Origin: Bispira polyomma
Lineage: Eukaryota
Assembly (NCBI GenBank): GCA_965649765.1
Contig: OZ287749.1
Coordinates: 39,928,001-39,992,000, forward strand
Length of the DNA stretch: 64,000 bases
Direction of reading: 5' to 3'
Position 1 is the first letter of the stretch. Each line of letters opens with the position of its first letter. Below, piece by piece: positions 1 to 64,000 of the stretch. The position numbers were made by a program, and so were the translations under genes. Below the pieces are notes generated by a model, which searched no databases, had not been told where the DNA came from, and saw only the letters and a program-made list of their open reading frames with translations.

Positions 1-500
1 TTCTTAAGAAATTGCATTGGCTCCCTGTTGAACAGCGTTCAGTGTTTAAGACAGCTACACTTGTTTATAAGTTTCTCCACACTGGGTTTCCAAAGTATTT
101 TGCCCCATATCTTTCCATTTACAGTAGTTCCTACAATACCAGACGTAGTCAGAGTGGTAGTAATTTCCTTGTTGTTTCGAAGTTCTACCCATCTACTCAA
201 AAGTCGGTTAAACAGTTTGGTCACAGCTTGCTTTTGATGCTCCCATTGTTTGGAATGCTCTTCCTGATGTGATTCGTGCTTCCCCCTCACTAGCCTGTTT
301 TAGAAAGCAGCTTAAAACCCACTTGTACACTAAAGCATACCCACATTAGTCTCAATCATCCCCCGGCGCGCTGTATGTTGCTGACCCTTTTTCTGTCCCT
401 TGATTTTGGAAATTGGATAACTGTCTTTTGTGCTGGTGCGCTTTAGAGTCACCTTTGTTAAGGGGAGATTAAGCACAATAAAAGTCTAATTACAATTACT
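1..500 (+). mobile_element. 3' end of a CR1/L2-like LINE (decayed ORF2 C-terminus and 3'UTR)
   Basis: LHWLPVEQR..FK..L.YK motif, then frameshifted FRKQLKTHLYTKAYP*; window-truncated. Confidence 0.85.
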
Positions 501-3119
501 CCAAATGCTTTCTAGGACTTGTTTACTGATATAAGCCTTGTCCTTAAATTAGTTTTAATTTTTTGAAAGAATTGCAATAACACAAGCATGTGTATTCAAC
601 AGATTATATACACCAAAATTGGTTGAGCCACTGGAAATACTTTCTAAGAAAAAGTGGTGACAAGCAGGCGTTAGTAAATGTTTTCAACCTGTGACCTTGA
701 TAAAGGTTAAATTTATACATAATCTTCTCAATTTATACCTTTTAAGGCTAAAGAGGTTAAAAGAGATATTAAAGGAAGACCATAACGTGTCAAAACCTGA
801 CACAAAAGCAACTAAGCCCCCTTTTTTAAGGTACGCTTAATTAGCATTTGATTACCAGATAATGGTAGACAAATACTTAGACTATAGATTTGAATACAAC
901 AATTACACCATAATTGTTTACATGATATTTGTGTATCTGTGTAGCCTTTAATTAACAGAAAGTTCTTATTTTATGGCCTTTTGTGACGGGAGACATACCG
1001 AGATGTACTTACGGAATACCAGTGGGATTCCGCCTCGGATTGCCTTCTTTCCATCCAAGTGAGACTTCGAACTACAAAATAGGACCAAACAATCCAGAGA
1101 ACATGCTACACTCAATAATGGTTCTGCAACATTTACTCTAGTGAACTATAAAACCTATTAATTTCTGCTATTTTGCTTCTCCACATGCTTTCTAGGACTT
1201 TTTGAAAGAAATATAATGACACAAGCATATTAGGCTAATATAACCATTTCAGTTCTGCAGCATTTGCACTCGAACACCAACAATTATGGTTCGGCAGCCA
1301 CTTCATTCCAATTTTGCTTATGCTGCTCTTAGTTTATTGTTGTATATCCCTTTGTGCTACAATGTTTAATAATACCACCCCAATAACATGCATGTAGCAA
1401 CAAGCATTTAACATTACTACATAAATAAGTTTTAGACTGACCTAAAACAGTTTCAAATACTCTTTCAAATAATCTATTTTCCACCTACAACAAAAATACT
1501 AAAACATATTTACAACTAGAGGGGGTTATAAATCTTCATACAAAGAAAACAATCAAATATTGTAATGATCCCTTGAATATGTGTTAAAAAAACCCAGTTT
1601 GCTTATTAACAAATGTTACAAAAGGATGATTGAAAAGACACAATTCTATATTCTCAGCTCCCTCCATTTGGGGATATAATAAATACAAATCATTAATTTT
1701 AACGGATTAATCTCCATGAAACATGATGATTTCCTCAAATTTGCAATGTAATAATTTCTACAAAATCTATCTTGTTTCTATACACACAATTCTTAATACT
1801 CTGTGACTTATAGATTTACTAAATCTGTTGTGGGATTCTAAATGACTTTGAGATTGAGCCTCAAAGTTAGATTAATATAGTGAGGAGCTTTACCCCAAAA
1901 TACACCTATGTATGAAATTTTACTCATTTCCACGTATTATTTTTCGAGCAAGAGTTTGGCTGTCAATAGTGTGGAGTTATGGAAGCTTGACGGTACTGTA
2001 ACCAGAGTAAAATCCCTGACTTTAATTTGGGGACACAATTCCAACAAAAGTGCTGGTCAACATATTGAGGATGTACTTTTTAATGTATTGTCATTTCATC
2101 AAATTTTGCATTCCAATGCAGTTGTCTATTAGACTCAGTTTATAGATAACAGGACAGTACATCTAAATATTTATTACTAAAACAGCTTACCTCAGAAACA
2201 GTAACTCTTCACCACGACATTTCCAAGATACCACAGTCCCCCCTGCAGTGCACAATTCAATATTAAGTACAATCTCATATATTGTATAATCTTTCTAGCA
2301 CAATATCTGCTAGCTTAAGAAATTAGAAACTGAAAGTTTTGTTGACATATTAGAAGGCTCATATAACACAGAAGAGGTACAGGTATATATCAAAACATAA
2401 ATATAGACCCTGGATTGGTGTTTATAAAAGATTTATATAATGGCGGCTTACAAATATCAGATTACAGTAGCAACTATATGTGACCAGAAATGGAAACCAG
2501 GGTCAGGCAATCTAATGCGCGGGTCAGATTTAAGCTATAAGTTTGGAATTAAGCTTAAACTGGGTTCATCAGGGTTAATTTCCAGTATTTTGTGTCATAT
2601 CTCCAAAAAATATTACTTGGAATGCCAACAAAATTTCTAATATTTCTCAGCAACTTTACTGTAATGTTTTGAACCATACAGATCTGTTTTAAGGTCAATG
2701 TTCTGGTCCTAAAATGGTCAGTTTTCATGTTTTTGCTTCATATAATCTCAAGAACTATTGGGTTTAGGGAGTAGAAATGTATTGTCAGCCTGTAGGAAAC
2801 CAGGGTCAGGCAATCCAATGCACTGGTCAGATTTGACCTCTGACCTTAGGTTCAAGGCCAAACTAGAATCATCAGGTAAATTGCCAGTTTTTTGTATCAT
2901 ATCTCAAGAAATATTACTTGTATGTAATGCTATTCACCTCACAATATGCCATAAAATATGTCTGCAAATGAACTTCAATTGTGAGGATTACTCAAAGATG
3001 GCGTTAAAACGGTAAAAGCACTGTTTAATTTAGGTAATAATTAGTTATCTGTGAGCGAAAATGTTTAGGATTGTAGGTGTTCCATGTTTGCGGTCCATGT
3101 GTTGTACATGCATGCACAT

Positions 3120-4645
3120 ATGCTATAAAGGCTTTTTACTGTAACACCCTATCTACGGTACAACTAAACAATGATTTGACAAACTGGTTTGTAACAGAAT
3201 CCGGGGTAAGACAAGGGGATAATTTGTCACCTACACTATTTAATGTATACTTAAATGACTCGGTCATTGAACTTAATAGTCGCAAACTTGGAATCAGTAT
3301 CAATGATACTGATTTGTCTTTTACTATATGCAGATGATATTGTTTTGATTAGCGAAAATGAAGATAATCTGCAACAAATGTTGTCTGTTGTAAATCAATG
3401 GTGCTCAAAGTGGCAAATGAAAATAAATGCAAAAAAAAAAAAAAAATAGTACATTTCCTTAAAAGCAGAATGATACAAACTAACTTTAAATTTAGTATGA
3501 GTGACAATCAGCTGGATATTGTCAAAAATTATAAATATCTTGGTATAATTTTAGATGAAAATTTAATCTTCAAAGAATCTTGACAAACTTTGAGTGGTTC
3601 AGTTAGCAGGACTGTATCTTCAGTAATATCAAAGTTTTATACTGTAAAATATAGCTCGATTGGATACAATACTTTCACAAAATTGTACGACAGTGGTGTA
3701 AGATCTATTTTAGACTAAGCAGCAAGTGTATGGAGTTATGGTAATGATAAATATATGCAAAAAATACAAAATCGTGCAATCCGTTATTTTCTTGGTGTCC
3801 ATTAAAATAACCAAATTCTAGGTTTACAGTCAGAAATGGGGTGGTTGAATATTAAGTATTATTATTATTTGTGTACCTTACGATATTGGAATTGTTTAAT
3901 GAAAATGAGCCATGAGTGGTTGACAAGAAAAATCTGTGAGAATGATCTTAGAAACATTAGTAATTATAATTGGTCAGGTAATATTTACACTGTATAGTGG
4001 AGAAACTGAATGCTGAAGAATGTTTTGTAAATAGTGATGCATTTGACCTTAAAAATATTAAAGAAAAATTATTTAACTTATTGGACATTGACTGGTCAGA
4101 AAATATACCAAGTATGCCAAAATTAAGAAACTATGTTCATTTTAAAAGTGATATTGAAGCTGAAAAATATTTAAAAGTAGCATTAACACGCTCACAAAGA
4201 TCACTTCTTGCTCAGGTTCGTCTTGGCATATTACCACTGATAATCGAAACAGGTCGATACTATAGAACCCCCCTTGATGAGAGATTGTGTAAAATATGTA
4301 ATAAAGAATTGATTGAGGATGAAATTCACTTTTTATGTGTATGTGATTATTATGATCAGGAGCGTAAAACCTTGTACGATGAGTAAACTGTTGCAGGGTT
4401 TTTATGATTTTGATATTTATGTTAAACTCTATTAAATAATGCAGGATTGTCCAAAAGAACTAGCCTTATATGTAGAAATTATCTCGAATAAGTGTAAGGC
4501 ATTTATTGAAGTACATTAACTAGTCAAACACAACTGTATAGGTATTTTGAGTGACTTATAAGCCCAGAGGGTTGGACAACATTTGTTTTGTTTTTGTATC
4601 ACATGTATTATTGTAATGTTACATGTCACTAAAATAAATAAACTA
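3120..4645 (+). mobile_element. Decayed non-LTR retrotransposon (RT with C-terminal Zn knuckle, RTEX-like)
   Basis: GVRQGDNLSPTLF, LLYADDIVL, YKYLG, IETGRY..ERLCKIC..EDEIHFLCVC; many stops and frameshifts; ends near AAATAAATAAA. Confidence 0.85.
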
Positions 4646-5816
4646 TATTGGCTTTCGTTTATTTACTGATAGATATCAACAAATACGTTGTTGAAGTAGA
4701 TGTGTACTTTTTTGTTAATAATCAGTGCAATAGCGGGTGATATACTTGTATACTCAAGTTTTGTGTATTGTATATTCAAGCGTTATTTTTTGAGTGCACA
4801 GTTGACTACAACCTGAGGGGTAATAATCAAATTAAAAATAAATATTGTAGAACAACCAAGAAAGCAATGTGTTTCGATAATGGGTATCACAATTTGAAAT
4901 AATCTGGATAAAGCTGTGCTATCTTCAAAAAATCTATGTCAGTTTAAAAAGTTGTTAAAAAAGATATTTTTGATATGTATAAGGTTCGATTGGATTAATC
5001 AGTATAAAATAATATATAATAATTCTATCATTTAATTTTATAAAGGGTTACAAAATCTGTGGTTTCTTTTATGAAAGTGTATAATGTCAATATGTAGGAT
5101 GTTGGAACTTTTAGTTTGTGTAAATTTGTGTCTGGTAAATAAGGGGTTATTTTTTGTAGGTTTTCTACTCCTTTAACCCCTTTTCCACAGTAATAATTAA
5201 TTTAGTCAGGCTAACAAAATTTAATTTAGTCAAATTAACAAAATTAATTTAGTCCAGTTAGTAAAATTTAAATTATTTATTATACTAGTTTTAACTTAGT
5301 AATTTATTCTTAAGTGTAAAATTAACTTATATATATGTTAACACACACTATGCATGTACACTAATTATTACTGTTAAAATAAACTATATCTATCTATAAT
5401 ACGCCAATTCGTAGTTCCGAGTGCGCATGTGTAGTTCAACGGAAGTGAAAATCTTAAGCGCACATAAACAAATGAACTTATATGACTTGGCAAAATATAT
5501 TAAAATGATACTTCTCAGTTATTATTCCAAATAATAGCCTCAGATTTGGATATATGATGCATTAGTAGTGGTTCTTTGTAAATATATTTACTATATCATT
5601 AAAGGATAACATTCAGATTTAACTTTTATACAAGCACGATATTTTGCATAATAAAAATGCCGATTATTAATTAATTACTCAGAAAATACAGTAGGTATAA
5701 ATTTTACAAAAATATGATGAAAAAGCTTATTATATTGCGATTACTATGATATTTTTTGCATCAAAATCCCTTGCGAAATGACAGAGATATTAAATTTTTA
5801 ATATGGGTACCCATGT

Positions 5817-7790
5817 TAAATCTAATCTAATCTAATCGTACTTTTATAGCACTTAATCTTTGTACAACAAATTCTAAGGTGCAACTAACCTAAGCATTAA
5901 TCAAAAAAAAATCAGAAATGGGGGACGGATGGTGGTCATAACCAGAGAGACTACCGGGATGGTTGCGATGGCTAAGGTGGAAAGGCCTGTTCGAAAAGGT
6001 AGGCCTTCAGTTTACTCCTAAAAGAGGAGAACGTTTGAGCCAAGTGAACATGATCAGGCAGGCTGTTCCATATGAAGGGGCCATCATGAGCAAGGCAATG
6101 ATTGAAATGTACTTTGGATTTGTGGATGCGAGGGTCGAAAGTGGGAATGTTAAGATATAACTTATCAGGGTTGCTGCTCCTAGTCCTGACTGAGCATGTA
6201 TATTTGGATAGATGGGGGCTGAAATAGGTGGGTGATCCAGAATTTAGAAATTTCTATATAATTGTTGCAATTTTGAAAGCAACACAATATTTTATTGGGA
6301 GCCAGTGGAGTGACTTAAGTACAGGAGTAATATGAGAAAATTTAGAAGTTTTGGCCACGATGCGAGCCAATGAGTGTTGAACGTTCTGAAGACATTTGAG
6401 GTCACTACAAGATAGGGAACAAAACAGAGAGTTGCAGTAATCAAGCCTACTGCTGACCAAGGCGTTGGCAACAGCGATTGCAGTGGATTTGGTTAGATAA
6501 CGACTAATTCGCCTGAAATCACAGAGGCCAACAAAACATGATCTACACACGGATGCAACATGGTTGGAGAGGGAGAATTCAGAGTAAAACAACACACCCA
6601 GGTTGCGTACTTTGTCAGCTGGGAAAAGCCTGCTGCCAAGAATATCAACTGGGAAACAGCTGGACAGTTTTTCCCGTTGCAACTTGGAGCCAAACAAAAT
6701 AAACTCGGTCTTATCAGGGTTCAGCTTGAGTTTATTTGCTGCCATCCAGTGTTGTACATCAACAAGGCAGTTCTGTAAGGAGGTGAAAGCTGCCTGAGCA
6801 GAATCGGGTGTAAGGTGGATGTACAATTGGGTATCATCCGCATAGAAGTGAAAGTTTATGTTTTTGTATGCAGCAATGATCTTGCTGAGTGGGGTGGTAT
6901 ACATTGAGAACAAAATAGGACCCAGGACTGAGCCCTGGGGAACCCCAAATTTTAACCATGTAGGGTCGGACAAGATGGTGCCAATTTTGACCGATTGGAA
7001 TCTATCAGACAAATACGCCGTGAACCATTTAAGTGCAGTACCGTTGATACCAAACCAAGACGATAGGCACTCAAGAAGAACTTTGTGATCAATAGTATCA
7101 AATGCCGCCGACAGATCCAGCAGTACTAAGGCAGTAGGCATACCTTTAGATAAAGATATATGAACGTCATTTTTGATGCAGAGTAGTGCAGTCTCTGTAG
7201 AATGACCACTTCTGTACGCTGACTGATACTTATTGCATAGATTACTAACATCGAGATGTTGTTTGATCTGTAAGGCAACCACACGTTCAACCAACTTAGA
7301 GATATAGCAAAGGCCTGAGACAGGACGGTAGTTTTTCAAGTCAGCCTTTGGGAGAGAAGATTTTTTTATTAAAGGAGTGACAATGGCTTTTTTAAAATCA
7401 TTTGGAAAGACGCCATTGACCAATGAGAGGTTAACAAGTTTGGTGATTGAGGGCAATAAAATGTCAATACATTCCTTAACAAGGAATGTAGGCCGCGGAT
7501 CTAACAAGCAAGATTTTATGGGTGATGTAAGTATAATTTTCCTGACCTCATCAACAGTTACTGTGGAGAAACGGTTGAAGATGGTTGGTAGAGCTGATGG
7601 TAAAGGAGCATTTGGGGCAGCTGACGTAAAACTATCACGGATTCTGGTAATTTTATCAGTAAAAAAAGTACTAAAAATGTTTGCCAGTGATTTACTATTG
7701 CTGTTGTCGGGTAGTATAGTCTGTTTTTTCTGGTGTAGGGTGCTGTTTAATTTCTCCCAGAGTTTCTTTGAGTCACTTGGCTGCACATTT
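5817..7790 (-). mobile_element. 5'-truncated CR1/L2-like LINE with a 510-aa open RT segment
   Basis: NYRPVS, YQSAYR..HSTETAL, LDLSAAFDTIDH, GVPQGSVLGP, YADDTQ, LHWLP; (GATTA)n tail at 5817-5837. Confidence 0.93.
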
Positions 7791-8539
7791 GCCGTATACA
7801 GGTGCTTCTTGTTTATGTGCCGTATATAAGACCGGAAGATTGTAACTACGGCTGCGCAATCAGATCTACGAACTGGCTTATTGTCTGTCTTACGTGATCA
7901 AAAACCGGCACATCAAGGGTATATAACAACTGTGGGCGATAATGAAGGATTACTTTCAAATATAGTCAAAATAACGACTGACACTTCACAGATTCAACTG
8001 ATTCAGTATAGTGGGGACATACATACCATATAAATTAATTTTACAGGTACTACTGTATTTGTCGCTAGTTAAAATAACATTTTTTGACTTGTCCATCGTT
8101 TTGGGTTAACAAAGAAGTAAACAAATTGCACGTACTAAACCTACGTACCTACAAAAAGTTGGAAGTGGAAGGGTGCGGTTGGAAGGGTGCAGGGGTGCGG
8201 TAGAGGTGCACGGGTGCGGTAGAGGTGCGGTACTTCTCGATCAATTTAAATAGACTTCCCTTTAATGTATGCCATGTTATTTGGTATCAACATGTAGGTA
8301 AGAAAGTACTGAGAATTATACAAATGACTAAAATACTGTATTCGATATAACACCTCAGTCCCAATTGATTTTAATTGGCCCCTTTCTACTTCTACTTTAC
8401 TTCTGTGTAAATTAAGGGATACAAAGACAAGTGGTTCTGGGGAGACTGATATTTATACAGTTATATATGGACTATAAACTAAAAATCGAAAGGTGTTCTC
8501 TTGGAGTATTTTCCTGGTTATGATATCAAAAATCAAATT

Positions 8540-8694
8540 GTCTGATATATTTAAGAAACACCGCACCTCGTCACTTCCAAGTCACTTTCAACTGCCACAC
8601 CTCTATATTTTCCTTTTAAATCGAGACCAACAGCAAAGGGCTCTGTTGGGATATTTTCCTCAATATATATATATATATATTGAGGAAAATATCC

Positions 8695-8746
<52 letters not shown>

Positions 8747-9300
8747 TAAATGCTAAAATAGTTACAGCTACTTGTAAATACCCTACTTAGGCCTCAATTG
8801 CTGATATATTTAACACAGAAACCCCACACCTGATTACTTCCAAGTCCTTACAACTGCCGCACCTCTATACTTTCCTTCTAAATAGAAACAGACAACAAAG
8901 GGGCTCTGTTGGGGTATTTTCGTAAAGGTATATATATATATAGTTTAAATATTAAAATATGAACAGATACTTGTAAATGCCCTACTTGGGCCTCAAGTAC
9001 TAATATATGAAACAGAAATGCCGCACCTCGTAACTTCCAAGTCATTTCCAATTGCCACACCAAAAAACACTGCACTCATCTCAATGATAGACTCGATGTA
9101 TGTATAGTTTAAATGCTAAAATGTGTACAAATACTTGTAAATACCCTTCTGGTGCCTCAATTATTAATATATTGAACACAGAAACACCACACCACATTCC
9201 CTTGATTATTAATCTGATTATTTACTACCCGTTGCATGGATTACAATCCCCTTATGTAACTACCACACCTCTTCACTTCGAAGTCATTTTCAAGTACTGT
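8540..9300. repeat. Degenerate tandem repeat (about 170-260 bp units) with (TA)n tracts
   Basis: Recurrent GCACCTCGT.ACTTCCAAGTCA..T.CAACTGCC and TAGTTTAAATGCTAAAAT..TACTTGTAAATACCC blocks; (TA)n at 8662-8743 and 8929-8942. Confidence 0.75.
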
Positions 9301-10605
9301 ACCCATATACTTTACATGATTTTCCACTTTACAGAAAATAGGGTTTGTGAATATTTGATTTCAAGTAAACTAATGTATAATTATAATCCTGTATAGTAAA
9401 CTTTAAATACACTGTACCACCTCCAATTGTAATTAATATCCAACCTTTACAATACTGGCTAATATCGATGTTGGACCCCAACTTAAGATTGGGGCAATGT
9501 TAAGATGGGTTATAGCCCAACTCATTAAGATGCTAAATTAAACAGTCTGTCTTAACATTTTATTATTATTATTATGAATTTTTAACACACTTTATTGATG
9601 ATAGGCATAAGTATAAAAAATTTATGTAATTTTATAATTTTTATATAAATAATTCACATGTTGATAATTTAAAGGAAATAATTTTACATTTAATCGCAGT
9701 TTCCCGCTTCATTATTGAATGTTTTTTACTATTCACTGAAAGTAATTGATTATTTTACAGAGGCAATTCTATTTAACATATATTTTCTGATTGTAATTAC
9801 TCACTCAAAAACGGCCATAAATTCACAAAGGCCACAATAAGCTAAAATTATATCATTATAATCCAGGAAAATGCACTAAAAATCTTCTCATGATTTATTG
9901 ATGCCAAAGAAAAGGCTATGAATGTTGTTATAGTCAAGTAGATATAGTCTGTTAAACTCCACTCAAATGTGTTGCACTTTATTGAAATAAATCCTATTAG
10001 AAGCTAAAATCTACTGTTATAGAAGGTTGTAAGTTATGACCTCACTTGGCTTATTTAAGACCTAGGAGACTACCTTGGTAAACCCAGAAACTCATCAAGC
10101 CTGTGTAATATATATGGCTTCAACTTTGCCCCATTACCCTTCGCTCAATTTCCCTTACAAAAACACATTTTTTTCTCCTACAGAAACTATTTATAGCCAT
10201 AAAAATGTTGAAATAATAATAATAACACAGTAGCAGTTCCATGACATTTTCAGCCCAAGAAATTAATTGGAAAAGGTTATAAGTCCTTTACAATCAGCAT
10301 TTGTTTCTATAAATCCACCGCTTGCACGTATTTTAGCCCAGATTCAAGTGATTATCTTTTGTATTTATTCAAGTTAAAAGTGTTAATTAACAAAACATTT
10401 TATTTAAATTTTTGTCACTTAAATCGTAAAAACTGTACGTGTAGTTATACCAGGTACTAGAAGCTTTAATTTGTGGTTTATTCCCACCATCAACGAGGTA
10501 AAAAATTGCACTTCATTTTAAATGGATATTATTGCTTGTTTTAACTTCAGTTTTACTAAAAACGTCACATTGTTCAGACATGATGGTAGTCAATACTTTA
10601 TCTAT

Positions 10606-10885
10606 CACTGTGGCCTAGTGGATAACACACTTGTTTATGAGCACAGAGGGTCTGGATTCGATTCAAGCCGGGGTCGATAAGGTATAAGCAAACACATAGT
10701 GGCTCAGATGACCACTTATTGCAGTCCTCTGTCATTGAGTCCCAGCCCTAGTGGCAAACTAAAGATCCTTGGGTATATTGAAAAATGGTCATCCTGTAAC
10801 CCCCCCTTTTCAGTAGGATAATGTTAGTCAACTGATGCTTGTTAGCTGTTGGCAGTCAAGAAAAGGTTAATTAGCGCTTAAATAT
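10606..10885 (+). mobile_element. tRNA-derived SINE (family B); further copies at about 11951-12130 (+), 25735-25910 (-), 52610-52761 (-), 38205-38362 (-, weak)
   Basis: A-box TGGCCTAGTGG, B-box-like GATTCGATTC, shared body GGCTCAGATGACCA...GCAGTCCT.TGTCATTG. Confidence 0.7.
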
Positions 10886-11029
10886 AAAAAAATAGTTTGT
10901 AAAAGTTCTTAAATCTATTGTTCCTATAGTGTACATGGGAGACATAATATCACACCAGCTGATAAGTTTGACATTCTATGTATAAACCTGACTCTTATAT
11001 AATTGTCACAAGGTCAAGATTTCAAATCG

Positions 11030-11501
11030 GTTTAACATCACTTTCAACACATTATATGGGTCATATCATGACGGGCCGTTTCAGTGCCAGAGAAAACCAT
11101 TGTGTACTTGTGGGTCAAGATTCTGCACTGTAAACCAGCGACCATTGGCTAGTAACTACCAATTTCCCCACTTAAAGCCTAGACTGAGATCCGAACCAGG
11201 ATCTTAGATGTGGTAGGTGAGTGTGTTAGCACTGTGCCACCAAGGCCCACAAAGTCAAGAAAAACACATCCATTTTATATATTGGCCTTAGCAAATTTCA
11301 AAGCAGCCAATCTTTTACAGGACCATTGGCTAGTAAGTACCAATTTTCCCACTTAAAGCCCAGTCTGACTTTCGAACCAGAATCTTAAATGTGGGAGGTG
11401 AGTGTGATAGCACTGCGCCACCAAGGCCCACAAGGTCAAGAAAAACACATCCATTTTATATATTGGCCTGAGCACATTTCAAGGCAATCAATCTTTTACA
11501 G
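11030..11501 (-). mobile_element. SINE related to family A, with a 181-bp tandem duplication of its head and flank (11140-11320 / 11321-11501)
   Basis: Reverse strand contains GTGCAGAATCTTGACC and a tRNA-like head (GGTGGCACAGTG...GGTTCGGATC); two adjacent near-identical blocks. Confidence 0.65.
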
Positions 11502-12871
11502 GCGTCTCACCTAAAATGGTCACATGTAGAATTCTGTAGATAATCAGACTCTTGAAGTTGGTTAAAAGGTATTGTCACATTAGTGAAAGATTAAACCAAA
11601 GAACTGCCATTGTGATTGTGGGCTTTAGAAGATATCCTGTATTAATAAATTTATTGCTACATCACTTTTTCCAGATACAGATCCTGATATATCATATGTT
11701 CCCCTTCTTAAGTGTAACTCTACTTTTTTAAACACCTGTATATGTGTTGTAATATGTTAAGATAAAAAATAAAAAACATAAAAAAACACTGGTTAGATAA
11801 AGGAGAGCTGGCAAATACAATGCATGTCAACAGAAAAGTGTGCCATTCTAAAAAATGGCTGGAATTTATACCGGTTTACACATAAATCTACAGCAGTAAC
11901 CAGACATTTGGAAAAATATTGCTACAGATAATCCTAGCATCAATTTACATGCCACTGTGGCCTAGTTGGTAACACACTCGCTTAGGAACACTCAGGACCT
12001 TGGTTCAATCCAAGCCAGGAGACTCTACATACAAGCAGATACATAGAGGCCCGGATGACTAATTAAAATGGCAGTCCTTTGTCATTGGTGCCTATCTCTA
12101 AAGGTAAGCTAAAGAACCTTTGGACTTTGATAAATGCTGAAGAAAAAGTTATTAGTGCTATTAATTCCATATAAAGGTAGTTACATGTGCTGAGTAAAAA
12201 TTAGAACACAATATGACATAATGACAGCTCCAGTATTGTTGAAGTATTGATAAAGAAATGAAAAGGCTAGTAAATTTATGACGTTTACTTATTATGAAAA
12301 TGTTATAACAATGTTAAACTAAATAAGAGACCGAACTTATATTTTGATGAGATCAACTGACATTAGTCAAAAATTAATGCCAAACAAGGTTTATCGACCT
12401 CAACAAGTTTACCAGACTATTTACATTTCATATTTAAGTGGTACATAATGAACAATATAAAGAAAAAACTACTTTGAATAAATTAAATTTATTAATTAAA
12501 TTACAAAATCTATTACTTGTTTACATAGGTTAGTTGTTCACCACTATGTGGCTAAATTTTTTAACTGTATTTTGTTCTTGTTTCTACTGTCTGTTGAACA
12601 TATCATATTCAAAGTGTCTGGAATTCAGAGGGTTCAAGTGTGAACCTGTTTTCCAAACCAATTTAGCCAACCAGACCCCGTATTTTGCTAACTATATACT
12701 AGAGGATGACCATTAATTGCACTTTCATAATAAAATTTGCCTGTGCAACTTTAAAAGTTTAGACTTTCTTGTTTCATGTAAAATCTCCAACTTCCCACAT
12801 ACTGAACAACATTAATGTCAAAATCTGCATCAAGTGTATAAAAAAGACATTGAAGTAGTTTAGGCAGCTTA

Positions 12872-13282
12872 CTACAAAGGTCTTGGGAAGAAAAACACAA
12901 AGCTGATAATGACAAAGGCAATGTACATCAAACCAAATATTCTGTCCAGCAGCACACCAAACAACTCCCAGTCTTTCTTCCAGTTTGCGCGGCTAGGTTT
13001 CAGCTGCATTTTGGGCATAACGTGAGTGACAATCTCTTTGAGTTTGACCCGGAGAGTCCTCAGTTCCTCTGCTATCCTCCTGAGCTGCTGTGGGTTGATG
13101 TTAGAGCTGTCTGCAATATGTAACTGTTCTCTAATCTCACATAGCTCTGTCTCTGACTCAGACAGGTCCACTAACAACAGCTGGTTCTTCTCACCACCCA
13201 CAGTCTGGCCAGTGCTTTTGGCAGGTAACTTGCTGGGTGCATCGTGTAACATCAATAACCTTCCACCACGGCTGTAGATTAC
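12872..13282 (-). CDS. Receptor coding exon 8 (intracellular loop, MA helix, M4, stop)
   Basis: Acceptor CAACACAG in phase 0; ...DWELFGVLLDRIFGLMYIAFVIISFVFFFPRPL*. A minus-strand AATAAA at about 12493-12488 may be the poly(A) signal. Confidence 0.9.
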   Translation of the reverse strand, partial: VIYSRGGRLLMLHDAPSKLPAKSTGQTVGGEKNQLLLVDLSESETELCEIREQLHIADSSNINPQQLRRIAEELRTLRVKLKEIVTHVMPKMQLKPSRANWKKDWELFGVLLDRIFGLMYIAFVIISFVFFFPRPL

Positions 13283-16200
13283 CTGTGTTGGGGTGTATAA
13301 ACAGAAATAGCTTCTATTATGTATGTCAATGATATAATTTAAGAGATCTGGTACAAATACCTACAGCAGTAATTGCTATCAGGCACTGAAGTGTTAGGAC
13401 AAAAACAAAACAAGGTTGATATATTTTGGATACAATTTTACTACGGCCTGGAGATTAAACTTACTTTTGTATTGTTCACTGTAGTTTACACTACTCCAGA
13501 AACTGCTTTAGACTTAAAAACAGTGGCAGTGCAATTATATACATTTGTTTATTTTATTGTTGGGAAATGTAATGCATAAACATGTACCTGTAAAATCAAG
13601 AGCCACCTGATTTCGCAAGTCTGTGTTTTTCTGTATTTCTTTGGAATATGCATGTCCAATTTGAAAGAGTTTGATAACTTTGAAAGGTAAGATTTATTCA
13701 ATTACACTCAGACTTAAATGTTGGGTGAGAATGTGAGTAAAGCCTATTGTACTACACCATAATTAGATCGACGATTGCCGAGGTTGCATAATTAGTTTTA
13801 AGATGGTTATCAATAATTCAGGAGTTTTCTCTTCAGTTTCTGGTGAAATGTAAATATACTTGTGAGTTTTCTTTCCATACCACAGAAAACCATTTTCATT
13901 GTCTGTATAACACTGTCACACCCACACAAATCTGTAGAGTTGGTCCTCAGGTGAAATACCTCACAACCTTTTTAAAATTAACTTAAGCAGGATGGCGACA
14001 AAGGTCTATCTCCTTATTGGGCTATAAATATTGCACATGGCATTAGTGAACGTTTCCATGCAGGAAACTTTTTGAGGCGACCAGCCGACGAATATAACAG
14101 GCAATTTTTAATTTTTATGTTTCTACACAATATTTGAGAAAAATAGATACCTGTATTTAAACCTGAATATCTTAGCCATTTCTCAACCGATTTTGATGCA
14201 ACAAAAAGCACAATATACCCGATAAAATAAGCTTTCTCACCATATTTTCATTAAATTTATACCTTCAGTAATGTTTGAGTTATTTAAAAAAAACGGCATG
14301 TTTACAAGGCGACTGGCCATTCCAGGCGATTTTTTTTCGCTCCTAGTACCGAAAAAATCGCCTGGCATTGCCTGTCGCCTATCGGCTTTGCTCAAATGGA
14401 AACACTTTGTTTTAAATCAATAAAACTGATAGAATCGCCGTCGGCCGTCGCCTGATCGCCTTAAAAAGTTGCCTGCATGGAAACGCTCACTTAGTAGCGA
14501 TGTAACTGTACTCTGCAGTGAAATTAATTTGAAACTTCCTGTCTCTTTATTTTGATTTCAGTCAAAAGGAATAAGGCTACTGAAAAAAATCCTCTATTGT
14601 GTAAGATGCATCTTCCATGATTAGTTTTATTTTGTTGTTATGGTTAACAATAGGAAGAATGGAGATTAAAATATCTGCAGGAAACAAAGGTAATTAGTTC
14701 TAAACCACAGATAAATTGTGCTATGAAAAGTGAGCAGTTGAAAGCCTCCTCAAAATCTACTTATAGAAAGTGTTTGTTTCTAAGAAAAGAGTAACAAAAT
14801 AAAGGACTTATGTAGGCAGGAAGCTTGATATGTTGAGCTTTGTTTGTAGAGATAGATAACTTTTTATAATTGACAAGCACTATGATCCATTCAAGTAGAA
14901 CAACAGAACATTACTACTGGGTGAATAAATAGAAGTTCTAAAAGTGACTTTACCAGATGCAACAAATTAAAACAGGGAAGTCATACAAAGTCTCAGTCAA
15001 GGTAGCAGACAAAATAAGCAGTTTAAATTTGAGAAGGATAGATTATTTAATAAGGAGTAGGTTCAAGGTTTGTATGTATTGATTACAATAGGTTCTCTGG
15101 AAGTAGAGTTTACACAGAAGTTGACTTTATTAACAACATACATTAATGAGTTGCAATAATTCAATCCACTGCTGACGAGTCTTAATCCACCACAACTGCA
15201 TATAGAAATCTGATGTCCTGACTATGCTGTTAGATTTATTTTGTTTTCTTTAAAAATAGATTAAATGCTAGTTGACAAAAGTATTATTAACACAATACCA
15301 AACAATACAGAAATTATAGAATGTTATATGATCAATTGTGTTTAACGCTTAAGAGAGGTCTACAAATGTCATACAAATGTTATCACGTCTCTTCTCTGCA
15401 TCATAGAACGAAATGTAGACCTGAAGAAAATCACTTAGAAATACATTTTTTCATACAAAGACTAGATTTCAGTATATTTTAATATTACATTTGATCAAAC
15501 ACGGTGATATAATTATATTGTTACAGACAAATATTGTAATACAAGGTTTTACCTTTAAGATACATGCAGGTAAAGGTCTGTTGGAACCCTTGGAAAAGTT
15601 GACCACAACTGTTGATAAAATAATTGCCAGCACAATGGAGACTATGTTGAAGCAGTAGTATACACCTACAATGGTATTCATTCAATGATCAGTCACATGC
15701 ATAAAATATTTGAACACTAGTAGATGCGAATTAAGCTGTAAGTAAAAAATAATAATATTAACTTTGGAATATTAATTTTACAGACCCTAATTCTTAGTAA
15801 AGATATACTAAATTAAATCAGTAATTTGAAACACAGACTGAGAATACAAGTCGAAATTTGGTCAACACATTTTGTAAACAAAAACTGAAAACATAAGCCA
15901 AAATTAAATAAATAAATAGTAATCATATCATATAATGGTTAAAAACAACAATCATGAAAACAATACATAGAAATTGTATTCTTTACATAACTGTATATAG
16001 AGCCAAGGTTATATTTAGCCATGGGCGGTTCTAAAGGTTCTTCAAATACATAATCAAGCTCAAACCCAAGCTCACTATATGTTTACACTGTCTTACGAAA
16101 GCTACTAAAGAATATACTCAGTTGTAAAAGTTTTTTTCTGTGTACATTACTGTGTGTATAAGACCATACTTACCCAGTAGAGGTACAGTAGCTGTTGTAG

Positions 16201-19200
16201 GAGGTGCAGCTTCCACTAGAATTAAGAGGAGCACCATGAAACTCCCAAATGTATTCATAGCTACAGCACAGTGTACAAAACAAAATAATTTTTAACATTT
16301 ATCAAAATTTTATAGTTATTAAAAGAGGAAAATAAAAAGAATATTTCTTAATTACTTCAGTTCAAAATGTTTTCAGGCTTTTTTTACCATTAATGTTTTC
16401 TGACACCTTTTTGCACTTTTATTATATTGCGATAAAAAAGAAGAAGCTATATTCACATAGGAAACTTTACATTTAGCCCCCTTGTTTCTATTACAGCTAA
16501 AACAGTCAGATTTTTGGTGTGGCCAAAATTATGTTCTGCTAAATTTTTTAAAGTTAATATTATTATTATTATTAATTTATAACGTGCTTATTGATGCTAT
16601 TGTTTTTTATGCTATTTTTATGTGGGAGGTCTTAATTGGTAATATTTAACGGAAAGGTTTTGACTTTGATAAAACATAGAGTGCATTTATCACACTGTGA
16701 TAATAGGTTTTGACTGAGGTAAAAAGTGCCCATTTGGCTGTACTTTTAATCTCAGCATAATAAACCGCTAAATGTGCCTTTCATGTTCTGTTGCTCTTTC
16801 AATTTAAAACTTAATTTTTTTTTGATTTGCAGCAATATTTTTCTGTAATTCAAGCCTTTTGATTACTTTTGGCATTTTTGTCTTTCATGTTCTTACGTTT
16901 TTTTCGAACTGCTTCTGAAGAGTATTAACATTCGAGTAATGACTTTAGAACTTCTCTACACCTCAGCTACTTTACAGAAATGGTATTTTGAAAACATAAA
17001 AAGCCACGATTTTATGCTATATTTCGAGAGACATACCATATAAACATCTGTTTTTGAAAAGACTTCACCCATTTTGCTATACAAGCTCTGTGTCATCAGC
17101 ATAGTAGGGTACTTAACAGATTTATACGAGTTAATGTGCGACATATGTAGTGTATATAACTAAAAAAGAATTAAGGCCAATTTTGGCCTGGAATCAAACC
17201 CAGAAATAAGAAATAACCATTTTAATTTTCCCAATCAAACTTTAATCTAAGGTGAAAAGATCGTCATTCAAGAGGTGTTCCATGGTTAATAGTGCTAAAT
17301 TACCCTAATTTTTTATTTATAATAGCGCAGTATCTGTTCAATGCCCACACTTGTAAGCAGACTGCTATTGGTAATCTACACCATTGCTTTCTAATTGTAC
17401 CTTGATCTATTCTGCAATTACCTTTCCCCCAAATTTTCTAACAAATAACTTAATCCTGACATTCGTCCATAGTATTTAAGGTAATCCTTATGGAATGGTT
17501 AGATGTATATTAACTCAGCTACACTCTTTGCCAATGAATTTGTTCTATCAGGCCTGTCACAACTTACCTAGTGAGGTCCTAATAGGCCTCTAAAGTGGTA
17601 ACCTTCCAGGTAATGTCCAATCAGTTACCAAGCGATGTTGTATCAGGTTTGTCCTAATGTACCTAGTAAGGTTCTGTCCGGCCTGTGATAACTTACCTAG
17701 TAAGGTTCTGTCCGGCCTGTGATAACTTACCTAGTAAGGTTCTGTCCGGCCTGTCATAACTTACCTAGTGAGGTTCTATCTTGCCTGTGATAACTTACCT
17801 AGTGAGGTTCTGTCAGGCCTGTGATAACTTACCTAGTGAGGTTCTGTCCGGCCTGTCATAACTTACCTAGTGAGGTTCTGTCAGGCCTGTCAAAACTTAC
17901 CTAGTGAGGTTCTGTCAGGCCTGTCATAACTTACCTAGTGAGGTTCTATCTTGCCTATGATAACTCACCTAGTGAGGTTCTGTCAGGCCTGTCATAACTT
18001 ACCTAGTGAGGTTCTGTCAGGCCTGTGATAACTTACCTAGTGAGGTTCTGTCCGGCCTGTGATAACTTACCTAGTGAGGTTCTGTCAGGCCTGTCATTAC
18101 CTACCTAGTAAGGTTCTGTCCGGCCTGTCATTACCTACCTAGTGAGGTTCTGTCCGGCCTATGATAACTTACCTAGTAAGGTTCTGTCCGGCCTGTGATA
18201 ACTTACCTAGTGAGGTTCTGTCAGGCCTGTCATAACTTACCTAGTGAGGTTCTGTCCGGCCTGTCATAACTTACCTAGTGAGGTTCTGTCCGGCCTGTCA
18301 TAACTTACCTAGTGAGGTTCTGTCAGGCCTGTGATAACTTACCTAGTAAGGTTCTGTCAGGCCTGTGATAACTCACCTAGTGAGGTTCTGTCAGGCCTGT
18401 GATAACTTACCTAGTGAGGTTCTGTCCGGCCTGTCATAACTTACCTAGTAAGGTTCTGTCAGGCCTGTCATAACTTACCTAGTGAGGTTCTATCAGGCCT
18501 GTGATAACTTACCTAGTAAGGTTCTATCTTGCCTGTGATAACTTACCTAGTGAGGTTCTGTCAGGCCTGTGATAACTTACCTAGTGAGGTTCTGTCCGGC
18601 CTGTCATAACTTACCTAGTGAGGTTCTGTCAGGCCTGTCAAAACTTACCTAGTGAGGTTCTGTCAGGCCTGTCATAACTTACCTAGTGAGGTTCTATCTT
18701 GCCTATGATAACTCACCTAGTGAGGTTCTGTCAGGCCTGTCATAACTTACCTAGTGAGGTTCTGTCAGGCCTGTGATAACTTACCTAGTGAGGTTCTGTC
18801 CAGCCTGTGATAACTTACCTAGTAAGGTTCTGTCCGGCCTGTCATTACTTACCTAGTGAGGTTCTGTCCGGCCTATGATAACTTACCTAGTAAGGTTCTG
18901 TCCGGCCTGTGATAACTTACCTAGTAAGGTTCTGTCCGGCCTGTGATAACTTACCTAGTGAGGTTCTGTCAGGCCTGTGATAACTTACCTAGTAAGGTTC
19001 TGTCCGGCCTGTGATAACTTACCTAGTGAGGTTCTGTCCGGCCTGTCATAACTTACCTAGTAAGGTTCTGTCCGGCCTGTGATAACTCACCCAGTGAGGT
19101 TCTGTCCGGCCTGTGAGGTGGTAACCAGAAGACAGCTACAGTCAGACAGGAGAGGAATACACATGGCAGTGTGAGGATGTAGGTAGAGAAGACAACCTTT

Positions 19201-22200
19201 CTGTCCAGTATGAGCTCATATACAATGACAGTGACGTGACGTGGGGAGTTACTGGGCTCATACATTGTCTTGGCTGAAGTGTTCACTATGGTCCAGGCAC
19301 TGGCCTCCTTAAAGTCCTCACCCCAGTTACTCAGGTCAAAGCTTCCTGGAGTACAAATACAATGGTCAAACACCAATACAATGGGATTACATGCCCAGAT
19401 AGCATTAAATCTTACATACAATCCAATGTTTGCTAAGTACTGGTATCTGACATGAGCTAAGACAGATAGATAATAAGACCTTACTAACACAGAATGGTAA
19501 GAACTGGGGGTGTAGTAGTTGTCGTCAGTACTGGTACTGTATGTGACAGTACTTACAGAAAAGGAAAAGCTCATCAGTGCAAGAATCAAACAGTTACTGC
19601 ACTGAGTATATATATGTCACAGGCCAAATTAAAATCCAGGCGGATTTGAACTCCGCCTAGGCGAGATTAAAATTCTAATCTCGCCTAGGCGGAATCAAAA
19701 TTGTAATCTTGCCTAGGCGGATTTAAAATCCGCCTAGACCAAATTAAAATTTTGATTTCGCCTAAGCGGAATTAAAATTTCCAAGTTTGTCTAATAGAAT
19801 TTTAATCTCGCCTAGGCGGATTTATAATCTGCCTAGACCAAATTGAAATTTTGATTTCGCCTAGGCAGATTTTAAATCCGCCTAGGCGATATTAAAATAG
19901 GGGGAATTAAAATTTCAGATTGGGGGAAATTTCAATTATTTCATTTTTGTATGCAGTAAAAGTATGGATAACAGCCTTAAAATTGAACTCATTTTATTTC
20001 TTAATAAAGCACTTTGCATTCATGGTTTAAAACATTAATTCATACATGGAATATAGTAATTACATTAATTATTAACAACATTTCTGTATAAAGCACTTTT
20101 CATTCATGGTTTAAAACATTAATTCAGACACTACCAAGTGCTACCAATTCATTCCTGGGCACATATAAAAGAGCAGTGCACCAAGAAAGTCTTTGGGGAT
20201 TACCACTGTGAAGTTTTTGAAAAGGCATAAATGATTATATATTTAACCCTTTGGGAGGCATGTGATTTTTCACTGCAAATATCAATTGCAATTACAGTGT
20301 TTTACATTCTATCAGGGCAGTGAAGAAATCAGGGGAAGTACTGAGACAAAGACAATTGCTAAACCAATTAATGACAATAAACAGTAGGTGGTCATATAGG
20401 TAAGACAAATAATAGACAGACAAACAATAGACATAATATAAATGTTATTATTTAAATTATTTCAGTAATCCTTATATGTTGTATACTTCAGTACTTTACC
20501 AATAAATACAATTCCAAACCTTTTGACACCCAAAAAGTACCCCTAATAAGGCTATATTACACTGATAATACACTAATATTACATATTAAGCTAGTAAAAA
20601 ACATTGGATTTTAATGTAGTGTAGGGTAAACAAAACCAAAAAATTATTGGTGTGGTCAAGTTTAAATTTTACCCAGGCATACAGCCTTTTAATTAATGCA
20701 GTTACTATAATATTCCATGTATGAATTAATGCTTTGAACCATGAATGGAAAATGCTTTAAAAAGAAATAAAATAAGTTCAATTTTAAGGTTGTTATCCAT
20801 ACTTTTATTGCATACATAAATGAAATAATTAAAATTTGCCTCAATCTAAAATTTTAATTTCCCCTATTTTAATCTCGCCTAGGCGGATTTTAAATCCACC
20901 TAGGCGATTTTAAATCCGCCTAGGTGAGATTAAAATTCTAAAAGACAAACTTGAGAATTTTAATTCCGCCTAGGCGAAATCAAAATTTTAATTTGGTCTA
21001 GGTGGATTTAAAATTCGCCTAGGCGAGATTAAAATTTTGATTAAAAAATCCGCCTGGATTTTAATTTGGCCTGTGACATATATATATTAATTTTTAATTA
21101 GATTTTAATTTGGCCTGTGACATATATATATATATAGTAATTAATACAGTGGAGCCTCCACTTGGCAAATATTTTTGGAGAAAAAAACTTTGAGTAAATG
21201 TAAATTTGAGCCAGTATAAATGTGTTTAGGCTAACTTCTGATATTACAGGTTCAACTGTGTTAGTATTAACTTATGGTAATATATTTGTAAGCATGTATT
21301 ATTTTCTACTGCATATTTAACTAATTGTATTTTTACACCATCCTCCAATTATAAAAGGTGAATTTTAAAATATTAACGGTGCATACACACTCTTGCAGTT
21401 TAAGTTTGGTCTGCAAATCAACTCAACTTTATGAGTTTATCTAAAAGGTCTCTGCCCTTTCCCTCATTATATACCAGGTAATGTTTAAAGATATCACGAA
21501 TTTAATTTCAATATGATACAACTGAACAAAAAACTAACATATCTTAAGGTATCAAAGAGATTCAACCCTCTCAATTAGGGCACATGGTTTTTTTCTTAGA
21601 CTTTACAGAGTCAGATGTCAATTAATTGACTCTATAATAAGACAGATAAAGCAGACGAATTAGAGTATGTGCAGGAAAATAATAAAAGAATCTTTCTTCT
21701 AAATGATTTGTTACAGTGGTCAATACAGAGTAAAAATATTAACAGTACCTAGGCAGTATCAGTTTACTAAGTGTTTTCTGGTACAATAAATAAAACTATT
21801 AACATGTAACCTATTCAACAGAACAAAAAAAAAAAACAATTGCTCTCGGTCTCACGTTCGATTTCAAATCTAAAAATACCTATAAGAACATCAAGCATTC
21901 ATATCTGGATCAAGGCAAATCAGAAATATTTTAAATGGACAAGCTCTGAACAACTATTTGCATGTATAAAATGTGGTATACAGACATATACGGGCCTGCT
22001 TCAGTGTATTGTAATGCATAAGATAAGAATATCAACCAGTGGTCTACTTTAAATTTAACTTCTAGCTGTTTTCATTTGTCAGTGATTTGTTATCGATCTT
22101 GTGATTGATCGGTGACCCATGTCAAATTTACTTTTGGGGTTGGATCAGCAAGTGAGTTATTTAAATCCGTGTGATTTATGGGCGGCCCACTTTTAATCTA

Positions 22201-25200
22201 TATCTAATTCTGATTGGCCAGTTAGTTGTTTCAATCCTTGTGATTGGTCGGTGACCCACATGTAATTTATATTTAATTTTGATTAGCCATTGAGTTGTTT
22301 CCATCTCTGTGATTGGTCAGTGACCCACCTCTAATGCCTATGTCCAGTTCAGTGGTGTTGTAGAGCCAGGAACCCATGAGTAGCTGACACTTCTGTCTGT
22401 CAAAGGGGAAGTTGGTGAGGTTGAGAGCACAGGACACACTGTAGAGGACCAGTGTGTAGTGGATGACCTGGCCCGTGTATCTCACTGTGGCAGAGGTATC
22501 CCTGCTTGTCTTCTGGACATTGCCTCTGTAAGCATATGCACACGTGCACACGTGCACAAAAGTTTAGGCCTCTGTAAGTATATGGACATGTGTACAAATG
22601 CTCAGGCCTCTGTAAGTATATGGACATGTGTACGAATGTTTGGGCCTCTGTAAGTGTATGGACATGTGTACAAAGGCCTCTAAAAGTATATGGACATGTG
22701 TACGAATGTTTGGGCCTCTGTAAGTATATGGACATGTGTACAAATGTTTGAGCCTCTGTGAGTATATGCACATGTGTACAAATGTTTGAGCCTTTGTAAG
22801 TATATGCACATGTGCACAAAGGTTTGGGCCTCTAAGTATATGGACATGTGTACAAATGTTTGGGCCTCTGTAAGTGTATGGACACGTGTACAAATGTTTG
22901 GGCCTCTAAGTATATGGACATGTGTACAAAGGCTTGAGCCTCTGTAAGTATATGGACATGTGTACAAATGTTTGGGCCTCTAAGTATATGGACGTGTGCA
23001 CAAATGTTTGGGCCTCTAAGTATATGGACATGTGTACAAATGTTTGGGCCTCTGTAAGTATATGGACATGTGTACAAATGTTCGGGCCTCTGTGAGTATA
23101 TGGACATGTGTACAAAGGTAGGGGTAATATATAAGGGCTGGTGATTCATAAGCAAAATCAGCATTTTTTTGAGTGTGCATTGCATAACATGTCATGCCTG
23201 TGCTTTTATCGAAAGTATCTTTTAAAATATGGTTATTGTAAAAACTGAAGTTAAAGCCTGTATTGGTGATTTATCCAACTTGTTACAATTAATTAAGTTA
23301 AAGGAATTCTTCTGGTATCCACAAGATCGTGCCTTTATTTGTTGCTGACAAGACAAGAGCACTCAAAATGCAGATTTGGCGTATTTTGCCATGGTGTGTA
23401 TTTGTAAACTAATACCGCCATTTTGCACAATGTTTTCTGTGTCCCATATCTACATAGATCACATCAAAGCCCATCCAATGGTAAAACCAGATACTATTTA
23501 AACCTATTGTTATCAGCTGAAGGTGTAAATTAGTTGGTTTTGAAATTTGAAAGTCTTTGGTCATATTTGTGACGGTCAGATTTATTGGAGACCACTAACC
23601 TAAGGTACAAGTACTGGGCACACTTTCCCACATAAAGGAAGTAGACTTCTGCACTGTTCTCAGAGCTGATAGGTGGGGATATTAAAACAGGTGATTCTGA
23701 CCACCATGGCCCCAATTATCAGCTGGTGAACTGAAGATGGTACCTTTGTCCAAAAAAAGCTGTTGTGTTTTGTGAGTTTACGTTTGTGTAGCGGGCAGCT
23801 TGTATTAGTCTAATAATATTAACATTTGTTGTAGAACTACAACAAATCATTATAAAAACCTCCATGTTAACAATGTTTTCTCATGTCTTGTATTACTATG
23901 CTGTCAATTAAAATTTGATTAGTGCTATCGCGAAGTGGTACAATGGTAGTGAATTCATTTGGTATTGCAAAGTATAATATATAGTACCTACCCATTGAAA
24001 CAACTAAAACAAAGATCTAGCCAACATGTGTATAAACATGGCCATTTGAAAAAAATCCACGATTGGCAGAATTTTGAGCAGTTAAACACATTTTTGAGGA
24101 AATCGCCTACTTTCTTTGCCCATGGGAAAATTCCCAAATTGCATATGGTTGTTTTATCCTTAATACAGAGTGATGAAGACATGCCAAACCTCTATAATTA
24201 CTTGACATGTGTGGAATATAGCTTCTAGAAAAAGGTGGAGACTGCTACAAGTAAGAATACTTTCTACTTTTTGTCCCTTAATTTTCTACTTTTATATGAT
24301 ATTTTTGTTCAGTAACAGCGTAATCTCAGTGGGCGAGTATTTTAAGGTGCATGAAAAAAGACATCCTGCAAAGGTGCATCAAAACAACACCATGGAAAGG
24401 AGCATTTTAATGTCCTCTATTACTGCACTGTTAATTATATTGGTAACGTGGAGGTTGTCAGAATGGCAGTAGTTATTTGGGGTAACAAATGTTGGTAAGT
24501 GTTTTTAGAAGTATACCACTTTCGAGCTATACAAGGGAGCATGAATAAGACACCTTGTAAAAGTTCTTTAAATAAGACACCTTGCAAAGGAGCATAAAAT
24601 AAAATACCCTGCAAAAGTGCATGAAATAAGACACCTTGCAAAGAAGCATGAAATGAGACATCTTGTAAAGGAGCATAAAAGAAGAAAAAGACCCCCGACA
24701 CACACATGAGAGGGAAACGGGAATAGATATTTATGGTTACCGGCAAATTTAAATTATAAACAGGTTATATTTTCTCCGTAAATTTAGAGTGAGTCTTCTT
24801 TTCGTGTTTTTTTTTCCAGTTTGTCCTTATTCCCAGATTCATATTTTACTTAGTGCCTCAAGAAAACAAGACACGATTTTTTTAATCAGTACAAAACTTC
24901 CAAGTGAGCCCTGGTAAAGAAGGGCCTTGTGACAGTTTCACTAATTTGTAAGTTGTACCAGTAATCCTGTCATTCTATTCCAGCTGTTGTCCCTAAGTTA
25001 TATATCCACCCTAGGACAATAAAATTAAACCCCTTGTGAGAATTAATTCAGGGCATATAAAGACATCGCAGAAATGGGTTATTTTTTTTCTGGTATTTAA
25101 CTGTTTACCAGTAACTACACTTTGTTTGACATTTTTTTTATTAGTTAATACTCAACTTTTTTCTATTTCTTGAAGAAAATAATGTATGTGTGGAAACCCA

Positions 25201-28200
25201 TAAAAGTTCGTGATACAGATTTACTACAGATCAATTTGTCACATAAAATTACATTAAACAATAATAATGTCTGTAGGGTACACCTCCTCGACTGGTGCCT
25301 TGTTACAAATAAAATGTCATGAACTTAGTTTTATTCCTAAATCTTGGTGAGATAGCTCTATAAAAATAAAAAGATCACCAAGATGCTAGTGTTAGGGTAA
25401 ATTTCTTTGTTGTAGTACACTATAATATATCAGATACCTTTAACTCTGTTCAATACGTTAATTAATAACACAAACAACAAGTATCCCTGTAAGTCAGCCT
25501 AGTTAAAAACTTCAGATAACAGATATGCAGTTTCATTTAAAAATTAAGCTTACCAAACTAAGCGATACTCCAAACTTTTATTGAATTCCTCATGGAATGA
25601 GCATTTTATTTATTATACATTTATCTACTTATCTGGTATCCAAACGCTTATGTATGTTTACTTAACTGCTCAAGTACAACCAACTAGCCCCAGCAACTGG
25701 CAATACCCTGGCTGAAGAGAGAAACTTGAGGAGAGCACCATTTATCAACGCCCTCAGGTTGGTTTAGCCTGCTGTTGGGGATAGGACCAGTCAACTGCTA
25801 TTTTAACTGGTCATCTGAGCCAGTATGTATCTAGCTATACACGGTCACTCAATGCTGGGATCAAACCCTGGTTTTCTGTGTTCCTGGACGAGAGTGTTAC
25901 CCACTAGTGAATTACAATTAAAATACTAAAAATGAGCAAATTATTGTAAGTGTCAGCTATACAAAAGACACATCAGAAGGATGTTTTAGTTCGGTTATTC
26001 AAAATAAGTTTTATTCCCCTATATGGCTGTAGTAATTAATATACCTCGCTAAATGAAAATATCACATGCAATAACACTTAATTAACAGAGCAATACAGCT
26101 GTTTCTAGTTAATTAACCGAGCAATTCACGGTTTCTAGTTAATTTGCCATACAATTTAATGGCTTGCTAAATGAGCTTGGTGCATTATTTTTGGTAATTA
26201 ATTGTAGTAGGTGACTTTATTTTAAATCTTAGGAAGTACGCTTTTGTAATAACTATTTTAAGTATGATATCTACTTGATCTCTTCCTTCTGTCTATATTA
26301 TCAGAATGCTATGCGGAGTGTGAAACATAGCACAAGATGAAGTAAATGGGAATCATGGTTCACCAAACGGCTGGTTGTAGACTTTTTGGACGTCAAAAAC
26401 AACTGGTTTGGCTAATACTACAACACATGGAAAGGCATTGTGCTATACAATGGAAACTGATAAAAAGAATGTATTCAAACACCTCTTCATAGCATTGTCC
26501 ATTTTTTTCAGGGTGTGTGTGCTTTAGTTTATTTAGGATTTATGTTGTTACCAGGGGGATGGCACATAAGAACTAGTGTCTAGGGAGTTAAACTGGTTAT
26601 TAGGAGGTTCCCAGTTAACTTGCACTTTGGAAATTAGTCTAGTAATAAGATCACTAGTTAATCTCATAGTATCACCTTAATGGTGATTGTGGTGACTAAC
26701 AAGCTTGGGTAAGATGTAAAGATCCAATTTGACTGCTGATGAGGGTTAATTAGCCGTGTATTAGGATCACGATTAATGGTTTGTCAATTCTGATGTTGTG
26801 CTTCAAATGATGCCTGACATCAACAGGGCACCTTAAAAATCCACAGTTTAATTTAGCGTGACTTCCAACAATGTTAATGTCACATTATTTCAGCCAGGTT
26901 GTTTGGTGTAGGAACCAGTGGGATTTGAGCTACTATTTCGGTGTGAGGCAAGTGATCCTGCTTTGAGTACTTTAAATGGGCCTGTGTCATAAGCCAGCAT
27001 TGAACCAGGGACTTGGTGATCACGATACCTGCTCCCTTACCACTAGGCTACATGGGACCTGTCTGTAGTCTCCTGTAGTATACAGTTAAACTAAGTGGTT
27101 GTGGATCGTTCACCACTGGTCATTTGTCATCATATTATAAGACTGTTTGCTGGTGGTGGATATTATTGGTTAACTGTTGGAAACTATTATTATAATACTC
27201 ACGTGTTATAGAGTTGTATGTCAGGCATCCAGATAAAGCTAGGGTCAATCCTCAACTTGTCCACTCCCCCATACTGATGGGGATCCCACCTCAGGAACTC
27301 GTCCACCCACATCTGTTAGTATAACCACACAGTACAGGAGAAGGACCTGTTAATATTTAACTACATTACCATGGTAAACTTATATTTACTTAAGTTTCAT
27401 TTTACCATGCCATGTTGCATTCTCAAAGAATGAAAAACTTATTATACATTACTTAATTTATAGTGTACATATCTTTGCATGCACTCAAATACTTAAGTTG
27501 TGGTGTGTACATATCTTAGTATGCACTCAAATACTTAAGTTATGGTGTAAATTTAACAATTAAATTAGTTTTTAGTTAATATTGTGGTTGCATGCAATTG
27601 TGGTTATATTATATGTTGCAAATATTTATACTAGGCATACAATCTGCTCCAAATTACACTAGTCCTGTCCAGATCACACAAGTTCTGAGCAGGTTTTTCC
27701 CCGTTTATGCCCGACCACACCCATTATCTCCAGGTCTCTCCAGATGTGCTTTTAGAGCCGACAACCCACGGAGGTTTTGAACATGTTTTAAAATTCAGGG
27801 AATCAGAAAACTCATTATTTTCGAGTGCATACTACATAAGTCTTTGTTATAGTAGTCCGGTTCCTGAAAATGCTGAGCCTTGATTTTGGTTTGCATTTAG
27901 ATTTTGTGTCCTGATTGAATCTAATAAGTATAGAATGACTTGTTTTGGGAGACAACATAAACTTCGTTCAGTTACTTGAAGTCACAACCCCACATCTAGG
28001 GATGTTACTAATCAAACTTATCCCTATCAGTATATTCAGTCCAAGTCATTACACTACTCACATATCTGGTCCATACACTAAGGTTTAGAGTTTTTCTCTT
28101 TTCATCGAAGGTCATCTCTATGAGTGCCAGGTCAAGGTTGACCTTTACTGTAGAGGTCACGGAGTGCACTGGTCTGGCAAACACAGAGCCTTGCAGTGAG

Positions 28201-31200
28201 TTGTAGGCAGTAAGTATGTCATGAAGGAGTCTCCTTTCCTCTGATGACCTGTAAAACAGAGCCGAGAGACTTAAACTTACAGCTGGACAACTTTGCATTA
28301 TTTCGTAGCACTATCCATGGGCTGCGGTGGCCTAGTGGTTAGCAAGCATTGCGTTTCACAATCACTGGTCTCTCACCTCTGGTGTGGGTGAGTTCGAATC
28401 CTGTCGATGCCTATGTGGGAAAGGTGGTAGTTCCTTACTGTGGGCCGCTTGTTTCAGTGCAGAACCTTGATCAACTGTATGCAGTGTTTCCTCCAGCGTT
28501 TCCAACTACCCGTCCCAATATAACCTAAACAGGTACTAGAGTGGATGTCAAATATCGTAGCACTATCCAACAATATATTATAATCAAACTTTTATAGTGC
28601 TTAAGCTCCATTATAGTGGATTCTAAGGCGCATTTATCATTATCATATTCAAGTTTCGTAACGTTTTTTGAGGGAAGGTGGTTGTATCCAAGGTGATGCT
28701 GGACTGAATATGTAATTAAGGAGGAAGGGGTGTAGTGGCAATGATTGCTGTTAATATGTAACATTTTTAGTAAATATAGGTATATTAATTTACAGTGAAA
28801 CTATCCAGTTCTATATGTTATGTATAGTGTAATTTACTGTATCTTTGCTGGAGTTGATTTAAAATTTTACTTTATAAAACCTGTTTGAAACGATGCTGTA
28901 CAGTTGGACAATGTACGATTTACATGTTTAAAGGAATAAGTTTGGTTTATTAATCAGTTAAAATTAATTGGTGTGTACTCGAACATACAACCAAAAAGAT
29001 ACATAGAGATAAATCAGAAACAGTTATCGGTTGTTTTAGTTAAATGGTGATTGCACTATGCCAATTTGGTCCCCGACCTTTCCGATTTTTATGTCCGGAG
29101 CAAAATTTGTATAGGTCCAGGTGCAAAAATGGGGCGAACATGCTGCTCGCAAAAGGTATCCAACATGCTTAATATTTTTAAAAAGTCCCCCGGACTAGCC
29201 CCTCGACCTCTAAAAGCGGGAAGGTCGGTATCGCCAAATAAGTTTGATCTTATTGTTATTACGTTCTGTCTGATAGGTCTTATCTGACGCCCTGTCGTAA
29301 CACTGGCCCCGTAAAGTATAGGTCGTGGGTGAAAACGGGGTGAATGTAAAGAATATAAAACCATTTTGTCAGTTATTTTGCCATAGCAGTCCCGATTTTG
29401 ATTATTAGAAGCACGATCATGATAAACGGGGGGCTACAGATCCGTCAGATCCTATCGCCAATAAATTCGATCCTATCGCCAGTAAGTTTGATTCGAGGGC
29501 AATACGTCAGATCCTATCGCCATTAAGTTCAATTAAAAGTAAATAAATAAATGTTGACAGTGTTTGTCTCTTTGTAATTATACACACTAACTTAGGACAC
29601 TAAAGTAACAAACAGTATACATGTACTGTTTAGTAGAGTTACTGCTGATGAATGGACAGAACAGTGTAGATAACTATTAAAAGGGGTTAACCTCACAACC
29701 GTAGCAACAGTTAAAGGCTGTACAAGGTACAATTGAGAAATGATTGACAGATTATTTAGCTTGACAACGAAAAAAAAAGATTCTAATCATGAAATGTCAA
29801 ACTGATATTTTTTATAATTACGAAATTAATGCTTTTCAAAAGGAATCCATTTAAAGAGAGAGTGATGCCTGCTTCGTAAAGTAAAGCTCCTAGTTAAAAA
29901 AAACTAAGTTAGTATTTCTTTATTGTAAAAAAATAGTAACAAGTTGATTAATTTTTCAAATTCACTTGGAGCCTGCTTTGAAACTTGTGAGTAGAGTTAA
30001 AAAACTAAAGTCTTTCAGTGTGTGTGTGTGTATAAAAACACAATGAGATTTAGTAACAGAATTTTTAAGAGCTTTAATTATTGTAATCTAATACCTACTT
30101 GAGATCTGTAATTAAAGAGGACAAGGGGGCATCAAGTATCAGGAGTTGGGCTATATGACACTCTCCCCATGCCATAAGGCTCATCTTAACAACACGGAGG
30201 ACAGATACATTACCTCTAAGACCTAAACATACACCTGATCTCACCATTCTCCTGCCGGCAAAGATTTCTGACAAATTTTTGGCTAACTTTGCCCTTTATA
30301 GCAATTGTCTTCCAAAGTAACCTGTTTATTTACAAATGTCAACATTGGGTACTGAAAGTATAGACTATTTTTTTAGGAACCTTCTTTACCTTGCTTACTT
30401 GGGTCCAACATATTTTTAATAAATTATTTTTTTACAGCATTGGGTAAGGTATTGCATATTGTATTGCATGTTTCATTTCTAACACGCTTTATGGATAATA
30501 TAATCAGCATGTGGTCGCAGTGGTCTAGTGGTTAGACTGTCAGATTTTGGATCTGAAGGATATGAGGCTTCAGTTCGATCCTCACTGCAGGCCTGGAGAT
30601 TGTATACTTGGACAAGGTATTTCCCACAAAGTTGTCCCTCTCTATCCAGGTGTATAGGGAGCTGAGAGTGAACAACCGGTTGACAAGTGGAAGAGTCCAG
30701 GTTGGGGTGTCAACTGTGTACAGCTACATTTACATATGATAGGAAATGTATAACCAAGTTGTAGACATGCCAAAGTAAAACCCTGATACTTGCAGGACGT
30801 AAATAGGCTATTTTGTTAAAGCTTGATTGTGTACAATGTATATGTTACAGTGAATATGCGTAATCAGATATTATTAGGTAGTTGTTACACAGATTCACTG
30901 AACAAAATTCAGTGAATATGTGTAAGGGATAAACGTTATTTTCTCATAAAATTATGTAACAATATGCACATTAAATGGTTTATGGATTCTTTTAATGAAA
31001 TTAATTAATATCAGATACAAGTGTAACTGTTCAGTTTTACACATCTCAAATATGTTTAAGGGATTAAAGTCATTTTTACATAAAATTTATGTTTAAATAT
31101 GCACATAAAAAAATTATAAGTTCTGTCATTGAAAAAAAATTAATTATGTATTAATGTGTATGAGGGATTATACATATACTGTATTAATATTAATAGGATA

Positions 31201-34200
31201 AATATTTTTCAATAATTTAAGTTACAACCCTCATTGGCTTCACATGATAAACTAGAAATTGTTTTTTAATATTTCTTCTTCATATCATTAAATGATACCT
31301 TCCAATCAAGAAATTAACATAAAGATAAAAACAATTATTATTAATGCAGCTGATATGATTACTTGAAGATGTACGGTTGATTGCTTTGAAGTATGAACAT
31401 TTGGATGCAATAAGCTTATTTCAGATGTACACTTAATTGTTATGGCTTCTCACCTAAATATTCTTTCTAAGGTTTTTTTTATTCATTTAAAGAAACATTA
31501 AATACCATTCATTATAAAAGGATAAATTTCAAAACACTTTTGAATTAGAATCAATAGCAATTTTATAAAGGCCTGACATATTTTGGTTGATATTTATAAG
31601 TTGAAGTATTCAGTTATGTTCATTCCTAATTTATTAATAATAATATAAAAAATTAAAAAAAAATTAAAAAGAATTTAAAATTGCTAGCCAACAGCCACAT
31701 TTAAAAACAGGACATGCATACTACCTTTTGACAATGTATCTTCTCTATTGGATTACAAAAGTAAAGTTTACATTTAAAATTTACATTTGCTTTTAAAAAT
31801 TGATACATTTTTTTTTAAAATGTCAATTCTTCTTAGATTATATTTAAATCTGTTTTAAAAGTTTAACTTTCATACAAATAATCAAATTTCAGATATTGTA
31901 TAACAATGTTTGATATTATGATTACTTTCGTTTAATTTGAATATTTTTTGAGACTTTTAAACTGCTCATCACAAACTATACACAGTTGCTGAAATCGATT
32001 ATATAACTCAAAACCAGAGTTGTCTTTAAAAAAAACACATTGGAGCACAGTGTGATTGGCACCCCTTAGTTTGGGTCTAAATTGTATTTCAAACAATAGT
32101 GAAATAATAGATACTCTTTCTGCACTAGTGAGACCCAAGGCTCCCACTAGTATATCAGAGACTTCCTCTTTCATGCTTCCAGCTGTGCCTGATAATCACC
32201 TTGTAATATTAATCTGATAAGCATCAATTTGACCAGGTCAATTGCTTCCAATTAATCCATAATGGCCTTACATATTTCTAGCATGGTGGCGCCCTTTATA
32301 GAGTGAAAACAATATAACGCATGCCTGATAATAAACCCAAGACATTATCTCACATATAAAAGTCTATCCCTGCTTAGCCTTGTGGTGGTGTCGTTTTGAC
32401 AATGCCCGATTTAAAAATGGCACCCCAGTGGGGTTTCAACACCAATGACCTTAAAATCTCACTTTATTCCTTAGAGAATCTGTATACAAGTTGTAAATAC
32501 CTGTTACATATAAGGACATTGTTGTTTGTCAGTGCAGAACTGGTCTAGTTAGTACTAATGTTTCTTACACTCTGCTAGAGTGATCTATTTATAGATTTGA
32601 GGAAACCCCCATAAGCCTCTAGAAGCAAGTTCTGTGTAGTGTTTTTATTGGGTTTGTGTTGACCTGTTTACATTTAATTTTAGAGTCTTCTAGCAACTGT
32701 TGTTTACTGTTACATATAAGGACATTGTGGTATGTTAAAGCACTCTGCTAGAGTGATCTATTTATAGATTTGGGGAAACCCCTAAGCTTCTAGAAGCTGT
32801 TTCTATTTTGTTTCTGTTGTTATTGAAGCTGTCCTTATTTGTTTACATCTCAATCTAGAACATTCTAGAAATTGTTCACATATTCTAGCAACCTTCTCTA
32901 GCAGTGGTATATATAAGGATTGACAGCCTGGCCACAGACCAGAGTTTATTGAGTTGGTGTGCTATATGAACTGCTTTACTGTGAAACATTTTATTTCTTT
33001 TCCTGTGGATATAAACTGATTACTATATATGTTTTTGTGGTGAACTCATTGGAGTGAACTAGATAAAAGTTGTGGATCTACCAGAGATTGGATTTACTGC
33101 ATATTGGATATTGTTTGCATCCTGGACTGGATAGCTTAGTTGTGTAGACTCTCTGGATATATACATTTTGTGTTTGTGGACATCGAACGGATAACAGGAT
33201 ACAGGCATTGTGTGGACACCGAGCGGATCTCAAGACAGATTGCTAGATACAGTGGACAAACTTGTTTAATTGTTATTTATGTGGACAGGACTGTGGTCAG
33301 GTCAGATTGGTTTCATTATTGTATTATTGTATGAACTATTAAGGGTATCTCAGTTGACTGTAATTCTGTAATTCTGTAATTGTTATTTTATTTGTTAAAT
33401 AAATTTGTTAAGTGAAACTTTTTGTCTTTTCCTGTTACAACCTCAAAGCAACCGGTAATTGCTACCGCGCTTGCTCCCGTGACCGTAACAATACCTGACA
33501 CCAACATGTTAGGTATACATAGAGATACAATGTTTAGCTCATTTGTGGCTTTTTATTTCACTTTGAATTTAAAAGATTGAAATTGCAATCCCTCCAAAAA
33601 AACTTAGCAGATTTATAACTAAGTTATAAATTTGAAATGTGGTCAGTGGCACATATTTTTTGTTGCGATGGGTTATTAACAAGACTATAAACAATATTTC
33701 CACACCAATTTCAAATAGGTGTACATTATTGTTAATTATTATTTGTGCGTTAAAATGGCACCTGCTGATAAGGTACCGATTCAAAACGGCCTACATACTT
33801 TGCTAAGTGTGTAACTTAAAATGCCTGTACCTATTTCTTAAATACTTATTTCTATACTTATTTCTATAGTTGCCTCACTAGTAACTAATAAATATGCGAT
33901 ATGTTAAAGTTTTCTGCTTAATTTTGTGAGGAACCGGAGAGTATAATGCCAGTGTATAGGGCGAGTATCTAAAACCTGAACTGTACAATAAGAATACCTT
34001 GCAGTCCCATTAGTTAAAAGTAATGTGTAGTTTTCTAAGTTTTGTATCTATATAGTGTTGTTTTAATAGTGAAATGACACTGTATTTCTCGCCTAGCTTA
34101 GTGGTTAGTGAGTTGGTGTGGTTAACATAAAGTCCCTGGTTTGACTCTCAGTAGTACAATAATGGTTACTGCGGGATAACATCCTTGGGCAAGATGTTAA

Positions 34201-37200
34201 AATGCCATTGTATACTGATGATGACCAATGCCAAGTTGTAGGGCTATCTCTTCTTGGAGGATAAAATATCAATTTGGTGCTGTATAAATTCTTCAAATGA
34301 ATAAAATAGAACTGATTTTTATCCTTATCTTAGAAAAAAAGACATATTTCACTCATCAGTTCTGCCGTAAAATAACATGAATTCCTTGCAGCTTCTCCCT
34401 TTAATATACAGATGTATACAGGGCACAGTATAAGGCATCACAGCAAATTACAAATGTAAAAAATCCACTTCATAAAAGCTGACAATTTTGCTCCGAAAGA
34501 CCACACCCTTTCTTATTAATACAGGAATAAGAGTGAGACTAAAGTTCAAAGTATTTTTTCCACAATCCCTTCTTACCATTTGTGAGGACACTTTCCACGC
34601 TGTTAATCATCCTAATGGTATCAGGAAGTCTGACTGAGATCACCCCAAACTAATCATGTTGTGTTGCAGTTTTTAAAGACTAGCAGGTATATGGTGTTTA
34701 AAGTAGGACAGAACATTATATAGGAACATGGCTTGTAATATAATGGTGCTGGATTGTCTTTGAAATCTTACAATGGAAGTAAAGTATCAGTGACTGAAAA
34801 ATAAATTAGAAATCTATTGTATGCGTTGTTTGGTTAAGAAATTCTCTCTGTTGTTTTGTGAAATAATAATTAAAGTTTGTAGCTTGATCCAGTGTGTGTC
34901 CTTGTATAAAGAAATGAAGTGTGTGATTTGAGAGAGATGGAGGAACAACATTAGCTGGCAAGAGACGTACTGTTGAGTGATACATACATGGAGGATGATT
35001 CTAGTAGAGACCGTTAAAACAGCAACCTATCTCTAGTACAACGCCTATACTGTCTACATCCCAATATACACTATTCAAATAGATACAAAGCAAAGGAGGG
35101 GCCTCTTTATCAACTAACTGATTTATTTTAAGTACAGCATTTATGTTTTACTGTTCTAACATATATAACTTTTTTTTTCTAATATATTTCTTTGTTTATT
35201 TCAGGAATTCCAAGCAATATGTGTGATAGGTTATTTTGTCTAAAAACCGGACCAATATGAAGATGTATGGAGGATATAATTGTACTGTTCCACTATCATA
35301 AATGGTCGGAGAGACCCTGATTATGCGATTGTGAGCAATTCTTGGTGTTTCCCCATGATGTTTTAAAAAAGAGCGGAAAAAAATGCGTCACCACAATCAT
35401 GTTTTACAAACATGCTGATAAGTCATAATCATTATGATCGACCTCCCCATTTGGTAAAAATAAGTCATTGGAATCCCCTGACCTCTCCGATAAGTCGTTA
35501 GCATTACGTTTGATTGTCCCGATTAGTTGTCAGGATCACATTTTTTGGCTACCAACCTCCCCGATTGCTAAAGATAAGTTGGAACTGCTTAGAATCTAAA
35601 AAAAATAGGTCATAAGAGCCTTACGATTGAGTCGTTAGACAGTAAGATAACACAGCCGAAGGTGATCCAGATCAAAATCTTGGTAATAACAATCAGCGGG
35701 TAATATTATTATCAAACACTATATAAACGAGGGTATAAACTTGAATCCAGACAGTTTTAATCCAGACGTCAAGTGATCAACATGGTTCCACAAAGAATAA
35801 TAAATCTAGCAAATGAACTTAGTGCTGTAATTGCCTACATGCAAGCGGGGACGCGTTGGCCTAGTGGTTAGCAAGCATTGTGCTTCACAATCACTGGTCT
35901 CTTATCTCTAGGATAAACTGGCGTGGGTTCGACTCCCGCCGATGCCTATGTGGTAAAGGTGGTAGTTCTTTACTGTGGGCCACTGGTTTCAGTGCAGAAC
36001 TGTGATCAACTGTATGCAGTGTTTCCTCCAACGATTCCAACTACCCGTCCTAATATAACCCAAACAGGTACTAGAGTGAACGTTAAATATCCCAATTTAA
36101 TTCAATTCAAAGCCTACATGCAAGCACAACTAATGGTTATTATGGACACGCCAAGGTTCTGGATCAAGCCATGGCTCAGGGAAAGGGAAGAACATGGACA
36201 CTACACACCACTCATGCCACGCCTGAAGCTGTTGTATTTCAGGAGATGGAGAGGAGGGTGAGGTACTGGTTACAGAGACATACCACCTGGTACGTGAAGG
36301 CACTGGCCCCTAGACTCAAGATAGCCATCACTTTGAGGCATTTGGCTACCAGGGAGTCCTACACATCGCTACAGTACTCGTTCGTGGTGGGCAGGTCACC
36401 CATAACCAAGTTTGTGCCTGGAGTTTGTCAGGCCATTATTGATGAGTACCAGGAAGAATTCCTCACATGCCCCACCAGCACCAACGACTGGAGAAAAAGG
36501 TCGAGTCCGTGTTCCAGAACACGTGGAACCCTGGGAGCAATAGACAGCAAATACATTGCTATGATATGCCAGAGAAAAGGTGGGAGCGAGTATTTTAACT
36601 AAAAGGGTTACCACTCAATCATCGTGCTTGCACTGGTAGATGGGGATTAGCATTTCCTGTGGCTTGACATAGGTTCAAGCGGCTCATGCTTGGATGCCCA
36701 GATTTTAAACAGATCCAAACTGAAGGAGAAAATAATGGACAAGTTAATCAATTCCCCCCCCCACCCTGAAACATTAGTCCCGTCAGAGCCCCTGTCCCAT
36801 ACTTCATCCTAGGAGATGACGCGTTTGCTCTAAAGACATGATTGATGAAACCCTACTCCCGATGAGGGGTGGACATGAATGAAAGGTTACACAATTATAG
36901 GATCTCCTTTAGCCGTAGAGTAGTCCAAAATGCATTTGGGATTTTATTCTAGAGATTCTGGATGCTTCTGTCTACAATGCCGCAACAGCCACCATAGATT
37001 TAGCATGTGTGGTCCAGCACAATGTGATGAGGACTGCAGCTATCAACATGGCTAATCCAGATAATCCACAATATGAACCACCTGTCCCACTGATAGCAGC
37101 ACGTGTTGGAAGAAACAACCTACCCAACTGTAGAAATCCCAGCAGGGCAACAAGAGAACAGAGGGAGTTACTCATGCAATATTTCACCAATGAGGGGGCA

Positions 37201-38064
37201 GTGCCCTGGCAAAACGCTTGAGTTTGAGCCTACACCTGAATAAAAGATAAATCGGGATGAAATTTCAAATAATTTATAGGAATAATAAAAAGATAGGTTA
37301 TAATTAGGTTACAATTAGACTCAATTGGCCCTAATTGATTGACCATGCCACCGATATTCGCCCCTGCTCACAAACATGTTTGAAAACCTCTGCGACCTCT
37401 GCAATTGGAAACAATAAGTCGTTGGAACCCTGACCTTCCTGATAATTGCCCCGATCTTATAATCGTAACGATCTGGGTCTATGATCGGCATAGCGGAACA
37501 GGGGTATAATACAACATGCTGTTAATATATCTAGAACATACCTTCATGAAACAATATTTGTCATTATCATAATGTTATAGCATAATGACATTGCACAGAA
37601 GTCAGCATAATATACAAAACTTATAATAAAAAACACTAAAATGCAGACAGCCGTAAATATGAGAATGTTAAAATGCTAATTGTCACCACTTCCACTCTTC
37701 AAGCTTTACTGACAGAACTACAGCATAGTATAAAATGAGTTACACACAACATATCCAATGTATTGAGAATGATCATTCTTCCAATTACAATTCCTTGGCC
37801 TTTTAAATCATACTAGATATATTGGGCCAAGTTTCAAGCAGTGACGCAAAATAAAGCGAGGAAGTGATGCAGAATTAGTAAATTTTTCTATAAATTAATT
37901 GAATTAATAAGCCTCCAATACAAAACAATACATGTTGACATCTCAATGGTTTAGGTTTAAAGTTCCTACCCCTCATTGTCAGTGATGTTGTCTGCTAGGA
38001 TGACTGTCGGTAACAGAGAGCACAACAACACTTCCCACAGTGTGGCCTTGAACCTCTTCATCAT
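12872..38064 (-). CDS. Cys-loop ligand-gated ion channel, nAChR-like non-alpha subunit (8 coding exons, 484 aa; span given, spliced)
   Basis: Manual joining gives one open frame: signal peptide MMKRFKATLWEVLLCSLLPTVILA; EERRLLHDIL; W-x-D-x-x-L-x-W...IWMPDIQLYN; Cys-loop C-ALNLTNFPFDRQK-C; GSW; M1 (YILTLPCVFLSCLTVAVFWLPP), M2, M3, and M4 preceded by DW..LDRIF; TAG at 12874-12872. Intron phases 2,0,2,1,1,1,0 all match. Confidence 0.93.
14046..14490. mobile_element. PIF/Harbinger-type (Tourist-like) MITE
   Basis: About 35-bp TIRs GTGAACGTTTCCATGCAGGAAACTTTTTGAGGCGA / TCGCCTTAAAAAGTTGCCTGCATGGAAACGCTCAC; TTA TSD on both sides; in the last intron. Confidence 0.85.
15553..15665 (-). CDS. Receptor coding exon 7 (M3: VYYCFNIVSIVLAIILSTVVVNF...PLPACILK)
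   Basis: Acceptor ATTGTAG, donor AAG|GTAAAA; lies within ORF 15469..15681. Confidence 0.92.
16174..16260 (-). CDS. Receptor coding exon 6 (M2 and M2-M3 loop: AMNTFGSFMVLLLILVEAAPPTTATVPLLG)
   Basis: 87 nt, phase 1-1; acceptor GCTGTAG, donor TGG|GTAAGT; conserved P-x-T...VPLLG. Not in the ORF track. Confidence 0.92.
17542..19116. repeat. 34-bp minisatellite (about 43 units) made of the exon 5 3' end plus 5' splice site
   Basis: Unit AACTTACCTAGTGAGGTTCTGTCCGGCCTGTGAT; clean from about 17660, degenerate at 17542-17660; the last unit overlaps exon 5. Confidence 0.97.
19091..19345 (-). CDS. Receptor coding exon 5 (loops F/C, M1, M1-M2 linker)
   Basis: SFDLSNW...LILDRKVVFSTYILTLPCVFLSCLTVAVFWLPPHRPDRTSL; acceptor TACTCCAG, donor CTGG|GTGAGT. 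Confidence 0.93.
19615..21078. mobile_element. Foldback/MITE-like element with about 400-450-bp inverted arms, inserted in (TA)n
   Basis: Termini TGTCACAGGCCAAATTAAAATCCAGGCGG / CCGCCTGGATTTTAATTTGGCCTGTGACA; arms at about 19615-20070 and 20690-21078; many palindromic CGCCTAGGCG motifs. Confidence 0.88.
22040..22328. repeat. Degenerate 69-70-bp tandem repeat (about 4 units) anchored on the exon 4 donor
   Basis: GTGATTGGTC.GTGACCCAC-like motif at 22101, 22171, 22240 and 22309. Confidence 0.7.
22329..22525 (-). CDS. Receptor coding exon 4 (Cys-loop and loop B)
   Basis: CALNLTNFPFDRQKC and GSWLY; acceptor GCTTACAG, donor AGAG|GTGGGT in phase 1. Confidence 0.93.
22522..23117. repeat. 36/38-bp minisatellite (about 16 units) made of the exon 4 3' splice site
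   Basis: Unit TGGGCCTCTGTAAGTATATGGACATGTGTACAAATGTT; on the sense strand it reads ...CATATACTTACAG|AGGC versus the real acceptor CATATGCTTACAG|AGGC. Confidence 0.95.
24535..24680. repeat. About 27-bp minisatellite (GCATGAAATAAGACACCTTGCAAAGGA-like, about 5 units)
   Basis: Direct inspection; explains the repetitive ORF 24435..24746. Confidence 0.7.
27203..27312 (-). CDS. Receptor coding exon 3 (MWVDEFLRWDPHQYGGVDKLRIDPSFIWMPDIQLYNT)
   Basis: 110-nt exon with the WxPD/LYN (loop A) motif; acceptor TACTAACAG, donor AC|GTGAGT. Not in the ORF track. Confidence 0.95.
28062..28248 (-). CDS. Receptor coding exon 2 (N-terminal helix to loop D: SSEERRLLHDIL...LSVWTRY)
   Basis: Acceptor TGTTTTACAG, donor TAT|GTGAGT; lies within ORF 28008..28298. 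Confidence 0.92.
28318..28554 (+). mobile_element. tRNA-derived SINE family A, copy 1
   Basis: GCGGTGGCCTAGTGGTTAG / GAGTTCGAATCC Pol III boxes; 15-bp TSD TCGTAGCACTATCCA (28303-28317, 28555-28569). Confidence 0.92.
30511..30812 (+). mobile_element. tRNA-derived SINE with a CORE-like middle; related copy at about 53790-54055 (-), degenerate copy at about 34090-34290
   Basis: GTGGTCTAGTGGTTAG...GTTCGATCC, CTGCAGGCCTGGAGATTGTA..CTTGGACAAGGTA...CCAGGTGTATA shared with the reverse complement at 53970-54055. Confidence 0.7.
32502..33490 (+). mobile_element. Solo LTR (989 bp)
   Basis: TGTTAC...GTAACA inverted termini; 5-bp TSD ATACC (32497-32501, 33491-33495); TATATAAG at about 32910 and AATAAA at about 33398; internal duplication in the 5' part. 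Confidence 0.85.
35782..37221 (+). pseudogene. PIF/Harbinger DDE transposase pseudogene (element extends roughly 35240-37505)
   Basis: FWIKPWL, KIAITLRHLAT..SY.SL, GAIDSKYI, KGYHSIIVLALVD, FILGDDAFAL..LMKPY, RRVVQNAFGIL; stops and frameshifts; interrupted by a SINE. Confidence 0.88.
35847..36111 (+). mobile_element. SINE family A, copy 2 (nested in the Harbinger transposase)
   Basis: Same head and body as copy 1; (TTCAA)n-like tail; 14-bp TSD GCCTACATGCAAGC (35833-35846, 36112-36125). Confidence 0.92.
37970..38064 (-). CDS. Receptor coding exon 1 (start codon and signal peptide MMKRFKATLWEVLLCSLLPTVILA-DNITDNEG)
   Basis: Acceptor TTTCTTATTTTCAG (AG at 38079-38078), ATG at 38064, hydrophobic core, donor GG|GTAGGA in phase 2, which matches exon 2. 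Not in the ORF track. Confidence 0.8.
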
Positions 38065-39553
38065 CTGCTCACATACACTGAAAATAAGAAACATCTAATA
38101 TAAAGATTTGTATTCTAATTGATACTCACATATTTAGGTTTATTTATCTAGTGTTAAAACAACAACGGTCTCTTGACTGCCCCAAATACAGCCAACTAGA
38201 ACCCATAACTGTCATTCCCCTAATTAAGGACAGATGATGACCATTTATCAATATGACTGTCATTAGAAGTGGTTAGGTATTTATGTGTTCATCAGACGCT
38301 CAGATAAAACCTAGGTCCTCTGCATTCTGAAGTATGTGTGTCATCCGTAAGACCATAGTGGTAGATAAACAACAGTTTTTTGTTAAATACTAAAATGTCC
38401 CTACACATACCAAAGACTAAATATCATACCTTAGTATGTGCTAAAACTACTACATTGGAACAGTATGTCTTTGTCAAAAGATAAGCTGATAAGCTGAGAC
38501 AGTCCAAAACACTGGAACACAAATACAACAGCTTGGATTCTAAAGTCTTGACACACGGTCACATACATCTCTAATCTGGCGATGACTTGTTTGATGTTAG
38601 TTTTTGTTACCTTTATGATCTGTCTTTTATTGATACAAGTATCACAGTTACCTGTAAATGTAACCAATGAGTTCCTGCGAAGTCTTTGTAAGAACTGACA
38701 ACATTGGTAGGTCCAAGTCTTCCAGATGTTATGTGTACACTGGCAAGTATCACTAAAATATCCTAACACTGTGTAATTGCTCCACAGTATGGTACACACT
38801 CAAATAATGCCTCCTAAGTCTACTCGATATAATATGTACACTGGCAAGTATCAGTAAGATATCCTAACACTTTGTAACTGTTATACAGTTTGCTACACAC
38901 TAATAAAGGTGAATTTACAGAAATAGGATATCAGAATATTATACTTCGGGGTTTTATATATGTCATAAATGGTTACAAATTGTAATATAAACTGGCCTGC
39001 ATCTTATCAGACTATGCTCGGCCACCCTTAACTTAAATAGTGTATCATTAAGATCACCCCACCTATTCGGCTAAGGTAACCATAACTTAAGTGTCATAAA
39101 TCACTAAAACTTTGACCTTTATTTAAGGTCACCTTAATTTGTGTATAATAACCTTAAACGTATTGTAATATTCCTTACTGGTGTATAACCTGTATAAAAC
39201 TTAGATATGTAAATTTATTGTAGTATTACTCGTAATAAACACTGATATTCGCAATCTGCTATATTTCTTTCACTGGTGTGCGGGGGACTGATGACAGTGC
39301 TGTGGTTTACATTCACTCACCACAATGTTTGACACATGTGTGTGTACTTATTGTCATCAAATAGAATATAAAAATAATGGCTATTTGAATAACATATTTG
39401 ATAAAAACCGTAAGATAAATAGGTGGAGAGCTGACATCTGGTGAAGCCTAATGCTGTGTTGCCATGCACATGTAAATGTCGCCATACATCACACGTACAC
39501 ATCCAACGTTTTGTTCCTATTACGTCGGAGTGTTTCCATACAATCGTGTACAT

Positions 39554-39844
39554 CAGGGGCGTAGCTACCATTAACGCCAGTACGCCCAGGTGTACCAATT
39601 TAATAACAAGAAATAAAAAAAAAAATAAATAAATAAATTGAAATTTCTTTTTATTCTGTTTGTTTTATTAGTAACATAAATTCTTGTTGTTAAATAAAAT
39701 TTTGTTTGATACCCCAATTAAACCACAATATTATGTTAATGACCCCCTCCCCTCCACGAATTGAATTTTTGGTAGGACAAAAAAGTACTTAATATATTGG
39801 TTTAATTTGGGAGTACCAGATGAAAAATCCTGGCTACTCTCCTG
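39554..39844. mobile_element. Small non-autonomous TIR element (MITE)
   Basis: CAGGGGCGTAGC ... GCTACTCTCCTG imperfect TIRs, flanked by TACAT on both sides. Confidence 0.6.
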
Positions 39845-42800
39845 TACATAAATCAAGTAGTTTTTGACGGAACAGCAAAAGAGCTAAAGTTGTATGAGAT
39901 ATACCTTTGTTCTACTAAAGGTGGGGAACTTAGTACAAAAATTGCAGTTTAAGGCTTAACTGTTCTATAATATAGTTTTAATTGAGCTGACAATTAGAAC
40001 GATAACACTCATGTGTACATGGAAGCCGATAATTTGTATTTATTGCAGTATAAAATGATACTACACTCTTTTTTATAGGAGGAACAGATGTTTTCTTGTT
40101 TTTATGTATATTTGTGGAATATAAAGTAAGCATAATGATTAGATCACTAGAGTCCCATGATTTCATAGCTACGGTTAACTCTGATGCGTAACACAAATTA
40201 TAACACAATAATAGAAAATATAGCAGATTTGTATATGGAAGATTAAACCTTTCTGTAGTTCATTTAGGTGTTGACACAGACAGCAGTGTGCTGCTTCAAT
40301 GGATTTTTTTTTGTCTTATTAAACTAAATCTAGGCTTTCACTCATTATTATTAAAATGTTGAGTTTTCTCCGCATTTCTTAATCCATAATACCCCCATAA
40401 CTAAATCACATACCAATGTTAAAACAACCTATTTGCACTACTTGTGTTCTTAGACTGGAATGTTCACACAAATCCTACTGCACTGTCTTGTTTCACACAT
40501 TCAGAAACAACTGTCACTACTCTTCTATTTAAACTAAATACATAAGATTCAGGGATCACATGACTTCACCCCAGGCAGTTCTCTTTGGTGGGATACATGT
40601 CAGAAGTGAAATTGACTATTTGGTGTGGTCTAGACATACCATTTGACTGGGGGGAAGATGGGCTGTATCTGAGATTTACCCTGGACAAATAAGTACAAAC
40701 TCACACAGGCATCACTTGAGGTTCTTGTCTATAAGTTATGTCACCGTGTGTGGGTGGACATGACAAACCCCACTTAAAGTACTACTTTGATGTATTCCTC
40801 TCTGACTTCAGATGACATCTCTCTATATATGTAAATCAGTATCAATCTGTCTCACCCTAAGGGACATATATATATACCATAGTTTGCATATATACATATG
40901 TATAAGTCATATATTATTCACAAATACAGTCTTTTTATGAAGCATATGTTCTCTGCCCGGTGTGGTTGAAGATATTCACCCCTAATAATTGTCAGATTTA
41001 GCCGTATTAAAAACTACTCTCATACAGAAAGCTAAGTGTCTGGCCCATCTAGTAATTATATAAAAATCTGTACCAATGCAGATAATATTTTCCACATTCT
41101 TGGTGGGAGTTTTTCGTTCGTTTCTAGCAGCTATAAAGCAATATAAAATTGCTAGCTCTATGCTTTGCACACAAAAATTACACCAGCAAATAACCTGTCC
41201 AACAAGCGTCACTCTATAGTCATATTTAAAGTTAAAGGTCCAATTTAATTCAATTGACGAAATATAAGTATATATTTTTTTACATGTACACTATTCTACT
41301 TGGTATTAAATTAATATCAAAAAAGCATGTGTTATTAAAGGTTTCACCGAGGTTTAAGTGATGTTTTCTGAGGAGTACACTTTTAGCTCCAGTGAAGTAA
41401 CGATTATTTCTTTACAACTTGTTTCTGATGAAATTTTACGATTTATGTAAATAGTTTTGAAATTCCTTTGAAATTTTATCAAAAGAATAGTAATGGATGT
41501 ACATTCCACAGGGGATGCAGCAGTACACTTAAATGTCTTTAGAAGCCCCAGTTTCAGGATTTCTTCAAACGATTATCGATAAGCTTTCTTTTGCCTATAT
41601 TCCTAATTTATATATTTGTACAGTAATATATATTTGTGATGAACACTTTAAAATGGCATACACATTTTTGAACATCTGTATTACTGAATTATTTTGATCC
41701 ATTAAGGAAATATCTCAGATTTTATCCATGATTCCACATTTCAGTAACATGTGAGGATATTGCTTATTACCAAATTTCTTGACCAATTAACAAATATTTT
41801 TTCTATCAACAGTTGTTTATGGCTAGAATGACGATTGCAGCATGTTTCTTTTGTAATAAAATTACACAATTGATTAGATTAGATTAGAACAGTCTTCTTA
41901 ATACATACTTTCTTTTTAAATACTCCAGAATCAATATACTCAACATAAACGTAAAATACATACTAATAATCTCCATAAAAATCTTATGTGGGAGTGGTTA
42001 TCAAAAGCTATGTTTTTACAAAGTATACATCACTTGGACATAGATATATCAGATAGCTAGTGACAGATAAAATAAGTATTTGTTGTACATGCGTCAATGT
42101 TTTGTTTTGTAGTAGGTATTCTGAGCTTATTTAATTTCAGACACATTTCACAAACAATACTCTGAAGTTTAAGCAGAAAGCAAGAAAATCTACAAAAGTA
42201 ATTCAGGCTAAATAATCTTGCATCAAGTTATACAAGAGCAGTAGTTATATATTTCAAGGGTCAGTCACCTTTATTATGAATCAAATCAAAGGCCAGACTA
42301 TGAGCACTATATGAGGCGAAAGGTTTATTCTGTCACTACTAATCTCAGAAACTACAGCCTTATTGGCTTGTGAAAGCCAATGGTGGCACAATTCAGGAAG
42401 CCATTTCACATTTTGCAGATGCCATTATATTATGGTGAAAATAAAAACAAATCTTGCCAAGATCTTGCGATAGCTCAATACGACAGGTGCTTCATTGAGC
42501 AGTTATAATGCAACATGGACAAGAATAGTGTTAGGTTCAGTAAGGTGATGAAAATAGCTGACTTTTAAAGTGCTTTCTGGAGGAGTTAACATGTGGACTA
42601 CTTCTATAACAAATAATGGTAAAGAACTCTAAAACTAGGGATTATAGTACATTGGTAAAGTGCTTTTAAGACTTCTATAAATCTGGGAACCTAAAGAAAC
42701 TTAAGCTTTGGACAATTGGTTATTATGACAGTTGTGTAAGAGTTTGGGTGGAACCTTAATGCCATGGTCACACTGAGCATGTTCATGTTTACAGTCGCTT

Positions 42801-43721
42801 CATTTTAAATGTAAGCAAATGGATCTAAACAAAGTGAAAATTCGGGAAAACGTAAGAAAAAAATAAATATATGGGCCATTTTGTACATGTTCTGTATACA
42901 TTTGTGAACTTTGTACACACATTTAACACATTTTAATAGCTGTTTCAATTATGTTTGTATGTTTTAGAATATGTTAGCCACGTTTCTAAACCCGTTTAGA
43001 TCTTGTTCTTATTTTAAATATTATTTGGATGTATAGTTGGTTTTTACTGCTGTCCTTTAAGTGATATACACATTGAATAAGTGTCATATGTTACCCGTGA
43101 ACGCACCAACTGTTTCGCAATATATGGCTCAAATGAACTTAAATTTTGAGCAGCACGCAATTTTGATGTTAACAGGACATGAAGGGACCATGTTACTCAC
43201 GCATGCTTATGTTTACTTAAGTACACTATGTTCACTAGGCAAATGCCTACGTTTCACTTTGGTGTTCTATTTTTAGAGATTTTTTGTGCGAAATCGAAAC
43301 GTGAGACCAGTGTCACCACGGCATAAAATAGAATGGTTGACTAAATTTAAGAATTTTGTTTGTAACTTGTGACAAGTTACTAGAAAGCCTCAGTCACTTT
43401 TTTATAGCCAGACATCATAACTAGTCTTAGTGCTCTGAGGATGTGTATATAGGGGCGTGATGCAGCTGTCACCAACTAGAATAAGATCTCAACAGGGGGT
43501 TGTCTACTTCAAAGTGATAATAAACACCTACCACCCAAGGGCTAAAAGTAAATGGAAGACTAAAACTCCTGATAGCACTGCAAACTTTGTGATTGTCTAT
43601 GCTAAGAAAATATAAAGCTCAAATGTCACTTGAAATGCTTTATATTACAGTTTTAGTACAGCACAAATTTAGAGATTTGGTTATGTGGTTAATACACGTA
43701 TTTACTGTATAGATGTCCTAA

Positions 43722-44281
43722 ACCATCAATTATTGTAATAGGGCTTATACCCAAGAACTTTACCACACAGTCACACATGCTTCTTATGCACAAAGACATA
43801 TCAAACATATATACTAGGTATATATCCGGTTCTTCTCATCTAATGCTAGTAATAACCATTTACCATAAAATACAACAGTTTCTATTGTCGTATAAAAGGT
43901 GGGGGGGGGGGGGGGGGAGATTAATTTTTATCTGAAGCAATCAGCCATCAGGGTTGCGTGGATCATTCAGCTTTTAGAAATGAGGTTATGTTTTGGACCC
44001 AAATCATCTCTGTTAATGTGTCTTAACGGGGGAGATTTGTTCCCAGCAGCGTAATGAAGTCTATCAATTTGCAGTTAAATGCAAAGGCAAGGTAAAAAAT
44101 GGGTGACCTCCCCTTTATACGACCACAAAAACCTATGTTATCGTTTATGACAAATGGTTATTCCATTAGAAGAAATGGATGTCTATGTAGTATATATGTT
44201 TGATGTGTCTTTGTGCATGACAAGCATATGTGACTCTGTGTTGAAGTTCTTCGGTGAAAGCTATATTACAATAATTGGTGG
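43722..44281. mobile_element. Foldback/MITE-like element with about 180-bp diverged inverted arms
   Basis: CAATTATTGTAATA..CACAGTCACA.ATGCTT..TGCACAAAGACA.ATCAAACATATATACTA matches the reverse complement at 44110-44280; a long poly-G tract lies at the inner end of the left arm. Confidence 0.75.
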
Positions 44282-44839
44282 CATATGTTATTATTGGTTA
44301 TATATATGAAATATATGGCCATATGGGGTTAAAACAATATACTGAATTTGAGACACTTTTCTCCAGGTTAGTTAAAATTGTCAGAAAAGAATTCTGTTAC
44401 GTTTGTACCATAAATATCCCCCCCCCCCTCTCCAAATAGGGTTGCTGTTTTTACCTAGCAGCTGTAAAAGAATAAAAAAAATGTTAAAAAGTCATTTAAA
44501 ATGTTGAATTTTTGAGAAAACCGAGACCCCTGCAGTAAATACATCGGTTTTTTTTCACAGATTCACTAATTCACCTGTCAAACTCGCCTTTGAACATTTT
44601 TCAAGCTAAAATGCAATTTCAAATTGTTTATTTAGCTGAGCATATGAAACCCTACTGAAAGTACAAATGCACCCAAATCGTGCTGAAAACTGTGCAGAAT
44701 TACATTTCATTTCCCAGTCACACATGGTTATCTGCCCACCCATACTATGTCAAAAAGAATAATCCATATCGACAATAACTCTGAATAAGACGAATCTGTA
44801 CTGATTTCAAACACCCATACCCACTTGTTAAGATAATAT

Positions 44840-45540
44840 AATAGGAAAAAAGGACACCCAATCCAGTTTGACGACGGACATTATAATAGAGCATCCCAGT
44901 TTAGTCAAGATGACCTACTGCCCCCCAAAAAGGTTAGGGTCAACACCAAAAGCCCTGACCTCATAAAAATTAGATAATTTAAAAGTATTTGAATTTTATC
45001 CCAAAACTGTGAAGAGTTCAATAAAGTATTTCCCAACAAACGATTAATCGGCTTTAGGAGATTACTAAATCTCAAGGATATGCTATGCTCATCCAAGATT
45101 TCTAACCAGCAGGTTAAACAGGTTAAACAACCACTTCCTAAAGTACTGGACTGGGCAAAGTGGATATTGTCCACACATTTAGAACGTCATTTTCTCTTTC
45201 AGCCACTCAAATAGGATTAAAGTCCAATTCACAAATCTCCCCAAACCCCAAGAATTACATGTGAGATATCCAACATCGTATATCTCCTTACATGTAAGTT
45301 GTGTGGATGTCAATACATAGGTGAGACAGGACGTGGCTTCAGGAATAGGATCTGTGGACACCAAATTAGTGTACAGAAACCCAACCCCAGTCACACCTGT
45401 ATCCAGGCACTGACAGCTTTTTAAACCTGGCTTGGTTGGGTTACAATCTCAACCAAGATAGTGCACATACTCGTAAAAGAAAATACATTTTACTAGATTT
45501 GGTTAGCAGTTTGTTTGTTTCCCAGTGCCATTAATCAACA
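44840..45540 (+). mobile_element. Penelope-like element fragment (GIY-YIG endonuclease region)
   Basis: VFPNKRLIGFRRLLNLKDML at about 45026-45086 and ITCEISNIVYLLTCKLCGCQYIGETGRGFRNRICGH at about 45254-45361; decayed. Confidence 0.8.
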
Positions 45541-45960
45541 TGTATAATTGTATTGTAATGTGGATTGTTGATGCAACACATCTTCTAACGAGCAAAAAAC
45601 AGAATCAGTTAACCAATGGAGAAGTCCAAAAATATAGCCAGGGCTATATGAAAGGATGTGGGGGTGTACAAGGAGGGAACGAAGATCAGTTTTAAGCTTT
45701 TTCCTAAAACTAGAAAGTGTTTCAACTAATCTAAGCTCAACAGTGAGACTATTCTATGATATAAGGGCAGCAACAGAGGAAGTTCACGATCCAGCTCCCT
45801 TGGTATAACACTTTCCTAATATTGAACAACCACATCAATAGGAATATTACCTTGAAAGACATGGGGTGACACCGCTGCTAGAAATATTAATCTGACACCC
45901 CTAAGTTTGGACGGGTCAGTTGCTTCCAACCAATACATAAAGGCCATATATATGAGTTCT

Positions 45961-46125
45961 TAGATGGCAGCGACCTTTTCCAAGATGGCAGCGACCTTTT
46001 CCAAGATGGCAGCGCCCTTTTCCAAGATGGCAGCGCCCTTTTCCAAGATGTCAGTGACCTTTTCCAAGATGGCAGCGCCCTTTTCCAAGATGGCAGCACA
46101 CTTTTCCAAGATGGCGGCACCCTTT
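45961..46125. repeat. 21-bp minisatellite TTTTCCAAGATGGCAGCGCCC (about 8 units) within a dispersed repeat
   Basis: Direct inspection; the host repeat ATTAATCTGACACCCC...TTGCTTCCAA also occurs at about 32208, 51387 and 56138. Confidence 0.9.
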
Positions 46126-48309
46126 TTTTCGGGATGAAAACAATATGAGGTTGCACCTGATAAAACACCCACATAACAATTAAACTCCCCTCGGATTATT
46201 TGCAAATAATGTCAACAAAATAATCAACGGAAGGACAAATATGCACATAATGTACGCATCTGCACAGGTGATAGCAAACACATACTATGAATACAATGGA
46301 AAATAAATAAAGGTGTACTAGTGACTACAAGTTGTCTTTAGGGGTCTGGAATGAATTGGCTAGATATATAGTCTTTAATACTCATTTGAGTAAAACTGTC
46401 ATTTATACTGACACATGGAAGGGAGGTTTTCCCAGGTCTTTATCTTTACAAAGTAAGTACTACTTGGGCATAGAGAGGGCTGGGAATTAGTAACTGATAA
46501 AGTAATTTAGTCACACACCAAGCAGAAGGAAACAGTTGAATAAGATGGAGGTATGTTGGGAAAGATAAAGTGAGCATGGGAAATACTGAGATTTTGCATT
46601 ACCATTTATTCTACATAATGTACAATAATACACAGGATAAAGACCATATGTAACTGCAAAAATGGCAGAATTATAAGTACACAATCTATTTTTTTCTTTT
46701 CAGCATTACTATTTAAAGATAAAGAGGGAGATTATTCGTAGACTAAATTAAAGCCCACTGATCAGGATTTGCTAGATGTAACGAATACTGCTGAATATTT
46801 GAGACTGCGCCATAATACATTAAAGTACATATTAACATTTTCGGTAACATATACGTCCTAACTGCTGACAACTATTGCACTAGAAACCTGTTATCAAAGT
46901 GTAGTTATACAGTCCAATACTGTATGGGTTTAGAATTATTACCAGTGTAATGTCCCTTCAAAACCTCAGTATTATATCACAACTAGCAGGTGGAGTTTGT
47001 AGGTGGTGTAAAGCAGTAATTGTAAACTACCGGCCTTCAGCAGGCAACAATACACTATAATTATGAACCCCAATAAGTTTAACTTGGCAACAAAGTGTAA
47101 CTACAATAATGCCTCGGTCACACATTCAAGGCTAGCCCCGCGTTACAGTTACATTACTTAATCCGACCTAATCCGAGGACCTCTTTATATTTGTTAGGCA
47201 ATAACATGTTCACAACTTGCTCAATGATGTTATTCCCGAATGGTCATGATGGTGTAACCATGAGTGAAACCGGGGGCCTTCTGGACCAGACTAACTCACT
47301 TAGCAAATATGCCATGTGAGAATGACGTTTGTGGTTGGAGGGGATTATATCAAGAGAAATAGCCACCAAAAGTACCCAGACATGTCACGTGAGACTGACG
47401 TAGTAGTGTGAAGAGTTTTTTTTCAACAGGGACGTTGACCAAAAAGTTCCCAGGCAGGTCATATGATGGCAGAAATATTAGAGAACTGAGGATTTTGTAA
47501 GTTAGCCTTCACACAATGGTTTGGATGATTCTATGAGGTGCATAAACACAGAGGGATCAACATGAGTAAAGGGAAACTTATTTTAGGAAAAAAAACACAT
47601 CATTAGGTGAGAGAATAAAAAGGGGAACTGTAAGTTTAAAGTTGTGCTAATGCATCAAAAATTCCAGTCTACATTACACCTAGACATTAACCTTGTCTCC
47701 CCCATTTAGATTCTATGTGATTCAGTTAATAAAAATATGTACTGAACAAATTAACTGTTCAATGAGAACTGTTCAAAGAATAGGACACACAGACAGCTTT
47801 ATTTACATCAAGACTTGCAGGCAGTGGTGCTTCCACAAAGGTAACAAAGAAAATTACCCGGTACGTCACTGGGCTTTTTAATGAAGAGATTCTTTGTACT
47901 GGAGGTGAAATATTAAAAGTGAACTACTTCCACTGACCAGAGTTGTAACTAAACCAGTTTGTAGACTTTGCACAGACAAAATTCGCCAAAAACCCAACAA
48001 AAATATCTTCGTCCAACAGACAAAAATGTGATTTAAAAGTCACTGCTACTGTTCATGGGGACAAAAAGTCAATTTTGTGAGCATGGCTTGTGTCAAAAAT
48101 CTAAGACTAATCTGAATGACATACTGCTAGCTACCACTCAGTAGAGCATAAACCTCTGTTATGGGGAACTAAAAATTGGAAAGGGTCTTTGCTTAAGCCA
48201 AAGACCTACAACCATCAAAAAGTAGATGAATGGTGTATTTCACCAAAATAATGATTTTTTTTTGATGAAGTATAAATAAAATACACATTAATTACTCAAC
48301 ACTTACTTC

Positions 48310-48470
48310 ACTTCATCTAGATCTACATCAATTTACTGGTGTCTTCCTTGGTCCATGTCCTAACCCTCCACAAAGTTTGGTCAAAACCAGTTCAGTTGTT
48401 TTTCTGTAAACCAACAAACAAACAAACCGATAAACAAAGGCCGAAAAATAACCTTCTTGGCGGAGGTAAA
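48310..48470. mobile_element. Possible Helentron/DINE-like non-autonomous element end; a related end at about 60080-60280
   Basis: (AAAC)n followed by AACCTTCTTGGCGGAGGTAA stem-loop; CCTTGGCGTAGGT..GCTCT...TTCTAGTT at 60240-60280. Classified by resemblance only. Confidence 0.4.
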
Positions 48471-51445
48471 GTTAAAACAGAAGTGTGTTTCTGAGATCTA
48501 AATATGTAAGACTTAGTGTCATCCCGTTACCTGTCTGTGAGACTTCTGTCAATTCTGCTTTATCAACAATACAAAGGGTATGACTTGAGATGTTACTTGA
48601 GATGGCCTTATGTTATACTTTACAATGTGGTACACCACCCAGTCCTGTGTAATGTCAAACTCTGGTATTGCTTAGGGTCTCACTTACTGACTGTATACCT
48701 CTAGCTGTTGACTTGGTATTATAAAGGCAGGATTCTGGGCATTCACCTAGTATTTACAGTGTTGATATATCTTAACAATTTATCTTCTTATAAAGTCTTA
48801 CAGACATGTACAAGTAATTTCTATAAAATGTAACTATAAGGGCAATCGCTAAGGCGCCACATACTTCTACTATGTACCACAGTCTCCAAAGGTAACCCGA
48901 GTGTGACCTCTAAGGTAAAGTTGCCTGACATAGAGGTCAATCAAGTGTGAAGGTTATATAGAGTTTGATTTGATTAGTGATGATGGAAACTTTGATGCTG
49001 TTTGGGATATTTTATTTACACTTTCTAATTTACAACTGTACAGAAATTTTAATATGATCTTAAAATTTTAAAATGCCACTATGGCAATAATATGACATAA
49101 AAGTCAATAAAAACATAAAATAACACCGTGTATAATAACGACAATAGTCATAACAGTGGTGTAAACGAGAGGAGATAAACATTCCTCTGTACATGTAATT
49201 GTATATAACTGTATTTGATTCTATTAACAAATATTTTTGCATTTTTTGGCAACGTTCAGTTCTAATTTAAAGAGTATTACAACTGTGTAATTATGGAGGA
49301 GGGTGGTGAAATTTTTAACTTCTTACCTCTCTGGGTTTCAATGTAATAATGATAAATAAGGAAAAGAGCGGGAGGAAGTTTGTCCCTGTAAGTCACTTAT
49401 TGGTTGGCCTCAGTAAACCTGACAACAATTACCGTAAAGTGGTGTACTTTAGCGACTGATAGGTCATGCATTTTGTTTGCATTGACTCTCACAGTGCCCG
49501 AAAAAGCCTGTTTCTCCCATTTTGGCTATGTTCAGATGGAGGATGTGTGCCCTCCACTAAATTTCATCTGGTTTACCTTGGTCCATGCCCTATACTTCCA
49601 CCCAGTTTTCTGTAAAGCTTAAAACTCACCAGATTTGCTTATGCTTATATGAAGGCTTATAATCAATAAATGGTTTTAAAGTAATGTACAGTATATCACA
49701 ATGAGCATCAATGAAAGGACAAATACCCACATGCATGTAATGCATGCATCTGGTAGGTGTTTAGCAAACAGTCTGGAGCGAAAACCAAAACCTCCTGCAG
49801 AAGTAATAAATGAATAACTCTGAATAGGACTATCTTTAAGAAGGCATGTCTTACTATTTAGTAGCCCATAGAAAGTGCATTAAGACATCTGGTGCCCTGT
49901 GTACATATACTTTGGATGTATTCAGATCTAACGGCATTGCCATTGAATTGTTTTATTGGTAAAATGGAGAATTAAAAGCTATCATGCCTATTCTTCAATG
50001 CAATTTACATTGGTCCAGAAAGCTACAGAAACTCCACAAGATATATATGATATAAAAGCTGCATCCTCTGATTGAACAAATGTAGATTTGTATAAATGAC
50101 ATGGCTAGCTTTTTTGGGACTTTTTGATTTGTAAATTGATTCTGATGTTATGGTTTAGAAGATGCCTCGCAACAATAAAGTAAAACTCAAAAATACAAAG
50201 CCATACAATACAATATGAGGGCTAGGCTGGATCTCTAAACTTCAGCACTTATTATCACCAGTGACAAGGAATAAATCTCAATTATAGTTTTGAGCACATG
50301 ACTTCATACAAGATTATATCTCTGCAAATCAAGAAACAAAAAACAAAAGAAAAAATAGTAAAACAAACAAAGATGGACATTGTTATTTGCAGTTTAATCT
50401 GTTTTGTAAGTCAAACAAACTAATTATCGTGACAAAAAAAGGAAAAAATATGCATTAAGTCCCCTTGAGCAGGAGTGAAGTTTGAACGCTTGTTACATTT
50501 ATTATTTGTTTTACAGGTTAATTACTTCATTTGACAGAAATCAGTAAATGTATGTAGATTTGTAAGCTATTAAACATCACAATCGAGCCAATTGGCATAC
50601 TTTACTGATACTATTCGGGGCAAAATACTAACAATTGCTCTTGACTGCATTATCAGGGTCTCCTCCCAATAGATCTTTATAGTGTGGCAGCGGCTTTACA
50701 TTACGTGCCAGAGATGATACACGTCCCCCAATCTACTAGTTTAATTTTCCAATTTAACACATCTCAAACTTTGGCATCATGTTCTAGACCCTCATTTATG
50801 TTTACTAGGAAAATTTAAATAAGGGCTGTAAATGTATTTCTACTGGGGTAAAACTAGCCCGGTAGTAAAGTAATAACAGTCACTTAGCAGTAGGAGAAGC
50901 AACAAAAGTGGAGTCCTGGTCTGGAGTTTGACATTTGGCCAGTGTCTTTAATAACACTAAGCTCTTTACTGTGATTGGTTGATGCCAAGAGTAGACAGGG
51001 AGCCACTTCAACTAATTCTTAAATGTCTCACACAAGCAAAGACAGGAGTAAGGCAGTAACATACCCAAAACATTTAATACTTCAATTATTTATGGTAATG
51101 GGTATACCAATTATTCACAATATCAGTTTCTGTTAATTTTTTATACACATAATTTTAATGATAAATATGCTACATATGTGATTTCATGAACTTTTATACA
51201 ATTTCACTAATAAGGTCCAGTGAACCAAACTGTATTCTTTTTAGCATGACCAAAATTGCCACAATTGATCCAAAGGATTAAATTGAATAACTAATGAAAA
51301 ATAGTGATATTACTAACAAGAGTTGTTTTAAAAAGACACATTGTGGAATACACTAAGGTGATATGACCACTATCTTGTCAGGCACAATTGCTTCCCATCA
51401 ATCCCTTAAGCCCTTACATGGCGGCGCCCTTCTTATAATGAAAAC

Positions 51446-51694
51446 GGGTTGCGGTGGCCTAGTGGTTAGCAAACATTGCGCTTCACAATCACTGGTCTCT
51501 CACCTCTGGGCGGCGTGAGTTCGAATCCCGTCCATGCCTATGTAGGAAAGGTGGTAGTACCTTACTGTGGGCTGCTGGTTTCTCTGCAGAACCTTGACCG
51601 ACTGTATGCAGTGTTTCCTCCAGCGTTTCCAAGTACCCGTACCAATATAACCTACTAAAAGGTACTAAAGTGGACGTTAAATATCCAAATTCAA
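51446..51694 (+). mobile_element. SINE family A, copy 3
   Basis: Same sequence family; 14-bp TSD CTTATAATGAAAAC (51432-51445, 51695-51708). Confidence 0.92.
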
Positions 51695-54600
51695 CTTATA
51701 ATGAAAACAATATAAATTGTCAATGAACTGGCCTAAGAGTCAGCCTTTATTTCCTTGGTTGCCTAGATAAGTGAGAACAGCCTTAGCTCTGTAAAACTTG
51801 CTTCTTAACTACACATACATTTTAAGGAGTCTGACACATAGCCAGGATGAATCCCTGACCGTGAACTTTTCCCCTTCTGTCCAATACCTCACCAATATCC
51901 AGTCAGCCAGAAATATATTTACGTCTCAGTGCTCCAGAGATAATGTGATAGAGACATGTGGAAGTCTTAATTGTAAATTGGAACTGAAAACTAAATGGCT
52001 TTTTGATGTATCTTTTTTACACCAGTGTTGCAGCAATGATTATTTCTTATTACAATATAAGCAACAATATGTTTCAAACTGAATAAAATCTGTACTGTAT
52101 AAATGTTTTATCATAAGTTTCACTGGTCCTAGTAGAAATGATTTTTTTTAGCTCTGGAACTAAACATAATAATCAACTTTTCCACTATAAGTAGGGTTTT
52201 CACTATTAAATACCATAATTATAACCATTATCAATCACTAAAACATGTGCTCTAAATGGTATTTTACCCAAATAAACACTTTAGGCAAAAAATTAATACA
52301 GCGTGTACTTTGATGTGATAGATTGTCTTCGTATTGTGTAATAAATCAGTAAATCATAGTGTCTTGTACAAAGAATGCAGTAATGTACGTAGTGATGTAA
52401 TCAGATTGTCTCCCTGTTGTATGACAAACCAATGTGTCTTATATAGAGTATGCAGTAAGTTGTCTTACTACATGCCTCTTTCTCTAAAAAACAAACAAAC
52501 AAAACAACTAGCCACTGATTACCAGTTTTTTGACTGTCCAAGTACAATCAACCAGCACCAGTAACTGCCATTCCCCAAACTGACGAGAGGGTCTAGAGAA
52601 TTCCATTGTCACTGGGGGTAGGAGCCAATAACAGATGGCTGTCATCTAAAGTGGTCATCTGCGCCCATAGATTTCTTCCTGTACCTGGTCGTCCTAGCAT
52701 CAGATTCAGGTCATCTGATTTTCTCTAAGCGAGTCAGTTACTCTGTAGACCACAGTGGCACATAAGTTATAAATACTGACTATCATCACTATATGCACAC
52801 ATCATGTTGAAGTTATTACTGTCAATATAAAGGAAATGCCCAGTATCAACTTTAAAACAATGGAATAATTATAACTAAAGTTGCATGTATATTTGGTTAA
52901 CATGATTTCATCATGTATTCGATCTGTGTTTCCTTCTTAACAAGTTAAAGGCAGTATGGTAGTAATTATTCCAGTTATCTAGCACAGAGGAAAAGTTAAT
53001 ATTAAGGGAAATAAGTTATGATGACAACCTATCCAAAACAACAATTTACCTTTGTACAGCAAGCTTAAACAACCAATAAAGTGATGGTCGGGAACAAAGA
53101 CGTTTTATAATTCAACTCTAGAAGTCTTTAGAACTAGATTGAGGTGGATTTATTAGGAACACATAAATACACTAACCAACAGTCTTCTGGTCAAAGAATT
53201 ATGACTATTGTAATCACTACTAACAAAGAGAGAAAATCACAACGCTTCTTTCTTACTCATTTTTGTTTATTGAGGTGACTCCTATTTCGCCAGAGGGCCA
53301 CATAACACTTCTTCATAGACCATATTTTGCCATTAGCTTTTGAAAATGAAAATGAAGTTGGCCATATCTTACTAAAAAGTGCCAAACACTACCAATACAC
53401 CATGTTTCTCCAAACATTTATTCTTACAGTTGCATTTTTTTTTTTTACCATAAAAAATTTAAACAAAATTACTGGAAAATTACCTGGAGACGGAGAAAAA
53501 GTACATTAAGTTTGTGAAATACAGTTATCGGAGCAAGTAAGAACCCTCACAAGAGCCCTAGGTCTGGCCTAAGTGGGACCCTCTTAAACTATAAGGTTAG
53601 CAATTGTCCTCTTCAGACAAAACAATGTATTCTCAGAATACGTGATAAAATCCACACTATCAGAATATAAGAGACTTTCCAATCTGCTTCAGGTCTTTCA
53701 AGGTCACTTACTTCTGGCTTTAGAGAAACAGGAAATGTATTGCTTTGTATAAACTGAACCACTTTTAGGGGTAAATGTAAATGTGTGTAGGTTTATAGTC
53801 TGATATATCACCTCTATTGAGGTCTCAGCCGACTTTACAGTTTACACCCCCAGCATAGGTTCTTCAACTTGTCAACCATTGTTCAGTCTCAGCTCCCTTA
53901 GGAAGATTACTAGCCATGCTGCAAAATACAGCGCACAAAGACTAACACCCATTAGCGGCCAGGTACACATTTATACACCTCGGTAGACAGAAACAACTTT
54001 TTGTAAAGTACCTTGTCTAAGGGTACAATCTCCAGGCCTGCAGCGAAGATCGAACAATAATGATAGTTGTAGGCATAATGTTTAAAGCCGGATAAATGAT
54101 AGAAGTCTTAAAATTTTACAAATATGGAATTTTTGTGTTGCATAAAATTGTGATTTTTTTTACCACACTATTTATTAAAATTGGATCATATTGTAGAGAT
54201 CACTTTACAGGCAGTTGGTTTCATGATAGATTTTTAGGTGGTGATTTGGTACAATATGAGCTGTAACGTCCAAGGTTTAGTACACGCCAAACCCTAGTTT
54301 AGGTATTTGGTGGGTTACTTCCGCCCAGACCAATACAGCGTGCGTATATCACAGTATATTGTAAATACCAAGCAATAGAATAGACAGTGTTAGTTAATCT
54401 GTGTGTTACTTCATTAATACTTAAGACATTACATTAGCTAATTTTATACTTTGTTATAGTTCAAGAGTATTACTCAGCAAAACTCAGCCTCTTACTTTTT
54501 GCCTATATCTAGATACTATATATATGCGGTTGTGCTTTTTAATTAACATTTTAGTCTAGGCTTCCATCTCACCGATCCCGACGCCGGCCGATTTTAAACA

Positions 54601-55644
54601 TGAGTTTTTTTTTGTCAGATATAAATACATTTTTGTGTTATATTTCATTGCAATGGCGTTTAAAAAATACATATTACACAAAAACAGCAACCCAAATTGT
54701 CCATATTTGCCATATTTTTTTCTGCATCACCGAAAAGAAATCTGAATTTTCTCCCGACATTTGACACATAAAAGTGCCTTCACTGTGAGTAGTAGGCCAA
54801 AAAAGGGACATCTATCTGATACACCCAAGCGTAGGCTAACTGGAATATACTTTTTCATTATCTAATACAAAATACTGTTTACTTTATGCTTAGTTTTGTC
54901 AATGTATTAGTTAGCTTACCGGTCGTTATTAGGCAGAACTTCATGTGTGCTAAGAAAATGTACATTTATTGTAATTACTATGCCATTTATTCCATTACAC
55001 TATAATTTGAATAAGATGTATGTTTTATTTTTACATCATTCAGCTAGTGACTGTTTTTTTCAGCAATACATTATCCATCAATTCACTTCATTGATTATTT
55101 ATAAAACTCATTTCAAGTCACGTCTGACAATCTGTTGCCTCCCAAAGCAGTCACAAACTTTTATGTGAGAAAGTAATATCTTAGGGTGTTTGAGTCAGCA
55201 ATGCTGTACTCACAGTATACTGTTTCAGGGGAAAGGAAGCTTACCTACTTTTAGCTAATGATAGTGAAGACAAATTTCCAGTGAAAATTTTAGCTTAACT
55301 AAAAATAATTAAAATCAACATAACACAAATGGTCAATTAGTGCAATTTTCTTCCACATAAAATGTCCACTTATGCAGGTTATCTGTTCTGTCATTATGTC
55401 GTCAACAGTCTCTGACCTTGATTGACCTTTGGACTTTAAGAGTAAAAATAGCAAAGCTAGTTCTTGCGGGTAAATAATTTTATTAACATCTCACACATTG
55501 ACGGTTATATTGAGATTATTTCTATTTCCCTACAAGACATGCACATTCAGTAATCTAATATTTGTGGCTACAGTGCTGACAATATATATCTGTGTTCCCT
55601 TTGTCCTGTATTGTTTTGCAAGTAACCAGGAACATTTGCTTTCT

Positions 55645-56025
55645 TGATTAAACTTACCTTCAGAAGTTCCACTACACGAGACCCACTGTCCTATATGGTA
55701 ACCTCTGAAGCAGTGACTTGACACAAACCAATGCTAGTAATCCACTTTAAATATCTAGTATCACTCTGATTAAACTTACCTTCAGAAGTTCAACTACAAA
55801 ACACTCACTGCCATATGGTAACCTAAGTCACCTCTAGCAGTGACTTAACACAAACCAATGCTTGTAATCCACTTCAAATATCTAGTGACACTCTAATTAA
55901 ACTCACCTTCAGAAATTCCACAGCAGGACACTCACTGCCATATTGTAACGTATGTCATCTCTAGCAGTGACTTGACACAATCTAACATGCTTGTAATCCG
56001 CTTCAAATATCTAGTTACACTCTAT
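55645..56025. repeat. About 122-126-bp tandem repeat (3 units), each carrying a minus-strand GAAG|GTRAGT donor motif
   Basis: ATTAAACTYACCTTCAGAA at about 55647, 55769 and 55896. Confidence 0.88.
55907..56025 (-). other. Candidate non-coding (5'UTR) exon, possibly of the receptor gene
   Basis: Strong acceptor TTCTCTACTTTTTTATTATTGTAG and strong donor GAAG|GTGAGT. Stops in all three frames. Exon 1 has its own acceptor, so an upstream UTR exon is expected. The link to the receptor gene is inferred. Confidence 0.4.
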
Positions 56026-59000
56026 CTACAATAATAAAAAAGTAGAGAATTGTATCACTGTATAAAGAGCATGTCATTTGTGCGCAGATCAAGAGTTGTC
56101 TTTTAAAAAAAGACAAAGGTGCACATTGTGAGAGATATTAATCTGACACCCCTCAGTTTGGCCAGGTTGATTGTTTCCAACCAATCCATAGAGGCTTGGC
56201 ATATTATTTCCAACATGGCGGCAATATCTGTTAGTGCCTGAAGAGATTAAGCTGACATCCCTTAGAAGGCCTTACATTATTATTTTCAACAAGCTCTTTT
56301 AGATTAAAAGCAATATTAGGTGGGGTCAATACCCCATATACGCGGGGATTTTTTAAAAATTTTTTTTTTTTGGGGGGGGGGGGGGGGGTAAAGGGCGATC
56401 TATATGTGGCCTTAAATCATTATATGCTCAAAAATATGGCTGAAAATTTTAACCCTTCAAAATAAATTAGTGGTATTTTTTTTCAAGCGAGAAGCCTGTT
56501 TAAGATAAATGCATTGTGGGTCAGTCCTATTTCTTTACAAAACCTCCTAAAATTGGTTCAGATTTTGAATGTACAGGGCATGCTTGTTGGTTTAAGGATG
56601 ATAGCTTTATTTGATGGAACTGAATTCAAATAACAGTGAAAACGTCTTCTCTCACAAGATAATAAACTGAACCTTTTGAAATTTCCCTTTTCTGACAAAA
56701 AAACCGGTGCAATAAAATACTATGTACAAAGTCTATTTAATAAGAATATCTTTCTTTCTCGTTCCTTCATTGTTATAATAGTAGATTCTTGAGGGTAACC
56801 ATAAACTGGAGAGTCAACACGTACGTGGTTACTTTTCACGTTAGTATAGTTATTCTGGGTATTTACTATAGAAACCAAAGAAGCAGCTAGTTTATTTGTA
56901 TTTGACATTTGTATATCTTCTAAGCTGTATTTAGGTTCTTTCCTAATTATCTTCTTTTTTGAGTCAGTAAAGGTGTTACTTCACACATTTACTATGCTCC
57001 CAATACTTCCACATTATGTATATCTGTTGTGTAAAGACAAATGATTGATTTAAAGAGACATTTTCTGAGCCATAGTTAAAGTTAACAATGCAATAAATTT
57101 CATTAATTAATTATTTTGGTTAGTGATTTAATAGCTGGTCTTTCAGGGACACAGTGTGTACTCACACTTACTGTTATGTGTGGGGGATTCCACTCCTCAG
57201 TAAATCACTAATTCTTCCCACCACTGACTGATAAAGTCTTCTTATGTCAACCCACAATGTCACATATCATTCCCATTGGCTTTAGCAAAAACGTCCCATC
57301 ATTTCAGTCTAAATGTAAGATGCGGGGATAAAACTCAAGGTCAGCTACCTTATGTGGCGACTATTGTCTCTTATGAAATCCACATCTAAGAGAAACTGAG
57401 AATGAGTTCTTGTATCTGTAATTTTACCATAACGTTTAGCAAATCAGAATAGCTGACACAGCAGTATCATGTTAGAATACCAAACAAGCGTTTGCGTAGT
57501 CCAGTAACACATGTACTTCCATTAACTTCCATCTGGGAGGTCTTTAAAAAAATCGGTCAATGCATGATGTTTGAGATATACTTGATCCACACTAGTATGC
57601 AAACTGTATACAACATGGGAACACTCCAAAGACGAACTTTGAGCCAGGAGCCATAGTTCTAACGAACTGCATGGTGATCAGTACTGGTATGTCGTGTTGG
57701 TGTTAGTATGCAAGTGAATCTATTTTAATCCCTTTCGTTCACACAATATGTGCTTTGTTGTCCATTAATGATTAAAGAAGCATGATACTACTAAACAAGT
57801 ATATAAAAATCTCGAAGTTTTGAAATATTTGCTGAAAGTTTTTGTGCATTATTACTATTTGATTTATTGCAAACTATACTTTGTTACATGTACTCTCACA
57901 TCATCATACAGGTGCGGGATGTCATCAAAATCACATGATTTATGTGGTAGTTTACACAATTCTGTTGGAATTATTAAAATAGTTCAATCTAACTGTATTG
58001 GGAGGTCACATGAAACATTCAAAGCAGTAGCTGAGTAGCAACAGAGTGAAGCCATGAAATCCATTCCACAGGTGTGACTAGATTACAGCAGGTTTCTGGT
58101 TTTTAGGTTCAGTCAGTTTCAGTCACAATGTCTGACAATTAATCTGGCCAATGCATTCAGAAAAGCCACTCATTTGATGACTGTGACAATCAAGTTTCTG
58201 CCTTATAATAGCAATACATCTTAGAGGGTTTAACAGCCCAGGAAGTCTTTGTGTAGAGGTAAATGAATGTCACTTAAGATGTATATTGTAACCTAGTATG
58301 AGAACATTGAGAAATGAAAGGCTGGCTGTCTGGACGGATACTTATATCTAATGGCTGTAATACCATAGAGGGAAAATAAGACCATTGTACATATATGTAT
58401 AGAGTCGATGATCCCACATGATAAAGAATATTGCTGTCGAGTGTTAATTCTCTGTGACCAGATTCAGTAAACTTAACTGATCAGTAATGTTAAGATAAAG
58501 CTTTTAGAGTTCTACAATTGATGTCATGGAATCCTCTGTGCCATACATCTTAATCAAGATCAAACAAAGAGTAGTTCTAGAGACCGAAACGGTTCATGCT
58601 GAAAGAATCCAGTCACATTCGGCAGAATGATTAATACAGATATGTTTTAAGTTTTGCCATCCTTGTTTATGCACAGATACTGGTAGGGAGATTATTTGTG
58701 ATGTGACTTTATATCATCTAGAGCCTGCTAATTTTTGGTATAATTCAGAGGTGAAGAGACAATATCCTTTGGTGAGACTGTTGCGGGATAACATGGATCA
58801 TAACAAAGAATGACAAATTTGAAGCATCTGCACTGAAGCGGTACCACTTACGTTTATTTATGTTTACGTTTTTCAAAATGGTGGAAAGAAAGTAAATTGA
58901 AATTGAAGAAATTTTTACACATACTATTAGATAACCAAGCATTAACAGACAGTTTATGACAGTTCACACTAGTTTTGCAAAACCTGTGGGCAAAGCCGCT

Positions 59001-60739
59001 AAACCCCTTCTTAAACTTTTGAAGTGGAATTAGCGACATCATGTTAGTACTGGCCAAGTGCATTCTAGCTGACAAATTCTGCAAAGAAGATACAAAGAAA
59101 TAGCATTGTATGTACACATTGCTCAAATGAATCAGTTTAGCTCACACTAATAACATTTTTACCCTATATTTGAACTATTAACTTTACCCTATTGACCCGG
59201 GCCTACCCAGATCCAGGGTACATTCTAATGTTACTAACCAAGGTCTACCCGGACAGGAATGAAAGTTTTATTTTGAGCAGGATTAACCATTGTAAGTTAA
59301 GTTACAAATATAAGCATGGCACGGAGACGAGAGAACACAAAAGAGACACAGGATTTCCATCTATTCTGGAACTGAGATTCTTGTCACTCTCGACAATTGC
59401 TAAGGGCAACATACAACCCATGGATCTACACAAGGAATGTTTTAGTATGTACTATTGACATCTATGTCTCTATTCTGACTGACAACACAAAGGATGTGTT
59501 CTAAAGTTTAAGAACGAATTAGTTTTTTGGTTCATACAATGCAGTATAAAAACTTAAATTGGAAACTGATGAATTTTCCAGCACCATACAGAGACTATTA
59601 TTATTATTATTATGAATTTTTAACGAGCTTTATTGATGCTAGGCATCTTCTAAAGTGCAAGTACTAGAATGACATGTAGAGTAGGGTAGCTTTAATACCC
59701 CGGTGTCTGGGAAAACAATTTGCATTGTATTACAAGACATGATAAACAATAGTAACGGTAACAATAGTATTGAAATATCTATTTGATGGCAAAATATCAC
59801 AAATAATTGTTAAATGTAAAGATTGACAAAGTAAACCAATAATGAAATTGATAGTGATGTGACTTAGAAAGACAGTAAAAGAGTTGTTTGATATAATTAT
59901 TTAGTTTCTGTACAAGTCAAAGTTTAGACATTAATACCTCCTGAGATATGACAAGATTTTAAAGTTCAATAAATAGTTTTAGCAGTAGTTATAGTCAAAG
60001 AGGTCACATAATGGTAAATGTTTCCATCTTTCAGAATGTTGAGAAACAGTGTTACTATTATGCATAAATGTGGATGCGTCAGCTATTTTATGGTTTGGTT
60101 ATGTTTTGTCCATGTCTTTCTATTCATATGTTTGTCACCAGGATTACAGATATGCTACTGGGGCATGACACAAGGAAAAGGCCACTAAATCTTGGAGCCA
60201 ATCCGGGTGTTGTTTTATCACTATTTGGCACCGATGCACCTTGGCGTAGGTATATGCTCTAATAAGTGTCATTCTAGTTTTCACAAATGATGTGTTATAT
60301 TTTGCCAAGATAGACCCTACCAATTAATATATGGCGCTCTCTTGGACCCCAAATCTACCCTGTAACAAATGACAATGTTCTTAAGAAGTGACAGGATCAT
60401 CTGTCATGCAGAGACGCTGTAAACATCAAATCACTGTCCACCAACTTATATTTTTTCATAAGTTGTGTGAAAAAAATATACTAATTGCAGCCTCTTTCTG
60501 CACATAAAAAATTCATAAAAATAAAATAAACATCAATAATGAAACGCAACTTGGATATTAAACATTTTAAATATGGAAAATACCTTAAGATTTTGCTAAA
60601 GTAGGTAAAATATTGTGACTGTACAACTTTTTAGATCCAATTCTCCGTTTTCTTCCATAGGTGGCATTTTTACATCTTCTTTCACCACACTTAATACCTA
60701 TTATACATTAAAAGTGCTCAAAACCGCAAATATTGTTGT

Positions 60740-61632
60740 ATTATGAACTACTCTAAACTAAAATTTAACCCGCACAAAAGAGAATTCATCCTCATAGGAA
60801 ACAAGAAAAACAGTGAACTCCTAAAATCTTTGTTTCCCATCTCCATGCTGGGAAAAGACATACTACCTTCTGAAAATGCCAAAAACCTGGGTGTCACTTT
60901 TGATTCAGCGTTTTTGTTCGACACTCATATTGCCAACATCTGTCGCTCCTGCCATTGCCATATACACGACATCAAAAGAATCAGAAACCATCTGTCCATG
61001 GACACAGCGATAACTGTGGCAAAATGCCTTTTGTGAGTAGCCGCCTCGACTACTGCAACTCTCTTTTGTACGGAGCAAACAAGTCACACATTAAAAAGCT
61101 CCAGTCCATCCAAAACTACCTATTTAAGGTCATTTTTCGCCTGGGTTGTCGCACAGACGTCACTCCTTACCTCAAAAAATTGCACTGGCTGCCCATTCAT
61201 TCTCGTATTTTGTTCAAGATTCACATTACTACTTTTAAGGCTGTAGTCACTCAACAGCCAACTACCTTGCCTCCCTTTTGTCCTTCAGTAACCTCAAGAG
61301 AGGCAATAGACTCTCTGTTTCTTTGGTAAGACCAGTCAGGAAGGCAGGATCCAGATCGTTCTTCACTGCAGCTCCACTGTTATGGAACAATCTCCCAGTC
61401 AACCTTAGATCAGTTGACACACTTATCGGTTTTAAGAAAAAGCTGAAAACCTATCTTTTTAATCTTGCCTACCCACCTTAGCTTCCCTCGTGCACACTCC
61501 CACTTCCCTCCTTACGACTTTGCAATGTCCATGGACTTAATGATTGGACCAATGATTCTGCTGTTGCGCTTTAGAAGATGCCTAGCACCAATAAAGCGCG
61601 TTAAAAATTCCTAATAACAATAGTAACAATAT
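60740..61632 (+). mobile_element. 3' fragment of a CR1/L2-like LINE
   Basis: LKFNP.K.EFILIG, KNLGVTFDS, SRLDYCNSLL, LHWLP, FKKKLKTYLFNLAYPP*; 3'UTR and an (AAT/AAC)n-like tail. Confidence 0.88.
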
Positions 61633-61809
61633 TATCCCAGTGACTAAGTGTCTCTGTGTAGAAACTAGAGTTCACTTGATGTGAAATGGTGTTCTAAATG
61701 TATTGGTAAATATTCAGGCTGAATATATCTTATTATCAGCTTTGCACATCACTTGGTAATTTAAAAGCACGGAGGAATCCAACCAAGAAGGAAGCATTAG
61801 GTGGGAGAC

Positions 61810-62265
61810 TCACCACCATTTTCTAAGAGATACTTTAAGTACGTATTGGGTGGGAAACCTGACAACATTCTCTGAGAGATACTTTAAGTACGTATTAGCT
61901 GGAAAACAGGAAAACATGACACCATTCTATGAGAGATACTTTAAGTACATATTAGCTGGAAAACATGACACCATTCTCTGAGAGATACTTTAAGTACATA
62001 TCCGGTGGGAAAACTGATATGGTTCTCTGACAGAGATAATTTAAGTAAACATTAGATGTTCTTGTGAAAAAATGTTTACCTGTAACTTTTCTTATATATA
62101 CAGTGTTTATGTTTTACTGTTTTTATATATAAATTGTTTAGCTTTTAATTTTTTATATATTAATTGTTTACCTTTTACTGTTCTTATATATAAATTGTTT
62201 ACCTTTCACTTTTCTTATATATTAATTGTTTACTTTTTACTGTTTTTATATATAAAGTGTTGCTG
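61810..62265. repeat. Two adjacent minisatellites (about 50-bp GAGAGATACTTTAAGTAC unit x5; about 31-bp AT-rich TATATAAATTGTTTAC unit x6)
   Basis: Direct inspection. Confidence 0.75.
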
Positions 62266-62849
62266 ATCTAATAAATAAATGAAGTGATACATGTTTACTT
62301 TTAAATGATGGACAGCCTTCATTGCTGTTAAATGATATATGTTACAGAATCCATGTAGTTAAATTAGTTAAAACAAAAGTCTGGACATAATAACTACTCC
62401 TTGTTTCCCAACCGAAGATAGTAACTGTGTTTAAAACAATGAGCTACCTTATATACGTAAGATTATGAGGGCCAACTTTTTTTTTAATTGTCGAGATAAT
62501 ATTTCATTAAATCGAGATAAATTAAAAGGAGTTTAAATCTGCAGTCAGATTTGATTTATCTTTACTCTGACCAGAGATTGAATCTTTAGTTGAACCTTGA
62601 GATGTCTTAAGTATATAACTACAGATTTACATGTTGCTGGATATAGTCTTTGAACATGAGTACAAATAAATACAACACAAATGTATACCCTAACTACCCC
62701 TAAGATCTTCAGTAAAACCAGTAGACCATTACAAATAATCCTTGCGCATTGCATTGGAGAACTGATGCATATTTGCATACACCAGAAATACAAAGCACCC
62801 TAGGTAGCAAGCAACCTAGCTAGCACCATAGCTAGAAGCCTAATCTCGG

Positions 62850-63310
62850 ACCACATCAAAAGATTCCCAAGCCTTGATTTCCTACATCTTGGTTTCATAT
62901 TCCAAAACTCTAGGACCAATAATAAACGAGATATAGGCACTTTTAATTTTGGCCATCAGCATTTGACCTTGAACGAGAGGTTTAAGGTCAAATCTGAGTA
63001 CATCAAAAGATTCCCAGTCCAGATTTTCTATAGGTTAGTTTGGCACTCCAAACCTCTGGGAGCAATATTAAGTGAGATATAGGCATTTTTAAGTTTGGCC
63101 ATTCTTGTTTGACCTTAAGGGAGAGGCCCAAGTACAAATCTGAGCACATCAAAAGATTCCCTGCTCAGGATTTCCTATAAGTTGGTTTCAGATCCCAAAC
63201 CTCTAGGACCAATATTTAGCAAGATATGTTTGGCCAAAATCGGTCACTTTGGGTACATTGGCACTCTCTCGATGACCTTGAATGAGGAGATTCAAGGTCA
63301 AATGTCTGTA
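62850..63310. repeat. About 147-bp degenerate tandem repeat (3 units) with TGACCTTG/AAGGTCA motifs
   Basis: CATCAAAAGATTCCC at about 62854, 63001 and 63147; similar GACC-rich repeats at about 2480-2940. Confidence 0.75.
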
Positions 63311-64000
63311 AACGTTTACTGGACATATACATCCATTAAACATATTACCCATAAAGATCTTGTTTTTTCAAAATGAGGCCAAAATTACTCCCACGCAAGC
63401 TTTTGTAATAAAGAACATTTCCTGTAAATTTCAGGAGCCTAAGTGTAAAAGTTTTCCAAAGAGAGCGGTAACGGTAAAATCTTTACATACACTGATAAAA
63501 CTAATGTATCCACTGGAGTTTTTCCAGTGGATAAAATTACAACGATCTATACAGGTGGAAATTTAATCATCTTTGTCCTAATTTTATATTTCTTTGAATG
63601 TCAGCAATTTGTCTCTGAACAGTTTTGTGAGGAAAATAGAATTTATCTAGATACCTTAGTTATATTTGCTTTTCAAGCAGATCCAATGTCACGTTTAACA
63701 AAGTAAAATATCAATCCAATACAATACACCCGGGTCATTTTTTAAATGTGGTCCTTTAATTATAGGGGTTATACTTTCATGGTAATTAGATCAATGTGGT
63801 CTCAATAACAATTTGTTATTTTTCTACATGTAGCAGTGGTAATCTACGATTCAAGGTTACATGTTAGGTCATGTGCAACAAATACCATCTATGATCCAAT
63901 GTCACATGTTATCTGTGTCACTAAGGTGGCATCCTTGGTTTAAACCCCTATTATATCAGAGGGCTGGTTGGGGAAGTATATCCTCCCTGTATATAAGACT

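What the first reader, a model, noticed from the sequence alone, without database searches (positions are those of the whole stretch)
17660..19116. About 42 decoy 5' splice sites, closer to consensus than the real one, directly downstream of exon 5
Seen: the sense unit is ATCACAGGCCGGACAGAACCTCACTAG|GTAAGTT, i.e. the last about 25 nt of exon 5 plus a consensus AG|GTAAGT donor. The real donor is TGG|GTGAGT (19090-19089), which has fewer matches to U1. Use of decoy 2 or any later decoy includes the in-frame TAA at 19055-19053 and truncates the protein after M1. Each unit also juxtaposes TAG and GTAAGT, the geometry of a recursive-splicing (ratchet) point, although the pyrimidine tract is poor. 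Inference: this 1.4-kb U1-binding array must either be ignored, compete with the real donor, or be removed stepwise.
Basis: partly seen in the sequence, partly recalled or inferred. Interest (0 to 1): 0.8.

Follow-up and report, generated by a model that had tools for sequence, protein, structure and literature searches.

The report
Splice-donor minisatellite in acetylcholine receptor gene
The end of one exon of an intact nicotinic-receptor-like gene, with its splice donor, has been copied 43 times in tandem; this is a known kind of repeat (amphioxus "mirages", human F7 intron 7), it is common in this genome, and nothing here shows that it regulates the gene.

Summary
Observation confirmed. 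A 34-bp minisatellite (43 units, 17660-19116, minus strand) consists of the last 26 nt of exon 5 plus the first 8 nt of intron 5 of an intact nAChR-like gene. Unit 1 holds the real donor (TGG|GTGAGT), fixed by a stop-free 452-codon frame and the same intron position in 13 paralogs. 36 of 42 downstream copies read TAG|GTAAGT, closer to consensus; copy 2 onward gives a premature stop. It is a new member of a known kind: exon-intron-boundary minisatellites, which are reported not to disturb splicing (amphioxus mirages, PMC3087553; F7 IVS7, where only the most upstream donor is used, PMC1557585). Six unrelated boundary arrays sit in paralogs of this genome and another at this gene's exon-4 acceptor, so it looks like a mutational habit rather than a device. 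Recursive splicing is unlikely. No RNA data exist here, so usage is untested. What remains open: the copies are near-perfect donors, a case F7 did not cover, so leak is possible, and copy 1 would give an NMD-escaping single-helix isoform. The scan had noted such arrays elsewhere in this genome.

The parts
19091..19345 (-). Exon 5 of nAChR-like gene (end of ligand-binding domain, M1, M1-M2 linker); numbering assumes one unseen signal-peptide exon upstream
   Evidence: Pfam Neur_chan_memb weak hit; stop-free frame; 49-60% identity to homologs
19083..19116 (-). Unit 1 of the array: last 26 nt of exon 5 plus first 8 nt of intron; holds the real donor TGG|GTGAGT (GT at 19090-19089)
   Evidence: same intron position in paralogs and in two foreign loci
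17660..19082 (-). Units 2-43: 42 intronic copies, each with a pseudo-donor (36 TAG|GTAAGT); includes an identical 7-unit block repeated 22 units apart
19049..19082 (-). First pseudo-donor unit (GT at 19056-19055); its use adds 34 nt and shifts the frame, which stays open into the last exon
19053..19055 (-). In-frame TAA met when pseudo-donor 2 or any later one is used
17560..17593 (-). Degenerate orphan copy with TAG|GTAAGT, 95 nt past the last unit
16174..16260 (-). Exon 6 (M2, M2-M3 loop); its acceptor at 16261-16262 is the partner of the exon 5 donor
   Evidence: homologous exon in paralogs
22526..23116 (-). Second boundary array in the same gene: 36-38-bp units upstream of exon 4, nine with a copy of the acceptor (CT[T/C]ACAG|AGGC); all nine give premature stops if used
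12872..28248 (-). Host gene, exons 28248-28062, 27312-27203, 22525-22329, 19345-19091, 16260-16174, 15665-15553, 13282-12872; all GT-AG; 452 codons without internal stop

Best explanation
A boundary-spanning minisatellite ('mirage', F7-IVS7 type). A 34-bp stretch covering the end of exon 5 and its donor was duplicated in tandem (shown by sequence) and expanded by slippage or unequal exchange (inferred; a 7-unit block is repeated exactly). The edge units are left out of homogenisation, which is why unit 1 (TGG|GTGAGT) and the last unit differ from the bulk (inferred). The spliceosome defines exon 5 and uses the most upstream donor, so the 42 copies leave with the intron (inferred from precedent, not shown here). 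Rare slips to copy 2 or later are removed by nonsense-mediated decay (inferred: the stop lies 230 nt or more before the last junction). The array is tolerated, near-neutral DNA, one of many such arrays in this genome.
For: Unit equals exon end plus donor. Host frame intact with the first donor only; intron position conserved in 13 paralogs and two foreign loci without such an array. Unrelated boundary arrays in paralogs: L013 34 bp x17.5 at the same intron, L051 60 bp x9, L052 61 bp x8, L050 37 bp x2.2, L060 65 bp x3.2 (donors) and L060 70 bp x2.8 (acceptor), plus this gene's exon-4 acceptor array. Modest enrichment at exon edges: 9 of 22 arrays vs 4.8 expected, P=0.027; 7 vs 3.5, P=0.046. Donor columns are no better conserved than the rest of the unit (4/9 vs 8/25 variable; same in three paralog arrays). 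No unusual fold (z 0.58). Precedent: only the most upstream F7 donor is used (PMC1557585); mirages do not appear to disturb splicing and exclude cluster edges from homogenisation (PMC3087553; PMC3902484).
Against: No RNA data, so first-donor use is not shown. In F7 the copies equal the real site; when made perfect (CAG/gtgagt) they took 70-90% of splicing from a weak upstream site, and the copies here differ from a perfect site only at position -3. The enrichment tests are weak, use approximate exon edges, and two exons were added by hand after seeing the arrays, which biases them upward.
Confidence: 0.75

Rival explanations
1. Leaky competition without a selected role. The stronger copies capture a sizeable share of splicing; most products are degraded, lowering output, and the gene tolerates it.
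For: Copies score higher by matrix. Perfect downstream sites won 70-90% in F7 minigenes. All 42 copies carry A at -2 where the real site has G.
Against: The real site is itself strong: TGG/gtgagt scores 91 on the F7 paper's scale, against 74 for the F7 site that lost. U1 duplex energies are equal. Precedent in amphioxus shows no aberrant mRNA.
Confidence: 0.17
2. A selected regulatory switch: copy 1 yields an NMD-escaping isoform with the ligand-binding domain, M1 and about 110 novel residues, or array length tunes receptor level through unproductive splicing.
For: The copy-1 frame stays open for 96 codons after the junction and stops inside the last exon; synonymous shuffles stay open that long in 0.7% of trials.
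Against: That test is post hoc; merely escaping the 50-nt rule happens in 32% of shuffles; the same shifted frame has stops in L017, L050, L066 and L067. The array is not shared by any paralog or homolog examined and its donors show no extra constraint.
Confidence: 0.05
3. Recursive (ratchet) splicing removes the array stepwise at the TAG|GT junctions.
For: All 42 copies juxtapose TAG and GT. Recursive splicing has been reported in short and medium introns too (PMC10156609).
Against: The TAG is simply the exon's Leu codon end (CTA G) copied with the donor. Upstream T fraction 0.10 vs 0.30-0.50 at real acceptors; a competing AG 8 nt upstream in every copy, while real acceptors have 18 nt or more free of AG. 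0 of 43 sites meet Y5+N0-4YAGGT, though the gene's 7 real acceptors fail the same tract test, so that test is weak. A one-unit step (34 nt) is below usual minimal intron size (own knowledge).
Confidence: 0.03

Closest known systems
Human F7 intron 7 37-bp VNTR (Borensztajn et al. 2006, PMC1557585)
   Same: First unit spans the exon-intron boundary; every later unit carries a pseudo-donor; similar unit length (37 vs 34 bp); real site begins TGG/gt.
   Different: F7 has 5-9 sites identical to the real one; here 42 copies, nearly all stronger by matrix than the real site. F7 usage was measured; here it was not. Invertebrate gene.
Amphioxus 'mirages' (Adh3, globins BflGb6/9, TnC, PGBD5; PMC3087553, PMC3902484)
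   Same: Tandem repeats spanning exon-intron boundaries at both donors and acceptors, recurrent across genes of one genome, unit within the 10-160 bp range, edge units divergent.
   Different: Different animal group; higher copy number than the globin cases (3-6); length instability and normal splicing not tested here. The original Adh paper (PMC117041) was not held, so it is cited through these two papers.
Recursive splice sites (ratchet points; PMC10156609)
   Same: YAG directly followed by GT.
   Different: No usable pyrimidine tract, competing AG nearby, 34-nt spacing, 2.8-kb intron, origin explained by exon-end duplication.

Membership tests
Exon-intron boundary minisatellite (mirage / F7-IVS7 type) | Tandem repeat whose edge unit spans a real exon-intron boundary | tested here: met
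   Unit 1 = 26 nt exon + 8 nt intron; boundary fixed by frame and paralogs
Exon-intron boundary minisatellite (mirage / F7-IVS7 type) | Most but not all units keep the splice signal | tested here: met
   41 of 42 copies GTRAGT or GTAGGT, last one GTACAT
Exon-intron boundary minisatellite (mirage / F7-IVS7 type) | Locus-specific sequence, recurrent as a class across genes of the genome | tested here: met
   Single locus; six unrelated arrays in paralogs
Exon-intron boundary minisatellite (mirage / F7-IVS7 type) | Concerted evolution inside, divergent edge units | tested here: met
   G at -2 only in unit 1, last unit degenerate, exact 7-unit block repeat
Exon-intron boundary minisatellite (mirage / F7-IVS7 type) | Normal splicing at the authentic site | not testable with these tools
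   No RNA run holds the gene
Exon-intron boundary minisatellite (mirage / F7-IVS7 type) | Length polymorphism or somatic instability | not testable with these tools
   Only short contigs of DNA runs; none spans the array
Recursive splice sites | YAG immediately followed by GT | tested here: met
   43 YAGGT sites
Recursive splice sites | Acceptor-like context upstream of the YAG | tested here: not met
   T fraction 0.10 and AG 8 nt upstream; Y5 motif 0/43, but that motif also fails at this gene's real acceptors
Recursive splice sites | Intermediates or lariats at the site | not testable with these tools
   No RNA data

The most novel reading that the evidence does not exclude
The array drifted to donors stronger than the real one, and copy 1 is used at a regulated rate to make an NMD-escaping, single-helix receptor isoform, with array length tuning the ratio. 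A minisatellite would then act as a splicing rheostat for a Cys-loop receptor.
Probability: 0.05. Interest if true: 0.6.

Novelty: new member of a known kind. Interest (0 to 1): 0.2.

Why it matters
As a single locus it matters little: the class is described and usually silent. Its value is as a test case. With 42 copies that are near-perfect donors behind a strong real donor, it covers a strength combination the F7 experiments did not, so one RNA-seq set would test first-come donor selection in an invertebrate. The genome-wide habit of amplifying exon boundaries, so far mainly reported from amphioxus in the papers found, is more interesting than this locus and bears on intron gain by tandem duplication.

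Tried and rejected
RNA search: only three runs hold the gene, none on record as RNA; laid on 19020-22545 they behave as DNA contigs and show no splice joints. The array itself was kept out of that call because the tool turns away long repeats. Dispersed-element origin of the unit: rejected, single locus; the 9-nt match to the end of the inverted-repeat element in intron 4 is treated as chance because those bases are coding. Alternative real donor inside the array: rejected by frame and paralog intron position. RNA structure masking the copies: no signal in the first 300 nt. Selection on the pseudo-donors: no excess conservation. Orthologs in close relatives: none available; L066 and L067 are distant homologs without such an array. 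The big protein search was not needed. Literature searches for this repeat class in molluscs or annelids found nothing relevant. The species was not determined here.

Full report
Observation. Tandem Repeats Finder gives a 34-bp array at 17660-19116 with 42.9 copies, 92% matches and no indels. On the minus strand a donor GT recurs every 34 nt from 19090 to 17662, 43 in all, with one degenerate orphan at 17567. Each unit is the last 26 nt of an exon plus the first 8 nt of the intron. Unit 1 reads TGG|GTGAGT; the 42 copies read TAG|GTAAGT (36), TAG|GTGAGT (3), TAG|GTAGGT (2) and TAG|GTACAT (1, the last). The sequence was found only at this locus. DNA contigs from three runs match exon 5 and unit 1 without differences and pile up over the units, so the array is real, although those data give no copy number.

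Host gene. Seven exons on the minus strand (28248 to 12872), all with GT-AG introns, give 452 codons with no internal stop when the first donor is joined to 16260. Exons match Pfam Neur_chan_LBD and Neur_chan_memb, so this is a nicotinic-receptor-like Cys-loop subunit. The same phase-1 intron after the motif R-T-x-L or its equivalent is present in 13 paralogs and in two foreign loci. That fixes 19091/19090 as the real boundary. Exon numbering assumes one unseen first exon. The model was searched exon by exon; the joined search was left out.

What using a copy would do. Copy 2 or any later copy includes the TAA at 19055-19053, 230 nt or more before the last junction, a normal NMD substrate. Copy 1 adds 34 nt, shifts the frame and stops 92 nt inside the last exon, so it would escape junction-based NMD. 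Synonymous shuffles stay open that long in 0.7% of trials but escape the 50-nt rule in 32%; the shifted frame is closed in four homologous loci. The test is post hoc and I give it little weight.

Are the copies stronger? By an approximate matrix recalled from memory, 96 against 85; by predicted U1 duplex with G-U pairs, equal. The F7 study scores TGG/gtgagt, our real site, at 91; downstream sites up to 91 never competed with an upstream site, while perfect ones took 70-90% from an upstream site of 74. Our case, strong real site with near-perfect copies, lies outside what was tested, so leak cannot be ruled out.

Is it special? No. Among 35 paralog loci, unrelated arrays span a donor in L013 (34 bp x17.5, the same intron), L051, L052, L050 and L060, and an acceptor in L060; an array in L058 ends a few bases before an acceptor. 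The same gene has an array of acceptor copies upstream of exon 4, all non-productive, and a degenerate 69-bp repeat starting at the exon 4 donor. Arrays touch exon edges about twice as often as random placement (P=0.027; P=0.046). These tests are weak and biased upward because two exons were added after inspection. Earlier scan notes list many more such arrays in this genome; I checked only my own loci. Donor columns vary as much as the rest of the unit in four arrays, so there is no sign of selection to keep the pseudo-donors.

How it arose and works. Shown: the unit derives from the exon end; an identical 7-unit block recurs 22 units apart; the first and last units diverge from the bulk. Inferred: local duplication, expansion by slippage or unequal exchange, and exclusion of edge units from homogenisation, as described for globin mirages. 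This explains why the copies share A at -2 and mostly A at +3 while the real site has G, without any need for selection; whether the exon or an early copy changed cannot be told. Inferred from precedent: the most upstream donor is used and the copies are removed with the 2830-nt intron.

Recursive splicing. The TAG|GT geometry is a by-product of copying a Leu codon end with the donor. The 20 nt upstream have T fraction 0.10 (real acceptors 0.30-0.50) and an AG 8 nt away in every copy (real acceptors are free of AG for 18 nt or more). None meets the published minimal motif, but the gene's real acceptors fail its tract requirement too, so I rely on the first two measures.

Comparison with what is known. 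It meets every sequence-level feature of exon-intron boundary minisatellites: human F7 IVS7 (PMC1557585) and amphioxus mirages, reported not to disturb splicing (PMC3087553; PMC3902484). The name 'mirage' came as a lead from an earlier scan note and was then verified in those papers. Normal splicing and length instability could not be tested. It differs in copy number and in the copies being nearer consensus than the real site.

Limits. No RNA run holds this gene. No close relatives were available.

Verdict. Real, correctly described, a new member of a known kind, most likely silent (0.75), possibly leaky (0.17), unlikely to be a selected switch (0.05) or recursive (0.03). Interest 0.2.

Noticed in passing
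window 22526-23116 (-): 36-38-bp array upstream of exon 4; nine units copy the acceptor; each would give a premature stop.
   Followed up: yes
window 22143-22335 (-): Degenerate 69-bp repeat starting exactly at the exon 4 donor; copies keep the intronic half (GTGGG) but not the exonic half.
   Followed up: partly
window 19608-21136: About 1.5-kb high-copy element with terminal inverted repeats, flanked by TA runs, in intron 4; contig depth thousands of times the single-copy level. Looks like a non-autonomous DNA transposon.
   Followed up: partly
window 55709-56024 (-): 127-bp repeat preceded by an acceptor-like tract, with GAAG|GTRAGT in three copies; no open frame seen, perhaps a repeated non-coding exon.
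   Followed up: no
window 19091-19125 and 16174-16260 (-): The M1-M2 linker reads P-H-R-P-D-R-T-S-L, lacking the usual cation-channel glutamate; many paralogs and foreign homologs share P-D-R-T, so it marks a subfamily, possibly anion-selective (own knowledge).
   Followed up: no
L013 916-1509: A paralog has an unrelated 34-bp donor array (17.5 copies) at the very same intron; its copies mostly equal the real donor.
   Followed up: yes
window 6254-7786 (-) and 60955-61329 (+): ORFs resembling LINE reverse transcriptase fragments, by eye only.
   Followed up: no
L022-L034: Weak hits with stops, many in tandem at about 5-6 kb spacing on C1 and C2, probably a repeated element rather than receptor exons.
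   Followed up: no

Follow-up and report, generated by a model that had tools for sequence, protein, structure and literature searches.

The window, a stretch of 64,000 nt from Bispira polyomma (contig OZ287749.1, positions 39,928,001 to 39,992,000), carries on its minus strand a gene predicted to encode an intact acetylcholine-receptor-like (nAChR-like) Cys-loop receptor subunit with four helices. When the last AG upstream of exon 4 is used as 3' splice site, an open frame of 452 aa runs across seven exons from 28248 to 12872. The features of this subunit class are present, namely a C-x13-C loop, the WxPD motif and ligand-binding and transmembrane domains. The exons were assigned as follows:

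28062..28248, minus strand: exon 2 (N-terminal helix), no Pfam match by itself
27203..27312, minus strand: exon 3, ending in WMPDIQLYN, donor GT at 27202 (PF02931, E 1.2e-10)
22329..22525, minus strand: exon 4, the Cys-loop exon, 197 nt, donor GAG/GTGGGT (PF02931, E 9.5e-17)
19091..19345, minus strand: exon 5, end of the ligand-binding domain and M1 (PF02932, E 1.5e-4, under the cut-off)
16260-16174, 15665-15553 and 13282-12872, minus strand: last three exons, which complete an intact four-helix Cys-loop subunit

A signal-peptide exon upstream of exon 2 was not located. The introns flanking exon 4 have lengths of 4677 nt (upstream) and 2983 nt (downstream). Exon 4 had no homologue in a protein search, and the named matches of an intronless receptor paralog were limpet proteins with 36-40% identity, which is too weak for a class assignment. 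The window also holds remains of LINE-type reverse transcriptases (5975-7897 on the minus strand, 60695-61478 on the plus strand, 1-299, and 3077-4383 on the plus strand), one of them with an open stretch of 547 codons. Broken transposase pieces at 35917-37218 (plus strand) are presumably Harbinger-like, judged from their translation, and a very high-depth short element at 28319-28382, in the intron upstream of exon 2, is likely a tRNA-derived SINE.

The 3' splice site of exon 4 lies at the end of a tandem repeat, for which the following features were determined:

22522..23122, minus strand: acceptor mirage of 16 units in tandem, each 32-46 nt long (mostly 36/38), split at AGGC
22572..23091, minus strand: 14 intact decoy YAG/AGGC acceptors and one broken copy (unit alignment, translation)
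22526..22527, minus strand: AG of the real 3' splice site, GCTTACAG/AGGC, in the last unit (frame and paralog spacing; predicted to be the site used in the RNA)
22564..22566, minus strand: in-frame TAA within CCTAAAC, which stops the in-frame decoys reaching it (translation)

Each unit consists of about 34 nt of the intron end and the first 4 exon bases (AGGC), and the units span the exon 4 junction and extend into the intron only. Tandem Repeats Finder delimited the array to 22548-23116 with a period of 38, 15.3 copies and 87% matches; the number of 16 units takes in the unit with the real acceptor. An earlier note on this DNA had counted about 15 decoy acceptors upstream of the Cys-loop exon. 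There are indeed 15 upstream copies, but only 14 retain YAG/AGGC (A of the AG at 23091, 23053, 23017, 22981, 22943, 22907, 22869, 22833, 22757, 22719, 22681, 22649, 22611 and 22573), while the broken unit near 22795-22792 reads TTACAA/AGGC and has lost the copied AG. The last unit (22567-22522, 46 nt) is the most diverged, with a mean of 7.9 edit events to the others compared to 2.7-5.5 for the rest. The mixture of 36- and 38-nt units inside the array suggests turnover.

The 22-nt unit core was found in seven exact matches in the genome (1.035 Gb in 75 contigs, contig 2 including the window), all within the acceptor array, and the whole array has one match. Since the core is absent elsewhere, the array represents an in-place duplication of the intron/exon edge of this gene. 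A mobile repeat inserted here, or an assembly artefact, is extremely improbable given the uniqueness of the core. The copy number of a tandem repeat may be wrong in an assembly, but the units bear many distinct variants, and three DNA runs of one study, possibly the source samples, contain 64-87% of the sampled words of the window. Over 23125-28400 the coverage by these runs is even across introns and exons, letter differences and joined exons are absent, and the runs thus behave as DNA. The array has the defining features of a mirage: its unit spans the boundary, the copies are intronic, 14 of the 15 upstream copies keep the YAG, its origin is local and the host frame is intact. At the sequence level, it is an amphioxus-type "mirage" (in chicken, "exon stuttering"), an already described repeat type, here in a lophotrochozoan.

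The use of the last AG as real acceptor, which had been proposed before, is supported by the open 452-aa frame and by the distance between the Asn of LYN and the first loop Cys. This distance would be 33 aa, and it ranges between 32 and 37 aa in 41 of 46 paralog junctions; the other five are apparent miscalls or contain an extra exon. Two in-frame exonic AGs at -21 and -24 were rejected as the real site, having scores of -8.1 and -1.7, which is below every percentile shown, and an Asn-Cys spacing of 25-26, which is too short.

A set of upstream acceptors (the 14 decoys, the AAG of the broken unit, the CAG at 23139 and three secondary AGs) were joined to exon 3 and translated, and each resulted in a premature stop. 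The TAA at 22566-22564 is in the coding frame and the nearest decoy (+46) shifts the frame to a TGA at 22402-22400, exactly as the earlier note had read them, and its statement that all decoys are non-productive is borne out. This property is nevertheless ordinary, as 230 of 284 called acceptors of the genome have an in-frame stop within the 84 nt before them. In-frame stops are the default for intron sequence, so that the TAA and the frameshifts need no special cause. The choice of a wrong acceptor would end translation prematurely, with later junctions lying far downstream of the stop, and may feed nonsense-mediated decay, as had been suggested.

Using a matrix derived from 289 called acceptors of the genome, the real acceptor scored 6.5 bits, which corresponds to the 26th percentile, whereas the array-free acceptor of exon 3 scored 5.7 bits. 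The polypyrimidine tract, previously described as not clear, is indeed weak, but this is not unusual here. The decoys scored between 2.1 and 7.0 bits, and six of 14 equal or exceed the real site. They are thus sequence-competent acceptors, and position or context has to choose, since sequence alone cannot. The earlier note had left this choice to exon definition or to structure. The former fits the 197-nt exon between long introns, and exon definition across exon 4 likely selects the real site. The first 30 nt of exon 4 contain 70% purines, compared to 47% in the sequence after the decoys. GAA-rich exon starts can serve as splicing enhancers.

Alternatively, the site could be set by scanning from a branch point and not by exon definition, if only the last unit had a usable branch point or context (CCTAAAC-TTTT and an extra GTGCACGT) that compensates for the duplication. 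The CCTAAAC around the TAA at 22566-22564 is, speculatively, a branch-point-like motif, and both the divergence of the real unit and its T in place of the C found in most decoys would be in line with this. However, no branch-point motif was found enriched in the 284 called acceptors, many other arrays have decoys equal in score to the real site, and end units escaping homogenization are described as a general feature of mirages (PMC3087553). This explanation is very unlikely.

The second proposed factor was structure from the palindromic motifs TGTACA, ACATGT and GTGCAC, a fold of which would have to mask the decoys while keeping the real AG accessible. The array region folds at -177.9 kcal/mol, with a z-score of -4.75 against dinucleotide shuffles. 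This control was rejected because such shuffles destroy the periodicity. Eight copies of the real unit fold at -56.3 kcal/mol, compared to -53.1 +/- 15.6 kcal/mol for 200 arrays of shuffled units, of which 36.5% fold at least as well (p about 0.37 under this periodicity-preserving control). Accessibility was mixed: over 3 nt the real YAG is the most open, with an unpaired probability of 0.59 against 0.05-0.50 for the decoys, several of which are about as open, whereas over 8 nt no site is more buried than the real one (0.004, compared to 0.025-0.33). The test for a structure-masked splice site was thus negative, and the palindromes were not found to bury the decoy AGs consistently. Furthermore, the other mirage units compared have no motif in common, and structure did not explain the human F7 case either, according to its report (PMC1557585). 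Selection of the real AG by folding, for which the z-score and the open YAG had spoken, is accordingly highly improbable.

Two further repeats at splice junctions were found in the same gene:

17660..19116, minus strand: donor mirage at exon 5, 43 x 34 nt, with about 25 exon and 9 intron bases per unit (repeat analysis)
22143..22335, minus strand: degenerate 69-nt x 2.8 repeat, which begins inside exon 4 and copies its donor (repeat analysis)

With the acceptor array, the receptor gene holds three junction repeats. In the exon 5 array, all 41 decoy donors (36 of them AG/GTAAGT) outscore the real GG/GTGAGT, which makes it a harder test of 5' splice-site choice than the human F7 VNTR. Each of its units also carries an acceptor-like word, TTATCACAG/TTATGACAG. 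The degenerate 69-nt repeat is likely an older mirage; one decoy GT at 22259 scores 6.9, compared to 8.5 for the real exon 4 donor. As this repeat copies the exon 4 donor, exon 4 is bounded by junction repeats on both sides.

For the determination of the mirage rate in the genome, Cys-loop genes were surveyed in 30 loci and in 80 of 84 merged 10-kb regions from 107 further matches, of at least 151 Cys-loop matches. Seven loci of an intronless cluster were dropped, and splice sites were called for 292 exon hits. The criterion for a mirage was that the 18-nt word at the junction recurred at least twice on the intron side with its AG or GT retained, but not on the exon side. Myosin and aldehyde dehydrogenase genes served as replication set (81 of 87 matches, six from near-identical copies being dropped, in 53 regions), which comprised 163 exons once mirage copies were removed. 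All rates given here are subject to some miscalls by the automatic site caller and to the incomplete independence of paralogs.

Including the window, mirages were found at 10 of 279 acceptors and 11 of 255 donors of Cys-loop genes, and copies on the exon side only at none of either. Without the window, 9 of 274 acceptors remain, compared to 40 of 5975 pseudo-sites (Fisher p 2e-4, or 0.004 when two doubtful acceptors are removed), and 10 of about 250 donors, compared to 43 of 5899 (p 4e-5). Two clear mirages were missed because the site caller had picked a decoy. In the replication set, 7 of 158 acceptors had a mirage, compared to 74 of 5354 pseudo-sites (p 0.008), and 21 of 159 donors, compared to 130 of 7088 (p 9e-12). 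Pooled without the window, mirages occur at 16 of 432 acceptors and 31 of 409 donors, compared to 0.7-1.8% of pseudo-sites. Donors exceed acceptors in the pooled data (p 0.016), but the test words differ in design and the paralogs are not independent, and the Cys-loop set by itself has no such difference. Donor mirages were found to be more common in housekeeping than in receptor genes (21 of 159 and 10 of 250, respectively; p 9e-4).

The mirage signal drops to background 150-300 nt into the intron. The GC content of the flanks was rejected as a cause of the enrichment, since the pseudo-site rate hardly varies with GC (0.5-1.0% over the bins, sense strand). The 3-8 fold junction enrichment exceeds what a mutation process blind to place plainly predicts. 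Decoys score at or above the real site in 5 of 7 acceptor and 19 of 21 donor arrays of the myosin and aldehyde dehydrogenase genes, which shows that position decides. In-frame decoys without stop were found in 3 of 9 acceptor arrays (one doubtful) and 1 of 10 donor arrays outside the window among the arrays listed by hand, and in 0 of 7 acceptor and 2 of 21 donor arrays of the replication set, so that non-productive decoys are no rule of the mirage class. These stop-free cases (L083 1168, minus strand; L091 7997 and L039 2753, plus strand; L188 7831; L203 5170) could add residues if used and are candidates for exonization or intron gain.

Some donor mirages in the myosin and aldehyde dehydrogenase loci (L179-L231) are longer than 1 kb with translated exon-end copies, e.g., L225, L211 and L190, and such arrays will mislead gene prediction. 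Others nearly fill an intron (L074 4373-5511, L018 944-1446) and end about 15-45 nt from the next exon hit. Three near-identical multi-exon myosin copies are located at C11:4.17-4.19 Mb, C8:1.22-1.24 Mb and C13:27.29-27.31 Mb, and many near-identical intronless kinases of about 411-418 aa, possibly transposon-borne, are scattered over contigs. Kinase genes were left out of the mirage survey, as most of their matches lacked introns. At C3:80.83-80.97 Mb (L002-L006, L008, L025) tandem intronless nAChR-like genes were found, some with stops or frameshifts. An ordered one-strand Hox cluster lies at C13:17.02-17.89 Mb (L134, L128, L118, L115, L116, L122, L114), with genes that we take to be Post2, Lox2/4, Scr, Dfd, Hox3 and lab. 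A further gene of this cluster has KLTGP just after the homeodomain, the Lox5 signature, which is described to mark lophotrochozoans and flatworms (PMC5431905). Together with the limpet relatives, this identifies the host as a lophotrochozoan and not a lancelet.

A role of the array as a dedicated decoy or decay device, as might be read from the earlier note, is not supported; it is one of many splice-junction minisatellites in the genome, of a kind already described. A length-dependent rheostat would let more decoys cause more unproductive splicing and decay and so tune the receptor dose, the array being a splicing-QTL VNTR, either selected or as a side effect. The premature stops behind all decoys, the six decoys scoring at or above the real site, the three junction repeats in one gene and the catalogued human tandem repeats tied to splicing variation (PMC10078293) would agree with this. 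However, such stops are expected by default in intron sequence, similar arrays are at least as frequent in the myosin and aldehyde dehydrogenase genes, which are housekeeping genes, and the published mirages are reported to be silent (PMC3087553, PMC3902484). A rheostat is therefore unlikely.

Amphioxus mirages have been described in Adh3, the globins BflGb6 and BflGb9, troponin C and PGBD5 and are reported not to disturb splicing (PMC3087553, PMC3902484). As described there, they share with the array the tandem copies over an intron/exon boundary, the AG or GT kept in most copies and the diverged end units, and acceptor and donor mirages occur together in one genome, as in this study. The unit size is inside the range of 10-72 bp given for amphioxus Adh3. 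The amphioxus host is a cephalochordate, whereas the array belongs to a lophotrochozoan, and its units include no more than 4 exon bases. For the amphioxus mirages, both normal splicing and length instability have been reported. In the exon stuttering described for chicken dot chromosomes (Hron et al., 2026; PMC12954441), the exon edge with its donor or acceptor is likewise expanded into the intron, in 1-44 copies and with the coding sequence intact. It was given for 3.4% of dot-chromosome introns, compared to about 4-13% of the sites in this genome, and was tied to the GC-rich dot chromosomes, whereas this genome has about 35% GC and the arrays lie on many chromosomes. No report of a genome-wide mirage rate in lophotrochozoans was found in the open-access literature.

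In the human CBS 844ins68 allele, a duplicated intron/exon junction is reported to give normal mRNA, the distal, exon-proximal site being strongly favored; this is a single 68-bp duplication (PMC2630376), compared to 15 copies in the array. The 37-bp VNTR in human F7 intron 7 has nearly the same unit size and also spans a splice site, and its pseudo-donors were described as functional but silent (PMC1557585); pseudo-sites with perfect consensus did compete. As it is on the donor side, it matches the 34-nt donor array at 17660-19116. The exon 4 array, unlike F7, is on the acceptor side, where branch-point scanning would favor the upstream copies. Not every junction duplication is tolerated, as a 403-bp duplication in human FGG is reported to wreck splicing (PMC9052919).

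We conclude that the array is probably a locally born minisatellite of the gene's own intron/exon edge and near-neutral, the spliceosome likely using only the last, exon-proximal acceptor. It could have arisen by a 38-nt tandem duplication across the splice site, which was expanded by slippage or unequal exchange, as the mixed 36/38-nt variants and the diverged end units would indicate. Exon 4 may be recognized across its 197 nt from the downstream donor, aided by its purine-rich start, so that the nearest AG with a whole exon behind it would beat look-alike AGs with only 4 exon bases. Human data indicate that the sites closest across the exon are favored when the flanking introns are long (PMC9225289). 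In the same data the upstream 3' site is preferred overall and long introns only reduce this preference, which makes some leak plausible. Transcripts leaking through decoys would be cleared by nonsense-mediated decay, which may lower the cost of the array without being its purpose.

The single locus matters little, being a clean example of a described repeat type. The array is nevertheless a natural test of 3' splice-site choice, with 14 near-identical rival acceptors of which six reach the score of the real site, and the survey supplies a mirage rate outside lancelets and birds. The part worth pursuing is why mirages concentrate at splice junctions. A tentative and rather doubtful proposal is that germ-line mutation aimed at splice junctions, tied to transcription or splicing, has stamped copies on about 4% of acceptors and up to 13% of donors, mostly in housekeeping genes. 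Exon definition would make these copies tolerable, the lower share at acceptors would reflect a leakier 3' choice, and the arrays might feed a length-dependent decay leak and new intron positions. If junction-centered duplication is a directed mutational bias, it would bear on intron gain, on gene-model errors in marine invertebrates and on the protection that exon definition gives to genes with long introns.
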